From: Candidatus Magasanikiibacteriota bacterium
Lineage (GTDB): Bacteria > Patescibacteriota > Patescibacteriia > Magasanikbacterales > UBA922
DNA length: 58,489 nucleotides
Assembly (NCBI GenBank): GCA_042218065.1
Contig: JBDGRL010000087.1
Coordinates: 1-58,489, forward strand
Direction: 5' to 3'
The notes beneath the pieces were generated by a model. The model ran no database searches and was not told where the DNA came from. It worked only from the letters and a program-made list of their open reading frames with translations. Below, piece by piece: positions 1 to 58,489 of this stretch; positions within the stretch are counted from its first letter, which is position 1, and each line of letters opens with the position of its first letter. Both the position numbers and the translations under genes were made by a program.

Positions 1-30
1 TATTCTACCCGCCTCGGGGCGGGTTGGAAT

Positions 31-78
31 AAAAATACCCCACTACGCAGAGTGCTTTGTAGTGGGGTTTTTGTTTTT
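31..78 (-). terminator. Intrinsic terminator hairpin downstream of the 528-aa secreted protein gene (could act in both directions)
   Basis: 9-bp stem CCCCACTAC (38-46) / GTAGTGGGG (59-67), with an A-run on one side and a T-run on the other. Confidence 0.6.
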
Positions 79-84
79 TGTGCT

Positions 85-1671
85 TTATTTATAAACACAA
101 CGAAATCCTAACTTTTCATCAGGAGGAGTCATAAATCTATTATTTTTTATAGTAAGAAATCTATTTCGGAATGCATTATAACTTCCACCTTTGGTGTAAA
201 TACTGTTCGGTGTTCTGTGTTTAGTAGTCATTTCTGCTGCATTACCACCCAAATCACACCCATTTTTTGGCTTATCATTAGCTCGGCTGCAAACCGGCTG
301 CAATTGGGGCGAGCCACTGCAGGCAACGTCAGCCACAAAATCCTTGCAACTCGGATTCGAGTTGCCTGCCGGCAAAGGATAGGTGGTATTTCCAGCCATT
401 GTCTCCCACTCTTTAGGAGTTGGAACCTTTCCTCCGGTTTTTTTACAATAGGTCTTAGCTGCTTTCAAAGGCAGATTCACGACAGGTTTCTTTGTCGGAT
501 TATTACAATTACAAGAGTAGGTTTTTTGAACCAATCCATTGCTTTTTGCTCTACACCATTGTTTACATGTCACTTCGGTCTTGTCGTAAGCCATTCCACC
601 TCCACGTGATGTGTAGATGGTATTTTGTTCACAGTTCTTTTTATTTTTCACATTGAATTGCTGACAAACAAGTCTTTTCTCACACCCGTCACCTTGCTGT
701 CCTTGGTTCAGATCATTGTTTGCGTCAGCCCAACCTCTAGCACAGACGTACTGACAACTGCCACCTTGACACAAGGCGCCAGAATTCTGTGGAGCCGGTA
801 CACACGAATTGCCACAGCTTCCACAGTTTTGGATAGTCGATATACTAACCTCACACCCATTTGAGTTCTTGTTATCGCAATTTCTGAATCCAGACTTGCA
901 CTTGGAAACAGTGCAAGTACCCTGGAAACAGGATTGCTTCTTTACATTCGCCAGCTGGCATTTGTTTCCACAGCTGCCACAGTTGCCCAAATCGTCCTTT
1001 GTTTTTACTTCACAGCCGTCATTTCTCTTGTCATTGTTGCAGTCGGCAAAGCCGGATTTGCAAGTGAACTGACAGTTTCCACTTTTACAACTCGTATTGG
1101 TATTTGCTGGATTCGGACACGGGTTGCCGCATCCACCGCAGTGATTTGCATTCGTATCTGTGTTCACACATTTGTTGCCGCAAGCCTTTTTGGCGGGGCT
1201 TGGGCAGGGGTCAGTATCGAATGCATCCATCGTATCGGTAGCGTCACTGCTGTCAGTGTAGAATGTGTCTTTTGTATCTTTAGTATCTCTTGCATCTTTG
1301 TTTTTGTAGGCATCCACCACATCTGTCGAATCAGCGAGAATATCACGGATGACATCTCGAGTGTCACGGATATCCATCCCGATATCTTTTTCACTAGAGT
1401 CCATTGCATCCCGGACATCCATTTCGGTATCCATGGCGTCACGGGCATCAATGTCTCGAGTGTCAACCAAAACATCTTTTTTCGTACTCGAATCAGAGCT
1501 TGTATCCGAAGTCGAGTCTCGCTTCTCTATATCACGCTTCGTATCACTAGAATCCAGGACAGCTGTACCACTATCCTTGGTTTTGAGTTTGTAATTCTGA
1601 AAAACGTTGTCACAGCCATAAAAGTTTTGAACCAAAATCGCAACTAGAACTAGAACGAGTTTTCGCTGCAT
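85..1671 (-). CDS. Secreted Cys-rich repeat protein with C-terminal FGE-sulfatase/C-type-lectin-like domain
   Basis: N-terminal signal-like segment MQRKLVLVLVAILV, then a D/T/S-rich low-complexity region. Repeated NCGxCGNxC ... CxxGxC ... CKSGFxxCNNxxxNGCE modules follow. C-terminus has LPTxxEWE, GGNAAEM, GGSY and LGFRCV motifs typical of FGE-sulfatase folds. AGGAGG sits upstream of the ATG. Confidence 0.6.
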   Translation of the reverse strand: MQRKLVLVLVAILVQNFYGCDNVFQNYKLKTKDSGTAVLDSSDTKRDIEKRDSTSDTSSDSSTKKDVLVDTRDIDARDAMDTEMDVRDAMDSSEKDIGMDIRDTRDVIRDILADSTDVVDAYKNKDARDTKDTKDTFYTDSSDATDTMDAFDTDPCPSPAKKACGNKCVNTDTNANHCGGCGNPCPNPANTNTSCKSGNCQFTCKSGFADCNNDKRNDGCEVKTKDDLGNCGSCGNKCQLANVKKQSCFQGTCTVSKCKSGFRNCDNKNSNGCEVSISTIQNCGSCGNSCVPAPQNSGALCQGGSCQYVCARGWADANNDLNQGQQGDGCEKRLVCQQFNVKNKKNCEQNTIYTSRGGGMAYDKTEVTCKQWCRAKSNGLVQKTYSCNCNNPTKKPVVNLPLKAAKTYCKKTGGKVPTPKEWETMAGNTTYPLPAGNSNPSCKDFVADVACSGSPQLQPVCSRANDKPKNGCDLGGNAAEMTTKHRTPNSIYTKGGSYNAFRNRFLTIKNNRFMTPPDEKLGFRCVYK

Positions 1672-1745
1672 TTTCTCCTCCTTGTCGTCGCTTGTAGAGA
1701 ACGGAACGAACTACCTTTATTTAAGCAAAAAAAGCAAAAAAAATC

Positions 1746-1783
1746 AAGACAAAAAGAAAAAGGCGGTGACCGAAGTCACCGCC
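1746..1783 (-). terminator. Intrinsic terminator after the Ser/Thr kinase gene
   Basis: Stem GGCGGTGAC (1762-1770) / GTCACCGCC (1775-1783), loop CGAA, followed on the minus strand by a U-run. Confidence 0.7.
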
Positions 1784-1800
1784 TGATGTGCATAAAACTA

Positions 1801-3306
1801 TCACTCAAGTCCGATCGGCTCAAATGAGGAGCTCGACCCAGCCTCCGTCGAGTCCGACCGATTCTTTTGGTTCTCGCCTCTCTGTTTTTTTATCTTTTCT
1901 GCTTTCTTGTCCGCTTTTTTCTTAGCATCCGTTTGTGCAAGCTCCAGACTCTTTCGTGCCGAAGCCACTGCTTGATTTCTACGCCTATCTATCTCTTTTC
2001 TCATTTGCTCTTGGGAACTCACCCAAGCCATGTCAGTACTCCTTTTAGCTACGGCTATATTTTTTTGATACTTTGCTTCGACAGCATCTTTCTTCTTAGA
2101 TCCATTGGCTGTATTTTCAAACCAAAACAAGAATCCAGTCGCTGTAACTGCAGTGGTCATTAATACAATTACTGCAGCGGATAGGCCCGGGTGCTCTTGG
2201 ATTGTTTGGGTTATGTGAGTAGAAACAGCTGTTTCAGTAGATTGTACTGATTCTTTGTCCTCGCCATTTCCATCTTGAGCTTCAGAGGTATCCTCTGTTT
2301 CAATCTGTGCTGAGTTTGTTTCTAGACCTTGGATCGTATTGGCAAACCCCATCTCCTGCGTATCTTCCAGGCTTGTGCTGATGAAGTTCACCAGCGACCT
2401 CTTGAAGGATTCCGCATCAGAAAACCTATCTTCTGGGTTGTAAGACAAAGCTTTCTCAATCATATCAATTATATTTCTAAAATCAGTCCTTGTAACACCA
2501 GAAGCATCAGGTGATGGCTTTATTTCTTCCGAAATCATTCCTTCTTCATGCAAACTAGTAAACTCAACATCTTCACTTGCATGTTTCATCACAATCTCCA
2601 TTGGATCTTTTTCTTCGACATCATAAGGGAGACTACCAGAAAACATCCAGTAAAACAAGACTCCAAGCGAGTAAATGTCGGTGTTTTTTCCGATATCAAA
2701 ACTTTCTACAGCCTGTTCAGGAGGCAAGTAATGTGGAGTTCCATAGAAACCTTGTTTAGTTAAGGCTCCATCTTCCTGAGTCAACTTCTTTACCAAGCCG
2801 AAATCTATTATTTTAACCTTCACCTCATCTTCTTTAGTATCTTCTATCAAAATGTTTTCAGGTTTTAGATCTCTATGCACCATATCCTCCCCATGCACAG
2901 CTGCTACACCTTCCAGTATTTTTTTCATTGCTTCAATCAGCAGTTCCAATTTGGCTTCTCCAGAGCTGATTTTTGCTTTGGTTCTGGAGACCCACTTGCG
3001 TAAACTGTAACCATCAACGAACTCTTGAGCTATGAAAGGGGGTTTACCCTCTAGATCTGATTCTTTGCAGTCATAGATATCAACGATTGACGGATGATCA
3101 ATCTGTGCAATTGCTGTTGCTTCATCTATAAATCTTTCAACTCTATCAATATCAGAATCTACTCCCACATCCATCCTCAAAAACTTCAAAACCCGCTTTT
3201 GATCTAGCACAGTATGTCTTGCAAGAAAAACAATTCCGCCTCCACCTTGTCCTATTTCTCTTATGATCTCGTAATTATCTACCTTATCACCACTTGATAG
3301 TTCCAT
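1801..3306 (-). CDS. Hanks-type Ser/Thr protein kinase with one transmembrane helix and a Lys-rich C-terminal tail
   Basis: GQGGGGIVFLARH P-loop, VLKFL Lys, HRDLKPENILI catalytic loop, DFGL, GTPHYLPPE. A TM segment AAVIVLMTTAVTATGFLFWF follows. Confidence 0.9.
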   Translation of the reverse strand: MELSSGDKVDNYEIIREIGQGGGGIVFLARHTVLDQKRVLKFLRMDVGVDSDIDRVERFIDEATAIAQIDHPSIVDIYDCKESDLEGKPPFIAQEFVDGYSLRKWVSRTKAKISSGEAKLELLIEAMKKILEGVAAVHGEDMVHRDLKPENILIEDTKEDEVKVKIIDFGLVKKLTQEDGALTKQGFYGTPHYLPPEQAVESFDIGKNTDIYSLGVLFYWMFSGSLPYDVEEKDPMEIVMKHASEDVEFTSLHEEGMISEEIKPSPDASGVTRTDFRNIIDMIEKALSYNPEDRFSDAESFKRSLVNFISTSLEDTQEMGFANTIQGLETNSAQIETEDTSEAQDGNGEDKESVQSTETAVSTHITQTIQEHPGLSAAVIVLMTTAVTATGFLFWFENTANGSKKKDAVEAKYQKNIAVAKRSTDMAWVSSQEQMRKEIDRRRNQAVASARKSLELAQTDAKKKADKKAEKIKKQRGENQKNRSDSTEAGSSSSFEPIGLE

Positions 3307-3444
3307 GCTATCCTCCTTTTCTATTGTAGAATGAGCTGAATGACCGCTACTTGGATATTACCATTTTTTGCTAAATTGTCAAGTATTTTTGATCAAATGA
3401 GAGAGTTAAGTGCTTAAAGAGATTACTTTATTTAATTTTATGAC

Positions 3445-3480
3445 ACCAAATGAAAAGGTCCGCAACCAGAAGCTGCGGAC
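3445..3480 (-). terminator. Intrinsic terminator
   Basis: Stem GGTCCGCA (3456-3463) / TGCGGACC (3473-3480) with a U-rich tail on the minus strand. Confidence 0.6.
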
Positions 3481-3504
3481 CGTACCCCCAAATTAATTGA
3501 AAAG

Positions 3505-4317
3505 TCAAAACGTAACTTTTAAACCCAACCCTAAGGAATTCATTCCTACTTTCACTTGCTCAGAATCTGTTTTTGGCCAAAACTTGATCGCTAACCCTGT
3601 ACCAACTAACGCAATACCCGTAGTGAAAGTCACTACAGACACGGTTCTAGCTTTTTTTATCTTATTCAGTCTACTTCTCGACACCCTTTTATCTTTAGGG
3701 GGAGAAAAACCCCAAACAGGGATTCCTGAAAAATAAACTGCAGAGGTCAGCAGAGAAGCACCGCCTGCTCCAATTGTAGACCAGCTGATAGCATTGCGAG
3801 TATTTGCCTTACTCACTTTTTTATTTTCAGTTTTAACTTCAGCAAACTCTCTCCGTCTCCATTGCTCCTTTAACTGTTCATATGCCTGATCAAAAGCCGA
3901 GACCCCAGCAACAACTGTCTCGTATTCCTTACGTGCCTCATTGGCTGTCACAAAAGCATTTTTCACAGATTCCGACGCCGATTTCTTACTATTTTGAACT
4001 TTAATGCAATGTTTTAGCTTAGATTCCAATTTTTTCAGATAGTCCTCCTGATTCATTTGTTGTAACAACCCCTGATACTGACGATATTCTTTATTTGCAA
4101 CCCTGCAATTCCTTGCATTCTGCTGAGCTGCAATTTGGCTAAGTTTGAATACAGCCTTTCCACTCCTTTGGAAAGCGCGCCGAAAATGCTCAGCAGCTTC
4201 TTCGTATTCCTTCTCATTAGATGCTTTTTTGCCCTTTTCATATAGTTCCTGGATAGATTCAGCGTAAGTAGTCGCTGGAAAAACAAAGATAACCACAAAA
4301 ACTAAGAGCTTTCTCAT
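3505..4317 (-). CDS. Secreted/membrane hypothetical protein (coiled-coil N-half, Gly-rich hydrophobic C-half ending in Phe)
   Basis: Signal peptide MRKLLVFVVIFVFPATTYA and GGAGGAG SD. The C-terminus LGLGLKVTF resembles an outer-membrane beta-signal. Confidence 0.5.
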   Translation of the reverse strand: MRKLLVFVVIFVFPATTYAESIQELYEKGKKASNEKEYEEAAEHFRRAFQRSGKAVFKLSQIAAQQNARNCRVANKEYRQYQGLLQQMNQEDYLKKLESKLKHCIKVQNSKKSASESVKNAFVTANEARKEYETVVAGVSAFDQAYEQLKEQWRRREFAEVKTENKKVSKANTRNAISWSTIGAGGASLLTSAVYFSGIPVWGFSPPKDKRVSRSRLNKIKKARTVSVVTFTTGIALVGTGLAIKFWPKTDSEQVKVGMNSLGLGLKVTF

Positions 4318-4417
4318 TTTCTCCTCCCGAGAGTTGAGTTTGAACGAACAGCGAGAACTACTCTAATTTAAGCAAAATAATTATAAAAAATCAAGTGTTT
4401 TTAATTTCTATTTGGGC

Positions 4418-5224
4418 TTATTCCATTTCTTCTTGAAGAGTATCTAAAATTTCTGAATGAATTTCTCCGTTAGAAGCTAAATAACCATTTTTATTTTTCG
4501 TATCCTCTTTATTATATACAAAATCTTCTCCTTGAGTGTCAGTCAAATCACCACCCGCCTCCGAAAGGATTATATCTCCCGCGGCAATATCCCACTCATC
4601 AGTCTTATCAGAGCTGTTTATATACATATGAGCCTGTCCTTCCGCGATCTTGGATATTTTCAAGCCAGCACTACCGCAAGGCACCATCTCACCTATACCC
4701 AATTTTTCGGCAGTCCTTTGTTCTGGTTCCATTAAGTGGTTGCGGCTTACCAGCATTTTCATATTTTGAGCCTCATTTTCTACAGATACATTTATGTGGG
4801 TAGGATCTTGGTCAGACTTTTGTAGATACGCACCCTCATCTTTTTGAGCAAAATATAGCTTATCTTCAGCAGGAGCATATACAGCTCCCAACTTCACCTC
4901 TCCTTCAACTGATAAGGCTACCATGATCGTAAAATCACCCGTTTGTTGTAAGAAGTCCTTAGTACCATCAAGCGGATCTATGATCCAAACTTTTCCTTTC
5001 TCCAATCTTGACCTGTCGTCTACTCTCTCTTCGGAAAGCATTCCGTACCCGAATTCATCCAACTCATCTTCCAATGCCTTCTGTGCTGCAATATCTGCTT
5101 TGGTTACAGGGCTGTCATCGGCTTTATAGTGAGTGTCCGGATCCAGATCTTCTCCGTAATACTCCATAGCTGCTTCACCTGCTTGTTTGATCGCTGATTT
5201 TACTGCTTGTAACTCTTTTTTCAT
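4418..5224 (-). CDS. cysQ: Inositol-monophosphatase-family phosphatase, probably 3-prime(2-prime),5-prime-bisphosphate nucleotidase (CysQ-like)
   Basis: SEE ... WIIDPLDGTKDF metal-binding motifs of the IMPase/CysQ family. It lies immediately downstream of cysNC. Confidence 0.6.
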   Translation of the reverse strand: MKKELQAVKSAIKQAGEAAMEYYGEDLDPDTHYKADDSPVTKADIAAQKALEDELDEFGYGMLSEERVDDRSRLEKGKVWIIDPLDGTKDFLQQTGDFTIMVALSVEGEVKLGAVYAPAEDKLYFAQKDEGAYLQKSDQDPTHINVSVENEAQNMKMLVSRNHLMEPEQRTAEKLGIGEMVPCGSAGLKISKIAEGQAHMYINSSDKTDEWDIAAGDIILSEAGGDLTDTQGEDFVYNKEDTKNKNGYLASNGEIHSEILDTLQEEME

Positions 5225-5257
5225 AAAATGATTTTGTCTAAGATAATTGATAGAATG

Positions 5258-7060
5258 TCAAGTCAAGAAACCTTCCTCCTTCAAAAAAGTCAATATTTTA
5301 TCTACCGCCTCATCTTCTGAAATCTGGTCCGATCGAATATGAATATCCGGATTATCCGGCTTTTCATACGGATGTGATATCCCGGTAAAATTATCTATCT
5401 CACCGTCTCGTGCTTGTTGATACAAGCCTTTTACATCCCGTTCTTCGCATACTTCCAGCGGTGCATCCACAAATACTTCGATAAATTTATCTCCTATTTT
5501 TTCCTTAAGCTCTTTTCTTTGGTCTTTATAAGGGGTAATAAAACTTGCTAAAGTCAGCACCCCATTTTGACTTAACAGCTTAGCTACAAAACCGGCTCTT
5601 TTTATATTTTCTCTACGATCTTCTTCACTAAAACCTAAATCACTACAGATAGAATCTCTAAGTATATCTCCATCTAATCTTTGGGAGTTCACTTCTCTAT
5701 CTTCCAGCTCCTCTTTCAACTTATCTGCAATAGTGCTCTTTCCAGCACCGGAAAGCCCTGTAAACCATAAAGTAGCAGAATCTTTCAGGCTTAGTTTTTC
5801 TTTAGCTTCTTCTTCAATAGGTTGAATTATCATTCCTCCTCCTACTGTATTCTTAGTCTGATCATCTATTAAGATAAAATTACCAGTATTCCTGTTTTTT
5901 TCGTATGGATCCATCATGATAGTCTGATGTGTAGTCACCGACACCTTGCCTATTTCATTCAATTTTAAACTCTCTGCTTCTTCTCTATGTAAGGAATCAA
6001 TATTGAGCTTATACTGTAAATCAATATCACAGCGAGTAGTTTTGCCGGTATGCTTGAGTAAATATGTTTGTTCTGTATCCAAGTTCTCTTCGTTCATCCA
6101 ACACAACTGAGCTTGAAATTTTTGTGTTTCAATAGGCTGATTTCCAACTCGAGAAATCATATCACCTCTTGAAATATCCAGCTCATCTTCTAGATAAATC
6201 GATGCTGATTCTGATGTTTGCGCTTTCTCTTTTTCTTCTCCGGCTACTGTAATTTCCTCAACCTTGCTTTTTTTATTGGATGGTAGGACTATAATTTCCT
6301 CTCCTTGTTTGATGCTACCACTGGCTATACGACCTGAATATCCTCTACCCTTTTCATTATTTAACACATATTGCACCGGAAGCCTAAAGTCAACCAGATT
6401 TCGATCAGGTGTAACAGCAATATTTTCTAAATAACTCAATACTGTAGGTCCATTGTACCAGTTCATCTGATCCCCACGCTCTACTACCATATCACCTTCT
6501 AATGCAGAAACTGGAATGTACTGCAAGTCTTGTATATTCAATTTCGCAGCAAAATTTGTAATCTCTTCTTTAATTTGTTCAAACTCAGACTCACTATAAT
6601 CTACAAGGTCCATCTTATTTATGATCATAACAATATGAGGAATACCCAGTAGAGAAGCTATCGAAAGATGTCTTTTTGATTGTTCAGTCAAACCTTGGCT
6701 AGCATCTACAAGTAATATTCCAATATCAGCAGTAGAAGCCCCGGTCACCATATTTCGAGTATACTGTTCGTGACCAGGTACATCGGCAATAATAAATCTA
6801 CGTTCAGGTAAAGAAAAATAACGATAAGCAACATCTATAGTAATGCCCTGTTCCCGCTCTGCGGCTAACCCATCTGTAAGCAAAGACAGATCAATCTCAT
6901 CATGTCCGCGACGGTCACTAGCCGCCCTAGCTGCTTCCAATTGATCCTCAGAAACAGAATCAGTATCATAAAGCAACCGCCCAATAAGAGTAGACTTTCC
7001 ATCATCTACACTACCTGCAGCTACTAATCTTATAAGTTGTGTTTTGTTATCTTTTTCCAT
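5258..7060 (-). CDS. cysNC: Bifunctional sulfate adenylyltransferase subunit 1 / adenylylsulfate kinase (CysN-CysC fusion)
   Basis: GTPase motifs GSVDDGKST, DVPGHEQY, NKMD. The C-terminal APS-kinase P-loop is FTGLSGAGKSTIA. Confidence 0.92.
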   Translation of the reverse strand: MEKDNKTQLIRLVAAGSVDDGKSTLIGRLLYDTDSVSEDQLEAARAASDRRGHDEIDLSLLTDGLAAEREQGITIDVAYRYFSLPERRFIIADVPGHEQYTRNMVTGASTADIGILLVDASQGLTEQSKRHLSIASLLGIPHIVMIINKMDLVDYSESEFEQIKEEITNFAAKLNIQDLQYIPVSALEGDMVVERGDQMNWYNGPTVLSYLENIAVTPDRNLVDFRLPVQYVLNNEKGRGYSGRIASGSIKQGEEIIVLPSNKKSKVEEITVAGEEKEKAQTSESASIYLEDELDISRGDMISRVGNQPIETQKFQAQLCWMNEENLDTEQTYLLKHTGKTTRCDIDLQYKLNIDSLHREEAESLKLNEIGKVSVTTHQTIMMDPYEKNRNTGNFILIDDQTKNTVGGGMIIQPIEEEAKEKLSLKDSATLWFTGLSGAGKSTIADKLKEELEDREVNSQRLDGDILRDSICSDLGFSEEDRRENIKRAGFVAKLLSQNGVLTLASFITPYKDQRKELKEKIGDKFIEVFVDAPLEVCEERDVKGLYQQARDGEIDNFTGISHPYEKPDNPDIHIRSDQISEDEAVDKILTFLKEEGFLT

Positions 7061-7171
7061 AGTTTTTATCAGCTGAGATTATTTTTGTATTCTTTCTTGA
7101 ACTGAAATTTATATCTATAATTGAAAAAATTTTAATCTCTAGTTTATACGTTGTTTTACTATATTGAATAT

Positions 7172-7287
7172 TTGAGTGTGAGGGTTAGAAAATTTAATCA
7201 TGAGGAGTGATTTATTTGTTTCAATGTTTGAGCAAAGCGAGTTTTGAAACAAAAATGACGAATGATTAAATTTTACCGAACACTCAA
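7172..7287. repeat. Long imperfect inverted repeat (~116 nt hairpin) in the cysD-cysNC spacer
   Basis: Three paired segments. TTGAGTGT/ACACTCAA is the outer one. AAAATTTAATCAT/ATGATTAAATTTT is a perfect 13 bp. TTTGTTTCAA/TTGAAACAAA is the inner one. Confidence 0.75.
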
Positions 7288-7317
7288 TCAAAAAAATATA
7301 TTAAAGCAACGCATAAA

Positions 7318-8223
7318 CTAGAAATAACCTTCCTTTTTCTTATCCTCCATAGCAGACTCAGAATTATCATCTATAGCTCTATTTGAACGTTCTGATTTAT
7401 TCGATTCTTTCAGTTCTTGAATGATCTCTTCGACAGTTTCAGCATCCGAGTAAACAGCGCCAGTAGAAGGAGAACAGCCCAAAGTCCTGTATCTTACCAT
7501 CTCTTCTTTTACTTCTTCCTCTTCTTTTGGTTGTACAAACTCATCTACACTTAAAATCATACCATTTCTCTCTACTACTTCTCTTTGTTGGGCATAATAC
7601 AGTGATACCACTTCTAGTTCTTCTCTTTTTATGTATTGCCACACATCCAGCTCGGTCCAGTTTGATAGAGGAAAAACTCGCATATTTTGCTGATCTGCAA
7701 GTTTAGCATTGTACAGATGCCACAGCTCTGGTCTTTGGTCTTTCGGATCCCAAACTCCATGCTCTGAACGAATCGAAAAAATTCTTTCTTTCGCTCGTGA
7801 TTTTTCTTCATCTCTACGAGCTCCGCCAAAAGCACAATCAAATTCATGTTTTTTAAGTGCATTCAAAAGTGGTTTCGTTTTTTTGAGATATATATATTCC
7901 TCACTGTGAGCATCCTCAGCTTCCAGTTCTTGTGCTCTTTCCTCCTTATTTTTTTGCACCAAAACATTTACCCCATACTCTTCTTCAATGTAATCTCTAA
8001 ATTCAATCATTTCCTTAAATAGAAAACCGGTATCAACATGTAACAAAGGAAAAGGGATATCCCCTGGTGCAAATGCTTTACTCGCTAAATGAAGCAATAC
8101 AGAAGAATCTTTCCCTAAAGAGGAAAGTAGAACGGGGTTTTCTGATTCTGCTACAGCTTCACGAATTATATGAATACTCTCAGCCTCCAGTTCATCTAAT
8201 TGTGATAGTTTATAGTCCGACAT
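7318..8223 (-). CDS. cysD: Sulfate adenylyltransferase subunit 2
   Basis: PAPS-reductase-like fold with the SLGKDSSVLLHL (SxGKDS) PP-loop. The C-terminal CysD-type sequence is RTLGCSPSTGAV. Confidence 0.92.
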   Translation of the reverse strand: MSDYKLSQLDELEAESIHIIREAVAESENPVLLSSLGKDSSVLLHLASKAFAPGDIPFPLLHVDTGFLFKEMIEFRDYIEEEYGVNVLVQKNKEERAQELEAEDAHSEEYIYLKKTKPLLNALKKHEFDCAFGGARRDEEKSRAKERIFSIRSEHGVWDPKDQRPELWHLYNAKLADQQNMRVFPLSNWTELDVWQYIKREELEVVSLYYAQQREVVERNGMILSVDEFVQPKEEEEVKEEMVRYRTLGCSPSTGAVYSDAETVEEIIQELKESNKSERSNRAIDDNSESAMEDKKKEGYF

Positions 8224-8313
8224 ATTTATCGACAGTATATATTAAAAGAATACCAAAAATAAATAAACCCCACCATGTGGCGGGGCTTTTATTTTATATT
8301 ATCTCAAATTTTT

Positions 8314-10431
8314 TTATTGGTTTTTGCCGGTGATTTCTCTTTCAACATTTTTTGGAACTTCTTGGTACTCTTCAAATTCCATAGTGTAGTCCCCTCTACC
8401 TTGAGTCATAGATCGAAGTTGAGTAGCATACCCAAACATTTCAGATAGTGGCACCATAGCTCTAATAACTTTTGATTTACCTCTTTCACCCATCTCTAAA
8501 ATTTGCCCTCTTTTTGAGTTTATATCACCCATTACATCTCCCATATTATCTTCCGGAGTGATAACTTCTACTTTCATGACCGGCTCTAACATCACAGGGT
8601 CAGCATCTTTCACTGCATCTTTAAAAGCTTTATCTCCAGCCATTTTAAAGGCAACCTCAGAAGAGTCAACTTCGTGAAAACTACCATCATAACAAGTTGC
8701 TTTTACTCCGGTCATAGGATAACCACCTACGACTCCACGGTCCATGGCTTCTTTAATTCCTTTTTTGACTGAAGGTATAAACTCACGTGGAATTACTCCA
8801 CCTTTTATCTCATCTACGAATAGGTAGCCGTCTTCCACATCTTCTTCTTCAATTCCTTCTTCTTCCTCTACATTTAGAGGCTCAATTTCTATTAAGCAGT
8901 GACCGTATTGACCTCTACCACCGGATTGTTTGATGTATTCACCTTCGCCTTTTGCTTCACTTCTTATAGTTTCTTTATATGCTACTTGTGGTTCACCTAT
9001 ATCCGCATTTACATCAAACTCATCTTGTAATCTTTTCAGGATAACCTCCAAGTGAAGTTCTCCCATACCAGAAATAATAGTCTGTAGAGTATCTTCATCC
9101 TTGCTAATATCAAAAGTTGGGTCCTCTTCGGAAAGTTTTTGAAGAGCTGTACCCATTTTTTCCTGATCTTTTTTGCTTTCGGGCTCAATAGCTACGGAAA
9201 TGACAGGATCAGGGAAAGTGATATTTTCCAAGACAACTTCTCGATCTTCAGAACAAATAGTATCACCGGTAACAGTATTATCTAGTCCGACTGCTGCAGC
9301 AATTTCACCGGCATGAACCTTGTCGACCTCCTCTCTCTTGTTAGCATGCATTCGCACCATCCTGCTTACTCGCTCTTTTTCTTCTGTATTTGTATTTATT
9401 ACGTAACTTCCGGATTCAAGAGTGCCGGAATAAACTCGGAAGAAAACTAGCTTGCCAACATAAGGATCAGTAGCAACCTTAAAAGCTAGAGCTGAGAATG
9501 GCTCGTCGTCATCTGCATGAATTTTCACTTCGTCCTCTTCTTCTACATCAGGATCTAATAGTTCAGCCTCTTTAGCTGGAATATCTTTCGGTGACGGCAG
9601 ATAATCAACCACGCCGTCAAGCATAGGTTGAATTCCTATATTATGCAAAGCAGAACCACACATTACTGGATACATCTCATCATCCAGTACTAGTGTTCGT
9701 ATAGCATCCTTGATTTCTTCTACTGTGATCTCTTCATCATTTAGATATTTTTCCATCATGTCTTCACTAGCCTCTGCTACTTTTTCCATCATTTTTTCTC
9801 GGTATTCTTCTGCTTTGTCCTCATACTCTTCTGGAATCTCATGCTCTACTACCTCAGCACCATATTCTCCTTCGAATGTATACGCTTTTTGTTCAATTAA
9901 ATCAATGACACCTTTGTGATCATCTTCTGTTCCCCAAGGCAGTTGAATCGCATAAGCTTCATCAGAAAGCCGCTCATGAATCGAGTCTAATGTCATCTCA
10001 AAATCAGCTCCAGTCTTGTCCATCTTATTGGCAAAACAAAAACGAGGGACTTCATATTTATCTGCTTGACGCCATACTGTTTCTGACTGAGGTTCTACAC
10101 CCTGAGAAGCATCGAAGATCGCAATTGATCCATCAAGAACTCGAAGGGAGCGCTCAACTTCAACTGTAAAGTCTACGTGTCCAGGAGTGTCAATAATGTT
10201 AATACGATTATCTTCCCAAAAACAGGTGGTAGCAGCAGATGTAATAGTAATACCACGCTCTTTTTCTTGGTCCATCCAGTCCATATCTGCTTCACCTTCG
10301 TGGGTTTCTCCAATTTTGTGTTTTCTGCCTGTATAATAAAGGATACGCTCAGTAGCGGTAGTTTTTCCCGCATCAATGTGCGCCATTATTCCTATGTTTC
10401 TGATTTGTTCGAGTGGATATTCCCGTGCCAT
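8314..10431 (-). CDS. fusA: Translation elongation factor G
   Basis: [28 protein letters not shown]. Full-length 705 aa, downstream of rpsG. Confidence 0.98.
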
Positions 10432-10514
10432 TAGTTTGTAGTTAGATTATATAAATAAAAAAATAGACTAAGCGTTCTTATCTGAATTTAACCTTGCTAT
10501 TAATGAGGTTAAAT

Positions 10515-10991
10515 TTAAGTTTTGATGAATTTAGCAAAGTGAGCAAAAGCTTTGTTGGCTTCTGCCATTCGGTGCACCTCTTCTTTTCTTCTGATTGCAT
10601 TGCCTTCTTCCTGAAGTGCTGCATTTAGCTCCCCGGTCAATCTTTTTGACATATTTTCTTCAGATCTATCTTTAGCAGAGTTTATAATCCAACGAAAAGC
10701 TAGTGCATATCTCCTATCACCAGCTACCGTTATAGGTATGTTATAGTTGGCGCCACCTACTCTACGCGATCGCACCTCCATATGTGGAGCAACTTTTTCT
10801 ACTGCTTTTTCCCATAATTCTAAAGGTTCTTCATCTTCACCTTCAGCTAAATCCTCAATAGCCTCATAAACAGTCCTTCTAGCCAACTGCTTTTTACCTT
10901 CTTGCATTACATAATTAATAAACTTTGCTAGTTTTTCACTATCATATTTTGGGTCCGGTTTAACTTCTCCGGCTTGTAGCGGTTCAGACAT
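10515..10991 (-). CDS. rpsG: 30S ribosomal protein S7
   Basis: Typical S7 sequence (MEVRSRRVGGANYNIPI, KAFAHF) and str-operon position. Confidence 0.97.
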   Translation of the reverse strand: MSEPLQAGEVKPDPKYDSEKLAKFINYVMQEGKKQLARRTVYEAIEDLAEGEDEEPLELWEKAVEKVAPHMEVRSRRVGGANYNIPITVAGDRRYALAFRWIINSAKDRSEENMSKRLTGELNAALQEEGNAIRRKEEVHRMAEANKAFAHFAKFIKT

Positions 10992-11025
10992 AAGTTAATG
11001 TTGATTAAGATTTCGAAGAAAATTA

Positions 11026-11442
11026 TTAATTAGGTTTTTTGGTTCCATAAAGAGACCTGCTGGTCTTTCTTCCTTCTACTCCTTCCGTGTCATATACACC
11101 ACGAACCACAGTATAATTTACACCAGGACAGTCCTTTACACCTCCACCTTTAACTAATACAATAGAGTGCTCCTGAAGGTTGTGGCCTTCCCCTGGAATA
11201 TAAGCAATAATTCTCGCCCCATTAGAAAGCCTAACCTTGGCTACTTTTCTTAGAGCAGAGTTCGGCTTCTTGGGTGCTCTTGTATACACCTTAGTACAAA
11301 CTCCTCGTTTAAACGGAGCTCCTTCATCCAACTGATTCTTTTCTCTGCCTAGATCATTATAAGTATATTGTAGATCCGGTGATTCGGATTTCTCCTTTTT
11401 TCGATCTCTACCTTTTCGAACTAATTGATTAATGGTTGGCAT
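11026..11442 (-). CDS. rpsL: 30S ribosomal protein S12
   Basis: [12 protein letters not shown] ... [19 protein letters not shown] ... [18 protein letters not shown]. Confidence 0.98.
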
Positions 11443-11493
11443 AGAAATTATCTTTTGTTTCTAAAAGTTAATTGAAAATTATAAAGCAGAAAA

Positions 11494-11522
11494 ATTATAT
11501 AATAAGTTTTATCTTTTGTCAA
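11494..11522 (-). promoter_or_regulatory. Consensus sigma70-type promoter of the rpsL-rpsG-fusA operon
   Basis: Minus strand reads TTGACA (11522-11517), 17-nt spacer, TATAAT (11499-11494). Confidence 0.7.
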
Positions 11523-11592
11523 GGAAGTGGTTTTAATAAATTTAGCCCCGACTCTTTTCAAAGCCGAGGCCTCTGTAGTTTTGTGGACCCTC

Positions 11593-12096
11593 CTATTCTC
11601 CTCTCAGATGTTCTTTTAGAATTTTTCTGACGTACGTTTGAATACCAACATCTTCTTCCTGCGCTCTTTCTTCTAGCTCTTCTACTTTTTCTTCACCAAG
11701 ACGAATGGGGGGTAGTTCTTTAATTCTAAGCATTTCATCAAGTTCTTCTTCCTCTTCTGGCTTCGCTGATATCTTCGGAAATTCATACTCACCCTCGTAC
11801 CACTGTCTAGCCATTGCTTCTAAATCCTCTCTTGAATATGTTTTCTCTGGAAGCTCATCTTGCAAAAAATTCGAGATTGCTCTTCTAAGGAGGGCTTGAT
11901 AATTAGAGCCCTCTTCGGTTGCTAAGTACTTTAGTAGTTGAATAGACCCCTTTCTCAAACGTACTGTAACCTTTTTAAGTTCATACATTTCTTCTAAATC
12001 TCTCTCTTGTTCTTCTGATAGTTCCGAAGTATCCCCTTTTATTGGGTAGTAACTCATAAGCAATTCTATCCAGTCAAGTATGTCGTAACCCATCAT
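11593..12096 (-). CDS. Hypothetical acidic protein with two ribbon-helix-helix/CopG-BrnA-like C-terminal modules
   Basis: The start was moved to the ATGATG preceded by AAGGAGGT (12101-12108). Two similar segments are present: GSNYQALLRRAISNFL and GIQTYVRKILKEHL. Confidence 0.4.
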   Translation of the reverse strand: MMGYDILDWIELLMSYYPIKGDTSELSEEQERDLEEMYELKKVTVRLRKGSIQLLKYLATEEGSNYQALLRRAISNFLQDELPEKTYSREDLEAMARQWYEGEYEFPKISAKPEEEEELDEMLRIKELPPIRLGEEKVEELEERAQEEDVGIQTYVRKILKEHLRGE

Positions 12097-12182
12097 TTGA
12101 ACCTCCTTAAAGGTTAGAGGAAAGACTTCTAATGATCGACAGTTCATTAGCATTAAAACAAAAAAATTAGTTTTGTCAAATA

Positions 12183-12806
12183 CTAAAACAAAACCATACC
12201 ACCAGTAAATAAACTTGTAAGATACCGAATAACAGGAATTATCAATTCAAAACCGAAGAGCAAAAAAATAATGAGTATAAGAAACTTATATCTCCTAAGC
12301 TTTATCTCAATCTCTTTGTAAGATGCTGGCAAGAAAGCAAACAATACTTTTGACCCATCTAGTGGAGGAATCGGGACCATATTAAAAACTCCCAACAACA
12401 CATTCACAAACACTATAATCAAAAGCGGTTGAACCATAGCAGAGCTAGCTGGAAAAATTTGTATAATCAAACCAAATACGGCTGCTAGAGCAAAGTTTGA
12501 TAGTGGACCAGCTAAAGCTACCCACATCGGACCCCACTTTTGATCATTTAAATTACGGTGATTTATCGGTACGGGCTTTGCATAAGCAAATAGAAAATTA
12601 CCACCACTAACCAATAATAAAAATAAAGGCATTAAAATAGTACCCATCATATCTATGTGCGCTCTCGGATCAAGTGTAAGCCTGCCTCTATGTTTAGCTG
12701 TGGGGTCTCCCAGCTCATTTGCCATCCACCCATGAGCATATTCATGAATAATTGCAGATGGCACTACAAATATAAAATAAAATAATGCCTGGTAAGCTAT
12801 ATTCAT
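12183..12806 (-). CDS. Site-2 protease family (M50) membrane metalloprotease
   Basis: HEYAHGWMA (HExxH) in the first TM region, multiple TM helices, and a PIPPLDGSKV motif. Confidence 0.75.
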   Translation of the reverse strand: MNIAYQALFYFIFVVPSAIIHEYAHGWMANELGDPTAKHRGRLTLDPRAHIDMMGTILMPLFLLLVSGGNFLFAYAKPVPINHRNLNDQKWGPMWVALAGPLSNFALAAVFGLIIQIFPASSAMVQPLLIIVFVNVLLGVFNMVPIPPLDGSKVLFAFLPASYKEIEIKLRRYKFLILIIFLLFGFELIIPVIRYLTSLFTGGMVLF

Positions 12807-12812
12807 CTCTTA

Positions 12813-12841
12813 TTGACAAAATAGATTAAATGCAGTATAAT
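12813..12841 (+). promoter_or_regulatory. Consensus promoter of rpmB
   Basis: TTGACA (12813-12818), 17 nt, TATAAT (12836-12841). Confidence 0.7.
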
Positions 12842-12887
12842 TCACTGCTGTAGAGTATAAAAATAATTTTACTAATAATCAAATCTT

Positions 12888-13049
12888 ATGGCTAGAAAAT
12901 GTGAAGAATGCGGAAAAGGGTCAAAAAAAGCCGCTCATCGTAGTGATGCCAACAACAAAACTATAAGAAGACAAAAACCAAATCTTCAAAAATGGCACGG
13001 AAAAAAGTTGTGCACAAGGTGTATAAAGAAAAAATCAAAAGCTAATTAA
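12888..13049 (+). CDS. rpmB: 50S ribosomal protein L28 (53 aa, absent from the ORF track)
   Basis: My translation is MARKCEECGKGSKKAAHRSDANNKTIRRQKPNLQKWHGKKLCTRCIKKKSKAN. It matches the L28 pattern MAxxCxxxGK ... SHxNNKTKRRxxPNLQ. Confidence 0.85.
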   Translation: MARKCEECGKGSKKAAHRSDANNKTIRRQKPNLQKWHGKKLCTRCIKKKSKAN

Positions 13050-13104
13050 ATATAGCTAAGTTTAAGTTATAAGTTTTGTACTTAGCAGTACTTTATTTTC
13101 TCAA

Positions 13105-13140
13105 AACAAAAGAGGCTGCTACTCAGCAGCCTCTTTTTTA
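13105..13140. terminator. Bidirectional intrinsic terminator between rpmB and the PEBP gene
   Basis: Stem GAGGCTGCT (13112-13120) / AGCAGCCTC (13125-13133), with an A-run upstream and a T-run downstream. Confidence 0.75.
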
Positions 13141-13161
13141 TCCTAACTAATTTTTATTAAA

Positions 13162-13602
13162 TTACTCTCTGCTGTATTTACCCATTAACTCGCTTGAGTC
13201 TATAACACGCTCCTTGATTGCAGTCTCTAAATCTGATTTCCCAGCTCCAGCTTCTAGATTTATCTCTTCCTCAAGAGCATAAAGCTTGAAAAAGTATCTA
13301 TGAGTTCCAGAAGGAGGACAAGGTCCGCCATAACCAATGCTACCAAAGTCTGTACTACCCTCGATAGCTCCTTCTGGAGTTTCGTCTTCTTCTATAGCTC
13401 CAACATCAGGGTCAATATTCCATACGGTCCAATGAGTAAAGGTTCCTCCGGGAGCATCTGGGTCCTCGACAATCAAAGCTAGAGACTTGGCACGCTCAGG
13501 TGTTTCTGATATTTCCAACCTTGGATTGATGTCTTCGCCATCACAAGTAAATTTTTCAGGAATTTCCCCCTCCTGGTTAAATGCAGGACTTGTAAGCTTC
13601 AT
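13162..13602 (-). CDS. YbhB/YbcL-family (PEBP / Raf-kinase-inhibitor-like) protein
   Basis: DPDAPGGTFTHW and GPCPPSGTHRYFFKLYAL signature motifs. Confidence 0.88.
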   Translation of the reverse strand: MKLTSPAFNQEGEIPEKFTCDGEDINPRLEISETPERAKSLALIVEDPDAPGGTFTHWTVWNIDPDVGAIEEDETPEGAIEGSTDFGSIGYGGPCPPSGTHRYFFKLYALEEEINLEAGAGKSDLETAIKERVIDSSELMGKYSRE

Positions 13603-13698
13603 ATTTAAGTATTATTAAAATTATTTAATTTATAAGAATATTCTTCTATCACTGCAGCCACAACTTGAGGATAACATACCAGTAAAATAAAGAAAATG

Positions 13699-14643
13699 TT
13701 AACTCTTAGAACAAACAGTGCCTTTGTTCCTATGCTTAGGACGGAAATGGTTAGAAGCTTCTGGTCTTTTATTGTCCGGATTTTGAATAAAATCTTTACA
13801 TTCTTGAGAACAAGCATTATTAAGCTCCTTCATGCAACCGTTGCAACCAATAAATAATTTATTACAATGCTTGTTCATACAGTTTCTATATTTTTTACAA
13901 GGCTCATTGCAAATATCACACTCAGACGGTATGCTATCATCCACTTCTATGCTAACCCGGTCATCGAATACAAAACAGTCACCGATATAGAAACCTTCAT
14001 CTCCATATTTATCTACATACTTCATAATTCCACCTTCTAATTGATATAAATTATCTGGATCAAATCCGTTATTTATTAACATAGCTGAAGCTGGTTCACA
14101 ACGAATACCTCCAGTACAGAAAAGTACTATTTTCTTGCCTTTGAATTGCTCATAAAAACCCAAATTCTCGGGTAAATCTCTAAAGTACTTCATAGGAGGT
14201 CTTACGACCCCCTTGAATCTACCTATCCTCCACTCATAATCATTTCTCATATCTAATAAAACCAGGTTATCCTGCTCTTGCTGCATCCACAAATGTAAAG
14301 TTTTTGGTTTTATATGCTGTGCTCTATTACAAATGTTATATTGCTCTTTAGCATCTGTAGTTACCAATTCATCTCGGTGTTTTACTGATAAGTCGGGAAA
14401 AGGTAGTTCTTCAGATTCACTTTCCTTAAAATCAATACCGGAAAGAAGTTCATGCTGTTTAGTATAATTCTTATATTTCTCTATTGATTCTTTCTCGCCA
14501 CCCAAAGTGCCGTTTATCCCATTTTCGCTTATTAATACTCTACCCTTAAGTCGTAAAGCTTTACAAACTTCTTCGTGTGTAGATGCAATCTTCTGTGGGT
14601 TATCTATATCTACATACTTGTAATAGAGTAGTACTTGGTACAT
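13699..14643 (-). CDS. trhO: Rhodanese-domain tRNA uridine(34) hydroxylase (UPF0176/YceA family)
   Basis: N-terminal LLYYKY, active-site loop FCTGGIRCE, and a Cys-rich C-terminal extension. Confidence 0.85.
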   Translation of the reverse strand: MYQVLLYYKYVDIDNPQKIASTHEEVCKALRLKGRVLISENGINGTLGGEKESIEKYKNYTKQHELLSGIDFKESESEELPFPDLSVKHRDELVTTDAKEQYNICNRAQHIKPKTLHLWMQQEQDNLVLLDMRNDYEWRIGRFKGVVRPPMKYFRDLPENLGFYEQFKGKKIVLFCTGGIRCEPASAMLINNGFDPDNLYQLEGGIMKYVDKYGDEGFYIGDCFVFDDRVSIEVDDSIPSECDICNEPCKKYRNCMNKHCNKLFIGCNGCMKELNNACSQECKDFIQNPDNKRPEASNHFRPKHRNKGTVCSKS

Positions 14644-14675
14644 AAAATCTGAATTATATAGTTATAAATCGGAAA

Positions 14676-15866
14676 TTATCTATTCTCAGTCTTATCTTTC
14701 ACTTGTTCCAACATAAGTTCTGCTTCCTGAGGATCTTCCGCTACAATAACACTAGCACATTTTTCAGGTAGACAAAAAGGGTTTGCAACAAAGGCACCTT
14801 TTTGATTTTCCGGATCATAATCCAAATTTTCCTGCTCAAAAATTTGATGTACTTCCTGAAATGTTTCCAAGTCAGGGTGTATATTGTGCATCAGCACACA
14901 CCTATCAGAATCTACTTGCTGGTTGATAAAATTAGGGTAAGAAGAGCCGTTGTACCTACAGTTGCATTCCAAAATCTTCCAGTCTCCTGATGAGCTTACC
15001 TTTAGGTCAAACCCGATCCTGCCATAATGTGGAAACTGCTCCACTATACTTCTGGTTGCTTGTTTGATATCATTTATTGTTTCCGTAGCGTCCCATGGGA
15101 ATACCTCTTGGGGTTCAGAAATTAAATTACCCTGATGTATACAATTGTCAATATATTGTCTGGTCCAGTACTGTAGTTCCGGCTCTCCATCTTTTTTAAT
15201 ATCCCAAGTTACACTAAACTCCTGGCCTTTATCATAAAACTCCTCTACTAAGAAAGGGTTTCCATCAGCAAAATCTTCTAGAAACTGATCAAACTCTTTA
15301 GAGTTAAAGTAAGATTTGTCTTCAACCCTCTGAGCCCCAACCCCGCTCGCCTTTTTAGGGTGCCGAACTAAAATATCATCATATTTTTGTGCCATGCTCT
15401 TGCCAGCTTTGGCTAACTCTTTATCCTCACAAACAGAATATTCTGTAAACCACTCTTCTTTACCTAAATCTCTCAGATGAGCTTTATTTTCAAGTTTCAT
15501 ATGAACTTCCGGAGGTTGTGTCTTCCACTGATGATCTTCAAACCCCCATTTTTCTTTGAACTGATTGGTATTCTCCCAAGAAACAAATGGTACTATAGTG
15601 TCACTTTCGTTGATAACTTCATCAAGCTTATTACTCTTATCTAAGGAATGAAACAAGGTTTCTCCATCTGCAGGAACTGACCATACTTTTTTGGGGCCTA
15701 AATTCATAGATTTCAGATAACTCACATAGTTATCCAGGTTCGGTTTCTCATACACTACCACACCTTCTGGGGATAACAGAGCACGAGCAGTATAATCTTC
15801 TACTCCGGATATGTAACCTTCCAAAAATTTTGTGAACAACTCTAAGCAATGTATATGTGTCTTCAT
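14676..15866 (-). CDS. ATP-grasp-like ligase, paralogue 1 (substrate unknown)
   Basis: HPKKASGVGAQ phosphate-binding-like loop and WKILECNCRYNGSS (ExN-type Mg site). It resembles the second copy at 16926-18329. Confidence 0.55.
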   Translation of the reverse strand: MKTHIHCLELFTKFLEGYISGVEDYTARALLSPEGVVVYEKPNLDNYVSYLKSMNLGPKKVWSVPADGETLFHSLDKSNKLDEVINESDTIVPFVSWENTNQFKEKWGFEDHQWKTQPPEVHMKLENKAHLRDLGKEEWFTEYSVCEDKELAKAGKSMAQKYDDILVRHPKKASGVGAQRVEDKSYFNSKEFDQFLEDFADGNPFLVEEFYDKGQEFSVTWDIKKDGEPELQYWTRQYIDNCIHQGNLISEPQEVFPWDATETINDIKQATRSIVEQFPHYGRIGFDLKVSSSGDWKILECNCRYNGSSYPNFINQQVDSDRCVLMHNIHPDLETFQEVHQIFEQENLDYDPENQKGAFVANPFCLPEKCASVIVAEDPQEAELMLEQVKDKTENR

Positions 15867-15905
15867 AACAAATTTACTTTTTAATTTAAATTTATGAATA
15901 AAAAT

Positions 15906-15931
15906 TTCAAAAACCCGCCGTTTCCGGCGGG
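15906..15931 (-). terminator. Intrinsic terminator between small ORF P1 and ATP-grasp 1
   Basis: The minus strand reads CCCGCCG-GAAA-CGGCGGG followed by TTTTTGAAATTTT. It is nearly identical to the terminator at 18401-18424. Confidence 0.8.
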
Positions 15932-15957
15932 CTCTTCTAGCTAATGCCTCTAGTTAA

Positions 15958-16047
15958 TCAAACAATAGAAAAGCCACGCCTCGGAGAACCGAGCACTAAA
16001 AACAGTACAAATACAAATAGATTTTGTTTGTAGTTTCCTTGTGTCAT
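15958..16047 (-). CDS. 29-codon small ORF P1 (MTQGNYKQNLFVFVLFLVLGSPRRGFSIV); coding status uncertain
   Basis: ATG lies 15 nt downstream of a consensus promoter -10. It has the same length and a related C-half as P2, and is followed by conserved helices and a terminator. Confidence 0.5.
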   Translation of the reverse strand: MTQGNYKQNLFVFVLFLVLGSPRRGFSIV

Positions 16048-16062
16048 AATTTTACAAATTAA

Positions 16063-16090
16063 ATTATACAATAAATATCTCTCTTGTCAA
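16063..16090 (-). promoter_or_regulatory. Consensus promoter driving P1 (and, by read-through, ATP-grasp 1)
   Basis: Minus strand reads TTGACA (16090-16085, overlapping the amidotransferase stop), 16 nt, TATAAT (16068-16063). Confidence 0.7.
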
Positions 16091-16803
16091 GATTCCTCAA
16101 CTACATCAACAAATCTATGCAGAACCTCAGTAGAATAAGAAGTATCACCAAAATCAGATAAGGCTTCATCTATATTATCAGCATAGGAAGGATAAAGTTC
16201 TAATCTGTATTTTAATCTTGCTCTAGTTAATTCTGGATGAAACAAAGTCCCCCAAACCTGCTTATCTTCTATTTTAAAAGCTTGAAAATCAACTCTATTA
16301 GAACCAGCCAACCTCACTACATTATTAGGTAAATCAATAATAGTATCTTGGTGAGCTAAAGTGACGTCAAAACCAGAATCTAAATTAGAAAATATCTTAC
16401 ACTTTTCACAATGATCAGTAAGACAAATCTCAAAAGCCCCTACTTCATGATAATGTTCATCATCCGTCAGCTCACCACCCTGATGCAGAGCAATTATTTG
16501 AGACCCCAAACAAACACCCAAAGTTGGAATGTCTGCACCTAAAATATAATCTAGATAAGAAAAAACCTCATCTTTCCATGTACCTTCACCATGACCTTTT
16601 GTAAGATAAAACTCCCCACTGCCTGCTAAGATGACTCCGTCTATTTCAGCTAGTAAAGAAATGTCTAAATCTTCTTCAGTTGCATTTATAAAACTGAGTT
16701 TAATATTTCTCTCTAATAGCTCATCCTTAAAACAATCTTGCTCGTGGTTTAAAGACTGATCTGTACGAAACTGTACCACGAGAACCTTTTTTTCTTCTGA
16801 CAT
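16087..16803 (-). CDS. Class-I glutamine amidotransferase-like protein (GATase1 / peptidase C26-like)
   Basis: Nucleophile elbow GVCLGSQIIA and a distal LFHPE His-Glu motif. The start was set to the ATG (MSEEKKVLVV) rather than the upstream GTG of the ORF track. Confidence 0.75.
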   Translation of the reverse strand: MSEEKKVLVVQFRTDQSLNHEQDCFKDELLERNIKLSFINATEEDLDISLLAEIDGVILAGSGEFYLTKGHGEGTWKDEVFSYLDYILGADIPTLGVCLGSQIIALHQGGELTDDEHYHEVGAFEICLTDHCEKCKIFSNLDSGFDVTLAHQDTIIDLPNNVVRLAGSNRVDFQAFKIEDKQVWGTLFHPELTRARLKYRLELYPSYADNIDEALSDFGDTSYSTEVLHRFVDVVEES

Positions 16804-16925
16804 AAAATGTTGATAATAATACCCCACTTTACTATAGACAAAAGCTTGCCTACAGAAGAGTAGGTGGCCGTTCCCAAAATGAGAACGGCCTTTTCCTTTT
16901 TTAAAGAGCTTAAAATCTAGTAGTT

Positions 16926-18329
16926 TTATTCTTTTCTTTGCAGTGCATTCCTTGCTTTTTCGAACTCATGCTTTGCTTCTGCAAAATCCTCGCCAAACGT
17001 ACACACTCCGCATTTATCTAGCCCCATATCCAACAATGGTGTATGGAACATGACTGTCTGAGTCGGGTTGGGTAGCCGTTCTTTGGCACTATGGTAAGAC
17101 TCGGCTTCCACTTGTAGCACATTACAACCTATTACAACTTTCGGTGCTCCCAAGCTTTCTTCCAGTTGCTTTTGGAGACCGTAGACATACCATGAGTGGC
17201 TTCCACGCGGATTGCACTCCAAAAGCAAAGCCTTTCCATCTTCAGTATACGCAAAATCAAAACAAACTTTACCACGATACCCTTTTTGGTACAGTATACT
17301 CGCAGCCTCCCCCCCGCACTCTCTCAATTTTAATCGAGCCTGAGTGCCCAACGGACCTAAAGGCACCTCTTGAGAACCAACAGCATTTCCCATGTGACCT
17401 ATATCATTTTTTATCAACTGATTTAAGGTAACCAGATCTCCAATCGGAGAATCTTTTCCAATGTTTTGCAGGCTTATGTATTGAAACTGTGGTCCATGAT
17501 CAGTGATATCGTAGATGATAGAGCACGGATGATGTTCGTAAACTTGCTCAACTATCGCTCCAACTTCTGGGTCCCAATTCTCTTCCAAGAAGCTTTGTGG
17601 TTTGTAAACACGAGAACCATTACCCCCATTTATTCCCGATCCTACTTCATCTTTAGAGGGGTAATACTTCTGACCTTCTCCAGAAGCTTTATCCGGACGC
17701 TTTACCACAACCGGTCCACATTTAGATAACCCATCAAAAACTCCTAGCAACTCTTCTCTACTTTCTACCACATAATTTTCAGGACACACCATGCAATCTT
17801 TTGCTTGAAGAGCCTCTCTCAGTCGAGCTTTATTTGCCCATTCTTCGTATTGTTCTTGAGAAGGATTCGTAACGTGTCGATCCCAATCCAATCCCAATTT
17901 TTTTACAAAATCAACTGCCTCAGGCTCACTAGAAAACAACTCCAGTTTGTAACCATCTTGAACTATCAGCTCGTAAATTTTTCTACCAGCATCAGATTTA
18001 AGCACATCATCATAAAAACTGTCTGTCTTTTGAGGGACCTCAATTATTTCTTCCGGTCCTAGCCCTTTTTCTTCTTTCAGATCCTTAAAATAGCTATCGA
18101 AGTCGAACCGAGGGTGAGTATAACTCACCATTTTCTCTACATCCACCAAGGCGACCCTGTTCCAATATGAATCTATCCCGGGAACATGCTGAAGGTGCTC
18201 CCAGTCTTCACCAACGTTGTGTAGAGCAATCGTGCTCATCTCCTCCTCCGTGAGTAACGGAAATGAACTCTCATCAACGGCAAGACCTACTCTTGCCGAT
18301 ACAACAGCTTTTAGCTGCTCAACCGGCAA
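16926..18329 (-). CDS. ATP-grasp-like ligase, paralogue 2 (substrate unknown)
   Basis: RPDKASGEGQ loop and ALLLECNPRGSHS. The ORF-track start is TTG, so the true start is uncertain (next ATG at residue 31). Confidence 0.55.
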   Translation of the reverse strand: MPVEQLKAVVSARVGLAVDESSFPLLTEEEMSTIALHNVGEDWEHLQHVPGIDSYWNRVALVDVEKMVSYTHPRFDFDSYFKDLKEEKGLGPEEIIEVPQKTDSFYDDVLKSDAGRKIYELIVQDGYKLELFSSEPEAVDFVKKLGLDWDRHVTNPSQEQYEEWANKARLREALQAKDCMVCPENYVVESREELLGVFDGLSKCGPVVVKRPDKASGEGQKYYPSKDEVGSGINGGNGSRVYKPQSFLEENWDPEVGAIVEQVYEHHPCSIIYDITDHGPQFQYISLQNIGKDSPIGDLVTLNQLIKNDIGHMGNAVGSQEVPLGPLGTQARLKLRECGGEAASILYQKGYRGKVCFDFAYTEDGKALLLECNPRGSHSWYVYGLQKQLEESLGAPKVVIGCNVLQVEAESYHSAKERLPNPTQTVMFHTPLLDMGLDKCGVCTFGEDFAEAKHEFEKARNALQRKE

Positions 18330-18400
18330 GAGTAGTTTGTGGTAATGCGACTTAAACTTACTAAATTAAGTCCTTTTTGTAAAGTGCTGATCAGAAAATT

Positions 18401-18424
18401 TAAAAAACCCGCTTTCTCAGCGGG
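18401..18424 (-). terminator. Intrinsic terminator between small ORF P2 and ATP-grasp 2
   Basis: The minus strand reads CCCGC-TGAGAAA-GCGGG followed by TTTTTTAAATTTT. Confidence 0.8.
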
Positions 18425-18451
18425 CTCTTCACGATATACTTATAAGATCTT

Positions 18452-18541
18452 CTATCTCAAATCATGAAGAGCTCCGCCTCGATAACCGAGGATCACCAGC
18501 AGAATTTCAATAATTTTAATAAATAATGAAAAGCTCTTCAT
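18452..18541 (-). CDS. 29-codon small ORF P2 (MKSFSLFIKIIEILLVILGYRGGALHDLR); coding status uncertain
   Basis: Paralogous to P1 in length, position and downstream RNA helices. A promoter-like TTGACA lies upstream. Confidence 0.5.
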   Translation of the reverse strand: MKSFSLFIKIIEILLVILGYRGGALHDLR

Positions 18542-18561
18542 AATTTTTCTTAACTATTCTT

Positions 18562-18591
18562 AATATATTAAAACATACATATATCTGTCAA
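18562..18591 (-). promoter_or_regulatory. Promoter-like element upstream of P2
   Basis: Minus strand reads TTGACA (18591-18586) followed at 17-18 nt by an AT-rich -10 (ATATAT/TATATT). Confidence 0.5.
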
Positions 18592-18696
18592 ATACAAGAA
18601 TGTGGATAACTATTGGTAGAATTGTTACTTACAAAAACAGAAGAACCATTTTTCTATTACAAAATCTACAGATCTATTTCTGAGGAGCTCCTGAGT

Positions 18697-19137
18697 TCAA
18701 ACTACTTTCAAACTATCTTTAGCAAGCTCATGTAATTTGCTTTTTTTTGCGTGAGTATAGTTTCCTTCTATATACTTATACCTCTCTCTATTTAATGCTT
18801 TTTCTATTTCATTTTCTACAATATTCTTTAAATAACTTGGTGCCGCTATCATCAAGTGCTTATAATTATTTTGCCACAAATCTTTGGTTTTTTGGGCTAC
18901 TTTTTTCGTATGTTGTTCAATAATCCTTCTTTCCTCAGCATTTTCTATATCTATACCTGCAGTACCAAATGTTTTTCCGTGACCTCTTTTTTCAAAATGA
19001 CCCTCTTTATCGGACAAATCCCACTCCTCTGTAGTCTTCTCTTCCAGTTTCTCAATATCATCACGAAGTACTTTATACCACTTTACCTCTTCTTTGCTTG
19101 TTACTACTAATAGTGATGGGTAATGTGATTGCTTCAT
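18697..19137 (-). CDS. Hypothetical protein, possibly host-attachment / baeRF-like family
   Basis: Pattern LLVVTSKEEVKWY ... HTKKVAQKT ... HLMIAAPSYLKNIVENEI resembles the Host_attach family layout; recognition is weak. Confidence 0.3.
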   Translation of the reverse strand: MKQSHYPSLLVVTSKEEVKWYKVLRDDIEKLEEKTTEEWDLSDKEGHFEKRGHGKTFGTAGIDIENAEERRIIEQHTKKVAQKTKDLWQNNYKHLMIAAPSYLKNIVENEIEKALNRERYKYIEGNYTHAKKSKLHELAKDSLKVV

Positions 19138-19159
19138 AGAAATAAAATTAGTTTTGATT

Positions 19160-19342
19160 TAAAACAGCTCGCAATAAACTGCGAGCCGCTCTATACCTGC
19201 CCTCAGGGGATTAACCTCTGTCCCTATATGGTATAGTGGGTGGCCGCAGAACTTAACCTACGGACGAACCGCCGGGCTAAGCCGATATAAGCCCCCTTTG
19301 AATTGGGTGTCGGACATGGTTTTCTCCTCCTGTAGGGCAGGT
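19160..19342 (-). ncRNA. ~183-nt structured RNA with its own promoter and terminator; rod-like fold with a central bubble (6S-RNA-like candidate)
   Basis: Closing stem ACCTGCCCT (19195-19203) / AGGGCAGGT (19334-19342) extends through CAGG(A)GG/CCCCTG, AACC/GGTT and GTCC/GGAC. A ~15x14-nt bubble follows. The inner stem is GGGGGC/GCC(A)CCC and GGCUUAGCC/GGUUAAGUU, capped by an apical UUCG-type loop. The terminator is GCTCGCA/TGCGAGC plus a U-run (19160-19186). Confidence 0.55.
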
Positions 19343-19348
19343 GTATGT

Positions 19349-19377
19349 ATTGTACTACGTCTTTCTTAGGGGGTCAA
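19349..19377 (-). promoter_or_regulatory. Near-consensus promoter of the structured RNA
   Basis: Minus strand reads TTGACC (19377-19372, adjoining the ndk stop), 17 nt, TACAAT (19354-19349). The predicted start falls at the base of the closing stem. Confidence 0.65.
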
Positions 19378-19378
19378 A

Positions 19379-19867
19379 TTATTCTCGTTCATCTTCCATA
19401 TACACATGTAGATATTCGGTTTTATCATAGTCATAAAGCTCATCTTCGTTGAAGAATCTATCTATCTCCTCTTTTGCGTTTTCAATCGAATCCGAGCAAT
19501 GAACTACATTACAAACCCCCATAGCTAAATCACCTCTGATAGTACCAGCATCTGCTTCACCTGCATGAGTATCTCCAGTAATCAGACGTACCGCTGAGAT
19601 TGCGTTCTGTCCCTCAACACAAAGAGCTACAACCGGAGAAGATTGCATAAACTCTTCTAGATCAGGGTAAAAATCCTTATCTACATGATGAGAATAATGG
19701 TCTCGAAGAAGATCTTCATCAAGTTCCATAAACTTTAGTCCTACAATCTTCAAGCCCTTTTTTTCAAGACGATGAATTACCTCGCCTACCTTACCTCTCT
19801 GAACAGCATCCGGTTTTATAAGAACGAGTGTCTTTTCATTTACGCCCTCAAAATTATCAAACTCCAT
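19379..19867 (-). CDS. ndk: Nucleoside diphosphate kinase
   Basis: TLVLIKPDAV ... NVVHCSDS (NxxHxSD active-site His). Confidence 0.93.
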   Translation of the reverse strand: MEFDNFEGVNEKTLVLIKPDAVQRGKVGEVIHRLEKKGLKIVGLKFMELDEDLLRDHYSHHVDKDFYPDLEEFMQSSPVVALCVEGQNAISAVRLITGDTHAGEADAGTIRGDLAMGVCNVVHCSDSIENAKEEIDRFFNEDELYDYDKTEYLHVYMEDERE

Positions 19868-19950
19868 GGTGATAGTTTAAGAATAATTCAGGGTAATTAT
19901 AGTTTAATTGTCAGTACTAGTCAAGACTATGATAAAAGTCTAAATCTAGC

Positions 19951-21954
19951 TTATAAATTCTCTATATCTGTCAAGAAACCAGAACTGCCAGAATCTTCTT
20001 CTAATTCATAAGTATACTCACTATCGGTTTCTATTTGCTCTTCCCGTTCATCCTCAATCAAGTGCTCAACCTCTTTGATAAACTGACTTGGTTTTTGAAA
20101 TTTTCTATTTGAAGTAACTGAAGTCAGTGGATAAGTAAGATATAGATGTTCCTTAGCTCTGGTGAGCGCTACATAGAATAATCTTCTTTCTTCCTCCAGT
20201 CCATTTGGACTATCTAAAGCTCTCTCATTTGGAAACTGATTTTTAGCTAAGTTCATAATAAAAACAGACCTCCACTCTAAGCCTTTAGCTTGATGTATGG
20301 TTGAAAGCACAACATTATTTTCCGATTCTTCAGCTTCATATTTCTGTTGCATGGAAGCTTCAGCTAAAAACTGTTGTAGCTGCTCTCTCGGACCATCATC
20401 TAAATCGACAATACCAAAGGCAGTAGAAGCTAGTTGTTTTATATCTTTCACTCTTTCTTTATGATCTTCATATTCATCTTTTAGAACTTCCTTGTATTTA
20501 GAATTTTTAATGGACTTAATAAGGTCTGCTGGACCTTCTTTCTTGTTTTTTTCAATCTCTGACCAAATAGATATAAAGCTCTTCCAGCCTTTTTGAGCTC
20601 TAGAGTTTAATCCTGACTTAACATCTCTAATACTATTAAGGCCATCCAAGCTTTGTATCCTAGTAATAATTTTTGATGATGTTTTTGGTCCTATGCCTGT
20701 ATGCTGTGTCAATACTCTATCCCAAGCTGTAGTATCTTTTGGGTTAAGAAAAGCACGTAAATAAGCCAATACATCCTTAATATGAGCACGCTCAAAGAAT
20801 CTCATCCCTCCTCTGAATTCATAAGGAATACCGCGCTTATTTAACTCCATCTCTAAGGCTTGTGAGTGATGAGAAGCACGAAAAAGCGAAGACATCTCAT
20901 CATATGACACTCCTCTAGACTCCAATTTTTCCATTTCATCTGCAATAAACTCAGCTTCTTTTCTGCGATCTGACAGCTCTTCTATTGTGGGTGTCGTAGT
21001 GCTTTCTTTTGTGCTTCTAAGCTCTTTTTCATGCTGGTTTTCATTATTTTTTATCGCCTCATTGGCAAGCTCTAAAATATCAGGAGTAGACCTATAGTTT
21101 GTCTCCAGCTTGAATACATCCACATCATCAAACTCATCTTCAAATCCGAGTATATTTGAGATATCTGCTGCTCGAAACGAATAGATACTCTGAGCATCAT
21201 CACCAACTACTAATAAATTCTCGTGATAGCTAGAAAATAATTTTAAGATTTCATCTTGAATTTGATTTATATCTTGATACTCATCAGCAAGTACATACTT
21301 AAATTGTCTTGCATATTTCTCTTTTAGTTGAGGATTATTTTTGAGCAGCCGAGTCAAATTGACCAACAAATCATCAAAGTCCATTGAATTGGATGCTTTC
21401 TTCTTCTTTTCATATTCTTGAGCTACGTGCTCTATAGTGTCTACATGATCTAGATACTTTGGATACTTAAGTTCAAGTACATTTTCAATAGTGTCCTTTG
21501 AGTTTCGAGAAAAACTTATTATAGCCTGGATAGTGCTGGCTTTGGGGAAATTATCTTTTTTTTGATTGATACCTAAATTATCCGTAACTTTTTTAATTAA
21601 TTTTTCAGCGTCATTACTATCCAAAATCGTAAAATTTTCCTCATAATTTAGCTTTTCTCCATGCTCTCTAAGTATTTTATATGCAATAGAATGAAAAGTA
21701 CCTGCCCAAGGCAGATCCTGATCTAAATCCGTAAGTTGACGCACTCGCTCCACCATCTCATCTGCTGCCTTATTCGTAAATGTTACCAGCAAAATCTCGG
21801 ATGGTTTCACCCCCTGATCCAATAGATAGGCGGTACGATAAGTCACAGCTCTGGTCTTACCTGAGCCTGCTCCAGCTAAAACTAAGCATCGCCCATCTCC
21901 TTCGGTAACTACCTTGTATTGTTGCTCGTTTAGATGCTGTTTATAATCAATGAT
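19951..21954 (-). CDS. UvrD/PcrA/Rep-family DNA helicase (N-terminus extended beyond the ORF-track start)
   Basis: The Walker A LVLAGAGSGKT is encoded in frame at 21874-21847, upstream of the listed GTG. Other motifs are TFTNKAADEM, ADEYQDINQ, YRS and TIHQAKGLEW. Confidence 0.85.
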   Translation of the reverse strand: MIDYKQHLNEQQYKVVTEGDGRCLVLAGAGSGKTRAVTYRTAYLLDQGVKPSEILLVTFTNKAADEMVERVRQLTDLDQDLPWAGTFHSIAYKILREHGEKLNYEENFTILDSNDAEKLIKKVTDNLGINQKKDNFPKASTIQAIISFSRNSKDTIENVLELKYPKYLDHVDTIEHVAQEYEKKKKASNSMDFDDLLVNLTRLLKNNPQLKEKYARQFKYVLADEYQDINQIQDEILKLFSSYHENLLVVGDDAQSIYSFRAADISNILGFEDEFDDVDVFKLETNYRSTPDILELANEAIKNNENQHEKELRSTKESTTTPTIEELSDRRKEAEFIADEMEKLESRGVSYDEMSSLFRASHHSQALEMELNKRGIPYEFRGGMRFFERAHIKDVLAYLRAFLNPKDTTAWDRVLTQHTGIGPKTSSKIITRIQSLDGLNSIRDVKSGLNSRAQKGWKSFISIWSEIEKNKKEGPADLIKSIKNSKYKEVLKDEYEDHKERVKDIKQLASTAFGIVDLDDGPREQLQQFLAEASMQQKYEAEESENNVVLSTIHQAKGLEWRSVFIMNLAKNQFPNERALDSPNGLEEERRLFYVALTRAKEHLYLTYPLTSVTSNRKFQKPSQFIKEVEHLIEDEREEQIETDSEYTYELEEDSGSSGFLTDIENL

Positions 21955-22053
21955 ATTTTATTATTACTGCTAAATTATATCAGTAAAAACATAATTAAAA
22001 AAGCCCTCACCTATTTGTAGTGAGGGCTTTAGGGTTGTAACTATTTGTGAGTT

Positions 22054-23949
22054 CTATTTTGTACTGAATACCTGCCAACTACTATGCATTCCTTCTCCAT
22101 CTTCGGTTTGTGCCTCTTCTCTCACATAAGAGAACTCAAACTTTTGTCCGGCTCTATTGGCTTTATCTCCGATTGGTAAAGTCACAGATGCGCTACAATT
22201 AGATTGAGTCTGGACTTCATCTACGATCCAAGCACCGAAATCTGAAGCCTCGTAGCGCCAGGATACGTGACTAGGTGGCTTTTTCTCATTTTTCAGATAC
22301 TTACCGTACAGATCAAATGTTGCTTCTCCTTTTGTGTAGGAAACCTCTTTCGGTTCAAAACAAGTGATCTGAGGCTGTTTTGAATTGTTCGGTGCCGGGC
22401 ACGTAGTTGGTTCACTGCATGCGGTTAGTTTTTGATTGTCTTTTTCAGAGTCTGTGTTGCTATCTTGGTTAGTCTGTTCTTGCTCATTTAGATTGATTGT
22501 GTTGTCAGAAGAATCCTTCTCTACATTACCAAAGATTCTACCTAAAATTCTCCAAGCATTTATTGTCTGATCAGACTTAGGATATTTATTGAATAGGCTA
22601 TCGGAAATATTTAATGACTGATCAGAAATGTTCTCTGGAATGTTACCTGTGATTCTTTTCAATCTACCATCTTCCATGTAATAATAATTGGAGTCAGATG
22701 GTGTAGTTACTACTACTCCTTCAAACAACTCTACTCCGTCTAATTTTGGTCCCTTCTCATAGTTTTTCCAGTAGACTTGGCTTATATCTCGGATTTGATT
22801 GAGCCAATTATTTCCATAAAGTGCTTTAGCTACTTGAGGATTGGGAACTTCTCTTAATACACCACCAGCTGCTACCACATAGACCTTGTTAGTAAGGCTG
22901 TGGGTTACTAAATAACTTCCTGGGCGATAATTTATTGCCAAAGGCTGCTTCTCTCCTCTTCGGAAGTACTGACCTGAGTTCGCCGGTAGTTCATTAACTC
23001 TAGAAAAGCCCGGGAAGTAAGTATGGAAGACCTCGCTTCTAGGGAAAGGTACTATTCTCCCTCTGTCATTTACTATGTAAACTGAACTTGCTCCCTCAAA
23101 CTTTAACAACGTGCCAGGAGCAAAGTCTCTGTTGCCGGAAAAATCTTCAAAAGTGTTTCCTTTTGGCACCTCGGACCAGTTTATTTGCTTGTATCTTCTG
23201 TAATCATCAAGCAGCTCGTAGTCTTCCGGTATTTCTGTTGCTTGTTGAGTCGTAGGTTGCTCTGTTTCTTGATCTGGTTTTTGTGTTTCTTGTTCTTCAT
23301 TTTTCTCTTCATTTAGATTTACAGTATAAGCACCGGTATTAGATCCATAATAACCTACCTCGCCTTTCCAAAAATCAGCTACCCCCAGGTACATTCTCGT
23401 TGCTCCCTCGGGTACATTAAACTTTTGCACTGTTCCGTCTTCTGTTTTTCCGTCACCGACAAAGAAGATCTGCTTCTTTTTAGGGGATAGACTCTTAAAG
23501 TTTATATTATCGACAAAATTCAACCTAGAAGGCGCTGGCTTTTGTGGTGTTTTGTCACTGATAAATACACCCACCAATGGTAGATTCATATCGGCTTTAA
23601 ACCCTGCTATACCTTTGTAATTAGGCGCAGTATAATTAGACCAGCTAGTTCCGTCAGGGTCTTTAGTCTTTCCATTACCAAAATTAACAGTACCGCTGAT
23701 AGAAGAGATAGTTATGTATTCAGAATTTCCTACATCTATATGCGGAGGTATCTCTCCTCCACCTTTTGGCATCTCAGGCACTTTATCTCGCCCTGCCAAC
23801 CAAATATTGGCTTTGGCAGGTACTTTTATAGATTGTTTTACCTCTTTAGCATTAACCTGAAAAGCAAGTATAAAGCTAAAGGTAAAAGCAAGCGCTAAGA
23901 TCGTTAAAAGCTTTTGCGTATAACTTAGATTTAGTGACTTCTCAGACAT
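22054..23949 (-). CDS. Large secreted hypothetical protein (N-terminal anchor/signal, beta-sandwich-like N-domain, Q/E/T-rich linkers)
   Basis: The hydrophobic segment LLTILALAFTFSFILAFQVNA is present. No catalytic motif was recognised. Confidence 0.4.
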   Translation of the reverse strand: MSEKSLNLSYTQKLLTILALAFTFSFILAFQVNAKEVKQSIKVPAKANIWLAGRDKVPEMPKGGGEIPPHIDVGNSEYITISSISGTVNFGNGKTKDPDGTSWSNYTAPNYKGIAGFKADMNLPLVGVFISDKTPQKPAPSRLNFVDNINFKSLSPKKKQIFFVGDGKTEDGTVQKFNVPEGATRMYLGVADFWKGEVGYYGSNTGAYTVNLNEEKNEEQETQKPDQETEQPTTQQATEIPEDYELLDDYRRYKQINWSEVPKGNTFEDFSGNRDFAPGTLLKFEGASSVYIVNDRGRIVPFPRSEVFHTYFPGFSRVNELPANSGQYFRRGEKQPLAINYRPGSYLVTHSLTNKVYVVAAGGVLREVPNPQVAKALYGNNWLNQIRDISQVYWKNYEKGPKLDGVELFEGVVVTTPSDSNYYYMEDGRLKRITGNIPENISDQSLNISDSLFNKYPKSDQTINAWRILGRIFGNVEKDSSDNTINLNEQEQTNQDSNTDSEKDNQKLTACSEPTTCPAPNNSKQPQITCFEPKEVSYTKGEATFDLYGKYLKNEKKPPSHVSWRYEASDFGAWIVDEVQTQSNCSASVTLPIGDKANRAGQKFEFSYVREEAQTEDGEGMHSSWQVFSTK

Positions 23950-24057
23950 GGCATGGTAAGTTAATAACTTATTAATTAAGCTTGCCTACATTATAATGTA
24001 TCAATAGATTTAGATACAATTTTCCAACTTATCGACAATAATTTCACCTGACACTTT

Positions 24058-24345
24058 TTATTGTTCAACTTCAGATTCTCCCATTGAGTCCGCCAAATCC
24101 TCTTTTCTTGCCTCCTTCTCCTTTTTAGCTCTTCTCCTTTCTTTATCTTCCTTTACTACCGGTTGGCTATTATTATCACTTCTTTTTGCTCTGGTATTCA
24201 TATCTCCCCCCGTCTCCATGCCCTCCTGTTTTGGTTCTTGTTCATGTCCAGGGCGAACATCATCAGCTTTGCTTCTATACTCGTCAGTATCACCTTCTTC
24301 TTCTTCAAAATCACTATCAGGACCAAAGTGTTTAGTCTCTGACAT
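24058..24345 (-). CDS. Small, highly charged, probably disordered protein
   Basis: 95-aa ORF rich in E/D/K/R. Coding status rests only on ORF length and its position in the operon. Confidence 0.35.
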   Translation of the reverse strand: MSETKHFGPDSDFEEEEGDTDEYRSKADDVRPGHEQEPKQEGMETGGDMNTRAKRSDNNSQPVVKEDKERRRAKKEKEARKEDLADSMGESEVEQ

Positions 24346-24363
24346 AATTTTATTTATTAAAAA

Positions 24364-25206
24364 TTACTGCTTTAATGTTAACATTTTAGACACACCGGAT
24401 TCAACATCCCCACCATTCCAATCATGAATTACATTCATTATCTCATTATATTTGTATCTGAAATTTTTACCTCTTTTGGTCCCTGGATCATTGGTAATAA
24501 ACTCAGACTCATTATAACCCTTTATAATAAGCACATGATAGAGCGGTCCATCACCAGTATAGTAAGGGTTGGGAATATCTTTACCGTAAGCTACCACCAA
24601 CACAGGATTGCCCGAAGCTACTTGTCTCTTAATCTGATCAACAGTAGGGTTCTCAAAAATTTGAGCTTCCTTACCTACATAGTATTCAATCAAATCAGCA
24701 ATCTTTTCGATCTCTATACTATCACCCCATCCTTTCTCATTCTCTTCCCAATCTACCATTTTTTTGATCTCATCTTCAGCAAAAACCGGGCTTAACTCAT
24801 AATCCTTATAGTAGGCATCTAACATGAGCACACCTGCCTCTTCACAAGCATCCTGCCAGGGCTGGCTCCAGTCTCCCGTCGGTGCCTGGGGTATAAAAGG
24901 AACGTTTAGATTAATTTCCTTAGGCATTTTTTTATCTTGCTGCTTCTTATCCTGTTGATTTTTTTGTTGAAGCTGGTTGTGTTCCTTGACTTTAGCAGAA
25001 CTAGTCTCAGTATTTGAACTACCTTCATTGTCTCCAAGATTAATTTCCTCAAAATTTTGAGTCTCCATGTTATCAGAAGCTATCTTTTTTTCACTTGAAG
25101 TAGAAGAAAAACTTTCACTAATATTATCCGACCAGACCCACAACGTAGCTAAACAGAAAAACAAAAAAGTAGCTAAGCTAATTGTATTTAAATTCTTATA
25201 TTCCAT
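24364..25206 (-). CDS. Membrane-anchored papain-like cysteine peptidase (Peptidase_C39-like)
   Basis: N-terminal TM, then VPFIPQAP ... WQDACEEAGVLMLDAYY (Cys), YHVLIIKGY (His), TNDPG (Asp). Confidence 0.5.
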   Translation of the reverse strand: MEYKNLNTISLATFLFFCLATLWVWSDNISESFSSTSSEKKIASDNMETQNFEEINLGDNEGSSNTETSSAKVKEHNQLQQKNQQDKKQQDKKMPKEINLNVPFIPQAPTGDWSQPWQDACEEAGVLMLDAYYKDYELSPVFAEDEIKKMVDWEENEKGWGDSIEIEKIADLIEYYVGKEAQIFENPTVDQIKRQVASGNPVLVVAYGKDIPNPYYTGDGPLYHVLIIKGYNESEFITNDPGTKRGKNFRYKYNEIMNVIHDWNGGDVESGVSKMLTLKQ

Positions 25207-25257
25207 AACACCTTAACTATAATGGTTTTTATATTTTTTTAAAGGTCAAAGCTTAAC

Positions 25258-26298
25258 TTATTCTCTCAAATACCTTTGCACCTTTCTGTTGTGTTCTTGT
25301 AAAGTTTTGCTAAAATGAGCTTTACCGCTTTCATCTGTGAGAAAATACCAATATCCATTTTCTATAGGTGATACTGCTGCTTTAATCGATTTTAGACTAG
25401 GGTTAGAGATGGGTCCGGGTGGCAGATTTGAATATTCATATGTATTGTAACTATTTTTAGAACTACGTTGCTTGTCAGTAGTGAACTTAGTATCGGTTTC
25501 ACCATGTATATAATGTACTGTAGAGTCCATCTGCAAAGGCCAATCTTGTCTTAATCTGCGCCAAATAATATCAGCTACCTTTCTTTTATCTTTTTGTCTC
25601 TGAACCTCTTTTTCTAAAATACTTGCTACAGTTAAAACCTCATGTACTGTACGCTCTTCCTGCTTTATCTTATTAAATAACTGCTCAGAAAACTGCTTTT
25701 GCCTGGACTTAACTAACCTTATAATTATCTCCTCTATAGAGCTGTCTTTGGAAATCCGATAAGTATCCGGTCTTATATATCCCTCCAAGCTGATCCCTCT
25801 AGGTTTACTTTTGAGTATGGCTGGAGTTTTCTTAAATATATCTAAGTAATAATTTTCTGTAACTTCAGCCGGTCTGCCTGTAACTCGATAAAGCTGAGAC
25901 TTATCTCTAATAATGTTTTTATCTTCAAAATAGCTACCTAATTTATAAAGATTCCAACCGGGAATAACGGTTATTTCTAGTTCATTCTTCTGGGGATTTT
26001 TTAAAGCTGTAGCTACTCGAGCTATAGTTATTGGTTCTTTTACCTTGAAGGTTCCGGGGCGAACCTTGGTATCCAAATTCTTAAAAGATAGATATTTCTC
26101 AAATAACCACCTATTGCGTATTATATTCTTTTTTTCTAATTTTTCTGAAATCTCTTTTACGCTTTCTTTTTCATTTATACGAAATGTTACCACATCTCTG
26201 TCCTGTGCTTCAGCAGTATAAATTTCCGTGTAAACAAACCAGCCACCTAGAATTATAGAGAAACTAAATAATATTATTATCCAATAATGCAACTTCAT
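25258..26298 (-). CDS. mltG: Endolytic murein transglycosylase MltG (YceG-like)
   Basis: N-terminal TM, VIPGWN, ASILEKE, YNTYEYSNLPPGPISNPS. Confidence 0.88.
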   Translation of the reverse strand: MKLHYWIIILFSFSIILGGWFVYTEIYTAEAQDRDVVTFRINEKESVKEISEKLEKKNIIRNRWLFEKYLSFKNLDTKVRPGTFKVKEPITIARVATALKNPQKNELEITVIPGWNLYKLGSYFEDKNIIRDKSQLYRVTGRPAEVTENYYLDIFKKTPAILKSKPRGISLEGYIRPDTYRISKDSSIEEIIIRLVKSRQKQFSEQLFNKIKQEERTVHEVLTVASILEKEVQRQKDKRKVADIIWRRLRQDWPLQMDSTVHYIHGETDTKFTTDKQRSSKNSYNTYEYSNLPPGPISNPSLKSIKAAVSPIENGYWYFLTDESGKAHFSKTLQEHNRKVQRYLRE

Positions 26299-26307
26299 GT
26301 AGGGTCT

Positions 26308-27363
26308 TTATAGGTATTGCTCTAAGCCTTTTTCTTGGAGAAGTTTCAAGATAGATTTTATATCTTTCATGTTGTCTTTCGAGCATACTAACAATACATC
26401 ATCAGTATTTATCACCATTTTACCATCAAGACCTATAGCTGTGGTTAACTTATCCTCTTCATTATAAACAAAACTATCTTCGGTATCTTCCACCACTATA
26501 TCACCGCTTCCTTTGGTTAAATTCTCACTTTTAGAGCTAGTCAATGCCTCCTTCAGTGCATACAAGGTCCCAGGATCGCTCCAACCCAGATCAGTTTTCA
26601 ACACTACTGCTTGGTCATCATCTACCCTTTCGGCGATAGCATCATCAAAATGCTTTTGTTCTATATTTTCATACTTTTCATTTAGCTTCTGCTCATCTGC
26701 AACCATCCTTTTTATTTTTGCAAACATTTCCGGTTCATATTCCTGGTACAGTTCAATGCAATAATCAAGATCAAAAATAAAATAACCCGGATTCCACATC
26801 CACTCTCCGCTCTGATACATCTGTTCACACTTTTCCTTTGTTGGACGATAACTCCAACCACGGAATTTGTACTCATTTTCTTTAATTTGCTCTCCTAGAT
26901 GTATCCATCCCATATTTTCATTGGCAAATCTCGGCTTTTCTGCTAAAAACACTAGTTGCTGAGGGTTTTCTTCCACCAATCTTTCTCCATGTTCTAAAGC
27001 CTGTCTAAAATTATCAGGTTTTGTCATAAAATGATCAGCCCACAACATAGCCGTTGCTCCTTCAAGGCCTCTTTGCTTTAGCCGAAGAAGACTTAAACAA
27101 ACCGCAGCAGCCAGATCTCTCTTTGCAGGTTCAGTCAGGATATGACTTTCATCTAGTTCTGGAAGTTGATCAGAAACGGTATCCGTATATTTCTCATTAG
27201 TAGAAATATAAACATTATCCAAACCAAACTCACGTACTCGATCTACAGCCATTTGAAGGGTTGACTTCTCGCCTTTGAATACTTGAAATTGCTTAGGTGA
27301 GTTCTGCCTACTAAGAGGCCACAACCTTCGACCGGTCCCCCCTGCAAATATGACAGTATTCAT
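26308..27363 (-). CDS. Sugar-1-phosphate nucleotidyltransferase (mannose-1-phosphate guanylyltransferase-like)
   Basis: FAGGTGRRLWPLSR N-terminal signature. Confidence 0.75.
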   Translation of the reverse strand: MNTVIFAGGTGRRLWPLSRQNSPKQFQVFKGEKSTLQMAVDRVREFGLDNVYISTNEKYTDTVSDQLPELDESHILTEPAKRDLAAAVCLSLLRLKQRGLEGATAMLWADHFMTKPDNFRQALEHGERLVEENPQQLVFLAEKPRFANENMGWIHLGEQIKENEYKFRGWSYRPTKEKCEQMYQSGEWMWNPGYFIFDLDYCIELYQEYEPEMFAKIKRMVADEQKLNEKYENIEQKHFDDAIAERVDDDQAVVLKTDLGWSDPGTLYALKEALTSSKSENLTKGSGDIVVEDTEDSFVYNEEDKLTTAIGLDGKMVINTDDVLLVCSKDNMKDIKSILKLLQEKGLEQYL

Positions 27364-27932
27364 AGAAATAATTGTTTAAAAACTTTGTAAATGGGTTGTG
27401 TAATATTATCTAAAAGCCAAGGTGAAATCAAGACAAAAAAAGCTGCTACCAAGATGCCACCCAGCACATCTTTCGGGTAATGAACGCCTACATACACTCG
27501 GCCTGCTCCAACTAAAAGCGCAAAAAGAAGTAGAATGAAACCAAACCAAAGAGGTGCACCCATCAATACTGTGCTCAACATGATAATAAATGCAGCTATA
27601 GTATGGTCTGACGGAAAAGTTTTCCAGGTACTCAACGGATTCAACAGTTGTTTTATCTCAGGATACTTTTCAGAAGGTCTATTTTTTGGCGAAATAAAAG
27701 CCCAAGCCCAACTAAATAAATAGGCAAAAGCACCAGCTGTAAGTATTATTTTAAAAAATCTCTTTAAGTTATCTACTCCAGATTCAGCCAAAACTGTAGT
27801 AGCCCACAAAAAAGCTAAAAACACCAGAACAAAAAGTAAATTATGTGCACAAAACATCATGATCTTATCCAACCACTCCTTTTCTCCTATTTTATCATTT
27901 ATTTTAAGAAATAGATCTTCGCTCCAATTCAT
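27360..27932 (-). CDS. PAP2-family lipid phosphatase (undecaprenyl-diphosphatase-like)
   Basis: KxxxxxxRP-like, PSDHT and GRVYVGVHYPKDVLGG motifs. Overlaps the downstream gene by 4 nt. Confidence 0.8.
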   Translation of the reverse strand: MNWSEDLFLKINDKIGEKEWLDKIMMFCAHNLLFVLVFLAFLWATTVLAESGVDNLKRFFKIILTAGAFAYLFSWAWAFISPKNRPSEKYPEIKQLLNPLSTWKTFPSDHTIAAFIIMLSTVLMGAPLWFGFILLLFALLVGAGRVYVGVHYPKDVLGGILVAAFFVLISPWLLDNITQPIYKVFKQLFL

Positions 27933-27945
27933 AATATTTGGTTGA

Positions 27946-28962
27946 TTATAAAAATTCCCTTAACTTCCTTGCTATGGAATAAAAATTATAGCGAATAGCC
28001 CCTAAAATTACATCCTTAGCTGGCGGATAGGAAATAGGTTTGGGATTAAAACGAACTTTAAACCTAGTAACACCTGATAAACTATGATCTTCGGGCCAAC
28101 ACTTACCAAAAGACTTATCGTAACCAGACATATCTTCAATCTCCTCTTCATCATAAACCGGAGCCGAACCCCAAAAGTCATAGTAACTGCACCCTCGATC
28201 TTTAGCTAACCTGATACCTTCCCACTGAATCTTATAGGTTGCCATCACATCACTGTGTTTTCTGGTCGAAGCGCCATGTAAGTAAGTCATGGTGTCATTT
28301 GATTCTATCAAGATATTAGATGCCAAGGGTTCTCCTTGAAAATAAGCAATCAGCTGATAAGAAGAATCCAATTCCAGCATTTTTTCATAATAATTTTTGG
28401 GATGACCGCTAAAACCTGCCCTCTCTTCAGTTTCTTTTTGCAGCTTATAAAATATATTTAGATCTTGTTCTTTTTTTACTTCTACTCCTTTCCTGTCCGA
28501 TAATCTAATATTGTACCTTGTCTTTGAGTGCATATCCTCCAATAAATCCTCCTCACTAGAATCTAAATTTAAAACTAAGGTATTTTTTGGTTGTCTAGAG
28601 TGTGAATCTACTGTATCATACTTCTCAAAAGACAACTGAGTATCTAATTCTACTTGCTTATTATTGTCGGGTTCAACTCTGCAAAAAGCAACTTTATCCT
28701 GAAGGTGACCAAACAACTCTTCAGTGCAGGCTTGGATGGGTATACGAGGAAAATAAGCATAGGTTAGCCCAGGAACCAACTCATGTATTATGCCTTGAGC
28801 TTGAGTTACTACTGAATCACCTTGTTTAAGTTGAAGCCTTAGCACATCTTTTCCTAAACTTTGCTTAAACTCTCCCCATTCCCAAGACTGCAAGAACTGC
28901 GATTGTTTCTGGCTATGATTTGATTTCCAGTTGTTCCTACTTTTACATTCTTCTATTTTCAT
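27946..28962 (-). CDS. FemAB-family peptidoglycan aminoacyltransferase
   Basis: FLQSWEWGEFK N-terminus and a YYDFWG C-terminal GNAT-like motif typical of FemX/FemAB. Confidence 0.7.
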   Translation of the reverse strand: MKIEECKSRNNWKSNHSQKQSQFLQSWEWGEFKQSLGKDVLRLQLKQGDSVVTQAQGIIHELVPGLTYAYFPRIPIQACTEELFGHLQDKVAFCRVEPDNNKQVELDTQLSFEKYDTVDSHSRQPKNTLVLNLDSSEEDLLEDMHSKTRYNIRLSDRKGVEVKKEQDLNIFYKLQKETEERAGFSGHPKNYYEKMLELDSSYQLIAYFQGEPLASNILIESNDTMTYLHGASTRKHSDVMATYKIQWEGIRLAKDRGCSYYDFWGSAPVYDEEEIEDMSGYDKSFGKCWPEDHSLSGVTRFKVRFNPKPISYPPAKDVILGAIRYNFYSIARKLREFL

Positions 28963-29008
28963 AGTAATATAATAATTGATTTAGTGGGTTGTTGCAATAA
29001 TTTTAACT

Positions 29009-29148
29009 CCTGAGACCGTTGAGAAACTATTCTAAAGCGGGTTCGGACTATTTCTGAGCTTCGCTGGTTAGGCAAGCTGAAGGCTTCAGCCCAGAATTAG
29101 CCCTGCACCCTCCTGATTATGTAGGTTTTTAAACGGTCTGACTCCTGG
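29009..29148. repeat. Structured intergenic element, copy A (homologous to 55832-55929)
   Basis: Blocks shared with copy B are GAGrCCGTTGArAAACT, CAAGCTsAAGrCTTCA and CTGCACCC. AGACCGTT (29013-29020) can pair with AACGGTCT (29132-29139). Confidence 0.6.
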
Positions 29149-29151
29149 ATC

Positions 29152-29180
29152 TTGATTTTGTTTAATTATTAATGTATAAT
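29152..29180 (+). promoter_or_regulatory. Promoter of rpmF-nusB-rnc
   Basis: TTGATT (29152-29157), 17 nt, TATAAT (29175-29180). Confidence 0.6.
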
Positions 29181-29263
29181 GCTTCTGCATTAATTTATAT
29201 TACTACTATTGGATTTTAAACTCAAAGTTATACTCAAACCAATAGTAAGAAATAAAAAATATT

Positions 29264-29431
29264 ATGGCTGTACCAAAGAAAAAAACACCAAAAAAAGCTA
29301 CAAAATCAAGAAGGGCAAACTTTGGAATAGAAGAAAAGAATACTATTATTTGCAATTCTTGCAATGAAGAAAAATTGCCACATCAAGCTTGTAGCAACTG
29401 TGGCTACTTCAAAGGAAGAAAAGTAGACTAA
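29264..29431 (+). CDS. rpmF: 50S ribosomal protein L32 (55 aa, absent from the ORF track)
   Basis: My translation is MAVPKKKTPKKATKSRRANFGIEEKNTIICNSCNEEKLPHQACSNCGYFKGRKVD. It has the MAVPKKKTSK start and CxxC...CxxC of L32. Confidence 0.85.
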   Translation: MAVPKKKTPKKATKSRRANFGIEEKNTIICNSCNEEKLPHQACSNCGYFKGRKVD

Positions 29432-29459
29432 ATTAACTTAACTCAATCCTTCCAAACTT

Positions 29460-29882
29460 ATGTCCAAACGGCACCTTGCTCGTTCCATAGCAATGCAAAT
29501 TCTATACCAATGGGACTTTCGCGGACGTCCTTCAGCTGCGCTTCCTGCTATAGCTGACAAAACTATAGAAGAATTTGGAGTTGGATTAGATGAAAATATA
29601 GAATATATCAAAGAAACCGTGGACGGCGTGACTGACCATCTCGAAGAGATCGATGAGGAACTGGAAGAGTACTCAACAAAGTGGGATATTGATCAGATGT
29701 CAATAGTTGATAGAAATATACTTAGAATAGGTCTATATGAGCTAAAAATAAATGATGACATACCGGAAAAAGTAGCTATTGATGAGGCTATAGAGGTTGC
29801 AAAATCATACGGTGGTCCCTCAAGTGGAAAATTTGTCAATGGTATTTTAGGTGCAATTTTTAATGACATGAAAGATAATTAA
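29460..29882 (+). CDS. nusB: Transcription antitermination factor NusB
   Basis: [17 protein letters not shown] ... [12 protein letters not shown] ... [13 protein letters not shown]. Confidence 0.9.
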
Positions 29883-29888
29883 AATCAA

Positions 29889-30647
29889 ATGATAGAAGCG
29901 TATAAAGAAAAAAACTTTGAAAAATTTGAAGAGAAAATAGGTATCGAGTTTGAAAATAAAAAATACTTAGTACAAGCTTTTGTTCACCGGTCCTTTATAA
30001 ATGAATCTCGAGATTTTCCACTTCATCATAATGAGAGACTGGAGTTTCTGGGTGATGCTGTTTTAGAGCTGTCAGTAACTGAATATCTATTTCGCAATTA
30101 TCTAAACCCGGAAGGTGAGTTAACCAACTGGAGAGCAGCTCTCGTCAACGCTGAGATGTGCTCTAGAGTAGCAAGAGAGTTAGAAATGAACCCATACCTA
30201 TTCCTATCTAAGGGGGAAGCCCAAGATGAAAACTCGAAAGCAAGAGATTACATATTAGCCAATGCAATCGAGGCGCTTATAGGTGCTATTTATTTAGATC
30301 AAGGTTTTGAAACAGCTGATGAATTTATCCGAGAGTGGATTGTAAATAAACTTCCGGAAGTGCTGGAGCAAGGTCTGTGGATGGATCCAAAATCCAGATT
30401 CCAAGAAGCAGCACAAGAAAAAGTAGGAATCACCCCTACATACGACGTACTGCAAGAAGAGGGTCCTGATCATGATAAATCCTTCTTGGTTGGGGTATTC
30501 TTAGATGATAAAAAGATAGCAGCAGGTACAGGCTCAAGTAAGCAAGAAGCACAAGAAAATGCAGCAAATAAAGCAATGAAAAAGAAAGGATGGGGTGGTC
30601 CCGATGTAAAAGTAAAAGAAAGAGAGCCTGGAGATCCATTGGGTTAA
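29889..30647 (+). CDS. rnc: Ribonuclease III
   Basis: NERLEFLGDAVLEL catalytic signature and a C-terminal dsRBD (GSSKQEAQENAANKAM). Confidence 0.95.
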   Translation: MIEAYKEKNFEKFEEKIGIEFENKKYLVQAFVHRSFINESRDFPLHHNERLEFLGDAVLELSVTEYLFRNYLNPEGELTNWRAALVNAEMCSRVARELEMNPYLFLSKGEAQDENSKARDYILANAIEALIGAIYLDQGFETADEFIREWIVNKLPEVLEQGLWMDPKSRFQEAAQEKVGITPTYDVLQEEGPDHDKSFLVGVFLDDKKIAAGTGSSKQEAQENAANKAMKKKGWGGPDVKVKEREPGDPLG

Positions 30648-30694
30648 AGAATTTTTCTAACCTGTAATTTGGATTTTTAGACAATCAATTTTAC

Positions 30695-30767
30695 GCACCG
30701 TTAGCTCAGTCGGTAGAGCAGGAGTCTCTTAAACTCAAGGTCGCAGGTTCGATTCCTGCACGGTGCA
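30695..30767 (+). tRNA. tRNA-Lys (anticodon CUU)
   Basis: Acceptor GCACCGT/ACGGTGC, D arm GCTC-AGTCGGTA-GAGC, anticodon loop CTCTTAA, T arm GCAGG-TTCGATT-CCTGC. No CCA is encoded. Confidence 0.9.
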
Positions 30768-30774
30768 CTGGTTC

Positions 30775-30833
30775 GATACACTTCTTCTGGCTTGCTGGTC
30801 AGCAAGCTGAAGGCAAACCAGAAGAAGTGTATC
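30775..30833 (+). other. Long perfect hairpin just 3-prime of tRNA-Lys, enclosing a partial copy of the element A motif
   Basis: 16-bp stem GATACACTTCTTCTGG / CCAGAAGAAGTGTATC. The interior contains CTGGTCAGCAAGCTGAAGGC, which shares the 12-mer CAAGCTGAAGGC with 29073-29084. Confidence 0.7.
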
Positions 30834-30928
30834 TGCAACTTATTTTCTTTAAAAATAAAGCAGTATTTGCAATTTTTTGTTTTCAATTATAATCAGACAA
30901 ACTGTGATATAAAATATTCAAAAAATAT

Positions 30929-31002
30929 ACACCCGTAGCTCAACTGGATAGAGCGGCTGACTTCGGATCAGCAGGTTGGGGGTTCGACTCCTCCCGGGTG
31001 TA
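30929..31002 (+). tRNA. tRNA-Arg (anticodon UCG)
   Basis: Acceptor ACACCCG/CGGGTGT, D arm GCTC-AACTGGATA-GAGC, anticodon stem GCTGA/TCAGC with loop CTTCGGA, T arm GGGGG-TTCGACT-CCTCC. Confidence 0.9.
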
Positions 31003-31030
31003 CTTTTTGCTTGTTTAAGTAAAAAATATA

Positions 31031-32362
31031 CTACTGGTCTTCTCTTAATCTATCTTCTATAAAAAGCTTATAACCAATTACATAAACTACCAGAGAAATA
31101 AGCATAGCATCTAAGGTAGAAATAGTAGTAAGCTTAAACAGACCCAAGCCATTAGATTTAACTGGCATTGTCATATAACCACCTATACTACCAATAAACC
31201 AAGATATGAAAGGGAAGATGCGAAGATTAGATATCTTATCAATATTTTCAAATTTATAGAATTCTCTATTAAAAAGATAGAAATCAGCTAGATAAACACT
31301 AGCTATCGGAGGAATAGCTACACTTAAGAGTAACAACCAAGACTGGAATTGGTCTAATATTCCCCAAATAGCAAGTAGTGTCCCTGCTATACCCACAATT
31401 ACCGTAATCTGCCACTTTTTAAGAGGAAATATTGTATTTAGTCCTAGAGAGGAAACATAAAGATTATTATCATTAGTACTCCAAGAAGCTAAAAACAGAA
31501 CTATAAAACCAAAAGTCCCCAAACCCAAAGAATACATTACTTTATTAAATTCCTCCGCTCCTGTAGGTGCTGCTGCTATTGCAGATATTATCAAGAGAAT
31601 TGGCAACATAAGAAGATGACCAAATGCTGCTGCACCTGCTCCCTGTTTTGGTGTTTCTGCGTACCTAGTTAAATCTGGCTTATAAACACTAGCTGCTATT
31701 ACACTTCCTACCACCATAGAAATGGCTGCACCTGTACTTAACGAACCGCCACTCATAAGAGATGATATAACACCGCCCTGCCCGAAAGCCTTATATAGAG
31801 ACAAAATTAATAATATACCTAAGAGTGGAACTGAAAATAGGCTTAACTTATGTAAACCCTTAAACCCAAATATAGCCGTTAGTATCATCAGCAGCCCTGA
31901 AAATCCAATTATTAAAGATTGATTAATTGATATCGAGAAAGTATTGCTAAGAATTTCCTGTAAAGAAAACCCAAAGACCCCAAGGTTGATGCCTACCCAA
32001 CCAAACATTGTCACTGCTATAACTAAAGCTACTACCTTTGCCCCACTTTTTCCGAAAGTAAATTTAGATATCATATAAGTCGAAAGTCGTGTCTTTGCCC
32101 CTACCATTGAAGTAGGGATAGTTATGAGAGTAACAATAGCAGTGCCTGCAAGAGTGGATATAATTAAGCCACTCAGAGTTAATTTATGCCCTAAAACAAA
32201 ACCTAGAAGAAGTATTGGTATTGCAATAATAGAACCAACAAATACTACTCCTATATTGAACCAATCTTTAGTTTCAGAATCTGGGACAGGTCTGTCAGCG
32301 TAATCCTCTAATAATTCTGATTTTTTACTATCTGGCCTAGAAGTGTTTGTACTTTTAGACAC
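31031..32362 (-). CDS. NCS1-type (purine/cytosine/allantoin-like) permease
   Basis: ~12 TM helices and a GTG start. The overall layout resembles CodB/NCS1 transporters; family assignment is by eye only. Confidence 0.5.
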   Translation of the reverse strand: MSKSTNTSRPDSKKSELLEDYADRPVPDSETKDWFNIGVVFVGSIIAIPILLLGFVLGHKLTLSGLIISTLAGTAIVTLITIPTSMVGAKTRLSTYMISKFTFGKSGAKVVALVIAVTMFGWVGINLGVFGFSLQEILSNTFSISINQSLIIGFSGLLMILTAIFGFKGLHKLSLFSVPLLGILLILSLYKAFGQGGVISSLMSGGSLSTGAAISMVVGSVIAASVYKPDLTRYAETPKQGAGAAAFGHLLMLPILLIISAIAAAPTGAEEFNKVMYSLGLGTFGFIVLFLASWSTNDNNLYVSSLGLNTIFPLKKWQITVIVGIAGTLLAIWGILDQFQSWLLLLSVAIPPIASVYLADFYLFNREFYKFENIDKISNLRIFPFISWFIGSIGGYMTMPVKSNGLGLFKLTTISTLDAMLISLVVYVIGYKLFIEDRLREDQ

Positions 32363-32455
32363 AAAATTAAGTTTATTAACTTGTACCTTAATTTTTTATA
32401 TTTTACAATTATAACTTTATTTTACCAAATAGAAAGATTTTGTTTTTAACCATTT

Positions 32456-32484
32456 TAGTTTGAACCCGTTCCACTAGAGCGTAC
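32456..32484 (+). repeat. tRNA-3-prime-end-like direct repeat R1
   Basis: TAGTTTGAACCCGTTCCACTAGAGCGTAC. Confidence 0.85.
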
Positions 32485-32556
32485 TGGTCTTTTTTTGTTT
32501 TAATTTGGGGGAAGTATTTTTAACCCTTTGTGAAAACATCCGAGTTCAGAGCTAAA

Positions 32557-33681
32557 CTATTCTACCTTAATTACTTTATCCTCAGTTACCTTCTTCAACT
32601 TTGCTTCCTTTTCTTGAGGGTAGTTACTTTCAGTAAAATCAATTGGTCCTGATGCACCCTCAAAGGAAACAGATTGAAGACCTTTAGAAATACCCTTGCT
32701 CGTAGCTTTGTCAGAACCCTCAATAGCTTTCTTAATAGCATACACCGCATCATAAGCTGTACCTGCTGCTATTTGTGGTTCTTTTCCGTGAAAATTCTTG
32801 AATTTATTTACAAAATCTTTGCTTGGTTGAGGAAAGTCAAAGAAGTAGACCCCTTTAGTCTCCTTTTTAGTTAGCTTTCCAGATTCAAGAAAACCTGCTA
32901 ACTTCTCGTGAAATAATGGAATAGCTTCTAGGTCTAGTTCTCGATATCTTTTTACAAAGTTTATATAATCAGCCTGATTAACCACTACTATTACTGAATC
33001 AGAGTCTTTTTGTTCAACTTTAGCTAGAACAGTACGCAAGTCATTGTTGTCTTTTTTGGGTAAAAAGATAGTATCCAATAGCTCACTATCTTCTTTTTTC
33101 AAAGCTTGTTTAAAAGCATCTACATAGGCTTTGCCCCAGCTATTATTTACTGAGATAATTACAGCATCTTTAACATTTCTCTTTTGAATAAACTTTCTTA
33201 CCGCCTTAATACTACCTTTAGCTGCTGGAAAAGTAGTATAGAAATAAGAACTATTTCGTGCCTGTTCAGATAAACTATCAAAAGGAGCACCTGCAGAAAT
33301 CATTGGAACCCCTTTTCTATTAGCTATTGGAATTACTGGATTGGCTAGAAAATCCCATTGTAATCCAACAATAGCAGAGACATTATTTACATTTATTAGC
33401 TTCTTTACAGCACTTACAGTCTTTTTAGGTTTAGTTCTGTCGTCTTCATAAATAGCTTTTATCTTCTTTCCATTTACACCGCCGTTTTTATTTATTTCAT
33501 TGATGGCCAGCTCTACTCCTTTTTTAATATTCTGCCCATAAAAAGAACCTGCTCCTGTTAGGCTAGAAACTATCCCTAACTTTATTTTTTCTTGTTTATT
33601 CTGTTTTTTGTTAGCGCTACAACCTGCTCCAAGTAAAATTATTAAAGAAAATATAGCAAGAAAGGATATTGCTTTTTTCAT
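32557..33681 (-). CDS. Lipoprotein, ABC-transporter substrate-binding protein of the Leu/Ile/Val-binding (type I PBP) family; orphan
   Basis: Lipobox LLGAGCS and LGIVSSLTGAGSFYGQNIKKGVELAINEINKNGGVNGKKIKAIYEDD. No permease or ATPase genes are adjacent. Confidence 0.8.
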   Translation of the reverse strand: MKKAISFLAIFSLIILLGAGCSANKKQNKQEKIKLGIVSSLTGAGSFYGQNIKKGVELAINEINKNGGVNGKKIKAIYEDDRTKPKKTVSAVKKLINVNNVSAIVGLQWDFLANPVIPIANRKGVPMISAGAPFDSLSEQARNSSYFYTTFPAAKGSIKAVRKFIQKRNVKDAVIISVNNSWGKAYVDAFKQALKKEDSELLDTIFLPKKDNNDLRTVLAKVEQKDSDSVIVVVNQADYINFVKRYRELDLEAIPLFHEKLAGFLESGKLTKKETKGVYFFDFPQPSKDFVNKFKNFHGKEPQIAAGTAYDAVYAIKKAIEGSDKATSKGISKGLQSVSFEGASGPIDFTESNYPQEKEAKLKKVTEDKVIKVE

Positions 33682-33909
33682 AGTAGTTTCACTAGTAAAT
33701 AAGACTGTCTTTAGCTTAGGATAAAGACATCAGTTAATCAAATAGACTAAAAGGGTTATGTTTCTGTAGAACCATCAAAATATAATATAAAAACCATAAG
33801 AAACGGTGCCTTTAAGTTAGTTAAATTTCCTCTTTGGAAGTAAAATATAACCCTCAATAAGGACTATTAAACTTAAGTTTGTAAGAAGATATTGTTTACT
33901 AATCACATT

Positions 33910-33938
33910 TAGTTCGAACCTGCTCCACTAGAGCGTAC
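33910..33938 (+). repeat. Direct repeat R2
   Basis: TAGTTCGAACCTGCTCCACTAGAGCGTAC. Confidence 0.85.
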
Positions 33939-34053
33939 GATACTATTCTTACTTTAATTTAGGTAAATTTATTTTAACCACCTTACTTACCTTCAAACTT
34001 TTTTAGAATCTAAAGAAATTATTATTTAAAATCTTATAAACAATATTTTTAAG

Positions 34054-34062
34054 TTATCCACA
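34054..34062 (+). promoter_or_regulatory. Perfect DnaA-box 9-mer
   Basis: TTATCCACA. A one-mismatch copy TAATCCACA lies at 34120-34128. Confidence 0.4.
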
Positions 34063-34068
34063 TATTTT

Positions 34069-34104
34069 ATAGATGTAACATAGATGTAACATAGATGTAA
34101 CATC
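34069..34104 (+). repeat. Iteron-like tandem repeat, 11 bp x 3.2
   Basis: ATAGATGTAAC repeated perfectly at 34069, 34080 and 34091, then a partial ATC. Confidence 0.9.
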
Positions 34105-34132
34105 TAAGGGAATTTTAATTAATCCACAGACC

Positions 34133-35692
34133 TCATAAAAAACTTTGTTGCTTATCCTCATCGTTGCTATTGTTTGAGTTCTTTGCTGGAGAAGACAAAT
34201 CTTCTTTTTCAAAAATTTCACTATTTAAGGTGTACTTTACATTAGGGCCTTTTTCTCCAATTCTATCAACAATACCTTCGTTTAATAAACCGTTTAACTT
34301 CCTAATTACAGTTTGTCTTGACTTACCTATTTCTTTTGTAAAATCAGAAGTAGAACCTTCATCGTTTCTCGTAAGAAACTCTATTATCAATCTTTCATCA
34401 GGACCCAAGCCACTAATTACTTCTTGTTCAATCTCCCCTATTTTTTCAGCCTCTTCTTTTTGTGTCCTGTTTTCGATATCATTGTATAAAGTTATTGTAA
34501 AATTGATAGCTTCTTTATCATTATTTAGCTCGGGTTCTGGCAGACCCATATTAACCATCTCATCTTTTATGCGGTCCATACCTTCACTTGCATTTTTAAC
34601 GTAACCGAGGCATAAAAGTGATTGCATAATAAGAGGATTGCGGGCATAAGTTTTTTTATAGATATTGTTGAGAGTCACAACATTCGGTAAATTCCCTGGA
34701 CTTTGTACTTCTAGTCGATCATCAAACATTCTGATAAAAATAAATTCATTTTTTAGATTGTAAGCTCTGTGAGCAACAGCATTAACGATAGTTTCTTTCC
34801 AAGCAAAGCGAGGGTATTCTAGCTTTGTTGTAAATTTACCACTTTCTTCATCTAAAAAACTAAATTCTTTAATTTGATTTTTAATCATTGCAGAAGCTTG
34901 CTCTATTTGTTGTGGTAAAGGGCCTGTAAACTGTTCATCCTTTATTATATTTGAGTTTTCGCCTGTTCTAACTTCATTTCCTTCATAACGAATAAATCTA
35001 ATTTTAGCTCCAGGTATGAACTCTTCAGGGTTATCATAAAAGAGGAGCATAGCCGCATTTGTAACATCAACACCTTCCTTAGATTCTTTACCAAGACCTC
35101 TATGCAATAAGGTTTCTTGAGGAGATGGAGTGCTATCTAACGAATCTCTGCTAGCCCACTTTTCTTTAAATTTATTTAGTTCATCTTTATTCAAATCTTC
35201 TAAACTAACTTGAGGTTCAATTTCTTTCTCAAATCTACTCTGTCCTTTATCTTGTTTCATCAATCTCTTCTTTTCAGGGGAAAGTTTATGTGTTTGGTCC
35301 CCTATTCTTTCATAAGCAGTTCCATCTGTTAATTCTATAACCCTATCTCTAGAATAACTAACATAAAATAAAATTATCTTATCATCTTCCCCTTTTTCAT
35401 TTTTTACCTCCATTTCCCTCCAATTAACTTTTGCCTCCTGACAATATTCATTTGCTGACTGCTTTACCTTATTTGCTCTACTTTCACCAACTTCATTAAA
35501 ACCTTCAACCTTAGAGTCATCTTTTATACCAACCACAACTAAACCACCTTCAACACTACTGTTTGCAATTGCTGAAAACTCCTTAGCTAATTTTCTTTGG
35601 TGAACCTTTGCACTCTTCTTTTCAAAATTGCTACTTTCTTCTCTTTTAACTAAGGTTTTAAGATCAGGGTTATTGTATAATTCTTTACTCAT
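34133..35692 (-). CDS. AlbA_2 (Schlafen-like) DNA-binding domain + HATPase_c_4-like domain + C-terminal winged-helix protein
   Basis: EESSNFEKKS ... AIANSSVEGGLVVVGI, then NAVAHRAY ... LEVQSPGNLP ... ARNPLIMQ ... SEGMDRI, then a wHTH (SRQTVIRKLNGLLNEGIV). Confidence 0.7.
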   Translation of the reverse strand: MSKELYNNPDLKTLVKREESSNFEKKSAKVHQRKLAKEFSAIANSSVEGGLVVVGIKDDSKVEGFNEVGESRANKVKQSANEYCQEAKVNWREMEVKNEKGEDDKIILFYVSYSRDRVIELTDGTAYERIGDQTHKLSPEKKRLMKQDKGQSRFEKEIEPQVSLEDLNKDELNKFKEKWASRDSLDSTPSPQETLLHRGLGKESKEGVDVTNAAMLLFYDNPEEFIPGAKIRFIRYEGNEVRTGENSNIIKDEQFTGPLPQQIEQASAMIKNQIKEFSFLDEESGKFTTKLEYPRFAWKETIVNAVAHRAYNLKNEFIFIRMFDDRLEVQSPGNLPNVVTLNNIYKKTYARNPLIMQSLLCLGYVKNASEGMDRIKDEMVNMGLPEPELNNDKEAINFTITLYNDIENRTQKEEAEKIGEIEQEVISGLGPDERLIIEFLTRNDEGSTSDFTKEIGKSRQTVIRKLNGLLNEGIVDRIGEKGPNVKYTLNSEIFEKEDLSSPAKNSNNSNDEDKQQSFL

Positions 35693-35870
35693 ATATTTTT
35701 TTTATTTCTATTCAATTATAAAAAAATTGGAGGTAATGAGCAAGACTAAACTTAAATCATTTAATACCCGTAATTCAATGAAGGTATGAACGTTATGAAC
35801 TTTACAAAAGGTTTAAAGGTATTCAATACGTGTTAATTTATACTAGTAACCACCTCTTTCTTTTTAACTT

Positions 35871-35899
35871 TAGTTCGAACCTGCTCCACTAGGGTGTAC
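35871..35899 (+). repeat. Direct repeat R3
   Basis: TAGTTCGAACCTGCTCCACTAGGGTGTAC. Its 3-prime part and flank (GGGTGTACTTTT ... AGTAAAAA) match the tRNA-Arg 3-prime end and flank. Confidence 0.85.
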
Positions 35900-36072
35900 T
35901 TTTAACTAAATTTAGTAAAAATAATGTTTTAGGCCTTGACAAAGGGTTATTTTTTTTATATACTTTACTGATATCCTTTATCTTGGGATATTGTTCTTTC
36001 AAAAACAGTGTGTGGCATTTAGTTTATATGCTTAGTAGATTAAGTACCGCACACTGCGAATCTTGACTCGAA

Positions 36073-36600
36073 ATGAAAGGGCAGGCCGTGAAAAATATCG
36101 TGATCGGAATTATCGTAGGGATCATAGGAACCGTGTCAATTGGGACGCTGGGGCTAGTTTACTACCTCGAAAATGCAGCCCCTTCCACGAGGCAACTGGA
36201 GAAGGAACGCTTAGCCATCTGTATGGTCCTTAACCGAGACCAGAAAGAGGGGCTGGACTGTGCTTTGAAGCTAGCCCAGTTGGCAGCACGAAGTGAAAAC
36301 TACTCCCAGTTCGGACAGCTCAGGGGTAAAAAAACCCTGAGAAAGCTTGTTGGAGTTAGAGTTGAGGGGTACTTCAATACACTCCATAGAAGGTATCCCT
36401 CAAAATGCGAAACCAATGTAGAAACCAGAAAGGAGGCAAAAGAGGCATTGGAGTGCATCGAGAAAGAGATGAAAAAAATCAACAAAAGAGGACGTAAAAC
36501 CAGACAAAGAATTAAGTCAATCGAACCACTGAAAGACTACCCACTGCCGCCTGAAGTAACCATCGAAATGGAGCTGGAGGGGGGCGCCGACGCAGAATGA
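36073..36600 (+). CDS. Hypothetical membrane-anchored protein in a locally GC-rich segment
   Basis: N-terminal TM IVIGIIVGIIGTVSIGTLGLVYY. Codon and GC usage visibly differ from neighbours. A promoter TTGACA-N-TATATA lies at ~35935. Confidence 0.55.
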   Translation: MKGQAVKNIVIGIIVGIIGTVSIGTLGLVYYLENAAPSTRQLEKERLAICMVLNRDQKEGLDCALKLAQLAARSENYSQFGQLRGKKTLRKLVGVRVEGYFNTLHRRYPSKCETNVETRKEAKEALECIEKEMKKINKRGRKTRQRIKSIEPLKDYPLPPEVTIEMELEGGADAE

Positions 36601-36683
36601 ACGTCGGCGACAAATCACGCGATCGACCCGCTCGGCGTTTTGTCGCTCGGGCGGGTCGGTCACAACCTACACTACAAACCTTA

Positions 36684-37265
36684 TCAGGGTTTGCTTTTTT
36701 TATTTTGCCTTCTTTTTATATTTATAAATATAGCTAAATAATAACCTACCAACAAAAATAACACATAACTAGAGAAGTTTGAGTGTATAAATAGCATATA
36801 TATCATTCCATCTATATCAGAACCATAGTCATAATATGGTTGAAGTGGGGCAAAATAATGCATAATGATAATTGCAAAAAATAGCGCTATACCTACAAAA
36901 ACCACATCTCTGATAAAATACAAGTCTTTATCCCTATTTTTTATATCTTTAATTCTTGGAAGTATTAGGTAATTAAAAGCTGCAATTATAGAAAAAATGA
37001 TGAACCAGATAATTATACCCAGACCTGTATTAAATATAATTTGAGGGTTGTCATATCTACAATCTCTTAGAGTGTCATATCTTCCTTCCAGCGCTTTGTT
37101 TATTGGGCCGCTTTTGTCTTGTTGTTTTACCTGACAGATATTATCTTCTTGATTATAACCATAAAACGGTGGTGGTATTTCTAAAGGGCTACTAAATATG
37201 ACAGTAGGAAAAAACAATAACACTAATGAGTATAAAATACTTATTTTTTTAATCTTGTTTATCAT
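36684..37265 (-). CDS. Hypothetical multi-pass membrane protein
   Basis: Signal/TM at the N-terminus plus three further hydrophobic helices. No motif recognised. Confidence 0.45.
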   Translation of the reverse strand: MINKIKKISILYSLVLLFFPTVIFSSPLEIPPPFYGYNQEDNICQVKQQDKSGPINKALEGRYDTLRDCRYDNPQIIFNTGLGIIIWFIIFSIIAAFNYLILPRIKDIKNRDKDLYFIRDVVFVGIALFFAIIIMHYFAPLQPYYDYGSDIDGMIYMLFIHSNFSSYVLFLLVGYYLAIFINIKRRQNKKSKP

Positions 37266-37269
37266 TGTT

Positions 37270-37836
37270 TTAGTTTAAATTTTCTAACGCTTCCAACTGT
37301 CTGGAATTAAGTTTATGAATGCTCAACTTATCAGAACCCTCTTTTAAGAAGCTAAGTTCTTTAGACACTTTCTTAACCTTCTCCCAGTCAGGTATTGTGT
37401 ATGTATTGCCTACAGTAGGCAGCTTACTACAACTAAAGTATCCAGCTTTATTCCAATGCTCTGGCTCGATTTCAAGTAATTTATATTCATTTTTACCTTT
37501 TATTTTTAATAAGAAAAACTTTAGTCCTTTTTCTCGATATAGATAATCAACCTCATTTGGATCAACCTCTCTTAAAGTACTCCACCTATCCCAGTAGATA
37601 TTATATTCTGAAGAAAAACCAGCACCTAAAGAAAAAACTTTTAAATCTTTGCCTGATTCATTAATTATAGTTGCATATTCTTGTGTATTTGGGCCACTTG
37701 CTATGTGCTGCAATACAAAATCAGAACCCATAATTAACGATGCTATATATGCAAAATAAAGAATGAATCCTAACAAGGTTATTACAAACAAAGTCATTAC
37801 TGCTTTCCATATTTTATCTATAATATTAGAAGTCAT
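37270..37836 (-). CDS. Hypothetical membrane-anchored protein
   Basis: N-terminal TM VMTLFVITLLGFILYFAYIASLIMG. Tightly linked (4-nt gap) to the downstream membrane protein. Confidence 0.45.
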   Translation of the reverse strand: MTSNIIDKIWKAVMTLFVITLLGFILYFAYIASLIMGSDFVLQHIASGPNTQEYATIINESGKDLKVFSLGAGFSSEYNIYWDRWSTLREVDPNEVDYLYREKGLKFFLLKIKGKNEYKLLEIEPEHWNKAGYFSCSKLPTVGNTYTIPDWEKVKKVSKELSFLKEGSDKLSIHKLNSRQLEALENLN

Positions 37837-37951
37837 TTAATTTATTCACATAAAAACAAAAATTAGCTTACTTAATTATAACTACAAAATAATAATTATA
37901 AAAATTATACACTAGAAAAATTAACCAAAGGTGTTGTTTTATTGCCCAATT

Positions 37952-37980
37952 TAGTTTGAAGTTCGTGGGCTAGGGTGTAC
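37952..37980 (+). repeat. Direct repeat R4 (diverged)
   Basis: TAGTTTGAAGTTCGTGGGCTAGGGTGTAC. Confidence 0.65.
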
Positions 37981-38133
37981 AACACCCTTACTTATATACT
38001 AAATTAAAGCAAAAAATAAAGAATTTCATAACCCCCAAACCTTTTGTTAAGATTTGGAGCCTTTTTGGTTGTTAAAACTTTCTTACATCTTGTTCTTTTG
38101 GTAAGTTAGAAAAACTAAAAAAGAAGTAAAAAT

Positions 38134-38982
38134 ATGACCTGGCTATTATCATCTCTTAGTTCAGCTTTATTTGATAGTTTTAAGCTATTAACAATAAAAG
38201 ACAAAGTAGATAAAGAATACAATGAATACTTTATTGCATTTATAGTTGCTCTATTTACCAGCGTTGTCTCATTAGTTCCAACCCTGTTTTTGGATTCTCA
38301 AATATTTACACCAGAAACTGATTATCTCCTTGCTTTAGCTATAGTAGTTTCTATAAACTTAATTACATTAGTTTTAACTACCCAAGCAAATAATTATTCT
38401 GATTTGTCTACCCTGGCCCCCTTGTATAGCTTCAGTCCATTATTCGTGGCCTTAACCGCTTTTTTTATTTTAGGAGAAAAGATAAATACTATTGGTTTTC
38501 TTGGAATAGCGTTAATTGTTTCTGGAACTTTTGTAGTGAATAAAAATAAGAAAGACAAATATTTTAAAAATATCAATATAGATTTAGGTCAAATAATGAT
38601 AATTCTATCTACTATCTTATGGTCGATTTCTTCTGTGTATTTTAAAGTGGGGATGAATGAATCTTCTTCTTTTGGGTTTGTGTTTGTGGTTTATAGTCTG
38701 ATCAGTATAATTCTTTTCATTGTGATTATGTTTAAAAAAGTAAAAATAAAAGAAAATTTCAAAAAAGTAATAAACGTTGGGCTTACATCTGCACTCACTT
38801 CCATTTTTCAGTGGTATGCTGTATCAATAGGGCCTACAGCTTATGCTCTAGCTGTTAAAAGAGCTAGCTCAATATTTAGTGTAATCTGGGGTAAACTATT
38901 CTTAAAAGAAAAGAATTTTATATTAAGAATATGTGGTGCTTCAATAATCTTTATTGGGGTGTTATTAATTGTTTATGCTTGA
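38134..38982 (+). CDS. EamA/DMT-family transporter
   Basis: Ten-TM layout with two EamA-like halves. Confidence 0.6.
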   Translation: MTWLLSSLSSALFDSFKLLTIKDKVDKEYNEYFIAFIVALFTSVVSLVPTLFLDSQIFTPETDYLLALAIVVSINLITLVLTTQANNYSDLSTLAPLYSFSPLFVALTAFFILGEKINTIGFLGIALIVSGTFVVNKNKKDKYFKNINIDLGQIMIILSTILWSISSVYFKVGMNESSSFGFVFVVYSLISIILFIVIMFKKVKIKENFKKVINVGLTSALTSIFQWYAVSIGPTAYALAVKRASSIFSVIWGKLFLKEKNFILRICGASIIFIGVLLIVYA

Positions 38983-39116
38983 TAAGTTTTTAAACAACTT
39001 ACTGAAATTGTTGCCTAGAATGATTCTAATAACAACAGGTATTACTTAGACACCTAAATAACTGCTCTACCTTCTAATTCCTTCAGTTGGTAGTAGTAGG
39101 ACAGTGTTTCTTCTTT

Positions 39117-39149
39117 AAGGCGGTTCCAAATATCGAACTCTAGGTGTAC
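39117..39149 (+). repeat. Direct repeat R5 (degenerate)
   Basis: ...TATCGAACTCTAGGTGTAC retains the CGAAC and CTAGGTGTAC blocks. Confidence 0.45.
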
Positions 39150-39180
39150 AACTCTATTTTTGCCTTAATCAAATTAAAAT

Positions 39181-39867
39181 TTATTTTTCTAATACCTCTT
39201 TTATTATTTCCTGTATTTCTTCATTACCAACCCACTCAGGACCAAAGCGGTTTTTAAGCAACCAATCTACATTGCCATATGATTGCCGTAAAAACTTAAG
39301 AGCAGCAATAAGCTTATCTTTATCTTTACAAGAACCTCTCTGATAAGCCCTAATAAAATCATAAATTACGTGCGGCTCACAATCAGGTTCAATTTTGGAG
39401 CCTTCTTCTCTACTTGCAATCCAAGCTTCTATTTTGTTTTTATTTTCTTTAATAGCTCCGATAACTCGATGCATACCATCAAACACACTAAACTTACTCT
39501 CTTGATGTTTACGCAATAAAACTGGAATATCATCATATTCAACAGTATCAAATTCTTCTGCAATTTGTTTATCTTTTCTAATAAGTTCTTTTAGTTTTTC
39601 AGGTGATCTATTTGCCTTGCTTATTATTATTTCATTCCAGTCTGGATTGGTTCCAGTTAATCTAAGTTTATTTATATCAACTTCTCTATTTTCCCAGTCA
39701 ACATTAGGGTCTGTAAATGCATCGCCTATCCAATTCAATGTAGCTCCCGACCACATAACAAGTAATTCTTCGGGGTTTTGATAATCCTCTACTGATACTT
39801 TCTCAGCTTCTACTAAGCCCTTAAGATATTCTTTGTCTGGAAAATTAGTGCTTGTAAAGTGAGGCAT
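39181..39867 (-). CDS. Hypothetical protein with a possible ParB/sulfiredoxin-like nuclease fold
   Basis: VFDGMHRVIGAIKENKNKIEAWI resembles the DGxHR ... I motif of ParB-like nuclease domains. Confidence 0.35.
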   Translation of the reverse strand: MPHFTSTNFPDKEYLKGLVEAEKVSVEDYQNPEELLVMWSGATLNWIGDAFTDPNVDWENREVDINKLRLTGTNPDWNEIIISKANRSPEKLKELIRKDKQIAEEFDTVEYDDIPVLLRKHQESKFSVFDGMHRVIGAIKENKNKIEAWIASREEGSKIEPDCEPHVIYDFIRAYQRGSCKDKDKLIAALKFLRQSYGNVDWLLKNRFGPEWVGNEEIQEIIKEVLEK

Positions 39868-39962
39868 ATGATATATTTATGCTTGATTACTTTTCTATTA
39901 TGTAAAAAAAATAAAGATTTTAAAAATGTATTACATATTATCTTTTCTTACTTTGACCATTC

Positions 39963-39991
39963 TAGTTCGAACCTGTTCTATTAGAGCGTAC
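39963..39991 (+). repeat. Direct repeat R6
   Basis: TAGTTCGAACCTGTTCTATTAGAGCGTAC, ending 5 nt from the stop of the APC permease gene. Confidence 0.8.
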
Positions 39992-39995
39992 TACA

Positions 39996-41381
39996 CTACT
40001 CTTCTCGATCAGAATAAATATCTTCTGCTGCTTCTTCTATCTCCTCTTCCACCCCCTCAACAACTTCCGTAACTTCCTCTCTTTCCATATGGAAAAACTC
40101 AATTACGAAGAGGGCTGCAAAAATAATACCAATTATCATAAGGGTGTGAGGGGCCTGCTGATAAAGGTGGTATCCCACTATCGGAAGAGCTCCCAATGTG
40201 GCTATAAGAGCGACCAACGGAATCCACTTATTGGAATTTGTCTTTTTGTAAAGTTTTAAATTAGCATAGTTAGCTGCTGAATCCGCAATTAGAAATGCAA
40301 CTGAGCCAAATTCAGTAATCTGCTCTAATGAGCCAAAGGCCGTAAACAATGCAGTAGCCCCTGCCATAAGCAAAACGGAATAAGTAGGTATGCCCTTCTT
40401 ATTCCGGAAAGAGAATAATCTAGGGAGCTCTTTTTCAGTAGTTATCTTATGGGTCAGACGGGAAGTACCGAATAGTGTAGCGTTAATCCCGGATGACGTA
40501 CTTTTGATTGCAGAAAGAATTACCAAAATGAAACCGATGCCTCCCAAGAACGGTATGTTCGATACGGCCGCAGCCAGAGCGGTTTCTTTATGCTGAATCA
40601 GCTGTTCCGGGCTGAGCTGGAGAGTGGCCATGAAAGAAACGGAGACATAGATCAATATGGCTATGGCAACGGCGATGTAGGTACCTCGGGCCAAGTTCTT
40701 TGCAGCGTCTTTAATATCGTTATAGTCGTAAGTTAAAAGTTGAAACCCCTCGTAAGAAACAAAAATTATTGCAAAGGCAGCAATTGGATCCATCACACCT
40801 TTGTTGAAGAAATTAAGCTCAGTAATGGAGCCGTCATAAAAAACAATACCCAACACCGCTAAACTCATTAAAATTAAAATCTTCAAATAGACCATAATGT
40901 CCTCAAAAATCCCTGACGTTTTCACTCCTATCAAATTAATACCCGCTATAAACCCCACGATACCGACGGATATGACAGGTCTCAATATCTGAGGAAGTTC
41001 AATAGAGAATATCTCGCGCAATGCGGTTAATGTGAAAGCCCCGAAAGCAAAAGCATACATCGCCATCACTCCTACGTATCCGACTATCAAAATCCAGCCG
41101 AAATAACCGGCTATGTGATTATTGTCCACCGTGTGCTCTATAAAAGAAAAAACTCCGCCATTCTCCTCAAAATAACAAGTAAGTTTAATATAAGAATAGG
41201 CCGTAAGGAGGGTAATAATCCCCGCTAAAATATAAGAAAGAACGACTGCATTACCGGCCTGGTTCATCGCTACTCCCAAAACCGCGTAAATACCGCCGGA
41301 GACAATACCTCCGACTCCCATAGCTACAACCTCTTTAAGGCCAAGTTTTGATTTTTCGCTACTTGCTTTAGAAGACATAGA
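39996..41381 (-). CDS. APC-superfamily amino-acid permease
   Basis: 12 TM helices and the N-terminal motif VAMGVGGIVSGGIY. The start was set to the internal ATG (MSSKASSEK). Confidence 0.7.
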   Translation of the reverse strand, partial: SMSSKASSEKSKLGLKEVVAMGVGGIVSGGIYAVLGVAMNQAGNAVVLSYILAGIITLLTAYSYIKLTCYFEENGGVFSFIEHTVDNNHIAGYFGWILIVGYVGVMAMYAFAFGAFTLTALREIFSIELPQILRPVISVGIVGFIAGINLIGVKTSGIFEDIMVYLKILILMSLAVLGIVFYDGSITELNFFNKGVMDPIAAFAIIFVSYEGFQLLTYDYNDIKDAAKNLARGTYIAVAIAILIYVSVSFMATLQLSPEQLIQHKETALAAAVSNIPFLGGIGFILVILSAIKSTSSGINATLFGTSRLTHKITTEKELPRLFSFRNKKGIPTYSVLLMAGATALFTAFGSLEQITEFGSVAFLIADSAANYANLKLYKKTNSNKWIPLVALIATLGALPIVGYHLYQQAPHTLMIIGIIFAALFVIEFFHMEREEVTEVVEGVEEEIEEAAEDIYSDREE

Positions 41382-41553
41382 TAGGACTTTTAGGGTTCTT
41401 CTTAATTTTATACAACAATAATTATATAAGTTCAATAAAAATAAGTACAGCTTTTTATTTCTTGGCTAGAAATTGACAAATTATACTATATTTGTTTTAT
41501 TGAAGTTGAGCTTCGTTCAATAAACAATACCCAATGGAACGGAGGTAGAGGCC

Positions 41554-41823
41554 ATGTTCCACGATAATAAAATAGAACATCAAATTGAAGCAAGACTGGT
41601 TATATTTATCTCTAGCCCACTTGCATTCGGGCTTTTAATATTCTCTATATACTACGATGAATTATGGATTGCAATCTTTTCAGTCTTACTACTGATTCTG
41701 CTGTTATATTTTGTCTTTCTTCCGATCATTCCGACTACTTGGGACAAAATCAAAAAATGGCTTAGATCAGAAAAAGAGCCCGATAATATTGTGGATGCAA
41801 GTAATCAATTCAAAGAGGATTAG
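41554..41823 (+). CDS. Small two-TM membrane protein
   Basis: GGAGG SD with promoter TTGACA at ~41474. The terminator hairpin is CCCTGCAG/CTGCAGGG at ~41848-41878. Confidence 0.5.
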   Translation: MFHDNKIEHQIEARLVIFISSPLAFGLLIFSIYYDELWIAIFSVLLLILLLYFVFLPIIPTTWDKIKKWLRSEKEPDNIVDASNQFKED

Positions 41824-41991
41824 CTATCGACTTCATTTCTGTTCATTACCCTGCAGATTTGACCCTGCAGGGTTTACTTATATTTTTAATTTCATTGGGT
41901 ATTTTTTAAACACTGTCTTTCTAAGCTTGACAAAATCACTCATATTCAGTTAAATAAAAATAGAGTTGCTACTCCATTCAAGGAGGTTAAG

Positions 41992-42138
41992 ATGATCAAA
42001 TTAGTTCTGTTTGTATTTTCACTCTTTGCAGTTTCATTCTTGGTTTTTTGGTTTTATCTAGCATATAAGTTCGCTTATCTCTTAGATCTTCTAATCAAAA
42101 ACCACACCAGCTTCCAGCACTTTTCCTCTGACGCTTAA
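41992..42138 (+). CDS. 48-aa hydrophobic small protein (unlisted ORF)
   Basis: MIKLVLFVFSLFAVSFLVFWFYLAYKFAYLLDLLIKNHTSFQHFSSDA. It has an AAGGAGG SD and promoter TTGACA (41927)-17-TTAAAT. The terminator is GCAGGATT/AATCCTGC plus a T-run. Confidence 0.55.
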   Translation: MIKLVLFVFSLFAVSFLVFWFYLAYKFAYLLDLLIKNHTSFQHFSSDA

Positions 42139-42406
42139 TTGATCTTTTAGAATACCAATCTCTAATCTTTCCGTACTTTTCAACAGCAGGATTAACAATC
42201 CTGCATTTTTTTCTTTTTAAAATAAATCTATAAAATTAATTAAACTGAAAAATTGTCACTACAAACAGATTCGAGCTCAATAAAGAATGAGATTAATTTA
42301 ACCGAGATTAATTTAACCTTGACAAAACTTCAAAATAATCATATATTCTACCCCCATACTGAAAGCTTCAGTATGGGGTTAATCTCTACCGAACCCAGAG
42401 GAAGCC

Positions 42407-42592
42407 ATGCCAAAGCCAATGAATGAAGAAATATTGAATTTAATACGAAAATCACACTCCAAAGATGAACTAGAAAGAAGACTAAAGCTTACAGACTATA
42501 CTATTCACGAGATTATTTGGGGGTATTTCATCTCTGTCGTATTCAGCCAAGATGGAGAAAAAGATTCTGTAACTGGATTGATCCGAGGTTAG
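42407..42592 (+). CDS. 61-aa hypothetical protein
   Basis: Promoter is TTGACA (42319-42324)-17-TATATT. The transcript is predicted to begin with a perfect 12-bp hairpin (42352-42378). Confidence 0.45.
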   Translation: MPKPMNEEILNLIRKSHSKDELERRLKLTDYTIHEIIWGYFISVVFSQDGEKDSVTGLIRG

Positions 42593-42644
42593 AAAGCCCT
42601 AAACTTTCGCACGCTCTTTTAGCGACTCTCCGCAGGAGGAAACT

Positions 42645-42746
42645 ATGAACTGGAAAACAATTTTCCAGCCAATTGTTTACGCAATTATCCTCTCTCTTAT
42701 CGGAAGCATGTACCTAATTGGTCTTTTTTTTGGAATAAAAAAATGA
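42645..42746 (+). CDS. 33-aa hydrophobic small protein (unlisted ORF)
   Basis: MNWKTIFQPIVYAIILSLIGSMYLIGLFFGIKK, with a GGAGGA SD 5 nt upstream and a following hairpin GACCCCACTC/GAGTGAGGTC. Confidence 0.45.
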   Translation: MNWKTIFQPIVYAIILSLIGSMYLIGLFFGIKK

Positions 42747-42858
42747 CCCCACTCAAAGCACAAGAGTGAGGTCACAAATGTTCAGCTTTTAGTTTGACAT
42801 GGCTGTCAAATTAAAAGGTGCACATTCACAATCGACCCCAAGACAACAGGAGGGAAAC

Positions 42859-43500
42859 ATGTTTGACGCTAACCTTATTAGTTTAGAGGGACCAGAAGGA
42901 AGCGGAAAAACTACTAACAAAAATAAAACTGTAGAATTTTTAAAAAGCAAAGGCTATGAGGTAATTACCGGACGAGATCCAGGCGAAACAGAGATTTCTG
43001 AAGAGATAAGAGAGATAATCCTTAAGAATAGAGAATACGCTGAAATGACTAAAGATGCTGAAGTACTGCTTTACGAAGCAGCAAGATCCCAGCTAGTAAG
43101 TAACTTCTTAAAACCAGCATCAAAAAACAACGACTTCATAGTTTTAGATAGATACTTCGATTCTACAACAGCTTACCAAGGATATGGCAGAAGAATAGAT
43201 CTCGAATTCATCAAGATGTTGAACAAAAGAGTTACTTCTGGTATTACACCGGATAGGACCTACTTGTTAGATGTTTCACCAGAAATAGGACTGAAACGTT
43301 GTGGAAAAGACGAGTTTTCAGAAGATGGCGGAGATAGAATGGAACAATCCTCACTAGATTTTCACCACAGAGTAAGAGATGGGTTTCTTAAGATTGCCGA
43401 TGGCAACAACAGAATAAAAGTAATAGACACCGAGAAAAATAATGAAGAGCAGGTCTTTAAAATCGTAGAAGATGACTTACGAGAGCAGTTTGACATTTAA
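42859..43500 (+). CDS. tmk: Thymidylate kinase
   Basis: ISLEGPEGSGKTT P-loop and DRYFDSTTAYQG. The start was moved to the ATG preceded by GGAGGG. Confidence 0.9.
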   Translation: MFDANLISLEGPEGSGKTTNKNKTVEFLKSKGYEVITGRDPGETEISEEIREIILKNREYAEMTKDAEVLLYEAARSQLVSNFLKPASKNNDFIVLDRYFDSTTAYQGYGRRIDLEFIKMLNKRVTSGITPDRTYLLDVSPEIGLKRCGKDEFSEDGGDRMEQSSLDFHHRVRDGFLKIADGNNRIKVIDTEKNNEEQVFKIVEDDLREQFDI

Positions 43501-43709
43501 ACCTATTCTTCCAACATCAATGTAGAAAAATATGAAAAATAAAGAAAAAATGATAAGGTGATTGCGTGCTATTTGATCTTTAAATAAACCAAGGATTTAC
43601 CTCCGGCTCCTCGGTCGGAGGTGTTTTTATTTGACAAAAAAGGAAAAATTTAGTTTAATCTTACTGTAAATTCGCCCTTTAAAGTACCTTCAACAACACA
43701 AGGCAGAAA

Positions 43710-44024
43710 ATGAAAAAACTGCTCAAAAAAACAGAAACCTTAAGGGAAGAGGTCGAAAAACTGCTTGAAGAGATGGTAGTTTGGTTGGTTTCTCTCCCGT
43801 TGATGGTAATAATAATTCTAGTAGCAACTACTATAGTAGCATATTGGTATTATTTGAAAGTAAAGCACTGGATAAAGAAATACTTTTCGATTACATGCGA
43901 TAAAATAAAATCTGTGACAAATTATATTCCAACACCACAGGTTTTTGCTTTCCCATCGAGTTCAATTGTTTATCACAAAAATGGGAAGAAGACTGAACAT
44001 CCACACCAAAAGGAGGATATATGA
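43710..44024 (+). CDS. Small single-TM protein
   Basis: Promoter is TTGACA (~43632). TM segment is VVWLVSLPLMVIIILVATTIVAYWYY. The stop overlaps the next ATG (ATGA). Confidence 0.45.
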   Translation: MKKLLKKTETLREEVEKLLEEMVVWLVSLPLMVIIILVATTIVAYWYYLKVKHWIKKYFSITCDKIKSVTNYIPTPQVFAFPSSSIVYHKNGKKTEHPHQKEDI

Positions 44025-44140
44025 AGACTGTTCTTTTGGTTATAGCAACAACTTTAGTGCTATACTTGAGCTACAGGACTTCAGTAAAAAACCCACCTAC
44101 TTTAGGTGGGTTCATTTTTTTAATGAGATGTTTAGTTTTT

Positions 44141-46234
44141 TTAAGGATTTTCTTGAGTAGAAGTAGCAGTATTTAGCAAGATCTCATCTCCAGAAATAAC
44201 TATCTCTTCACCGGTTGCAGCATCTGTGGCTTTCACGTTGACCCGGGAGGTTAGATTAGTCTGAGTAGGATCATCCTCTTCTAGAACTACGGCAAAATTC
44301 AAGGTTTGTGTCTTAGATTTTTGTGGTAAACTATCGATATCCCAAGTCAAGTGCTGACTTTCTTCATCAAATTTTGCAGTTCCTGTAGTTACATTCAATG
44401 CATCGTCCATCCATTCTATATCACCAAATACATCAGTTTCCACTCTTATATCCTCTACCTTATGAAAATTATTGTTCAATACCCACGATACATTATGCAC
44501 TTTTTCACCTTCATCATTTTCAGTCACGGTATCTTTTACATTAATACTCAAATCCGAGTTAATAGTAATATTAAACTTGTTTGTAGTTACTGTTTCAATT
44601 TTCCCATCAATTTTATACTTCAAATCAGCTTGTGCTTCTATAGTGTGTTTATCAAACTCAGTTAAATCTATTACTTCACTATCTTTTACAGGCAAGGTAA
44701 AGCTAAAGTCTACTGAATCTCCAGGCTCTATAGTACTTAGCTCAGAAGTAGAATCAGAATTCCAAGTAATAGTCCCTCTTCTAATATCTTCATTTATTTG
44801 ATCTCCTACGATATTTTCAGTACCGACATTTTTTATCTCTCCCCAGTGTAGGATACTTCTTTCGAGAATAGGTTGGCGGTCATTAGATGGTGCATCGAAT
44901 ACTAACTTAACCTGACTCTCTTTGATCGGCTCCTTGCCTTTATTTTCTACCTCTAAGGTTGTATTTAGAGCACCACCCGGACGCACTGAGAAATTATCCA
45001 AAGCACCATTTATAGCTAAGTTAAAACCGACCCCAGTTTTTGACAAAGCTACTTTATAGCTGGATTTAGCAAACAAATATCTTTCAGGATCAATTTTGTT
45101 CTCCACCTTATCTTTTTGGCCTAATATTTCAATCGTGATCTCATTATCCTTGTGTTCTTCTTCATAAACACCACTAAAACTAAACTGTTTTTTGTCTGTT
45201 ATTTTATCTATTTTCCATATATTTTTCGGTGTGTTTGTAGATTTTGGCTCTTTACTAGTAAAACGAAAGCTGTCTGACAACTTTACCCGCAATCTCAAGT
45301 TTTCAACTGGTTCAGGAGAATTATTATTTACATCAATATCCCAACTACCTTTTTCACCTACTGACAACTTATTTGGTCCTTTGACACTTGCCTCTATTGA
45401 TGACTCCGATAGTTTTACATCGTTAGTGGCCACCTTCTGAAAAGGTGAAGAGAAGTTGGCAGGGGTATAGTTGAGGAAAGCACGAAGAGTTTGCTTTTGT
45501 CCTATATCTCCATAAATTTTTCCATAAATATCTATATAGTCAGCACTTACCTCCTGTATAGTTCCTAGATTCCAAGTGTTGTCTCCTTCAGTGGGTTTTG
45601 GCTTAGCTCTATCAAATACAAACCCCTCGGGATAGCGAACGTTTATATTAGCTTTAGAAAGGGGTACATTCTGTCTATTCTGATATTTAATCCTATAGTG
45701 TATATTTTCTCCTATACCAGCCTGCTTCTTTGTTTCAACTGACAAAACTACATTTTCTTCAGAAAACCTATCCTGCGGCTGAAAGAAAAAGAAGCCAAGC
45801 CAAGCTACACCTGCTAGAAACAGCAAGGAAAACAAAAATATTGTAAATGCTCTATACATACTATTAGATTTTTTAGTTTTAAAATTAGACATATCCGGCA
45901 CTTTTCCATCTTTATCTTCATATATCTCTCGAAGTTCTGCATCAATCTCTTCTTTATCTTTTATCCTACTCTCTTCTTCGATCTCTTCGGGTTTGCCCTC
46001 ATCATTCTTCTCTTCAGTCTTTACTTTCTCATCAGAACTACCCTCCTCATCAGCATCAATCTTTTTATCAGAATCATTTTTTTCATCTTCTTTTTTATCA
46101 GGCTCATCTATTTTATTTTTATCATCACTAACCTCCTCTCCATTATCTTCATCTCCAGAAGCGCTTGGCTTATCGTCAAGCGGAGAGTTTAATTCCTTTT
46201 TTTCAAATGAGTGTGAGTGTTCTTCTTCAGACAT
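44141..46234 (-). CDS. Large envelope protein: acidic disordered N-terminus, one TM, repeated beta-sandwich (DUF11/CARDB-like) ectodomain
   Basis: D/E/K-rich first 110 aa and TM FTIFLFSLLFLAGVAWLGFFFF. Repetitive beta-rich modules follow. Confidence 0.5.
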   Translation of the reverse strand: MSEEEHSHSFEKKELNSPLDDKPSASGDEDNGEEVSDDKNKIDEPDKKEDEKNDSDKKIDADEEGSSDEKVKTEEKNDEGKPEEIEEESRIKDKEEIDAELREIYEDKDGKVPDMSNFKTKKSNSMYRAFTIFLFSLLFLAGVAWLGFFFFQPQDRFSEENVVLSVETKKQAGIGENIHYRIKYQNRQNVPLSKANINVRYPEGFVFDRAKPKPTEGDNTWNLGTIQEVSADYIDIYGKIYGDIGQKQTLRAFLNYTPANFSSPFQKVATNDVKLSESSIEASVKGPNKLSVGEKGSWDIDVNNNSPEPVENLRLRVKLSDSFRFTSKEPKSTNTPKNIWKIDKITDKKQFSFSGVYEEEHKDNEITIEILGQKDKVENKIDPERYLFAKSSYKVALSKTGVGFNLAINGALDNFSVRPGGALNTTLEVENKGKEPIKESQVKLVFDAPSNDRQPILERSILHWGEIKNVGTENIVGDQINEDIRRGTITWNSDSTSELSTIEPGDSVDFSFTLPVKDSEVIDLTEFDKHTIEAQADLKYKIDGKIETVTTNKFNITINSDLSINVKDTVTENDEGEKVHNVSWVLNNNFHKVEDIRVETDVFGDIEWMDDALNVTTGTAKFDEESQHLTWDIDSLPQKSKTQTLNFAVVLEEDDPTQTNLTSRVNVKATDAATGEEIVISGDEILLNTATSTQENP

Positions 46235-46240
46235 ACCAAA

Positions 46241-48973
46241 TTATTTATTTTCTAACATAAAACCATAATGAAGATCGGTTTTTAGCGGTTTACTAAAACG
46301 AATCTTTTCTTTTTTAAACCATATATCCTCATCAGACTTCCAGATCGGACGCCAATCTCCTTCCACTACCACCTCTTGTGTAAATGGATAGCTGGTTCCA
46401 GATTGTTTTTGTACCAACATACTATATGACAAATTACTAGAGGTTGAGCCTTCTAAAATAGCATGTTTCCACCGATCTAGATTATTATTAAATTCTTCCT
46501 TCTTTTTGATTTTGAAAGGTAGTTTATACTTGATGTAAGCTCTACTTGTTTGCCCTGGTTTTGTTATCAGCCAGTGACTAAATACAGTTTTTCCGAATTG
46601 CTGATAAATCTTGGTACCACTATCCTGGTCAAACCTTTTCTTTTTTATAGTTTCTTCTAACACAGGATGCTTTTTAGCATGATCTTTTGGTGCTCGAAAA
46701 GCCTTCTCCGGAGGAAACTCAAAGCCTTTTACTTCAACAATCTTACTACCTTGTGGTACATAAGCCCTAACATGAGAAAAATTAACAGAACCATACAGTG
46801 GGTGGTCAGGATCAGCAGTATGTCTTCTATTAATAATCAGTTTATTTACCACCGAACCATCGGATTTGATCTTGGTTTTTAGGTTTAGGCTCTCTTTTAT
46901 TTTGGCATTGGATTTTTGTCCTTGGAGATTTGAGTGAACTACGTGTAAGTAGTCTTGTTTAGTTTTACTAGGTAAAATCTCACCAGTCCAGCCATAAGAA
47001 CGAAGTGTCTCTTGTGTCTCATCATCCTCCATATAAACTTGTATCTGTTTCTGATTTAGGGCTTGATATGCCTCCAAAGCCAAATGAAGCAGGTCTATCT
47101 TACTTCCTGATTTTATTTTGTCCATCAAATTATCAGTAATAGTCGACAAAATCGCTTTTGGCTTCTTGTCACTATTCTTTTCTATCTGCTCCTCTTCCTT
47201 TTGAATTTTTCTAAGGATATTATCTTTTGTCAGAGTCTGGTCGAATTGCTTTTGTTCAATTGGGCCTGTAACCTCCATTACTCGTTTCAGTACATCTGAG
47301 TTCACAGTAATCACACCATCGATAGATGAGCCACGTGCCTCCACATACATATCTTCAATAACCTTAGCCGAAGCAGGCAAATGTGAGAAATAATTAGCAT
47401 CCTGAAACTCCCATTTACTATTAACCATCTGTAAAGGTACTGGCGGTTTTAATGCCATATTCATCTGCCCTTGTAAATCATAAGTACCACCTGAGGGTAT
47501 CTTCCAACTAACTTTTCCTTTCTGAACCTCTACTACAGCGAAACTTCCAGCAAATCCACCCAAGGGTCGCAACTCATTGCTATTTTGAAAAAGCACTATA
47601 TATTTATGATACCCCTCTTGTCCAAATATCAACTGAATAGTATCTATCAAAGAAGATAAATCCTTCATATCACCAATCATAGCAATAAATAGAACCTTGA
47701 AATTCTCACTAACCTGCCTGTATTTTTTCGGAACCTCGTCTTTAGAAACAGTTGCAAATGATCTCAATGCCTGCTCATACTGAGGAATAGCGCTATTTAA
47801 GTGGTTTTGTATTATTTCTAATCTCTCCGTAAGAGGCAAGCTCGTCTTATCTCGAGCATCAGATACCCCCTTCACCAGATAAGTGTTTCCTAATGCCAAA
47901 TGATGCCCCGAAGAAAGCAGATTCTTCCTTGCGGAGATATCATCTCCTATTATTGGGATAACTGAAGCAACATTTACCGCTGTTTGGTAATCTTTTTTAA
48001 TTATAGACTGTGCTTTGTCAAAAGCTCTCAGAGCACTTGATAAATCGTATTTTGCTTTTTCAATATTTGAAGAAAAAATTGCCGCAGAAGAATTCGTCAA
48101 AGCAGAAAAGCCATGGGTTGATTTCTTAACAATACTACGGCTGTCTTGTTTTATTTTATTGTAATAACCAGCTACAGGAAAAGGCAAAAAGAGCACAAGT
48201 AATAAGATCATAACTGCAGAAAAAGCTTTCCTTTTAGTCATATCCTCATAAAAAACTTGCAGTCTATCTTTTTGTTTTTGTGCTTTTTGTCTTATAAATT
48301 CTCCTGGGTCTATTTTTTTCCAATCCACCCCGAAGAAATATCCATCTTGGTTTCTATTTTTCTTTGAGGACGCTGGGCTAGTACCCTTTTCTTTTGTTTT
48401 ATTAACTTGTGAGCTTTTGGCATCCAGAGTACTCTTTATGCTAAAATCTTGACTAAAGCTAAAGACAGACTTTACCTTGCTAAACAGTCGATTTATTTTC
48501 TTTGAAAAACTCTCTAATGCCGGCTGAATAGAAACAGAACTATAAGAACCTACAGGACCGGCCTCGGTTGGCTTTTCAGGAGTATTTTTTTGTGTGGACG
48601 TATCAGGTAAATCACTTTGCTTAAGACCCTCCTCAGTTGAGTTTAAATTAACACTAGAAGGGTTGTCATGTCTCATACGAATATCTTCTTCTCGGTGAAG
48701 CGACTTATCATTTGCCTCACGGACCATCTCAGCAAAATCTACTACTTTCCTTTCTCTTTGTTGTTTCAGCTTTTCTCTAAAAGCCTGAATTTCTTCTAAT
48801 CCCGGTTCTTCCTCTTTTAGGTTGATCACATGCGGAGAACTTTTTGTGTCTTCTGCTTTTACAAAAACAGGTTCTGGCTCAAAGGTGTTTTTTTGCTCTG
48901 TTGTATCTTCCTCTGATTTCTTTTTTTTCTCAGAAGATGAGTTTTGTTGTGTGTCCTCGGTATTGTCGGACAT
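46241..48973 (-). CDS. Large membrane-anchored DUF4012-like envelope protein
   Basis: TM is AVMILLLVLFLPFPVAGYY. LFQNSNELRPLGGFAGSFAVVEV resembles the DUF4012 core motif. Confidence 0.5.
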   Translation of the reverse strand: MSDNTEDTQQNSSSEKKKKSEEDTTEQKNTFEPEPVFVKAEDTKSSPHVINLKEEEPGLEEIQAFREKLKQQRERKVVDFAEMVREANDKSLHREEDIRMRHDNPSSVNLNSTEEGLKQSDLPDTSTQKNTPEKPTEAGPVGSYSSVSIQPALESFSKKINRLFSKVKSVFSFSQDFSIKSTLDAKSSQVNKTKEKGTSPASSKKNRNQDGYFFGVDWKKIDPGEFIRQKAQKQKDRLQVFYEDMTKRKAFSAVMILLLVLFLPFPVAGYYNKIKQDSRSIVKKSTHGFSALTNSSAAIFSSNIEKAKYDLSSALRAFDKAQSIIKKDYQTAVNVASVIPIIGDDISARKNLLSSGHHLALGNTYLVKGVSDARDKTSLPLTERLEIIQNHLNSAIPQYEQALRSFATVSKDEVPKKYRQVSENFKVLFIAMIGDMKDLSSLIDTIQLIFGQEGYHKYIVLFQNSNELRPLGGFAGSFAVVEVQKGKVSWKIPSGGTYDLQGQMNMALKPPVPLQMVNSKWEFQDANYFSHLPASAKVIEDMYVEARGSSIDGVITVNSDVLKRVMEVTGPIEQKQFDQTLTKDNILRKIQKEEEQIEKNSDKKPKAILSTITDNLMDKIKSGSKIDLLHLALEAYQALNQKQIQVYMEDDETQETLRSYGWTGEILPSKTKQDYLHVVHSNLQGQKSNAKIKESLNLKTKIKSDGSVVNKLIINRRHTADPDHPLYGSVNFSHVRAYVPQGSKIVEVKGFEFPPEKAFRAPKDHAKKHPVLEETIKKKRFDQDSGTKIYQQFGKTVFSHWLITKPGQTSRAYIKYKLPFKIKKKEEFNNNLDRWKHAILEGSTSSNLSYSMLVQKQSGTSYPFTQEVVVEGDWRPIWKSDEDIWFKKEKIRFSKPLKTDLHYGFMLENK

Positions 48974-49127
48974 TCAAATGTAATAAATAAAAAGGTAATC
49001 AATTGCTTATTTATTATACCACAATCACCGAGGGAGTATAATTTTTGTAAAGTTATATGGATCTAGAAGTTAGTTATTTTTCGAGAGGTTATTAAGAATT
49101 CAATGGCTATAAAATTTGAGGATTATT

Positions 49128-50267
49128 TTAGTTATTTTTATAAACTTCTAATGTATCCTTAGCTAGCTCTTGCCAAGAATAATTATCCAGCAAGGAGTCA
49201 ACCTGTTTTAGTTTTTCTTTTCTCAGCTCTTCATTTTCCAATACAGTTTCTATATCTTTAGAAAATTTATTCGGGTTTGTAGTGTCGGTATATATACCTA
49301 CATCTCCAAGCACTTCCGGGATCGATGCTTTCTTAGAGGTTAAAACCGGAGTTTGTTCTCTAAGTGACTCAAGTAGCGGCAGCCCAAATCCTTCATAAAG
49401 ACTAGGAAACACAAACAGCGCCGCATTATCGTAAAGTGATATTAGTTCTGCATTTGAAACCTTTCCGATATATTTTACATCAGGAGCTTTCTGAAACAGT
49501 TCAGAATTTGTAAGTTTGCTATAAAAATAATCCTTCTTGCCGGCTAGAATTAATTGATACTTTTTTTGTTTATTTTTGTCTGTATCTTCTTTTTTGAATA
49601 TCTTCCACGCCTTAAGTAGATTCTTTAGGTTTTTGTGGGGATAGGCGGATCCTACGTAAAAAACGAAAGGCTTATCGACACCGAATTTAGACTCTAAACT
49701 AGAAAAATCCTCAGAGCTATCCTCTGTAGAAAAAGGTGCTTGATAAGTCACTGAAATTTTATCTTCAGAAATATGAAAATTATCTAAAACGTCCTCTTTA
49801 GTAAACTTAGATGGAGTTATAACTGCTTTGGAATTTGCAACTGCTTTTTTTACTACATATCTATGAATTTTATCTTTTAGCCAATATTTTACCCGCCCGT
49901 GGGTGGTAGCTTCTGGTCTTGGAAAATGAAACATTATCAAGTCATGGATAGTCACCACAAAATCACCACTATAAAAAACAGGTATGTTCCAGTGAGGAAA
50001 GTGAACTAAATCAGGATCAACTTTATTAATTATTTTAGGCATTTTTATTTGCTCGGCAGTACCATACCAATACACATCTGCTTCAATCTTATTGAAATTC
50101 TCTCGGTCTGGTTCAAACTCACCCCAGTTTTCCTGCTTCATAAATAAAAAAAACTCCATACTTCCAGGAGCTTCTGATTCTAAATTTTTAACTAATTGTT
50201 GGATATAGCGCCCGATGCCAAAATTAGAGCTCATCATACGGGCGTCTATTGCTATTTTTTTCTTCAT
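49128..50267 (-). CDS. GT4-family (GT-B) glycosyltransferase
   Basis: C-terminal EGFGLPLLESL (E-x7-E region) and YVGSAYPHKN. Confidence 0.8.
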   Translation of the reverse strand: MKKKIAIDARMMSSNFGIGRYIQQLVKNLESEAPGSMEFFLFMKQENWGEFEPDRENFNKIEADVYWYGTAEQIKMPKIINKVDPDLVHFPHWNIPVFYSGDFVVTIHDLIMFHFPRPEATTHGRVKYWLKDKIHRYVVKKAVANSKAVITPSKFTKEDVLDNFHISEDKISVTYQAPFSTEDSSEDFSSLESKFGVDKPFVFYVGSAYPHKNLKNLLKAWKIFKKEDTDKNKQKKYQLILAGKKDYFYSKLTNSELFQKAPDVKYIGKVSNAELISLYDNAALFVFPSLYEGFGLPLLESLREQTPVLTSKKASIPEVLGDVGIYTDTTNPNKFSKDIETVLENEELRKEKLKQVDSLLDNYSWQELAKDTLEVYKNN

Positions 50268-50317
50268 ATTAAGATATTATTTTGGGGGTCGATCGTAACG
50301 AACGACCCCACTACTCC

Positions 50318-50581
50318 TTAACGTATTTCCTCCATTACCTCAAACATACTCTTTTCTTGAAATTTCAACAACTGCATTACCCAAAACGGGCATCTGCCGG
50401 GAAAAATAATAATATTATGATGAACTGTACTCATTCCTCTATTTCTTTCAGTTAAATACCTAAGACCGGGCGCCTCCTTTTCTATCTTTTGAATATTTTG
50501 AGGAACTTCACTTAACTTATAAACATCCACCTCTGAAAAGTAGAAGCTCTCACAGAAAATAGCTATTACTATCTTTTTCAT
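50318..50581 (-). CDS. Small hypothetical protein
   Basis: The start was set to the ATG after AAGGAAGGTGAG. No motif recognised. Confidence 0.3.
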   Translation of the reverse strand: MKKIVIAIFCESFYFSEVDVYKLSEVPQNIQKIEKEAPGLRYLTERNRGMSTVHHNIIIFPGRCPFWVMQLLKFQEKSMFEVMEEIR

Positions 50582-50682
50582 CTCACCTTCCTTGGCTGAA
50601 GGAAACAAACAAACTCAGTTAATTTCTACCATATTTAATTAAAGAAATCAAATCTACTTTTAAAAAATCAACCTTCTCAGCC

Positions 50683-53600
50683 CTAATCAGACAGTAAATC
50701 TTCCTCAAATTCTTTAATACCCTTAATATCTTCCGAATAAGAAGAAATATCAGGAAAATCAAGATTTTGCACTTTATCATAAATCACCTGAGCTAAATCT
50801 CTAACACGCTGAAAATCATTTTTATCAATATCAAGCTGTAAGTTTTTAATTTCATCGTCTTCAGGTTCTAGAAATTCTAACTCACCAGTCTGCACCTTAA
50901 ATTCTCCACCAAATTTACGAGAATTTTCTACCAAAATTTTATAGAAAATAAGCTGATTCTTATACCGCCAAGCTTTTATTTTGTTGTATCCGCCCCGAGG
51001 GTCCCAACTATCCAGCGGTGTTCCGGTCTTAAAATCATAAACTCTTATTTTGGAACCTTCTCTTTGTTCCATTTTGTCTATTTTACCACGCAGATGAGCG
51101 TTATCCAGTACTACCCCCTGATTACCAAACTGGAACTCAATCCAGTGATCGGAATCAAACTCGTCTTTCTTTTGTTTATAAAAAGCACTTAACGCATCCC
51201 TGCCTTTTTCCAGTAGATCTTTAAAGTCATCCTTTATTAACTCTTCCTTCTCTAGTTCCTGCTTAAAATATTCCAATAGATTATCTTGTGTAGGCAGCTC
51301 ACCTTGCTGTTTAAAATTACTATAAAAAACTTGAAGTGCGCCGTGCATGGCTGAGCCAAATTTTGCCGGCTTAGACTTTGGCTGGGGAAACCGCAATAAA
51401 TTCTTCTCTAAAAACTCCTTTGGACCCCCTTCCGCTACATTTAAAAAATTATTAAAGTGGGTTACACTCAACTTATAGTTTTCTAATACATCACTCAGTA
51501 GCGCTTTCTCTTCTGATTCAAGCTCAAAGTTTTTATTTATACCGATTTCTTGTTCAAGCACATTCTTGGTCTTTGGGATATCTTCTATCAGTTCTTGCTT
51601 AGAACGCTTAATTTCCTCCTCTTCTAAGCCTTCTCCAGTCTCAGATTTCTCCCCGTCCTCATTTAAAAATCTCAATCTTGGGGACTCAGCACCGTTATCT
51701 TTATACTTATAATAAGTCATGTATACATTCTCTTTAGCACGCGTTATAGCTACATAAAATAGTCTCAACCTATCATCTATAGTATCTGAGCTGGGCTCCA
51801 AAGGTAGATTTTTCGGCAACGGCAAAGCACTAGACCAGTTTATCCCTGTCCATTCTTTATCCTGACAACTAACTACAAATACAGTATTAAACTCTAACCC
51901 TTTAGCCTTGTGCACACTAAGAAGATTTACAGCATCATCAGCAGTTGAGTAAGGACTATTATCAGTAAGTTCAATTTTGTTTTTTTGATGAAGATCTACG
52001 TACTCAATTACATCAGAAACCTCCAGGGTTTTTTCCTGCTTAAAATTCTTCACTCCATCAATAAACTCCTTCAAATTAGACAACAAATTCACATATTCTT
52101 CCTTTTGGTTGCTAAACTGATCTTGAGAAAAATAATATTCCTTGAAAGGAGAACGAAAGTTTGTTTTTCCTTCTTTAGTATCGATTTCTAAAGTTTCTGA
52201 ACCTATAATCTTACTCAATATCTTATCTGCAGTAATTTCATTTGCTTTTGCCCCTAATTCAAGTAGAAAATTAGCTATATTTCTAATTTTTTCATGGTCG
52301 CTATCGAGCATAACCTCCAACCATGGTTTCCAGCTCTTATCGCCTTTCGGGTCTCGCGCTTGAAGTGATATATCCCAGATATCGGACCGGCGTAATTGCC
52401 AAAAATCAAAGCTTAAAATTTCAGGTAAATACTCTTCTGCCTCAGATCTGTCTTGTCGGAATAAAGTATCAACAAACCTTAAAATAGTAATAATTTGCTG
52501 TATATGTTTTTTTTCAAATACATTTTCCTTCTTTTCATAGGAGATAGGGATAGAGTAGGATCTAAGTATATTTGCTATTTTTTGTAAAGTCTTATGCCGC
52601 CTCGTAATTACTGCAATCTCAGAAGGGTTTTCTCCTTCTTCAATTCTACTTTTTATCTCTCTGGCAACCCAGTCAAACTCGTGCAACTGGGTCTTCTCTT
52701 CGTGAGCCATAATCAAACCCTCTTCTCTTTTTGGGTGAGCTGACTCAAGGTCTTTATTAATATCATCCAATTTATTCTCCAATCTATTTTCTCCTTTTAA
52801 TATAACATCTCTAGCTTGCTCTAATACCTCAGGTGCAGATCTGTAACTTTTTTGCAAAGTAATTATCTCAGGTTCTACATAATCTTTACTAAAATCAAGT
52901 ATATTGTCTATATTAGCACCTTGAAATTTAAAAATGGACTGATCATCATCACCAACCGCCATGATATTTGGTCGCCCATCTGACATCTCCATATCGATTA
53001 TATTATCAATAAGACGCATCTGCGCATCATTTGTATCCTGAAACTCATCTATTAAGAAGTATAAATATCTCTCCTTTAAATTAGCACGCAGCTCAGGCTC
53101 CTCTTCTAAGGTATGAACAACATCTAAAATCATATCATCAAAGTCATACAAGTTTCTCTCTCTTAGTTTGTTTTGATATTTCCTATATACATCTACCAAA
53201 GCATAAAGTTTTTCTTTTCTGGTATAACTTTTGATTACATAATTTCCTTGCCCATCTTTTTCTAGATAATTATTACGCCAGTTTGTAACTGGTTTTGTGG
53301 TCTCATTTTCAACAGCATCTACATAAGCCTCTTCCAAAGTCAAAAGTAAAACATCTTTTAATGGTTCGATCTGAGGTACATCCAAATCCGCCATTTCAAT
53401 CTCTCTTATATGCTCTAAATACCCAGGTATCTCATCTCTTATACTCTTACTCATACGACCTGAAAATAACTCAGTAAAAATAGAGTTAGCATCTCTAGCA
53501 AAGCTTTCATTGTGCTCTAAAACTTGCTGAAGTTCTTCTGGATTTAGCCCGGATTTTTTTAGATTAGTAATATGATTGTCTACTGAAGAAAGATACACAA

Positions 53601-54039
53601 ATTCTCCTCCAGGACGCACGGTGCTTAAAGGGTTATCATGACTCATATTTGCAAAAATATCCTGCAGTATCTCAGTCTTAGCTAAGTCATCAGCCGGATC
53701 TCTCCGAGCACCTTCGTGAAAAAACTCCGGATACTGTTGGATAACCTCCGAACCAAAACCATGAAATGTATGAATAGCTACATCATAGGCCACCTCACCT
53801 ACCAACTCTGATAGGCGTTGTCTCATATTTACAGCAGCAGCCTCAGTAAATGTTAAACATAAAATGGAACTTGCGGGTGCATCTGTCTGTCTTAAAATAT
53901 TTGCCACTCTCATACTTAAAATCTCCGTTTTGCCTGATCCCGGACCAGCAAGAACGAGTACAGGGCCCTCTATAGTGTCTACAGCTTTTTTTTGCTGTTT
54001 ATTTAAACGGTTATAATGTTTTTTAAAAGTTTGATTCAT
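50683..54039 (-). CDS. UvrD-type helicase fused to a C-terminal PD-(D/E)XK nuclease (AddA/PcrA-like)
   Basis: VLAGPGSGKTE, TFTEAAAVNM, IDEFQDTND, YRS, VHKAKGLEF. The C-terminal motif is GKIDKME ... VYDFKTG. Confidence 0.85.
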   Translation of the reverse strand: MNQTFKKHYNRLNKQQKKAVDTIEGPVLVLAGPGSGKTEILSMRVANILRQTDAPASSILCLTFTEAAAVNMRQRLSELVGEVAYDVAIHTFHGFGSEVIQQYPEFFHEGARRDPADDLAKTEILQDIFANMSHDNPLSTVRPGGEFVYLSSVDNHITNLKKSGLNPEELQQVLEHNESFARDANSIFTELFSGRMSKSIRDEIPGYLEHIREIEMADLDVPQIEPLKDVLLLTLEEAYVDAVENETTKPVTNWRNNYLEKDGQGNYVIKSYTRKEKLYALVDVYRKYQNKLRERNLYDFDDMILDVVHTLEEEPELRANLKERYLYFLIDEFQDTNDAQMRLIDNIIDMEMSDGRPNIMAVGDDDQSIFKFQGANIDNILDFSKDYVEPEIITLQKSYRSAPEVLEQARDVILKGENRLENKLDDINKDLESAHPKREEGLIMAHEEKTQLHEFDWVAREIKSRIEEGENPSEIAVITRRHKTLQKIANILRSYSIPISYEKKENVFEKKHIQQIITILRFVDTLFRQDRSEAEEYLPEILSFDFWQLRRSDIWDISLQARDPKGDKSWKPWLEVMLDSDHEKIRNIANFLLELGAKANEITADKILSKIIGSETLEIDTKEGKTNFRSPFKEYYFSQDQFSNQKEEYVNLLSNLKEFIDGVKNFKQEKTLEVSDVIEYVDLHQKNKIELTDNSPYSTADDAVNLLSVHKAKGLEFNTVFVVSCQDKEWTGINWSSALPLPKNLPLEPSSDTIDDRLRLFYVAITRAKENVYMTYYKYKDNGAESPRLRFLNEDGEKSETGEGLEEEEIKRSKQELIEDIPKTKNVLEQEIGINKNFELESEEKALLSDVLENYKLSVTHFNNFLNVAEGGPKEFLEKNLLRFPQPKSKPAKFGSAMHGALQVFYSNFKQQGELPTQDNLLEYFKQELEKEELIKDDFKDLLEKGRDALSAFYKQKKDEFDSDHWIEFQFGNQGVVLDNAHLRGKIDKMEQREGSKIRVYDFKTGTPLDSWDPRGGYNKIKAWRYKNQLIFYKILVENSRKFGGEFKVQTGELEFLEPEDDEIKNLQLDIDKNDFQRVRDLAQVIYDKVQNLDFPDISSYSEDIKGIKEFEEDLLSD

Positions 54040-54222
54040 TTTTAGCTCTTTTCTGGAAAATCTTAATGAAATAAAATTAAGTTCAAGCTAAAAGCTAGTT
54101 TAACATAAGTCAATAACCCAGTAAAAGTTATCAATTATTATTTTGGCTTGATGTAATAAAATTATTTTGCTACTCTTTAACCTCATCTCGGCAATAGAAG
54201 ATACCCAAACAAAAGGAGAAAG

Positions 54223-54513
54223 ATGAAGAAAGCCGTTACAGTAGCATTACTTCTGATTTTATACCCTAACTTAAAAGCACAAGAGGGAAATAATATACAG
54301 CAGTGCCAAAGTAAAAGAAGTAAAAAAAGAGTTTGTTCAAGTAAAAAGCCTGAACCTAACCATTGCAATAACGGTAGAAAAGATGAAAAAGAAATTGACA
54401 TAGATTGCGGAGGCAAATGTCCTCCATGCGAAATCGGCAAAAAGTGCAAAAAAGACAGAAACTGCAAGAGCAGAAACTGTAAGCAGGGACAATGTAGGGC
54501 CCCCGGATGTTGA
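54223..54513 (+). CDS. Small secreted Cys-rich protein
   Basis: Signal peptide MKKAVTVALLLILYPNLKA and a GGAGAAAG SD. The C-terminus DIDCGGKCPPCEIGKKCKKDRNCKSRNCKQGQCRAPGC carries 9 Cys. Confidence 0.6.
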   Translation: MKKAVTVALLLILYPNLKAQEGNNIQQCQSKRSKKRVCSSKKPEPNHCNNGRKDEKEIDIDCGGKCPPCEIGKKCKKDRNCKSRNCKQGQCRAPGC

Positions 54514-54611
54514 TCAGAAAAATAACCGAAAGCAATAACTCAGCAAGTAGAGTGTCCACGGTGTATACCATCTTTTGCAGAATCTAGCTCTTTTTGTTCA
54601 TTAATAAAATA

Positions 54612-54645
54612 GCCGGAGTCGAATCAGACTCCGGCTATCAATCAC
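54612..54645. terminator. Bidirectional terminator hairpin between convergent genes
   Basis: AGCCGGAGTC / GACTCCGGCT with the 6-nt loop GAATCA. Confidence 0.65.
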
Positions 54646-54660
54646 TTAAATCCGTGGTTT

Positions 54661-55146
54661 TTACTGCTGTAAGCAGGGTTGGATTTGCTTTAGATCATCC
54701 TGAGAAAAGCTTTGTTGTGAAAGAATTTTCATCATTTTAGCTGTTCCTAACTCCTCTTTAGCACATTTTTTAAACTGCTCAGGATTTTGTTTTATTTTTT
54801 CTATTACTCCAGACTCTTTTAATTGATTAATCTGTGACTCAGAAACAGGCAAATCCTCGACACTCTGAATCTCTCCAGAACTTGCTTTTTGAAAAGTTTC
54901 AAAATAATCCTGAACCCCGAACATATTTGAGTACCAAACATAGGCTGCACCTCCAATAACAGCCAAAATAATTACAATTATAACTATCATAATTCCACCA
55001 CATCCTGCGACAGCACAAGTGGCTGCATCGCTGTTTCCACTACTACCAGACTGATTGCTTGTATTTTGATTAGTATTTGCTTGTTGTTGGTTTTGAGAGC
55101 CAGGCTTTTGTTGGTTTTGTGGGTTTGCTGGTTTATCTGGTGACAT
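54661..55146 (-). CDS. Q/N-rich N-terminus + single TM + small C-terminal domain protein
   Basis: PQNQQKPGSQNQQQANTNQNTSNQSGSSGN, then TM GGIMIVIIVIILAVIGGAAYVWY. Confidence 0.5.
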   Translation of the reverse strand: MSPDKPANPQNQQKPGSQNQQQANTNQNTSNQSGSSGNSDAATCAVAGCGGIMIVIIVIILAVIGGAAYVWYSNMFGVQDYFETFQKASSGEIQSVEDLPVSESQINQLKESGVIEKIKQNPEQFKKCAKEELGTAKMMKILSQQSFSQDDLKQIQPCLQQ

Positions 55147-55157
55147 AATCTATCTTA

Positions 55158-55766
55158 TTAGAGTTGATTTTCAGCTATATCTCCTATAACTGGCAGTTTG
55201 AACATCTCTCCTTGCCACGCTTTGTAAATAAGGAACAAGATGACCAATATGATAAGTGGGCCAGAAAACAGAGCGACAAAGAAGCCTATTATCGGAATAA
55301 ACTCTAGAATGTAGAAGAAGATGTAAAGAGACAAGGATGTGATTATGGACTGAATAGCATGAAATTTCACAAAATTACTGTCTTCTTCTATCACCAAAAA
55401 GATAATACCTGTAATAAAGCCTAACGCATAAGCTAAAGCTCCTGCTATATTTTCATCAAGCCCTGTACTGCTTCCGGAGCCGCCCTGGCTCGCTGCTGCC
55501 TGATTCTGTTGGTTCCTGTTCTGTTGCTGTGCTGGTCCTTGATTTTGGGCTTGAGCTTGTTGTTGGGTCTGATTTGGTTGATTTCTACTTTGTTGTTGTG
55601 CTCCCCCTTGATTTTGAGTCTGAGCTTGCTGTCCGCCTTGTTGTGTCTGTCCTCCTTGCACTTGTTGAGGCTGAGCTTGCCCCTGTCCGTCTCCTGCTTG
55701 AGACGGCTGTCCTTCTTGGGGTTGTTGCTGTCCTCCGCCTTGACCTGATTGTTGTTGGTCTGGCAT
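55158..55766 (-). CDS. Q/G-rich low-complexity N-terminus fused to a DUF4870-like membrane domain
   Basis: About 100 aa of (Q/G/P/A) repeats, then NIAGALAYALGFITGIIFLVIEEDSNFVKFHAIQSI. Confidence 0.6.
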   Translation of the reverse strand: MPDQQQSGQGGGQQQPQEGQPSQAGDGQGQAQPQQVQGGQTQQGGQQAQTQNQGGAQQQSRNQPNQTQQQAQAQNQGPAQQQNRNQQNQAAASQGGSGSSTGLDENIAGALAYALGFITGIIFLVIEEDSNFVKFHAIQSIITSLSLYIFFYILEFIPIIGFFVALFSGPLIILVILFLIYKAWQGEMFKLPVIGDIAENQL

Positions 55767-55831
55767 AAGAAGTTATTAAGTATTACTTGTTTTAGTTTAA
55801 CAATTGCAGAGTTTATTTACAAATTTTGTTA

Positions 55832-55929
55832 CCGAGGCCGTTGAAAAACTTTAGCGAGATTCGAACCCATTACCGAACCCCTTCAATGAGCCAAGCTCAA
55901 GACTTCAACTCGGCAGGTGTTCTGCACCC
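55832..55929. repeat. Structured intergenic element, copy B (homologous to 29009-29110)
   Basis: By hand alignment, 16/20 matches in the CCGAGGCCGTTGAAAAACT block and 17/22 in CAAGCTCAAGACTTCAACTCGG. The terminal CTGCACCC is identical. Confidence 0.6.
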
Positions 55930-56032
55930 TAACTTTATTTAATAATCTTGTTTAATCAGTTAAATTTTTGATATTATCCTAATGTAGAAAATTTCTAAAA
56001 TAGATTTACAACATTAATATTACAATAAATAA

Positions 56033-57709
56033 ATGAAAAACAAAGAGGTAGCTACAATCTTACATGAAATAGCTGATTTACTCGAGATGAAAGATGTCGA
56101 GTGGAAACCCCGTGCATATAGAAAGGCAGCGCGGGAGATTGGAGGTCTTAGCGAAGATATTACAGATGTATATGAACAAGGTGAGATAGAAGAAATTGAA
56201 GGTATTGGAGAGGGAATAGCTGAAAAGATACGTGAATATTTAGATGAAGGGGAAATTGAATATCATCAGGAGCTAAAAGAAGATCTTCCGGTGGATATAG
56301 AGGCTATGACTGCAGTGGAAGGGCTGGGGCCAAAGAGTATCAAAAAGCTGTATCAAGAGCTGGGGATCACTGAACTAGAAGAGCTCAAACAAGCAGCGCA
56401 AGATGAAAAGATAGAAGAGGTAGAGGGGTTTGGTAAAAAGTCTCAACAAAAAATACTGGATCATATCGAGATGGCGATTATGAACAAACAACGAATGCTG
56501 CTAGGAGAAGCTTGGCCGATCGCGCAAGAGCTTAAACAGCAGCTAAGGCAATCAGATAACTTTAACCGTATCGATATAGCGGGATCATACCGAAGACGCA
56601 AACCCACGATAGGTGATCTAGATATACTTGCCACCTCCAACAATCCGGACCAAGCCATGGAAGAGTTTTGTAACCTGAAAGACACAAAAGAGGTACTAGC
56701 CCAAGGTGAAACCAAATCGTCCATAGTAGTTTCAGGCAATCTACAAATTGATCTAAGGTTAATAGATTCAGACTCATACGGCTCAGCACTAAATTATTTC
56801 ACAGGCTCAAAAGATCATGGGATAACACTTAGAAGTCTAGCTAAAGACCAAGACAAAAAACTAAGCGAGTACGGGGTTTTTAAAGAAGACACCGAAGAAA
56901 AACTAGCCGGAGAAACCGAAAAGAGGGTATATGAGGAGCTGGGCTTACAGTTTATCGAACCTGAGCTGAGAGAAGACACCGGGGAAGTAAAAGCAGCAAA
57001 ACAAAATGAGCTGCCTAACCTAATAGAGCCAGATCAGATAAAAGGAGATATGCAGATGCACACGAACTATAGTGACGGCGATAACTCAATAGAAGAGATG
57101 GCTAAAAAAGCGCAAGAGTTGGGATATGAATACATCACCATCACTGATCATGGACCGACCGTGAGTGTGGCTGGGGGGATGGAGATAGAGGGATTTAAAG
57201 AGCAAGAAAAAGAGATAGATAAAGTAAACGAAAAGTTGGATATAGAGATACTACACGGAGCAGAACTGGATATAGTAGAAGGCGGTCTTGATCTAGATAA
57301 AGAAGATTGTAAGTTTTTCGATGTGACTCTAGCAGCAATGCACAATGAAACCTCCAACCCAACCGAAGATCTAGTCAAAGCTTTCAGTGAGTGGCCGATA
57401 GATATATGGGCACACCCATTAAATAGAAAGGTAAACAAAAGAAAACCAATCGAGTTTGATCCAGATCGAGCTATAGAAGCAGCTGCAGATAATGATATAG
57501 TAGTCGAGATCAATGCCAACCCCGAAAGGTTGGATCTACCCTGGAGGTTGGTAAAAAAATACAAAGATAAAGTAAACTTCGTAATCTCAACTGATGCTCA
57601 CTCCACCTCGAACTTGGAGTACATGAAGTTTGGAGTGTTTCAGGCAAGGCGGGGGTGGTTGGAAAAGAGTGATGTAATTAATACTAAACCTTTATCAAAA
57701 TTATTTTAG
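56033..57709 (+). CDS. polX: Family X DNA polymerase with C-terminal PHP phosphoesterase domain
   Basis: HhH motifs (GIGEGIAEKI, GLGPKSIKKL), GSYRRRKPTIGDLDIL catalytic Asp pair, and PHP motifs MHTNYSDG ... ITDHG ... STDAH. Confidence 0.9.
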   Translation: MKNKEVATILHEIADLLEMKDVEWKPRAYRKAAREIGGLSEDITDVYEQGEIEEIEGIGEGIAEKIREYLDEGEIEYHQELKEDLPVDIEAMTAVEGLGPKSIKKLYQELGITELEELKQAAQDEKIEEVEGFGKKSQQKILDHIEMAIMNKQRMLLGEAWPIAQELKQQLRQSDNFNRIDIAGSYRRRKPTIGDLDILATSNNPDQAMEEFCNLKDTKEVLAQGETKSSIVVSGNLQIDLRLIDSDSYGSALNYFTGSKDHGITLRSLAKDQDKKLSEYGVFKEDTEEKLAGETEKRVYEELGLQFIEPELREDTGEVKAAKQNELPNLIEPDQIKGDMQMHTNYSDGDNSIEEMAKKAQELGYEYITITDHGPTVSVAGGMEIEGFKEQEKEIDKVNEKLDIEILHGAELDIVEGGLDLDKEDCKFFDVTLAAMHNETSNPTEDLVKAFSEWPIDIWAHPLNRKVNKRKPIEFDPDRAIEAAADNDIVVEINANPERLDLPWRLVKKYKDKVNFVISTDAHSTSNLEYMKFGVFQARRGWLEKSDVINTKPLSKLF

Positions 57710-57807
57710 CCTATACTACTAAACTAATTTGACTTTCTATTATTATTATTTAAAATATAAGTGTTCTTTCCCGCCCTTTTCAGCAACTCAGAAAAGGAGG
57801 AATAGCT

Positions 57808-58287
57808 ATGCCTACATCGTCAATTGACGAAGAAGTATCCCTGCCTGAACCATTCATAATAAAAGCTGATACACCACTGAAGATTCATGTAACAGCTAGC
57901 AAATATGATCACAAGTATCCTCCCTACGAAGAACCATTGATGAATATTTCCCCTATAAGAGAAGAAGGAGATTTTAGTCGATCTGCACCTAAGTCTAAAA
58001 TTCCAGCAAAGTTGATATTAGAAGACCCTAAAGATCCTTTCTATAGCGTAATCTCAAAGAATAAGAGAATAGAAATTTTTCACCAACCAGAAGGAAAAAT
58101 CTTTAAAGTTATACTCTCGATAAAATGGTTAAGAAGTAGCGGACATCATTACGGAAGAGGTCCAAACAGTTACTGTAAAGATAGTTGGTCTTTCAAAACC
58201 ATGGAAGACTTTTTTCAAGAAACCTGGGAAGACGAAGATACCTTCCCTAAGCTAGAAATCGACACAGAAAAGGAAGTTACAGATTAA
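57808..58287 (+). CDS. Hypothetical protein
   Basis: AAGGAGG SD, partly sequestered by the hairpin 57775-57797. No motif recognised. Confidence 0.4.
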   Translation: MPTSSIDEEVSLPEPFIIKADTPLKIHVTASKYDHKYPPYEEPLMNISPIREEGDFSRSAPKSKIPAKLILEDPKDPFYSVISKNKRIEIFHQPEGKIFKVILSIKWLRSSGHHYGRGPNSYCKDSWSFKTMEDFFQETWEDEDTFPKLEIDTEKEVTD

Positions 58288-58407
58288 AATAATGAAGGAT
58301 AATAAAAGTGCCGACTAAGCTCTGCTTAGTCGGTTTTCATTTTAAATACTAAAAAAATTTCCAATAATTTATTATAATTCATAAGGAAATTATTAATATC
58401 AAATAAT

Positions 58408-58489
58408 ATGAATAATATAGCACTACTCATCGACTCAGGCTACCAAGACGCAGAAGTCATCTACCCATACTATCGACTACAAGAAGCAG
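58408..58489 (+). CDS. DJ-1/PfpI-family protein, N-terminal fragment (runs off the window)
   Basis: MNNIALLIDSGYQDAEVIYPYYRLQEA matches the PfpI-type start (ADGFEDxExxxPxxRLxEAG). Confidence 0.55.
   Translation, partial: MNNIALLIDSGYQDAEVIYPYYRLQEA

Follow-up and report, generated by a model that had tools for sequence, protein, structure and literature searches.

Candidate ribosome-mediated transcription attenuators upstream of two ATP-grasp ligase genes in a member of the Patescibacteria

Introduction

In a 58,489-nt stretch of DNA from a Candidatus Magasanikiibacteriota bacterium, analysed here as a whole and called the window, two ATP-grasp-like genes (AG1 and AG2) are each preceded by a promoter, a 29-codon ORF (P1 and P2) and a terminator, and a glutamine amidotransferase (GATase) gene lies between the two modules. 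What is the role of the short ORFs? The original prediction regarded them as possible precursors of ribosomally made, modified peptides (RiPPs). From 10 related loci we compared 24 homologous leaders, half of them close and half distant, and arrived at a different reading, in which the ORFs are leader peptides of transcription attenuators.

Results

Locus and enzymes

Every element is on the minus strand, and the predicted anatomy of the modules (promoter, short ORF, terminator, enzyme gene) was recovered where it had been placed. The genes and the hairpins between them are as follows:

14676-15866, minus strand: AG1, ATP-grasp ligase of the 'b' orthogroup, 396 aa (ORF list, family comparison, AlphaFold/Foldseek)
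16087-16827, minus strand: class-I glutamine amidotransferase, GuaA-subunit-A-like (Pfam, NCBIfam and PDB matches)
16828-16925, minus strand: AG2-GATase intergenic region with two hairpins (hairpins at the same junction in relatives)
16926-18239, minus strand: AG2, ATP-grasp ligase paralogue, 437 aa from the ATG at 18239 (paralogy to AG1, family alignment)
18286-18336, minus strand: stable hairpin ACUACUCUUGCCGG...CGGCAAGAGUAGG between the putative attenuator and the AG2 ribosome-binding site (counterpart in relatives)

As proposed from their common motifs, AG1 and AG2 are paralogues (24% identity, E = 1e-13), and KASG[VE]G and LECN[CP]R...S are present in both, in columns that are invariant across the family alignment. 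We place the start of AG2 at ATG 18239 (M31 of the TTG ORF 16926-18329) and not at TTG 18329. This ATG fits the family N-terminus and has a ribosome-binding site upstream (GGAGGAGGAG); a start at the TTG would add 31 codons that overlap a conserved RNA hairpin. The leader 2 terminator therefore ends ~160 nt upstream of AG2, and the anticipated gap of 40-70 nt between terminator and ATP-grasp gene holds for AG1 (~40 nt) but not for AG2, for which ~70 nt had been expected. AG2, which is 20-27% identical to its relatives, sits in the 'a' position behind an Ile/Val/Leu-type leader. The hairpin before its ribosome-binding site occurs at the same place in the related loci L003, L004, L005 and L002 and differs in sequence in L045 and L046, and the hairpins at the AG2-GATase junction have equivalents in L002, L003, L004, L046, L048 and L049. 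An eRF1-like (baeRF/Host_attach) gene adjoins the cluster.

The Pfam matches of AG1 and AG2 were both below threshold in the profile search, and we based their ATP-grasp assignment on an AlphaFold model and Foldseek. The AG1 model (pLDDT 87) retrieved ATP-grasp amino-acid/peptide ligases as its top matches, and the nearest solved structures were the ligases 8ynd, PGM1, BesA and LdmS (TM ~0.7). AG2 matched the ATP-grasp ribosomal peptide maturase model TIGR04187 weakly (E = 0.007, far below the cut-off). The two proteins are, as predicted, paralogous uncharacterised ATP-grasp ligases; they are probably catalytically intact carboxylate-amine ligases of a rare family with a PGM1/LdmS/BesA-like fold. 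The GATase, expected to be a GATase1/peptidase-C26-like protein, indeed matched PF00117 (2.7e-16), Peptidase_C26 (9e-7) and NCBIfam GATase models, with GMP synthase subunit A as the best PDB match and a complete catalytic motif set, GxCxG (Cys in GVCLGSQ) and HPE (His-Pro-Glu). Its start may be ATG 16803.

Leader modules and RNA pairing

The elements of the leader 2 module (before AG2) and the leader 1 module (before AG1), whose RNA structures are all thermodynamic predictions, are listed below:

18562-18591, minus strand: leader 2 promoter, TTGACA-18-TATATT (11/12 consensus positions)
18452-18541, minus strand: leader ORF 2, 29 codons, Ile/Leu-rich, MKSFSLFIKIIEILLVILGYRGGALHDLR (ORF/stop position kept in homologues)
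18527-18546, minus strand: leader 2 region 1, AAAUUAUGAAGAGCUUUUCA, predicted anti-antiterminator by pairing with region 2 (RNAduplex)
18477-18491, minus strand: small conserved hairpin CCUCG-GUUAU-CGAGG directly 5′ of region 2 (leader alignment)
18460-18479, minus strand: leader 2 region 2, AGGCGGAGCUCUUCAUGAUU, which mimics the terminator 3′ arm and pairs with the 5′ arm (duplex energy, alignment)
18401-18438, minus strand: leader 2 intrinsic terminator (stem 18431-18401 and U-tract); antiterminator partner reaches 18438
16063-16090, minus strand: leader 1 promoter, TTGACA-16-TATAAT (12/12 consensus positions)
15958-16047, minus strand: leader ORF 1, 29 codons, Phe/Leu/Val-rich, MTQGNYKQNLFVFVLFLVLGSPRRGFSIV (ORF list, composition test)
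15980-15993, minus strand: small conserved hairpin CUCGG-UUCU-CCGAG (folding, leader alignment)
15965-15981, minus strand: leader 1 region 2, AGGCGUGGCUUUUCUAU, putative antiterminator strand (duplex energy, ribosome-mask folding)
15909-15945, minus strand: leader 1 intrinsic terminator (stem 15936-15909); antiterminator partner reaches 15945

The consensus promoters and near-identical terminators claimed for both ATP-grasp genes were thereby confirmed, with both stems located. A promoter-like TTTACA-17-TAAGTT also lies downstream of the leader 2 terminator; L003 and L005 have a similar match, which is absent from L004.

Cognate antiterminator duplexes had energies of -19 to -28 kcal/mol (z -2.2 to -6.6), including -28.1 kcal/mol (z = -6.6) for leader 2 and -22.4 kcal/mol (z = -4.1, 0/300 shuffles as good) for leader 1, and z reached -7.6 among the distant leaders. 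In alignment A4, 93.9% of the cells of the antiterminator were paired and 5 of 12 pairs had compensatory double changes, values that none of 500 shuffles reached; slid controls paired at ≤54%. The four 'a'-type leaders all showed significant pairing between regions 1 and 2. For leader 2 (W-2) this duplex (-20.6 kcal/mol, z = -6.1, 0/300 shuffles as good by RNAduplex) also appeared in the full-length minimum-free-energy fold, and for leader 1 it was weak (z = -1.8). The small hairpin 5′ of region 2, found in 11/11 aligned leaders, is possibly an RNA polymerase pause hairpin.

In ribosome-mask folding, the antiterminator survived as long as the A site lay within codons 1 to ~19 and disappeared when the ribosome sat on the final ~10 codons and the stop; in leader 1, region 2 pairing was gone once the ribosome covered codon 21 to the stop. 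When the whole terminator was included, equilibrium folding favoured termination at every ribosome position (W-1, L003-1 and L005-1), and an attenuator model therefore relies on co-transcriptional order.

Conservation of the leaders

A promoter, a short ORF and a terminator were present in all twelve close and all twelve distant leaders, the related leaders all having a TTGACA promoter equivalent to that of leader 2, and a covariance model of the module had exactly two matches in the window (~77 bits, E ~4e-14). The homologous leaders precede ATP-grasp, GATase, GCS2, malic-enzyme and three unassigned genes. The distance from the stop codon to the terminator core, 26 nt in leader 1 and 27 nt (to the CCCGC core) in leader 2, was 24-27 nt in 11/12 leaders, with ORFs of 24 to 35 codons. 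An ORF with a stop in this position was found in 11/12 homologous leaders compared to 0.24 expected from shuffles, although the leaders are phylogenetically related and such statistics, including those on composition below, overstate independence.

Translation of the conserved motif CGAGGCGGnGCUCUU at the 3′ end of the ORF uses one frame in some leaders and another in others (RGGA.. and ..SRR..), so the motif is conserved as RNA. The peptide sequence diverges freely, and the leaders of L003 and L005 differ by 10 non-synonymous and 2 synonymous changes; across all leaders (17-39 aa) neither sequence nor length is conserved, and residue runs and the stop position are retained. Amino-acid composition is likewise conserved and tracks the downstream paralogue. 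Type A leaders, such as leader 1, contain 14.9% Phe against a background of 4.6% (p = 9e-9) and 1% Ile, and type B leaders 13% Ile, 10% Val and 16% Leu (Ile in type A compared to type B, p = 3e-6). Leaders of the window clade are Phe/Leu-rich or Ile/Val/Leu-rich, those of the window itself being mixed hydrophobic (F/L/V; I/L) without clean single-residue runs. At distant loci, runs track orthologues (PFFFGGFPFF, YYY, LLLNLDLL / LSLNLLL, IIIDLVI / TIINLTI and VVVQVV), and paralogue-specific enrichment lasts down to ~30% protein identity. No Shine-Dalgarno sequence was found before the leader ORFs, whereas those before several enzyme genes, including AG2, are strong, and many of the distant leaders seem to be leaderless. 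The only Rfam matches in the leaders were weak, Trp_leader and Phe_leader, both sub-threshold.

Discussion

We consider it likely that each module of promoter, 29-codon ORF and terminator is a ribosome-mediated transcription attenuator of the trp/ilv/phe type. RNA polymerase would start from the strong promoter, with immediate translation of the short ORF. Region 2 at the 3′ end of the ORF (GGCGGnGCUCUU...), a copy of the terminator 3′ arm, would pair with the terminator 5′ arm to form the antiterminator. A ribosome reaching the last codons or the stop would cover region 2, so that the terminator forms and transcription ends; an earlier stall in the hydrophobic codons, in the window Phe/Leu/Val in leader 1 and Ile/Leu in leader 2, would leave region 2 free, and RNA polymerase could then enter the enzyme gene past the antiterminator. 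Without translation of leader 2, the start-proximal region 1 would sequester region 2, giving the full four-segment design, which is complete in leader 2 and mostly without region 1 in leader 1. The signal would be the supply of charged tRNA for the hydrophobic residues, and AG1 as well as AG2 and the GATase would be induced upon starvation. The architecture matches that of trp/ilv/phe attenuators, and its targets would be a rare ATP-grasp family and a GuaA-like glutaminase.

The same RNA logic would serve attenuators that sense a general block of translation, or that respond to a drug or metabolite through nascent-peptide stalling as in erm/cat/vmlR/bmrCD-type leaders or TnaC and SpeFL, because read-through would follow from a stall anywhere upstream of region 2; the enzymes would then act in resistance or a stress response. 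Macrolide-sensing leaders are typically hydrophobic and I/F/V-rich, the targets here are not biosynthetic genes, and the neighbouring eRF1-like gene would also fit. We nevertheless regard this as unlikely: each paralogue has a leader composition of its own, which orthologues share (Leu with Leu, Ile with Ile; YYY, FFF, VVV), a hallmark of amino-acid-specific attenuators that drug sensing does not need, and the peptide sequence is otherwise unconserved. We regard it as very improbable that P1 and P2 are independent genes for small hydrophobic membrane peptides, or for small RNAs, that end in ordinary terminators, and that the ATP-grasp genes depend on unregulated read-through or on promoters of their own. 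In favour of this reading, the peptides resemble a single transmembrane-like segment behind a basic N-terminus, and the promoter-like match past the leader 2 terminator, with its counterparts in L003 and L005, would suit such an arrangement. Against it, L004 lacks that match, and the reading does not account for a covarying mimic of the terminator arm, for the fixed distance between stop and terminator, for one motif being read in two frames, or for the YYY, LLL and III in leaders down to 17 aa.

Least probable of all is the reading of the original prediction, in which P1 and P2 are ribosomal precursors or substrates modified or extended by the cognate ligases, and the hairpin is a leaky terminator that sets the precursor-to-enzyme ratio. 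It could draw on the one short ORF per ligase, the PGM1 and another Streptomyces ATP-grasp peptide ligase among the nearest solved structures of AG1, the sub-cut-off match of AG2 to TIGR04187, and the graspetide clusters that exist in CPR bacteria (PMC8939145). It is not supported: two frames are used across the conserved segment that codes for the C-terminus, and this segment is an antiterminator strand with covariation. Homologous loci keep the RNA pairing while the peptides diverge in sequence and length. Similar leaders also precede GATase, GCS2 and malic-enzyme genes, P1 and P2 contain neither a Thr/Ser/Lys plus Asp/Glu core nor a Phhx(1,2)h motif of graspetides, and no protease or exporter was found in the locus. 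Because an antiterminator competes with it, residue runs and stop spacing are kept, and RiPP motifs are absent, the supposed leaky terminator is better explained as a regulated attenuator.

The regulated genes themselves are not recognisable as amino-acid biosynthesis genes. Under the attenuation model, the starvation-type control, together with the neighbours in relatives (PDT, TyrA, EPSP synthase and GCS2), points to AG1, AG2 and the GATase belonging to amino-acid metabolism. Most plausibly, the enzymes act as an amino-acid-specific ligase or a glutamine-dependent amidoligase that helps to obtain the sensed amino acid or to keep it in balance. Ribosome-mediated attenuation of this type appears to lack an earlier description in the Patescibacteria (CPR). 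If the model is true, the ribosome of a tiny symbiotic bacterium of this group senses a shortage of hydrophobic amino acids and thereby switches on two ligases and a glutamine amidotransferase.

Two promoter-ORF-terminator modules precede the ATP-grasp genes

Promoter, ORF and terminator scans confirmed the anatomy that had been described in the original prediction, in which a promoter, a 29-codon ORF, a terminator and an ATP-grasp gene occur together twice. The terminator stems of both leaders comprise 12-13 bp, and leader 1 (peptide P1) and leader 2 (peptide P2) share alignable parts: a hairpin, a GCUyUUC segment and the terminator.

Features of the two modules and the intervening glutamine amidotransferase (GATase) gene
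14676-15866, minus strand: AG1, ATP-grasp gene (ORF call)
15936-15909, minus strand: leader 1 terminator, GC-rich stem and U-tract (terminator scan)
15958-16047, minus strand: leader ORF 1, 29 codons (ORF scan)
16090-16063, minus strand: leader 1 promoter, TTGACA-16-TATAAT, 12/12 consensus (promoter scan)
16087-16827, minus strand: GATase (PF00117 and Peptidase_C26 matches)
16926-18329, minus strand: AG2 ORF as read from TTG, start corrected to ATG 18239 (ORF call)
18431-18401, minus strand: leader 2 terminator, GC-rich stem and U-tract (terminator scan)
18452-18541, minus strand: leader ORF 2, 29 codons (ORF scan)
18591-18562, minus strand: leader 2 promoter, TTGACA-18-TATATT, 11/12 consensus (promoter scan)

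The AG2 gene, predicted at 16926-18329, was recovered but its start was not: the frame from TTG 18329 runs across a conserved RNA hairpin (~18286-18336), and both the N-terminus typical of the family and a ribosome-binding site (GGAGGAGGAG) point to ATG 18239 as the true start. This stable hairpin (minus strand; ACUACUCUUGCCGG..CGGCAAGAGUAGG) lies between the leader 2 terminator and the AG2 ribosome-binding site and is misread as the first 31 AG2 codons when starting at the TTG; a hairpin of other sequence is found at the equivalent place ahead of ATP-grasp genes of orthogroup 'a' in six homologous loci (L002-L005, L045 and L046). Two further hairpins (GGCCGUUCUC..GGGAACGGCC and CUGUAGGCAAGC..GUCUAUAG) occupy the AG2-GATase spacer (16828-16925, minus strand) and may serve in transcript processing or stability or as an internal terminator; the same type of junction also bears hairpins in L002-L004, L046, L048 and L049. 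Just past the leader 2 terminator is a promoter-like match, TTTACA-17-TAAGTT (18340-18375, minus strand), which L003 and L005 have and L004 does not, and which could give AG2 some transcription independent of the leader.

Leader ORFs are conserved in position but not as peptides

Upstream of most ATP-grasp genes in related loci lies the combination of TTGACA promoter, short ORF and window-like terminator, and one GCS2, two GATase and one malic-enzyme gene also lie behind such leaders. The terminators are kept in all related leaders, and in 11 of 12 an ORF of 24-35 codons ends with its stop codon 24-27 nt ahead of the terminator core (0.24 expected from shuffles); 12 further, distant leaders likewise have a short ORF. 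None of the inspected leader ORFs is preceded by a Shine-Dalgarno sequence, and many of the distant ones start 8-12 nt past the -10 box and thus look leaderless.

Across loci the leader peptides comprise 17-39 aa and are hydrophobic, with neither sequence nor length conserved. RNA conservation without conservation of the reading frame, which the original prediction had named as the outcome speaking against a precursor peptide, is what we found: the conserved nucleotides CGAGGCGGnGCUCUU encode ..RGGA(L/F).. in seven leaders, P2 among them, and ..(S/P)RR.. in four others, among them P1. Because they are read in two frames, these nucleotides are conserved as RNA. Between the 'a' leaders of L003 and L005, 10 changes are non-synonymous and 2 synonymous, and within the hydrophobic run substitutions are confined to Ile, Val and Leu.

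An atypical leader precedes an 'a'-type ATP-grasp gene in L002 (1278-1654), with a 43-codon, non-hydrophobic ORF (MITFSQSTINKRIESMRMLRELARYLIRNLTPRCDIQTQTGKM), two tandem terminators and an ORF 5' segment complementary to the 5' arm of the first terminator. Its layout implies that this leader may work by a different logic.

The end of the ORF is predicted to form an antiterminator

The 3'-end segment of the leader ORF (GGCGGnGCUCUU...) is a near-copy of the terminator 3' arm and is complementary to the terminator 5' arm, a pairing mutually exclusive with the terminator. Thermodynamic prediction, on which all leader structures given here are based, yielded cognate antiterminator duplexes of -19 to -28 kcal/mol (z -2.2 to -6.6 versus dinucleotide shuffles), always at or adjoining the leader stop codon and with a conserved one-base bulge. 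In an alignment of 11 leaders, 93.9% of the cells of this helix are paired and 5 of 12 pairs have changes on both sides; none of 500 shuffles matches the observed helix, and slid controls reach at most 54% paired. The antiterminator also lies at the stop codon in most distant leaders, with z down to -7.6.

For several leaders, equilibrium folds are uninformative, since the complete terminator prevails at any ribosome position; we therefore folded shortened transcripts that end before the terminator 3' arm. In these the antiterminator forms if no ribosome is present or if the A site lies anywhere from codon 1 to about codon 19, whereas a ribosome on the last ~10 codons or the stop abolishes it. 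The full-terminator folds of several leaders require that an attenuation model invoke kinetics.

Pairing of the antiterminator strand (region 2) with an upstream anti-antiterminator (region 1) was predicted in all 'a'-type leaders (z -3.5 to -6.1; P2 -20.6 kcal/mol, z=-6.1) and is weak or absent in P1 (z -1.8) and most leaders of the second ATP-grasp orthogroup, 'b'. These folds suggest a full 1:2 / 2:3 / 3:4 design for leader 2 and a three-element version for leader 1. An extra small hairpin (CUCG/CGAG) is conserved just 5' of region 2.

When trained on the leaders, a covariance model matched the window at exactly two places. Rfam searches with gathering and permissive thresholds assigned neither leader to a riboswitch, T-box or known leader family; sub-threshold matches were to Trp_leader and Phe_leader only, the best at 19-21 bits versus gathering scores of 41-55. 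A metagenome scan with the DNA pattern GCGGnGCTyyT...ARAGCCCGC...GCGGGYTT returned 34 matches, all by chance, at gene ends in higher-GC genomes.

Leader peptides carry gene-specific amino-acid signatures

The leaders of 'b'-type ATP-grasp, GATase and GCS2 genes (type A) are rich in Phe and Leu, and those of 'a'-type genes (type B) in Ile, Val and Leu. Phe makes up 14.9% of type A leaders versus 4.6% in the background (3.2-fold, p=9e-9) and Ile only 1%, Ile is 2-fold enriched in type B, and the two types differ in Ile with p=3e-6, p-values that overstate independence because the leaders are phylogenetically related. The window leaders themselves are mixed hydrophobic rather than single-residue runs. 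Leaders of relatives carry FFF, YYY, LLL, III and VVV runs that are consistent between orthologues, and the pattern persists in distant loci without nucleotide similarity (~30% protein identity, GC 41-56%).

Leaders and downstream genes in distant loci
L046: MTRRSLPFFFGGFPFF.. leader, 396-aa ATP-grasp
L046: ..IISNVILFVILIP.. leader, 450-aa ATP-grasp and GATase
L045: MTHRQFTFTYFFGFW.. leader, GCS2, adjoining prephenate dehydratase and prephenate dehydrogenase
L045: ..VSIMLVVL.. leader, ATP-grasp and GATase
L048: leaders with LYFSLGFSGF, GLLLNLDLL, SYYYA and AAIIIDLVIA, four ATP-grasp paralogues, followed by GATase, one more gene and EPSP synthase
L049: leaders with LSLNLLL and TIINLTI

In an orthologue pair of L048 and L049 with 44% identity both leaders are Leu leaders, and the Ile pair matches too. 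The covariance model also detected, ahead of the malic-enzyme gene (L002, 1-143), a Val-rich leader (..SSVVVQVVNLVARGGALLVDTP) that shares the hairpin, antiterminator and terminator, so that the leader family extends past the ATP-grasp cluster.

The modules are probably leader-peptide attenuators

We consider it likely that both modules are ribosome-mediated leader-peptide attenuators of the classical class, whose host is unusual, as are their uncharacterised targets. A ribosome stalling at Phe, Leu or Val codons of leader 1, or at Ile or Leu codons of leader 2, would leave region 2 free to form the antiterminator, and AG1, or AG2 and GATase, would be transcribed. Rapid translation to the stop codon would mask region 2, and the terminator would form. 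The CUCG/CGAG hairpin is a candidate pause hairpin that may couple RNA polymerase and ribosome.

The original prediction had read P1 and P2 as precursors of ribosomally synthesized and modified peptides (RiPPs). This reading is not supported, given the unconserved peptides and the 3' segment, which is read in two frames and is the predicted antiterminator strand; P1 and P2 contain no conserved leader motif and no conserved core, be it Thr/Ser/Lys plus Asp/Glu or other, and no leader protease or exporter occurs among the genes neighbouring the window cluster. AG2 scored only 15.6 bits against the graspetide maturase family TIGR04187 (cut-off 350). Graspetide clusters of CPR genomes resemble the locus in having ATP-grasp genes with small ORFs upstream, but their precursors carry a Phhx(1,2)h leader motif and TxxxTx(6-10)Dx(1-4)D cores and their neighbours are peptidases, TPR, 'cluster 23', SPASM or methyltransferase genes (Makarova et al. 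2022, PMC8939145), and none of these motifs or genes is present at the window locus.

The main rival, an attenuator that uses the same RNA logic to sense an antibiotic, appears improbable. The ermK, vmlR, bmrCD and lmo0919 attenuators share the order of upstream ORF, antiterminator and terminator, the short hydrophobic leader and read-through upon stalling before the antiterminator strand; however, their leaders lack paralogue-specific amino-acid runs and control resistance genes, and we found no indication of drug sensing at the loci studied here. A pyrBI-type model, in which the ribosome physically blocks the terminator, was rejected given that the ORF stops 24-27 nt before the terminator core. 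Force sensing of the MifM/SecM type was likewise set aside, since the whole 17-39-aa peptide would still be in the exit tunnel at the stop.

Leader-peptide attenuation by amino-acid supply is well represented by the enterobacterial ilvGMEDA/ilvBN, leu, pheA/pheST, thr, his and trp leaders, which likewise have a promoter-proximal ORF rich in the regulatory residue(s), alternative helices (1:2 / 2:3 / 3:4, as predicted for leader 2) up to an intrinsic terminator and a stop codon positioned so that the terminating ribosome masks the antiterminator strand; ilvL and pheL are the counterparts of the multivalent Ile/Val/Leu and Phe leaders. Unlike these, the leaders described here fall outside every Rfam sequence or covariance family, reside in Patescibacteria/CPR, and precede ATP-grasp ligase, GATase, GCS2 and malic-enzyme genes rather than canonical biosynthetic operons. 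They also differ in ORFs that lack a Shine-Dalgarno sequence and are often near-leaderless, in the missing region 1 of most Phe-type leaders, and in the extra small hairpin and one-base antiterminator bulge, both conserved. A functional analogue are the T-box riboswitches of Firmicutes, in which terminator read-through is amino-acid-specific, dependent on tRNA charging and of one specificity per gene, although these bind tRNA directly and have no leader peptide. Our literature search found no description of leader-peptide attenuation in Patescibacteria/CPR or of this ATP-grasp/GATase cluster.

The targets are predicted ligases and a glutaminase-like partner

AG1 and AG2 are paralogous as had been proposed (24% identity, E=1e-13), and the motifs KASGxG and LECNxRxxxS common to both are invariant columns in the family alignment, as are the K/E-x-N/R columns, so the ATP-grasp catalytic (ATP/Mg) residues are kept. 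All ATP-grasp matches of the two proteins in Pfam and NCBIfam are sub-threshold. An AlphaFold model of AG1 built from 11 homologues (pLDDT 87) gave best Foldseek matches in the PDB to ATP-grasp amino-acid/peptide ligases: the Streptomyces peptide ligase 8ynd, the pheganomycin peptide ligase PGM1 (3wvq), BesA (8yi6) and the L-Asp-L-Met ligase LdmS (7r8p), with E values of 1e-20 to 5e-16 and TM ~0.65-0.73; a profile search agrees weakly (7r8p 0.002, PGM1 0.004). The model places AG1 among PGM1/LdmS/BesA-like ATP-grasp carboxylate-amine ligases at the level of the fold, with only 12-14% sequence identity to these enzymes. The AG proteins also differ in that no natural-product cluster is found at the window locus and that the partner of the AG proteins is a GuaA-like glutaminase, in relatives often translationally coupled.

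The GATase1/peptidase-C26-like gene expected between the modules is matched by PF00117 (2.7e-16), Peptidase_C26 (9e-7) and GGP1 (2.7e-4), its translation contains GVCLGSQ and FHPE motifs (GxCxG and HPE catalytic sets), and its nearest PDB matches are the glutaminases of GMP synthase subunit A. Its sequence thus assigns it to the class-I glutamine amidotransferases, as a predicted glutaminase or gamma-glutamyl hydrolase. The ATP-grasp and GATase pair might catalyse glutamine-dependent amidoligation, or else gamma-glutamyl ligation with subsequent hydrolysis. A carbamoyl-phosphate-synthetase-like reading of this pair seems less likely: the Foldseek matches to PurK and biotin carboxylases rank behind those to the ligases, and the AG proteins are single ATP-grasp units. 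The starvation-type control that we infer, the fact that ATP-grasp and GATase genes are tightly coupled in relatives, the glutaminase-like partner, and the presence of GCS2, PDT, TyrA and EPSP synthase in the neighbourhood argue for a role in supply, salvage or protection of the sensed amino acid.

The ATP-grasp family is rare and occupies a conserved locus

A word-index search of 5.8 billion clustered proteins detected 10 relatives of AG1 but none for AG2; adding a profile search did not enlarge this set. The distant loci were reached only via an exhaustive HMMER search of 1.8 billion representative proteins, which found 83 relatives at E<1e-3 and only 2 at E<1e-30. A scan of GTDB genomes with the AG profile identified one genome, a Candidatus Paceibacteria MAG, and the sole other named relative is a Patescibacteria-group MAG too. 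The family is rare and unannotated.

In L001-L009 the gene order is NDK, eRF1-like, [ATP-grasp - GATase] repeated, rhodanese, PBP, L28, M50, S12, S7 and EF-G, and the window cluster is embedded in the same housekeeping synteny (NDK, eRF1-like, rhodanese, PBP, L28, M50 and S12). Of the two ATP-grasp orthogroups in relatives, 'a' heads the locus and 'b' contains AG1; AG2 is at the 'a' position with an identity to anything of just 20-27%. In L002-L007 each 'b'-type gene is followed by its own GATase, with stop and start often overlapping or abutting, and in the window AG1 runs directly into the rhodanese gene (14644-14675), with a single GATase left. Because the 'b' genes of relatives each have a GATase and AG1 adjoins rhodanese, the partner GATase of AG1 was probably lost.

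Aromatic-pathway genes (prephenate dehydratase, prephenate dehydrogenase and EPSP synthase) adjoin the cluster in distant relatives (L045 1854-4274, L048 12400-13332 and L049 6261-7838), and GCS2 (YbdK-type carboxylate-amine ligase) genes in L045 and L004 each lie behind their own Phe/aromatic-rich leader. A 146-aa protein beside the window cluster (18697-19137, minus strand), 80% identical to its L003 counterpart, has sub-threshold Host_attach and baeRF_family12 matches (eRF1-like release-factor fold) and could possibly be linked to ribosome stalling or rescue; in L048 its position is taken by an unrelated, unassigned gene with a leader ORF and a terminator of its own.

Between NDK and the eRF1-like gene (19138-19378, minus strand) we observed a structured RNA of ~150 nt that has a separate promoter (TTGACC-17-TACAAT) and terminator. 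It has ~95% identity in L003 and L005 and is recognisable in L004, and because its 19-codon ORF shrinks to 5 codons in relatives we regard it as non-coding. Of the 58 pairs that RNAalifold predicted, 10 show compensatory changes, and no Rfam family matched; the predicted structure makes this RNA a candidate for a new riboswitch or sRNA.

Implications for amino-acid limitation in Patescibacteria

A testable regulatory mechanism supplants the attractive but unsupported RiPP annotation, and would extend classical leader-peptide attenuation to Patescibacteria/CPR. The ATP-grasp paralogues number up to four or five per locus, with leaders for Phe, Tyr, Leu, Ile and Val, and are paired with a GuaA-like glutaminase and in some cases also with GCS2. 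More tentatively, they might constitute an unrecognised amino-acid-specific enzyme system of Patescibacteria, in which each ligase acts on the amino acid of its leader, a precursor or an analogue and is induced by poor tRNA charging. Patescibacteria are thought to be wholly host-dependent for amino acids. If such a system exists, it would be a new route for the acquisition, salvage or protection of amino acids, and the leaders would give a substrate prediction for each orphan ligase, as built-in labels (Phe/Leu, Ile/Val/Leu, Tyr, Leu, Ile and Val) for a rare ATP-grasp family. The leaders thus bear on how CPR symbionts with minimal metabolism meet amino-acid limitation, a question that becomes testable.

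Follow-up and report, generated by a model that had tools for sequence, protein, structure and literature searches.

The window is a 58,489-nt stretch of DNA from a salt-lake bacterium, Candidatus Magasanikiibacteriota, that is known only from metagenomes. Three genes on its minus strand concern us here, together with two short leader units, P1 and P2. Gene 1 (14676 to 15866) lies behind P1 and encodes a 396-aa protein, P0001. This protein has no Pfam match and no match in a PDB sequence search. Its AlphaFold2 model (pLDDT 86.9) resembles ATP-grasp peptide and amino acid ligases, the best fold matches being 8ynd and 3wvq/3wvr, with a TM score of about 0.7. We take 3wvq to be the pheganomycin ligase; its entry title says only "ATP grasp protein." Gene 2 (16926 to 18329) lies behind P2 and is a divergent relative. 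It matches P0001 with an E value of 5.7e-9 and the family profile with an E value of 1e-12, and it has weak NCBIfam ATP-grasp matches. Read from a TTG at 18329, it encodes 467 aa, although translation more likely starts at an ATG preceded by a purine-rich stretch (18239). Both gated genes are thus ATP-grasp ligases by predicted fold. The P2 unit ends with a gene (16087 to 16827) that encodes a class I glutamine amidotransferase or peptidase C26-like protein (PF00117, 2.7e-16; PF07722, 8.8e-7).

The ligase family is very rare, with only 11 proteins among 5.8 billion. They include P0005 to P0010, P0012 to P0014, and P0011, which is the protein of G001, the sole other genome of the genus. An order-level profile search found the family in 2 of 240 genomes, namely, the window genome and G001. 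Two scans of metagenome contigs for ligase-family loci found none, and a scan of genome contigs found the G001 contig only. In G001, a small ORF followed by a ligase gene and then an amidotransferase gene is seen twice, and the leader units hold a fixed position before the ligase genes in both genomes.

The P1 promoter (16090 to 16063) has its -35 hexamer at 16090 to 16085 and its -10 hexamer at 16068 to 16063, with a 16-nt spacer. It matches the consensus at all 12 positions, is the top match among the sites listed by a consensus scan of 13000 to 20000, and overlaps the stop of the amidotransferase gene. The P1 leader ORF (16047 to 15958) has 29 codons plus a stop and lacks a Shine-Dalgarno sequence; a counterpart of similar length is kept at the same place in G001. 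Its codons 10 to 19 (16020 to 15991), the candidate regulatory codons, specify only Leu, Phe, and Val. Hairpin 1 (15993 to 15980), formed by segments 1 and 2, has 5 bp and a 4-nt loop, and its 3' arm overlaps segment B (15980 to 15966), the 5' strand of a putative antiterminator. Segment B lies within the last codons of the ORF and is paired at 15980 to 15977 and 15975 to 15966, with a bulge at 15976. By hand measurement, about 10 nt separate the end of the codon run from the paired part of B. Segment C (15939 to 15926) supplies the antiterminator's 3' strand, with 8 nt and then the initial six bases of the terminator 5' arm. The intrinsic terminator (15936 to 15909) has a G+C core (15931 to 15925 paired with 15920 to 15914) and a U tract (15913 to 15909). 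In a terminator scan of 13000 to 20000 it has 12 pairs, 7 of them G-C. The last 45 nt of the transcript fold at -22.7 kcal/mol into the terminator hairpin and a small 3-bp hairpin, and the terminator hairpin alone, without the U tract, has -15.2 kcal/mol. The ligase start lies 45 nt downstream.

P2 has the same parts. Its promoter (18591 to 18562) matches 11 of 12 consensus positions. The leader ORF (18541 to 18452) again has 29 codons plus a stop, and its G001 counterpart has 35 codons. The candidate regulatory codons 8 to 18 (18520 to 18488) specify Ile, Leu, and Val, plus one Lys and one Glu. Hairpin 1 (18491 to 18477) has 5 bp and a 5-nt loop, segment B (18478 to 18464) has a bulge at 18473, and segment C (18432 to 18419) includes the terminator 5' arm (18424 to 18419). 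The terminator (18431 to 18401) has 13 pairs and -17.2 kcal/mol, and the ligase start lies about 70 to 160 nt beyond it. Downstream of the P2 terminator and before the ligase gene, there is a possible second, weaker promoter (18383 to 18355; -35 at 18383 to 18378, -10 at 18360 to 18355). The consensus promoter scan missed it. Both hexamers and the 17-nt spacing are the same in the window genome and G001, and the spacer sequence differs. Therefore, the P2 ligase may not depend on read-through.

We compared four copies of the unit, P1 and P2 of the window genome and the P1-like and P2-like units of G001. The ORFs have 29, 29, 28, and 35 codons and start 15 to 23 nt past the -10 hexamer in all four. 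The P1 and P2 promoters are of sigma-70 type and close to consensus, and they are among the three best of 25 promoter-like sites listed in 13000 to 20000, where one other listed site also scores 11 of 12 positions. Their terminators have the two longest stems (12 and 13 pairs) of the nine terminator-like sites listed in the same region. Searches of the window's own genome by DNA and by motif found no further copies of the unit, and no leader ORF precedes its tRNA-Asn, tRNA-Phe, and tRNA-Ile genes. A third candidate set of promoter, ORF, and terminator was seen on contig C52. The four small peptides have no match in the protein collection. Rfam includes Trp, Leu, His, and Thr leader families. 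No amino acid leader family reached its gathering score in our scan, and the matches below threshold were at chance level; the best leader match was Trp_leader (RF00513) on P2, which scored 21.5 bits (E = 0.35), with 41 needed for gathering. Because Shine-Dalgarno sequences are missing throughout the genome (GGAG precedes only 5.5% of 671 long ORFs), their lack in the small ORFs is no argument against translation.

The sequence-only reading of this DNA had described three helices in each unit, and these can be read directly on the minus strand of both P1 and P2, at the positions given; in P1, the 10-bp helix 2 joins 15975 to 15966 with 15939 to 15930. The hydrophobic runs that it named, F/V/L in P1 (codons 10 to 19) and I/L in P2 (codons 8 to 18), are likewise real in the ORF translations. 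However, it held that helix 2 and the terminator overlap by only 1 to 2 nt, and this supposed weakness disappears on closer pairing. After one bulged base, helix 2 continues for 4 to 6 more pairs over the terminator 5' arm, in all four copies. The complete antiterminator B:C thus has 10 to 14 bp in every copy, with 14 bp in P2. The duplex energies are -23.4 kcal/mol for P1, -23.4 for P2, -25.1 for the P1-like unit, and -20.5 for the P2-like unit. Dinucleotide shuffles of the upstream RNA gave about -10 to -12 kcal/mol, and only 0, 0, 0, and 4 of 1,000 matched the observed values. Genome-wide, the best upstream complement of 303 terminator-like sites averages -8.7 kcal/mol (standard deviation, 3.4), and by this measure P1 (-22.2) ranks second and P2 (-21.9) third. 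In all four units, B:C also forms when the nascent RNA is folded up to, but not including, segment D. Folding of both leaders, which the earlier reading had called for together with alternative folds, showed stability beyond that of shuffles (z-scores of -3.43 for P1 and -5.35 for P2; 0 of 200 shuffles as stable), and the alternative pairings B:C and C:D were found.

We then modeled the position of a ribosome on the leader, folding only the RNA 3' of it and moving the P site codon by codon. The antiterminator was favored with the P site at codons 9 to 17 in P2, 1 to 18 in the G001 P2-like unit, and 1 to 13 in the G001 P1-like unit. In P1 it was favored at codons 14 to 16, with a probability of at most 0.63. 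From codon 18 to 20 up to the stop codon, the antiterminator probability was 0.00 in all four units; in the G001 P1-like unit it was lost from codon 16, with 0.01 at two later codons. Models without a ribosome were split, two of the four units going to termination and two to read-through. This split counts against an attenuator, as do two other folding results. In P1 at equilibrium, a 9-bp part of helix 2 coexists with a 6-bp terminator core, and the ceiling of 0.63 for its antiterminator belongs with this. When the U tract is included, the terminator wins almost everywhere in equilibrium folding; we keep this as contrary evidence, although such folding is a poor model of termination because, when the decision falls, the U tract has not yet left the RNA:DNA hybrid.

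We suggest, with a probability of about 0.75, that P1 and P2 are ribosome-mediated (leader-peptide) attenuators, P1 sensing the supply of Phe, Leu, and Val and P2 that of Ile, Leu, and Val. This had been the earlier proposal, and the antiterminator, the frame difference, the matched codon runs, and the covariation (see below for the last three) lend it support, as does the ATP-grasp fold of the gated genes; the case is stronger than the earlier reading supposed. In this scenario, each unit would be transcribed from its own strong promoter. Its 29-codon ORF has about ten hydrophobic run codons. Segment 1 and the start of segment 2 form hairpin 1; segment 2 (B) lies in the last ORF codons; segment 3 (C) comprises the terminator 5' arm plus 7 to 8 upstream bases; and segment 4 (D) comprises the terminator 3' arm and the U tract. 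The antiterminator B:C and the terminator C:D are mutually exclusive. With plentiful cognate aminoacyl-tRNA, the ribosome would reach the stop codon, 0 to 8 nt past B, and cover B, so that C would pair with D and transcription would end at 15909 (P1) or 18402 (P2). Under scarcity, the ribosome would stall in the run, cover segment 1, and leave B free. Free B would capture newly made C, no terminator would form, and transcription would continue into the ATP-grasp ligase gene; in P2 it would also take in the amidotransferase gene. In this way, P1 would report on Phe/Leu/Val supply and P2 on Ile/Leu/Val supply. We infer that the ORFs are translated, that ribosomes stall in them, and that read-through is regulated. 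By hand measurement, the runs end 9 to 12 nt before the paired part of B in P1 and P2. However, both runs mix amino acids rather than repeat one, and ATP-grasp ligases are not amino acid biosynthesis genes; we count both points against an attenuator.

The constraint on these units appears to act on the RNA. The first base of the 7-nt core shared by P1 and P2 is the second base of a codon in P1 (15983) but opens a codon in P2 (18481). Because this conserved block is read in different frames, it is the RNA and not the peptide that is conserved. The elements of P1 and P2 had been described as different in sequence. Alignment showed instead that they are paralogous, with largely identical stems. 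The P1/P2 pair alone gives weak covariation in helix 2, because the two helices differ only in one extra U:A pair and one U.G versus C-G. Between the window genome and G001, the seven stem-covering codons of P2 have no synonymous change. The stem of P2 hairpin 1 is identical in the two genomes, and its loop is changed at five of five bases. The flanking ligases are only 46 to 65% identical. The orthologous peptides diverge outside the RNA stems. A strain that is about 98% identical (run X2) has three differences in B:C, one U.G to C-G and two U-A to U.G, all of which keep or improve pairing. In its P1 ORF, 3 of 5 differences are nonsynonymous; the two neighboring enzyme genes together have 27 differences, 8 of them nonsynonymous.

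To look for homologous leaders, we built covariance models R1 and R2 from the leader units. R1 had matches in 5 of 107 family genomes, and R2 had matches in 38 of 151 order genomes (E ≤ 0.01) and in 9 of 151 class genomes (E ≤ 5e-4). A gapped DNA pattern matched 0 of 401 genomes, but this pattern was too narrow and misfits even the two units of the window. We inspected 29 family and order loci, two found via R1 and 27 via R2. In eleven, a short ORF close to the promoter contains a codon run ending just before B. Another 17 are plain terminators that lack a leader ORF, and one locus is ambiguous; these 18 count against an attenuator. The related Paceibacteria elements consist of a promoter, a short ORF whose run stops just short of the antiterminator strand, and a terminator. 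Codon runs were not selected for by the search, because the model does not reach them or only touches them at its edge. Five leaders have Asn runs (5 to 7 Asn codons), and a tRNA-Asn(GTT) gene lies downstream of all five; the run in one of them (L025, leader at 1501 to 1576, tRNA at 1580 to 1654) has about the same spacing to B as that in P1. A leader with six Phe codons is followed by a 114-aa ORF and then by chorismate mutase. An Ile-run leader (L030) has a GCS2 carboxylate-amine ligase downstream, as does the ambiguous leader (L038). Two more leaders came from the class search, one with a Met run and one with a run of nine Val codons; the genes downstream of these two have no Pfam family and no tRNA. 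The position of the stop codon relative to B, and the ORF itself, are kept in every unit.

An alignment of 18 rows, 2 of which are not leaders, was used for covariation. In it, 89.4% of the cells are paired, compared with 40 to 56% when the partners are slid. Thirteen pairs in all change on both sides. The B:C helix has 12 pairs, of which 10 do so, and none of 500 shuffles attained the observed values. Covariation among homologues, which the earlier reading had asked for, speaks for the helix, with the reservations that the alignment is small and that the shuffle tests of the homologues and the pair counts lean towards structure because the loci were found by the B:C model and the alignment was fitted to it.

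The enterobacterial ilvGMEDA, ilvBN, leu, and pheA operons are controlled by leader-peptide attenuators, and the ilvGMEDA run mixes Ile, Leu, and Val, as the P2 run does. Like these systems, P1 and P2 have a promoter, a short ORF with a run, alternative pairings (1:2 and 3:4, or 2:3), and a terminator before the first structural gene, and a ribosome finishing at the stop codon would mask segment 2. However, there is no sequence relationship, and the host is a member of the Patescibacteria (CPR) that makes almost no use of Shine-Dalgarno sequences. P1 and P2 also differ in gating ATP-grasp ligases and an amidotransferase-like gene rather than a biosynthetic operon, with relatives that gate a tRNA gene, and in an overlap of only 2 nt between hairpin 1 and segment 2. 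Similar in some respects are the ribosome-mediated attenuator of the nonbiosynthetic bmrCD genes of Bacillus subtilis (PMC4191407) and the cysteine-responsive, short leaderless polycysteine ORFs of mycobacteria (bioRxiv 10.1101/834739). There, too, translation of a short upstream ORF sets the expression of nonclassical genes, with a very short 5' leader that lacks a Shine-Dalgarno sequence. Those systems respond to antibiotics or cysteine, whereas the runs here are hydrophobic, are of Asn, Phe, Met, or Val in relatives, and are joined to an explicit terminator/antiterminator pair.

Other explanations have to be weighed against an attenuator. Many precursor-peptide genes have a strong promoter, a small gene, and then a terminator, and the small ORFs could be precursor or substrate peptides of the ATP-grasp ligases, as in RiPP or pheganomycin-like pathways, with the terminator setting the ratio of peptide to enzyme. 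The peptide-ligase fold matches of P0001 and the two G001 cassettes in which a small ORF stands with a ligase and an amidotransferase/peptidase-like gene agree with this, and in pheganomycin-type systems a small ORF also adjoins an ATP-grasp ligase of similar fold. However, the peptides have neither a conserved core nor an Asp/Glu plus Ser/Thr/Lys cross-link pattern, their C-terminal block is read in different frames in the two paralogues, and they diverge outside the stems, with three of the five strain differences nonsynonymous, so the constraint lies on the RNA. The same architecture stands before tRNA-Asn and chorismate mutase, where a substrate peptide would make no sense, and a 10- to 14-bp complement of the terminator arm would have no role. 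We consider this explanation highly improbable. We also think it very unlikely that P1 and P2 are independent, always-terminating small genes for a membrane or type I toxin-like peptide or a small RNA, with pairing between the start and the 3' part of the ORF controlling translation or stability. Each unit does have its own strong promoter and strong terminator, the start codon region pairs with segment B in the full-length fold of three of the four units, the peptides have a hydrophobic center and a basic tail, and the conserved candidate promoter after the P2 terminator fits such genes. In its small hydrophobic ORF, strong promoter and terminator, and start-hiding 5'-3' pairing, the unit resembles the type I toxin mRNAs hok, tisB, and fst. 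Yet the hydrophobic stretches, of about 10 to 13 residues, are too short to span a membrane, and the peptides are poorly conserved in sequence. We found no antisense RNA gene, and the consensus scan gave no convincing antisense promoter, as its sole plus-strand candidate (18516 to 18544) points away from the ORF. Constitutive termination would leave the fixed position before the ligase genes, the conserved antiterminator, and the covariation unaccounted for.

The switch itself may be real and its signal something other than aminoacyl-tRNA, such as stalling by a small molecule or antibiotic via the nascent peptide, or a protein or ligand that binds the leader RNA whether or not it is translated. 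The alternative structures, well supported as they are, do not say what sets the position of the ribosome. The gated genes here are not biosynthetic, and antibiotic-responsive, ribosome-mediated attenuators of nonbiosynthetic genes are known in B. subtilis (PMC4191407, PMC6851288). However, the pure Asn, Phe, Met, and Val runs of the relatives match the cognate gene wherever it can be identified, which is the signature of a sensor of tRNA charging. In addition, the ORF and the place of its stop codon relative to B are kept in every unit, and the 5' halves of P1 and P2 have no aptamer-like conserved sequence in common. We regard a different signal as unlikely and favor attenuation by the supply of charged tRNA.

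We see it as an even call whether the wider picture holds, in which P1 and P2 belong to an undescribed attenuator family, spread through the class Paceibacteria, whose codon run names the amino acid. One branch would put 5 to 7 Asn codons before tRNA-Asn, and a hydrophobic-run branch would gate ATP-grasp and GCS2 carboxylate-amine ligases. Attenuation by leader peptides has long been known. In open-access papers and bioRxiv preprints, we found no report of it in Patescibacteria (CPR) and no report of a tRNA gene under attenuation control. The Asn-run leaders of the relatives suggest that a tRNA gene can be controlled in this way, and transcription of tRNA-Asn would then be fed back from how well tRNA-Asn is decoded. 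For attenuation to work, translation must be closely coupled to transcription and tRNA charging must be read out, here in organisms with genomes of about 1 Mb and almost no Shine-Dalgarno sequences. Because the codon run names the amino acid to which a gene responds, it gives a testable functional hint for orphan genes, in this case two ATP-grasp ligases. If the wider picture is true, the orphan ligases of the hydrophobic-run branch would acquire or buffer Phe, Leu, Ile, and Val in organisms unable to make amino acids, and attenuators of this kind would serve as a built-in functional label for hypothetical CPR genes.

The two leader units lie in a 1.17 Mb genome (G000) in 98 contigs, and the same locus was found in one close relative only, on a contig titled Candidatus Paceibacteria bacterium. 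The window DNA occurs in salt-lake metagenome runs, as does a related strain with about 98% identity. On the minus strand, genes for a UvrD-like helicase, a nucleoside diphosphate kinase and a Host_attach-like protein are followed by unit P2 (18401-18541), a 467-aa protein with no Pfam family, a class I glutamine amidotransferase/peptidase C26-like gene, unit P1 (15906-16047), the 396-aa protein P0001, also with no Pfam family, and a rhodanese-domain gene. Each unit has its own near-consensus promoter (matching at 12 of 12 positions in P1 and 11 of 12 in P2) and a small ORF of 29 codons, and the unit terminators have the longest stems among the terminator-like sites listed in 13000-20000. Shine-Dalgarno motifs are rare in this genome (GGAG at most 20 nt upstream in 37 of 671 long ORFs); in their place, A-rich, G-poor sequence precedes the start codons.

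When we read the sequence directly, all the helices that the sequence-only reading had proposed were present in P1 and P2, at the coordinates it gave. The computed folds of both leaders had z scores of -3.43 (P1) and -5.35 (P2), and none of 200 shuffles was equally stable. The 3' halves of the units share long identical stretches and the 5' halves do not align; on this comparison, P1 and P2 are paralogous. Own-genome DNA and motif searches found no third copy in G000. Right after the P2 terminator (18355-18383, minus strand), there are -35-like and -10-like hexamers with a 17-nt spacing, identical in G000 and in the other genome of the genus, G001, with a different spacer sequence. This candidate may be a second promoter for basal transcription of the second ligase gene. 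Further on, a 10-bp stem that encloses a hairpin (18289-18333, minus strand) is likely part of the 5' UTR of that gene. The stem is kept in G001, with one compensatory G-C to A-U change and a different enclosed sequence. If it is real, the second ligase more likely starts at ATG 18239 than at TTG 18329.

The sequence-only reading had conceded an overlap of just 1-2 nt between its 10-bp helix 2 and the terminator. That objection falls away, as helix 2 extends past a single bulged base for 4-6 further base pairs, using the terminator 5' arm. We name the two strands of the extended helix B (ORF side) and C (terminator side), and the terminator's 3' arm D. On the minus strand, B:C pairs 15980-15977 and 15975-15966 with 15939-15926 in P1, and 18478-18474 and 18472-18464 with 18432-18419 in P2. 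Both units of G001 (locus L016) have the same extended helix, and ORFs of 35 and 28 codons occupy the equivalent places ahead of two ligase genes. The B:C energy was -23.4 kcal/mol in both P1 and P2 and -25.1 kcal/mol in the P2-like unit of G001, each reached by none of 1000 shuffles; it was -20.5 kcal/mol in the P1-like unit, reached by 4 of 1000. These energies are comparable with those of the terminators, at -17.2 to -24.4 kcal/mol for the terminator-bearing 45-nt tails with the U tract included and -10.5 to -18.6 kcal/mol for the hairpins alone without it. When the RNA was folded as it stands before D is made, B:C was present in all four units. In a genome-wide control, 303 terminator-like sites of G000 scored in the same way had a mean of -8.7 kcal/mol (sd 3.4), and P1 and P2 ranked 2 and 3 among them. 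Therefore, B:C and C:D are a real pair of alternative structures.

The same screen brought up two other sites. Rank 1 (contig C20, about 976, minus strand) is a long G+C-rich nested hairpin on a contig of 1955 bp, preceded by a Shine-Dalgarno-like site and a 4-codon ORF; judged by these features, it is a structured leader. Rank 5 (contig C52, about 38678, minus strand; L022, about 3150-3330) has a near-consensus promoter and a 22-codon ORF. A terminator follows, and the stop codon of the ORF overlaps a strand that is complementary to its 5' arm. After the terminator come about 580 nt without an ORF of at least 80 aa, and an Rfam search at the site gave no match. The site may represent a third attenuator, or an unrecognised RNA gene may begin there.

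Conservation in P1 and P2, as far as sequence comparison tells, acts on the RNA and not on the peptide. The conserved block supplies strand B as well as the 3' arm of hairpin 1. It begins at the second position of a codon in P1 and at the first in P2, so the same bases encode different residues. When the P2 units of G000 and G001 are compared, the stem codons show no synonymous change, the hairpin loop differs at five of five bases, and the ORF middle cannot be aligned; the neighbouring ligases are only 46-65% identical. Our comparison with the strain in metagenome run X2 took in 40 of 101 differences (14 of 15 and 7 of 9 for the two contigs covering the units). Among the differences listed, 3 were non-synonymous and 2 synonymous in the P1 ORF, against 5 and 13 in ligase 1 and 3 and 6 in the amidotransferase gene. 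Three of them fall inside B:C, and all keep or improve pairing (one U.G to C-G, two U-A to U.G). X2 contigs also join 15582 to 16740, which would take out unit P1 together with the 5' end of the ligase 1 gene and the greater part of the amidotransferase gene, and a second joint connects 18144 to 18278. These joints, one contig each with short flanks, could be either artefacts of assembly or true deletions.

We built a covariance model, R1, from four units, with the antiterminator taken as the consensus structure. It matched 5 of 107 family genomes at E <= 0.01, including G000 and G001, and gave new elements in G181 and G213. A second model, R2, from six sequences, matched 38 of 151 order genomes at E <= 0.01 and 9 of 151 class genomes at E <= 5e-4. 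We inspected 29 family and order loci (two via R1 and 27 via R2) and 7 class loci. The sequence-only reading had proposed a covariation test on homologues. We counted paired changes in an alignment of 18 rows, few in number, fitted to R2 and including two rows that are not leaders. Both-sided changes occurred in 10 of the 12 B:C pairs and in 13 of 18 pairs overall, and 89.4% of cells were paired, compared with 40-56% when the partners were slid. None of these measures was reached by any of 500 shuffles. The clearest case is G181, in which almost all of the distal seven B:C pairs are swapped for other complementary bases and the bulge and the G+C-rich inner pairs are unchanged. At the homologue loci themselves, B:C was reached by 0 of 500 shuffles in five, by 5-14 in four and by 20-48 in three; these counts are not independent evidence, because the search selects for the B:C complement.

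The codon runs lie outside the model or at its very edge and were therefore not selected by the search. Among the 29 loci from the family and the order, 17 lack a leader ORF and are simply terminators or the ends of long genes, and one (L038) is ambiguous. In the other 11, a short ORF close to the promoter has a codon run that stops just short of strand B, and a terminator follows. In four of these leaders the run is rich in Ile/Leu/Val. L030, one of the four, lies ahead of a GCS2-family carboxylate-amine ligase, as does the ambiguous L038; the protein downstream of another is weakly similar to the ATP-grasp motif region of the second ligase (E 0.008); a third precedes a 161-aa ORF; and at the fourth there is no recognised gene closer than 673 nt. 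Another of the 11 has a Phe run with an interruption (three Phe, one Ser and one Phe codons); downstream of it are an 82-aa ORF with no Pfam family and, next, a gene for a UvrD-like helicase. Two leaders from the class search are Met-rich, with two Met triplets (L062, G295), or have nine consecutive Val codons in a 48-codon ORF (L058, G282); each is followed by a terminator, and the downstream genes have no Pfam family. At L026 (G213, about 1290-1500, minus strand), a repeat of 7-8 bases occurs about six times between the leader terminator and a 429-aa gene, and the cluster looks like an operator-like array.

The description of the gated genes as amino-acid or peptide ligases is fair, because of predicted fold matches and the homology of the second protein. 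The P0001 family has only 11 proteins among 5.8 billion. The AlphaFold2 model of P0001 (pLDDT 86.9, pTM 0.86) best matches the Streptomyces ATP-grasp peptide ligases (8ynd; 3wvq/3wvr), BesA (8yi6) and the staphylococcal ligase 7r8p, with TM of 0.65-0.73. The second ligase is a distant homologue of P0001 (E 5.7e-9 pairwise and 1e-12 against the family profile).

We propose that a ribosome completing the ORF would mask B, and the terminator would form. A ribosome stalled in the Phe/Leu/Val run of P1 or the Ile/Leu/Val run of P2 would leave B free to take C, and transcription would run on into the ligase gene. We modelled this with equilibrium folds in which the ribosome covers 16 nt from the first P-site base, only RNA 3' of it folds, and the U tract is omitted. 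The antiterminator was favoured with the P site at codons 9-17 in P2, 1-18 in the P2-like and 1-13 in the P1-like unit of G001, and weakly (at most 0.63) at codons 14-16 in P1. Between the 3' end of the codon run and the stop codon, it was predicted at 0.01 or less in all four units. Measured by hand, 9-12 nt separate the codon run from the paired part of B in these units and in the Asn-run leader L025, a spacing that fits a stalled ribosome covering segment 1, the 5' strand of hairpin 1, with B left free. Three results of these equilibrium models argue against a clean switch. The terminator prevails nearly everywhere once the U tract is included; folds without a ribosome give termination in two units and read-through in two; and a 9-bp part of helix 2 in P1 can coexist with a 6-bp terminator core. 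The simple picture is also weighed against by the codon runs of P1 and P2, which are mixed and not of one amino acid, by the conserved candidate promoter after the P2 terminator, and by the lack of an evident logic for hydrophobic aminoacyl-tRNA supply gating ligases.

In Rfam, no family reached its threshold, the best being Trp_leader at 21.5 bits against 41. Searches of open-access papers and bioRxiv preprints turned up no account of leader-peptide attenuation in Patescibacteria, nor of a tRNA gene downstream of such a leader. Our best reading of P1 and P2 is that they are ribosome-mediated transcription attenuators and belong to a new RNA family. Five of the 11 leaders among the relatives have 5-7 consecutive Asn codons (L025 in G181, 1501-1654 with the tRNA gene included; L032, L041, L045 and L047 in G161, G162, G237 and G037) and an antiterminator/terminator pair, and all five are followed within 0-100 nt by a tRNA-Asn(GTT) gene; neither of the two tRNA-Asn genes of G000 is preceded by such a leader. 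In these arrangements, a tRNA gene seems to be controlled through attenuation by its own codons. One further leader has six consecutive Phe codons (L035 in G182, about 1466-1581 with its terminator). Downstream come a 114-aa ORF and then a type II chorismate mutase (2089-2538). The arrangement parallels enterobacterial pheL-pheA, here in a CPR genome that keeps chorismate mutase.

Follow-up and report, generated by a model that had tools for sequence, protein, structure and literature searches.

The question raised by this locus is how a row of unrelated accessory genes came to lie beside a tRNA-Arg gene, with short direct repeats at gene or operon boundaries. The window, i.e., the whole stretch of 58,489 nt that was analysed, belongs to a Magasanikbacteria-like Patescibacterium, and the relevant features are listed below.

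30695–30768, plus strand: tRNA-Lys (CTT), next to RNase III in the conserved backbone
30929–31003, plus: tRNA-Arg (TCG), intact (65.5 bits), proximal anchor of the island
31004–31030, plus: X block, the tRNA-Arg 3′ flank TTTTTGCTTGTTTAAGTAAAAAATA, with homology to the R3 right flank and weak homology to the R4 right flank
31031–32362, minus: module 1, NCS1 cytosine/purine-type permease, GC3 0.25
32443–32525, plus: R1, core 32454–32484, beta-type right half (AGAGCGTAC and TACT..TCTT..TTAAT flank), TTTTTAACC on both sides (32443–32451 and 32517–32525)
32557–33681, minus: module 2, orphan Peripla_BP_6 substrate-binding lipoprotein, lipobox LGAGC
33896–33982, plus: R2, core 33908–33938, beta-type right half, TTTTAACC 34 nt rightward as in R1
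34133–35692, minus: module 3, AlbA_2 (Schlafen-like) and HATPase_c_4 protein with a C-terminal HTH
35847–35921, plus: R3, core 35869–35899, directly abutted by TTTTTAAC / TTTTAAC; alpha-type right half (GGGTGTAC and flank), homologous to the 3′ end of tRNA-Arg and its flank
36073–37836, both strands: module 4, an ORF without family at 36073–36600 (plus, GC3 0.54) and, on the minus strand, two ORFs for membrane proteins at 36684–37265 and 37270–37836, likewise without family
37921–38005, plus: R4, core 37950–37980, most diverged clear copy, alpha-type right half, GTTCGTGGG in the middle in place of CCTGCTCCA
38134–38982, plus: module 5a, EamA-family transporter
39120–39150, plus: ‘R5’, degenerate doubtful candidate ATCGAACTCTAGGTGTACAAC, not significant
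39181–39867, minus: module 5b, predicted ParB/Srx-fold protein, small family of Patescibacteria only
39951–39991, plus: R6, core 39961–39991, beta-type right half, amino-acid permease stop codon 5 nt beyond
39996–44140: distal repeat-free part of the lineage-specific segment, with an APC amino-acid permease (39996–41435, GC3 0.42), small ORFs and thymidylate kinase (42799–43500)
44141–50267, minus: conserved backbone (DUF11 protein, DUF4012 protein, GT4 glycosyltransferase), next to tRNA-Arg in relatives

In six relatives (L003, L004/L094, L007/L097, L008, L099, and L100), RNase III, tRNA-Lys and tRNA-Arg are followed by the homologues of the 44141–50267 genes, the distance from tRNA-Arg to these homologues (of 44141–46234, 46241–48973, and 49128–50267) being within 50–1300 nt. 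Since the backbone homologues adjoin tRNA-Arg in these relatives, the 13 kb from 31004 to 44140 is, on comparative grounds, a lineage-specific insertion at tRNA-Arg. None of the tested genes of 31031–39867 has a homologue in about 160 RNase III neighbourhoods. The search for a close strain returned no relative above 73% RNase III identity, and at such distances the insertion could be old and could stem from other rearrangements. Thymidylate kinase in the distal part is a housekeeping gene, so not all of the 13 kb need be foreign, and no attR-like distal copy of the repeat was seen at the 44.1-kb end.

The array genes differ from the backbone in composition, with GC3 of 0.22–0.26 in seven out of eight against a backbone mean of 0.31 (Mann–Whitney p about 0.001). 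The gene content proposed in the original prediction, namely an NCS1 permease, a Leu/Ile/Val-type binding lipoprotein, an AlbA_2/HATPase protein and an EamA transporter, agrees with the domains and the lipobox. The assignment of module 5b as ParB-like found no Pfam match, but the structure model (pLDDT 94.8) matches ParB/Srx-fold structures. The NCS1 stop codon is 28 nt away from the tRNA-Arg 3′ end, and the gaps between modules leave no room for pseudogene debris. It was also correctly noted that no integrase is in sight: recombinase domains are absent from the window ORFs of at least 120 aa, and neither an integrase, an excisionase nor any other mobility gene was found in the 58-kb window.

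The repeat unit has a conserved core of 31 nt and measures roughly 31–80 bp overall. The 29-mer and its variants with at most three mismatches occur at 32456, 33910, 35871, and 39963 (shuffle expectation 0), and the more diverged R4 copy at 37952. A profile built from these five copies retrieved the same five with E values of 1e-12 to 1e-15, while the next match in the 58-kb window had E > 1. All five (R1, R2, R3, R4, and R6) are on the plus strand, in the orientation of tRNA-Arg, and in intergenic DNA, as had been claimed; they are confined to 32.4–40.0 kb of the window. The sixth copy proposed at ~39117 did not survive: ‘R5’ escaped detection in the profile search of the window and is marginal against R4 only (CTAGG-TGTACAAC, p about 0.03 uncorrected). 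No further copy of the repeat was found elsewhere in any collection searched, and the independent Logan contig L082 is identical to the window across R1–R4.

The halves of the repeat form a mosaic. R2 and R3 are identical in their left 24 nt and differ in their right ends (AGAGCGTAC vs. GGGTGTAC) and flank families, and the right flanks group R1 with R2 (z 5.9) and R3 with R4 (z 3.3). The additional right-flank sharing of R1 and R2 noticed earlier was confirmed as a common 72-nt unit of 76% identity. Identical left halves joined to different right halves and flanks look recombinational, and independent assortment of the halves is what a crossover within the core would predict. The window has 12 TTTTAAC sites, of which five are found no more than 70 nt from a core, to the left as well as to the right (0.2–0.6 expected); such TTTTAAC(C) sites would suit a complex att site with accessory or arm-type sites. 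The 9-mer TAACCACCT, proposed to bracket the AlbA_2 gene, is present at 33975 and 35847 but is not significant alone, because 95 different 9-mers recur in the same 2.4 kb.

The relation to tRNA-Arg is clearest in R3, the sole copy that is individually significant against this tRNA. Its GGGTGTACTTTT and the AGTAAAAA block further downstream recur at the end of tRNA-Arg and in the adjoining flank (76% over 38 nt, ungapped), and a gapped alignment of R3 that runs from the T-loop over the 3′ end and into 25 nt of flanking sequence scored 44 vs. 20.9 ± 4 for shuffled sequences, none out of 500 being as good. These two alignments, which are separate from the z values of the flank grouping, bear out the sharing claimed for R3, and judged by them R3 is a true homologue of the 3′ end of tRNA-Arg together with its flank. 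The likeness of the repeat to a T-loop and acceptor strand is based on GTTCGAAC together with the R3 homology; the tRNA covariance model gave the repeats no score as tRNA 3′ halves, truncated matches allowed. The earlier statement that the repeats are not simple displaced copies of this tRNA was too strong, as the window's own tRNA-Arg was the best match among the 108 tRNAs compared, although the repeat family differs from its 3′ end by three small indels (5 extra nt). In part, the repeat derives from the 3′ end of this tRNA.

For the NCS1 and ParB/Srx cargo, the nearest homologues adjoin tRNA genes in other Patescibacteria. ParB/Srx genes are found directly 3′ of tRNA-Leu in L087 and L088, an NCS1 homologue lies 160 nt past a truncated tRNA-Val in L173, and another NCS1 homologue has a tRNA-3′-like fragment about 25 nt beyond its stop in L175. 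At the same locus of another Patescibacterium (L121), a 26-nt direct copy of the 3′ end of its own tRNA-Arg(TCG) occurs 160 nt downstream.

The reading that we prefer, with a probability of about 0.5, takes the five repeats as att-type junctions, which serial site-specific insertions would have left at a tRNA hotspot. We infer that they were made by recombination, small accessory-gene modules having been inserted successively at or just downstream of the tRNA-Arg(TCG) 3′ end. The left arm of a junction would be the element-derived TTTAGTTCGAACCTGCTCCACTAG with a TTTTAACC-type motif before it, the crossover would fall in a short stretch around (A/G)G(C/T)GTAC, where the sequence agrees with the final bases of tRNA-Arg, and, as to the order of insertion, the right arm would be part of the older module next to it. 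A tyrosine integrase is the presumed recombinase; it would either be encoded at another place in the genome and act in trans or have been lost, and the array may consequently be fixed now. Serial capture, as originally predicted, is favoured by the 13-kb segment missing at tRNA-Arg in the six relatives, its distinct composition, the R3 homology, the mosaic halves and the tRNA-linked homologues. The three indels relative to tRNA-Arg, the negative covariance-model result, the significance of R3 only, the lack of a mobility gene and of room for its debris, the missing attR-like copy at the distal end, the distance of the relatives and the invariance of R1–R4 in L082 count against it.

Other origins of the repeat have to be weighed. 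It might be a non-autonomous mobile element of small size, or a REP/MITE-like one, with several insertions at TTTTAAC(C) targets between the genes of this region, where the DNA is AT-rich, for the bracketing resembles target-site duplication (a perfect 9-bp TTTTTAACC at R1, TTTTTAAC/TTTTAAC abutting the core at R3, an imperfect pair at R2) and the repeat is intergenic and species-specific. We consider this unlikely, since the length between the putative duplications is unequal (65 nt in R1 vs. 31 nt in R3), consistent terminal inverted repeats and a hairpin are lacking, and five copies share one orientation inside 8 kb of the 58-kb window. Moreover, a transposed unit should co-vary, whereas the left and right halves assort independently, and why the repeat is homologous to the end of tRNA-Arg and its flank is left unexplained. 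Distinctly improbable is the origin of the repeats as decayed 3′ remnants of tRNA copies, from a tRNA-Arg array or segmental duplications, with unrelated genes added later and no dedicated recombination. The T-loop and T-stem appearance of GTTCGAAC(C)TGC, the R3 homology, and L087, where real tRNA genes alternate with single genes, would suit such remnants. However, neither tRNA likeness upstream of the T-loop-like part nor a covariance-model match was found, and the same three indels in all copies argue for descent from one already non-tRNA sequence that was later multiplied. Simple duplication also fails to explain one repeat per boundary between unrelated genes.

Two further readings concern the position of the repeat relative to genes. 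It would be a cis-regulatory site, for instance an operator or activator site in front of promoters, rather than a recombination scar if the minus-strand accessory genes formed a local regulon, with the AlbA_2-HTH protein of the island as one possible binder. A minus-strand gene start lies to the left of each of the five clear copies, promoter-like hexamers occur between repeat and gene at R1, R4, and R6, a putative HTH regulator is encoded within the array, and ‘R5’, the sole candidate copy between convergent genes, is degenerate. Nevertheless, the distances are not fixed (26, 37, and 48 nt to promoter-like sites, 68–229 nt to start codons), promoter-like sites are fewer than expected from shuffling (36 vs. 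46.5), and the upstream placement of 5/5 has p about 0.28, as seven of the nine region genes are on the minus strand anyway. The 31-nt core, the 72-nt R1/R2 homology and the R3–tRNA homology point to common descent instead of a convergent binding site, and a regulatory role is doubtful. The array was also called integron-like, i.e., chromosomal integron cassettes without integrase (CALIN) having the repeats as attC sites. One short direct repeat per interval of one to three genes and a neighbourhood without recombinase gave this proposal its appeal, but it is hardly tenable and is effectively refuted by the structure tests, in which no attC-type hairpin was found. Single-strand folding gave z of −2.0 to +1.3 with neither an imperfect palindrome nor a common hairpin, the consensus fold has −2.5 kcal/mol and 0 covarying pairs, and the RYYYAAC/GTTRRRY ends (R′/R′′ consensus) are absent. 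attI, Pc and intI are likewise missing, the genes are of mixed orientation and have promoter-like sites of their own (among them a near-consensus promoter at 35936–35964), and the repeats, unlike those of integrons, are tRNA-derived and have a conserved sequence.

Islands that grew at tRNAs through one integration after another, that contain dispersed partial-tRNA remnants and that carry genes for nutrient uptake have been documented (Hackl et al., bioRxiv 10.1101/2020.12.28.424599). The tycheposons of Prochlorococcus have a specific tyrosine-recombinase lineage, often a replication module, and att remnants that are plain partial tRNAs of about 40 nt (10.1101/2020.12.28.424599). Our island is most likely of this known kind, with modules that are unusually small and integrase-free. 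In common are a streamlined host genome, an island that begins at the tRNA 3′ side, internal direct repeats related to the tRNA 3′ end and in tRNA orientation, remnant att sites without adjoining integrase, and cargo of mostly nutrient transporters (here NCS1, binding protein, EamA, and amino-acid permease). The differences are the lack of both tyrosine recombinase and replication module in this window, the repeat with its three indels, own left arm and TTTTAACC motifs, modules of 1–3 genes (1.5–2.1 kb), and another phylum.

Integrative elements and cis-mobilizable elements (CIMEs), the latter att-flanked and without integrase, are known from Streptococcus ICESt1/3 to accrete in tandem. CIMEs are known beside a functional ICE or IME supplying the integrase, whereas no such element is seen in the window; Patescibacteria of this kind are not known to have conjugation machinery. 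What the array shares with CIMEs is integrase-less segments bounded by direct att repeats and arrayed at one integration site, with internal junctions that resemble attP-type hybrids.

The original prediction placed six direct repeats of a 29-mer downstream of a tRNA-Arg gene, and this observation was largely confirmed. The 29-mer is present at 32456, 33910, 35871 and 39963 with at most three mismatches, while shuffled sequences yielded none, and the more diverged copy at 37952 was picked up by a repeat finder. The nhmmer profile of these five copies (R1–R4 and R6) returns only the same five within the 58,489-bp window (E 1e-12 to 1e-15; next match E>1), and all five occurrences of the 10-mer TAGRGYGTAC (0.2 expected) fall inside them. 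The sixth copy, claimed near 39117 (R5), was missed by the profile and rejected as a confirmed copy; its match is to R4 alone (CTAGG-TGTACAAC) and is marginal, with p about 0.03 uncorrected. The count is five copies and one doubtful relic. Each of the five clear copies is intergenic and on the + strand; together they span 8 kb in one orientation, with start-to-start distances of 1454, 1961, 2081 and 2011 nt.

30695-30768, + strand, tRNA-Lys(CTT), found by ARAGORN and Rfam
30929-31003, + strand, tRNA-Arg(TCG), found by ARAGORN and Rfam
32454, 33908, 35869, 37950 and 39961, + strand, starts of the 31-nt cores of R1, R2, R3, R4 and R6
about 39120-39150, R5, the doubtful copy

A contig from a separate Logan assembly of run SRR28304479 (L082) corresponds to 30739-38125 and is 100% identical across R1–R4. 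This excludes a single-assembler artefact as the source of the array, though the same reads underlie both assemblies. Exact-protein look-ups with genes of the window returned only Logan contigs of this run, identical to the window. The contig stops at 38125, 9 nt before the start codon of the EamA gene, yet is unbroken through R1–R4; this unitig break could reflect a population variant or branch, or low coverage. The 9-mer TAACCACCT, reported to bracket the AlbA_2 gene, was discounted as independent evidence because 95 recurrent 9-mers share the same 2.4 kb.

The link of the repeats to tRNA-Arg was obtained from R3, which aligns to the tRNA from the T-loop through the 3′ end and 25 nt of flank. 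The alignment score is 44 against 20.9 ± 4 in shuffles, none of 500 being as good, and the aligned rows are GTTCGA--CTCCTCC-C--GGGTGTACTTTTTGCTTGTTTAAGTAAAAA for tRNA-Arg and, opposite it, GTTCGAACCTGCTCCACTAGGGTGTACTTTTAACTAAATTTAGTAAAAA for R3. Only R3 is individually significant, the other copies falling short; when 108 tRNAs from all loci were compared, the repeats matched the window's own tRNA-Arg best, and they run in its orientation. Three small insertions relative to the tRNA are common to all copies, which therefore descend from one already-diverged, multiplied sequence and not from independent decay. The tRNA covariance model gave no match at the repeats, including a 40-nt slice permitting truncated tRNA matches, and an Rfam search at gathering and permissive thresholds found nothing there. 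With no cloverleaf recognised by the tRNA model, the repeat as a tRNA gene or tRNA pseudogene was rejected.

Comparison of the copies revealed a composite structure. R2 equals R3 over the left 24 nt, while their right ends differ (AGAGCGTAC in R2, GGGTGTAC in R3) and their right flanks are unrelated. Right ends and flanks fall into two types, alpha (tRNA-Arg, R3 and R4) and beta (R1, R2 and R6). The halves of the repeat assort independently, a mosaic that is expected from a crossover between CTAG and GTAC. In addition, of the 12 + strand occurrences of TTTTAAC(C), 5 are no more than 70 nt from a core (0.2–0.6 expected), at −10 and +34 of R1, +34 of R2, and −7 and +1 of R3. The motif may serve as an accessory binding site within a complex att site, or it may be a target duplication.

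Two further observations were made on the flanks. The 3′ coding ends of the NCS1 permease next to tRNA-Arg (31031-31055) and of the amino-acid permease next to R6 (39996-40015) are alike (…REDQ* vs …DREE*; flank alignment z 4.3), which is either coincidence or part of a shared junction sequence and is not relied on. A 21-nt inverted repeat between tRNA-Lys and tRNA-Arg (30775-30833; 95% complementary, 17-nt loop) may be a terminator or processing hairpin.

The history of the locus was traced through the RNase III gene (29889-30647), whose best relatives, from Candidatus Magasanikbacteria and other Patescibacteria MAGs, show 64–73% identity. Searches of genomes and metagenomes with RNase III gave no relative close enough for strain-level comparison, the best being at 73% amino-acid identity. 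The NusB–RNase III–tRNA-Lys–tRNA-Arg block is conserved among relatives, and in the six distinct ones with enough flank (L003, L004=L094, L007=L097, L008, L099 and L100) homologues of three genes follow 50–1300 nt after the tRNAs.

44141-46234, DUF11 protein gene
46241-48973, DUF4012 protein gene
49128-50267, GT4 gene

Six tested array genes (31031-37836) had no homologue in about 160 RNase III neighbourhoods, and the ParB/Srx gene matched only loci fetched through its own homologues. Since the tRNAs directly adjoin the backbone homologues in relatives and the array genes are absent there, 31004-44140 is a lineage-specific insertion, and the 3′ end of tRNA-Arg is its proximal edge. The array of repeats fills the proximal 9 kb of the insertion; the distal 4 kb is repeat-free and contains an APC amino-acid permease, small ORFs and a thymidylate kinase gene (tmk). 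Neither a distal attR nor any additional copy of the tRNA-Arg end was found on searching, no analogous arrays were seen at the tRNA-Arg loci of relatives, and no integrase was present among the tested neighbours in two comparison loci (L006 and L010).

The gene content predicted for the array held up.

31031-32362, NCS1 permease
32557-33681, Peripla_BP_6 binding protein with a lipobox
34133-35692, AlbA_2 and HATPase_c_4 protein with, in addition, a C-terminal HTH
36073-36600, ORF with no family match
38134-38982, EamA transporter
39181-39867, predicted ParB/Srx-fold protein

The last of these, described originally as ParB-like, has no Pfam or PDB sequence match, but its AlphaFold model (pLDDT 94.8) matches ParB, PadC, Noc, sulfiredoxin and SbnI in Foldseek with probability 0.96–1.0, and a profile of 30 homologues matches ParB weakly; the model thus predicts a ParB/Srx fold. 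In 7 of 8 array genes GC3 is 0.22–0.26, compared with 0.31 ± 0.04 in 35 backbone genes (p about 0.001). The ORF at 36073-36600 is an outlier with GC3 of 0.54 (genome average 0.31). Upstream of it lie a near-consensus promoter, TTGACA-17-TATACT (35936-35964), and a long hairpin (about 36006-36056). It may have arrived from a foreign source very recently, or it may not encode a protein. A perfect 3.2-copy tandem of the 11-mer ATAGATGTAAC occupies 34069-34103, just past the stop of the AlbA_2 gene and before R2. As had been stated, no integrase is in sight: integrase, resolvase and transposase domains are absent from every ORF of at least 120 aa in the window. Viral contigs in IMG/VR yielded none of the cargo genes, save for one weak partial match.

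Outside the window, scans with exact or degenerate patterns of the repeat gave 0 matches in GTDB representative genomes, in JGI metagenome contigs and in IMG/VR. When phage and plasmid collections were searched by blastn with the R2 unit, only chance AT-rich matches were returned, and none of 172 Patescibacteria loci (1.9 Mb in total) contained a match to the repeat profile. Homologues of the cargo were observed beside tRNAs in some cases. The ParB/Srx gene lies directly 3′ of tRNA-Leu in two loci (L087 and L088) and not in three others (L083, L084 and L090). The closest NCS1 homologue (L173, 55%) comes after a truncated tRNA-Val, and the next (L175, 53%) has, on the other strand and about 25 nt beyond its stop codon, a tRNA-3′-like fragment, mirroring the window, in which 28 nt separate the NCS1 stop from the end of tRNA-Arg; a third (L174, 40%) has no adjacent tRNA. 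Taken together, roughly 4/8 contexts are tRNA-adjacent against about 10% expected, in a small sample and with short contigs tending to end in tRNAs. In L087 (9874-11343) the ParB/Srx-fold gene sits between tRNA-Leu(GAG) and tRNA-Val(TAC), beyond which small ORFs and tRNAs alternate, and the tRNA-Leu and tRNA-Ala of this locus share an identical 19-mer T-arm, GGAGGTTCAAATCCTCTCA.

A scan for partial-tRNA copies in 2 Mb of Patescibacteria loci revealed one other case, L121 (9537-9800), again at tRNA-Arg(TCG) downstream of RNase III. Here, a 26-nt direct copy of the tRNA-Arg 3′ end lies 160 nt downstream, both copies with a similar terminator-like flank, an arrangement like that of an att duplication at the same locus.

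In the best-supported reading, to which we assign a probability of about 0.5, several site-specific insertions at a tRNA-Arg hotspot left the repeats as att-type junctions. The internal junctions would then be attP-like hybrids, composed of the left arm of one element, the core and the right arm of its neighbour. The serial capture at a tRNA hotspot proposed in the original prediction is partly supported, by the insertion at tRNA-Arg, the homology of R3 and the mosaic halves, while the window contains no recombinase. Serious weaknesses of the att-junction reading are this absence of a recombinase, the individual significance of just one copy against the tRNA, the presence of tmk, a housekeeping gene, in the distal insertion and the distance of the relatives. 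As in tRNA-targeting integrative islands (GI, IME, CIME), the insertion lies 3′ of a tRNA, is absent in relatives and carries cargo of atypical composition by GC3; such islands encode a recombinase in the element or a neighbouring one, and the window has none. The att cores of such islands are direct repeats copied from the tRNA 3′ end in its own orientation; here the orientation agrees and R3 shows the homology, but the repeat family differs from the tRNA by three indels. The att-junction reading matches tandem accretion of integrase-less CIMEs. It also matches a known kind of island that streamlined genomes carry beside tRNAs, with partial-tRNA remnants and cargo for nutrient uptake (tycheposon paper, 10.1101/2020.12.28.424599), although the hallmarks of tycheposons, a tyrosine recombinase lineage and a replication module at the ends, are both absent between 31004 and 44140.

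The proposed analogy with integrons did not hold. Integron attC sites are imperfect palindromes (R''-L''...L'-R') that form single-strand hairpins with RYYYAAC/GTTRRRY ends, and the repeats lack these features: no hairpin is common to the 111-nt repeat segments on either strand (folding z −2.0 to +1.3), the consensus fold of the alignment reaches −2.5 kcal/mol with no covarying pair, and the conserved GTT continues C/T-G-A-A and not RRRY. A complete integron has intI with adjacent attI and Pc, whereas no recombinase domain exists among window ORFs of at least 120 aa. Integron cassettes are mostly promoterless and co-oriented; here genes lie on both strands with promoter-like sites within the intervals (e.g., 35936-35964). 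The array is unusual in its modules of 1–3 genes, the lack of recombinase genes or debris, its composite site and its host phylum, and for these reasons capture of cassettes by a trans-acting enzyme was kept in play. A Patescibacteria system integron-like in working and built differently, with the recombinase encoded elsewhere, seems unlikely to us. Such a recombinase would insert and shuffle one-gene circles, each with its own promoter, at double-strand att sites of ~80 bp, made of a core derived from the tRNA-Arg 3′ end and TTTTAACC accessory motifs, and these sites would stack beside tRNA-Arg.

Similarly improbable is a regulatory role of the repeat: every clear copy is upstream of a minus-strand gene, as a regulatory site would be, but the spacing to the gene varies. 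We give equally little weight to a MITE-like element. TTTTAAC(C) brackets the cores of R1, R3 and, imperfectly, R2 in the manner of target-site duplications, but the bracketed lengths are inconsistent (65 vs 31 nt) and the halves are mosaic. Moreover, MITE and REP elements have terminal inverted repeats or palindromic hairpins and are dispersed in many copies and both orientations, in contrast to the short TAGT/ACTA pairs of variable spacing and the five copies in one orientation within 8 kb of the window. Less probable still is that the repeats are decayed 3′ remnants of former tRNA-Arg copies, as the same three indels in all copies point to one ancestor that was already no tRNA.

To our knowledge, hardly any mobile elements have been recognised in Patescibacteria. 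How these ultra-small CPR/Patescibacteria genomes gain accessory genes is largely unknown, since plasmids, ICEs and prophages of the conventional kinds are seldom identified in them. At this locus, transporters and other accessory genes form a lineage-specific block anchored at a tRNA, with a conserved, tRNA-end-related repeat at the internal boundaries. Cassette capture, if true, would be a mechanism of accessory-gene gain in the phylum. Should the repeats be active in recombination, the 31-nt core offers a concrete handle on gene flux in the phylum; should they be no more than old scars, the locus is a composite island of an ordinary kind, though its host is unusual.

Other parts of the window deserve mention. 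A perfect 2 x 15-nt tandem, GAGATTAATTTAACC (42289-42347), adjoins a near-consensus promoter, TTGACA-17-TATATT, and includes TTTAACC, the same motif as beside the repeat cores. Patescibacteria are usually described as metabolically minimal; a sulfate-activation set was observed in the window.

4418-8223, sulfate-activation set: CysQ-like inositol monophosphatase; fused GTPase/APS kinase (CysNC-like); PAPS_reduct-family protein (CysD/CysH-like)

A 50-nt intergenic direct repeat of 78% identity (1699-1748 and 4346-4395) lies upstream of two minus-strand genes, encoding a 528-aa FGE-sulfatase-domain protein (85-1671) and a 270-aa ORF (3505-4317), and may be a shared promoter or leader.
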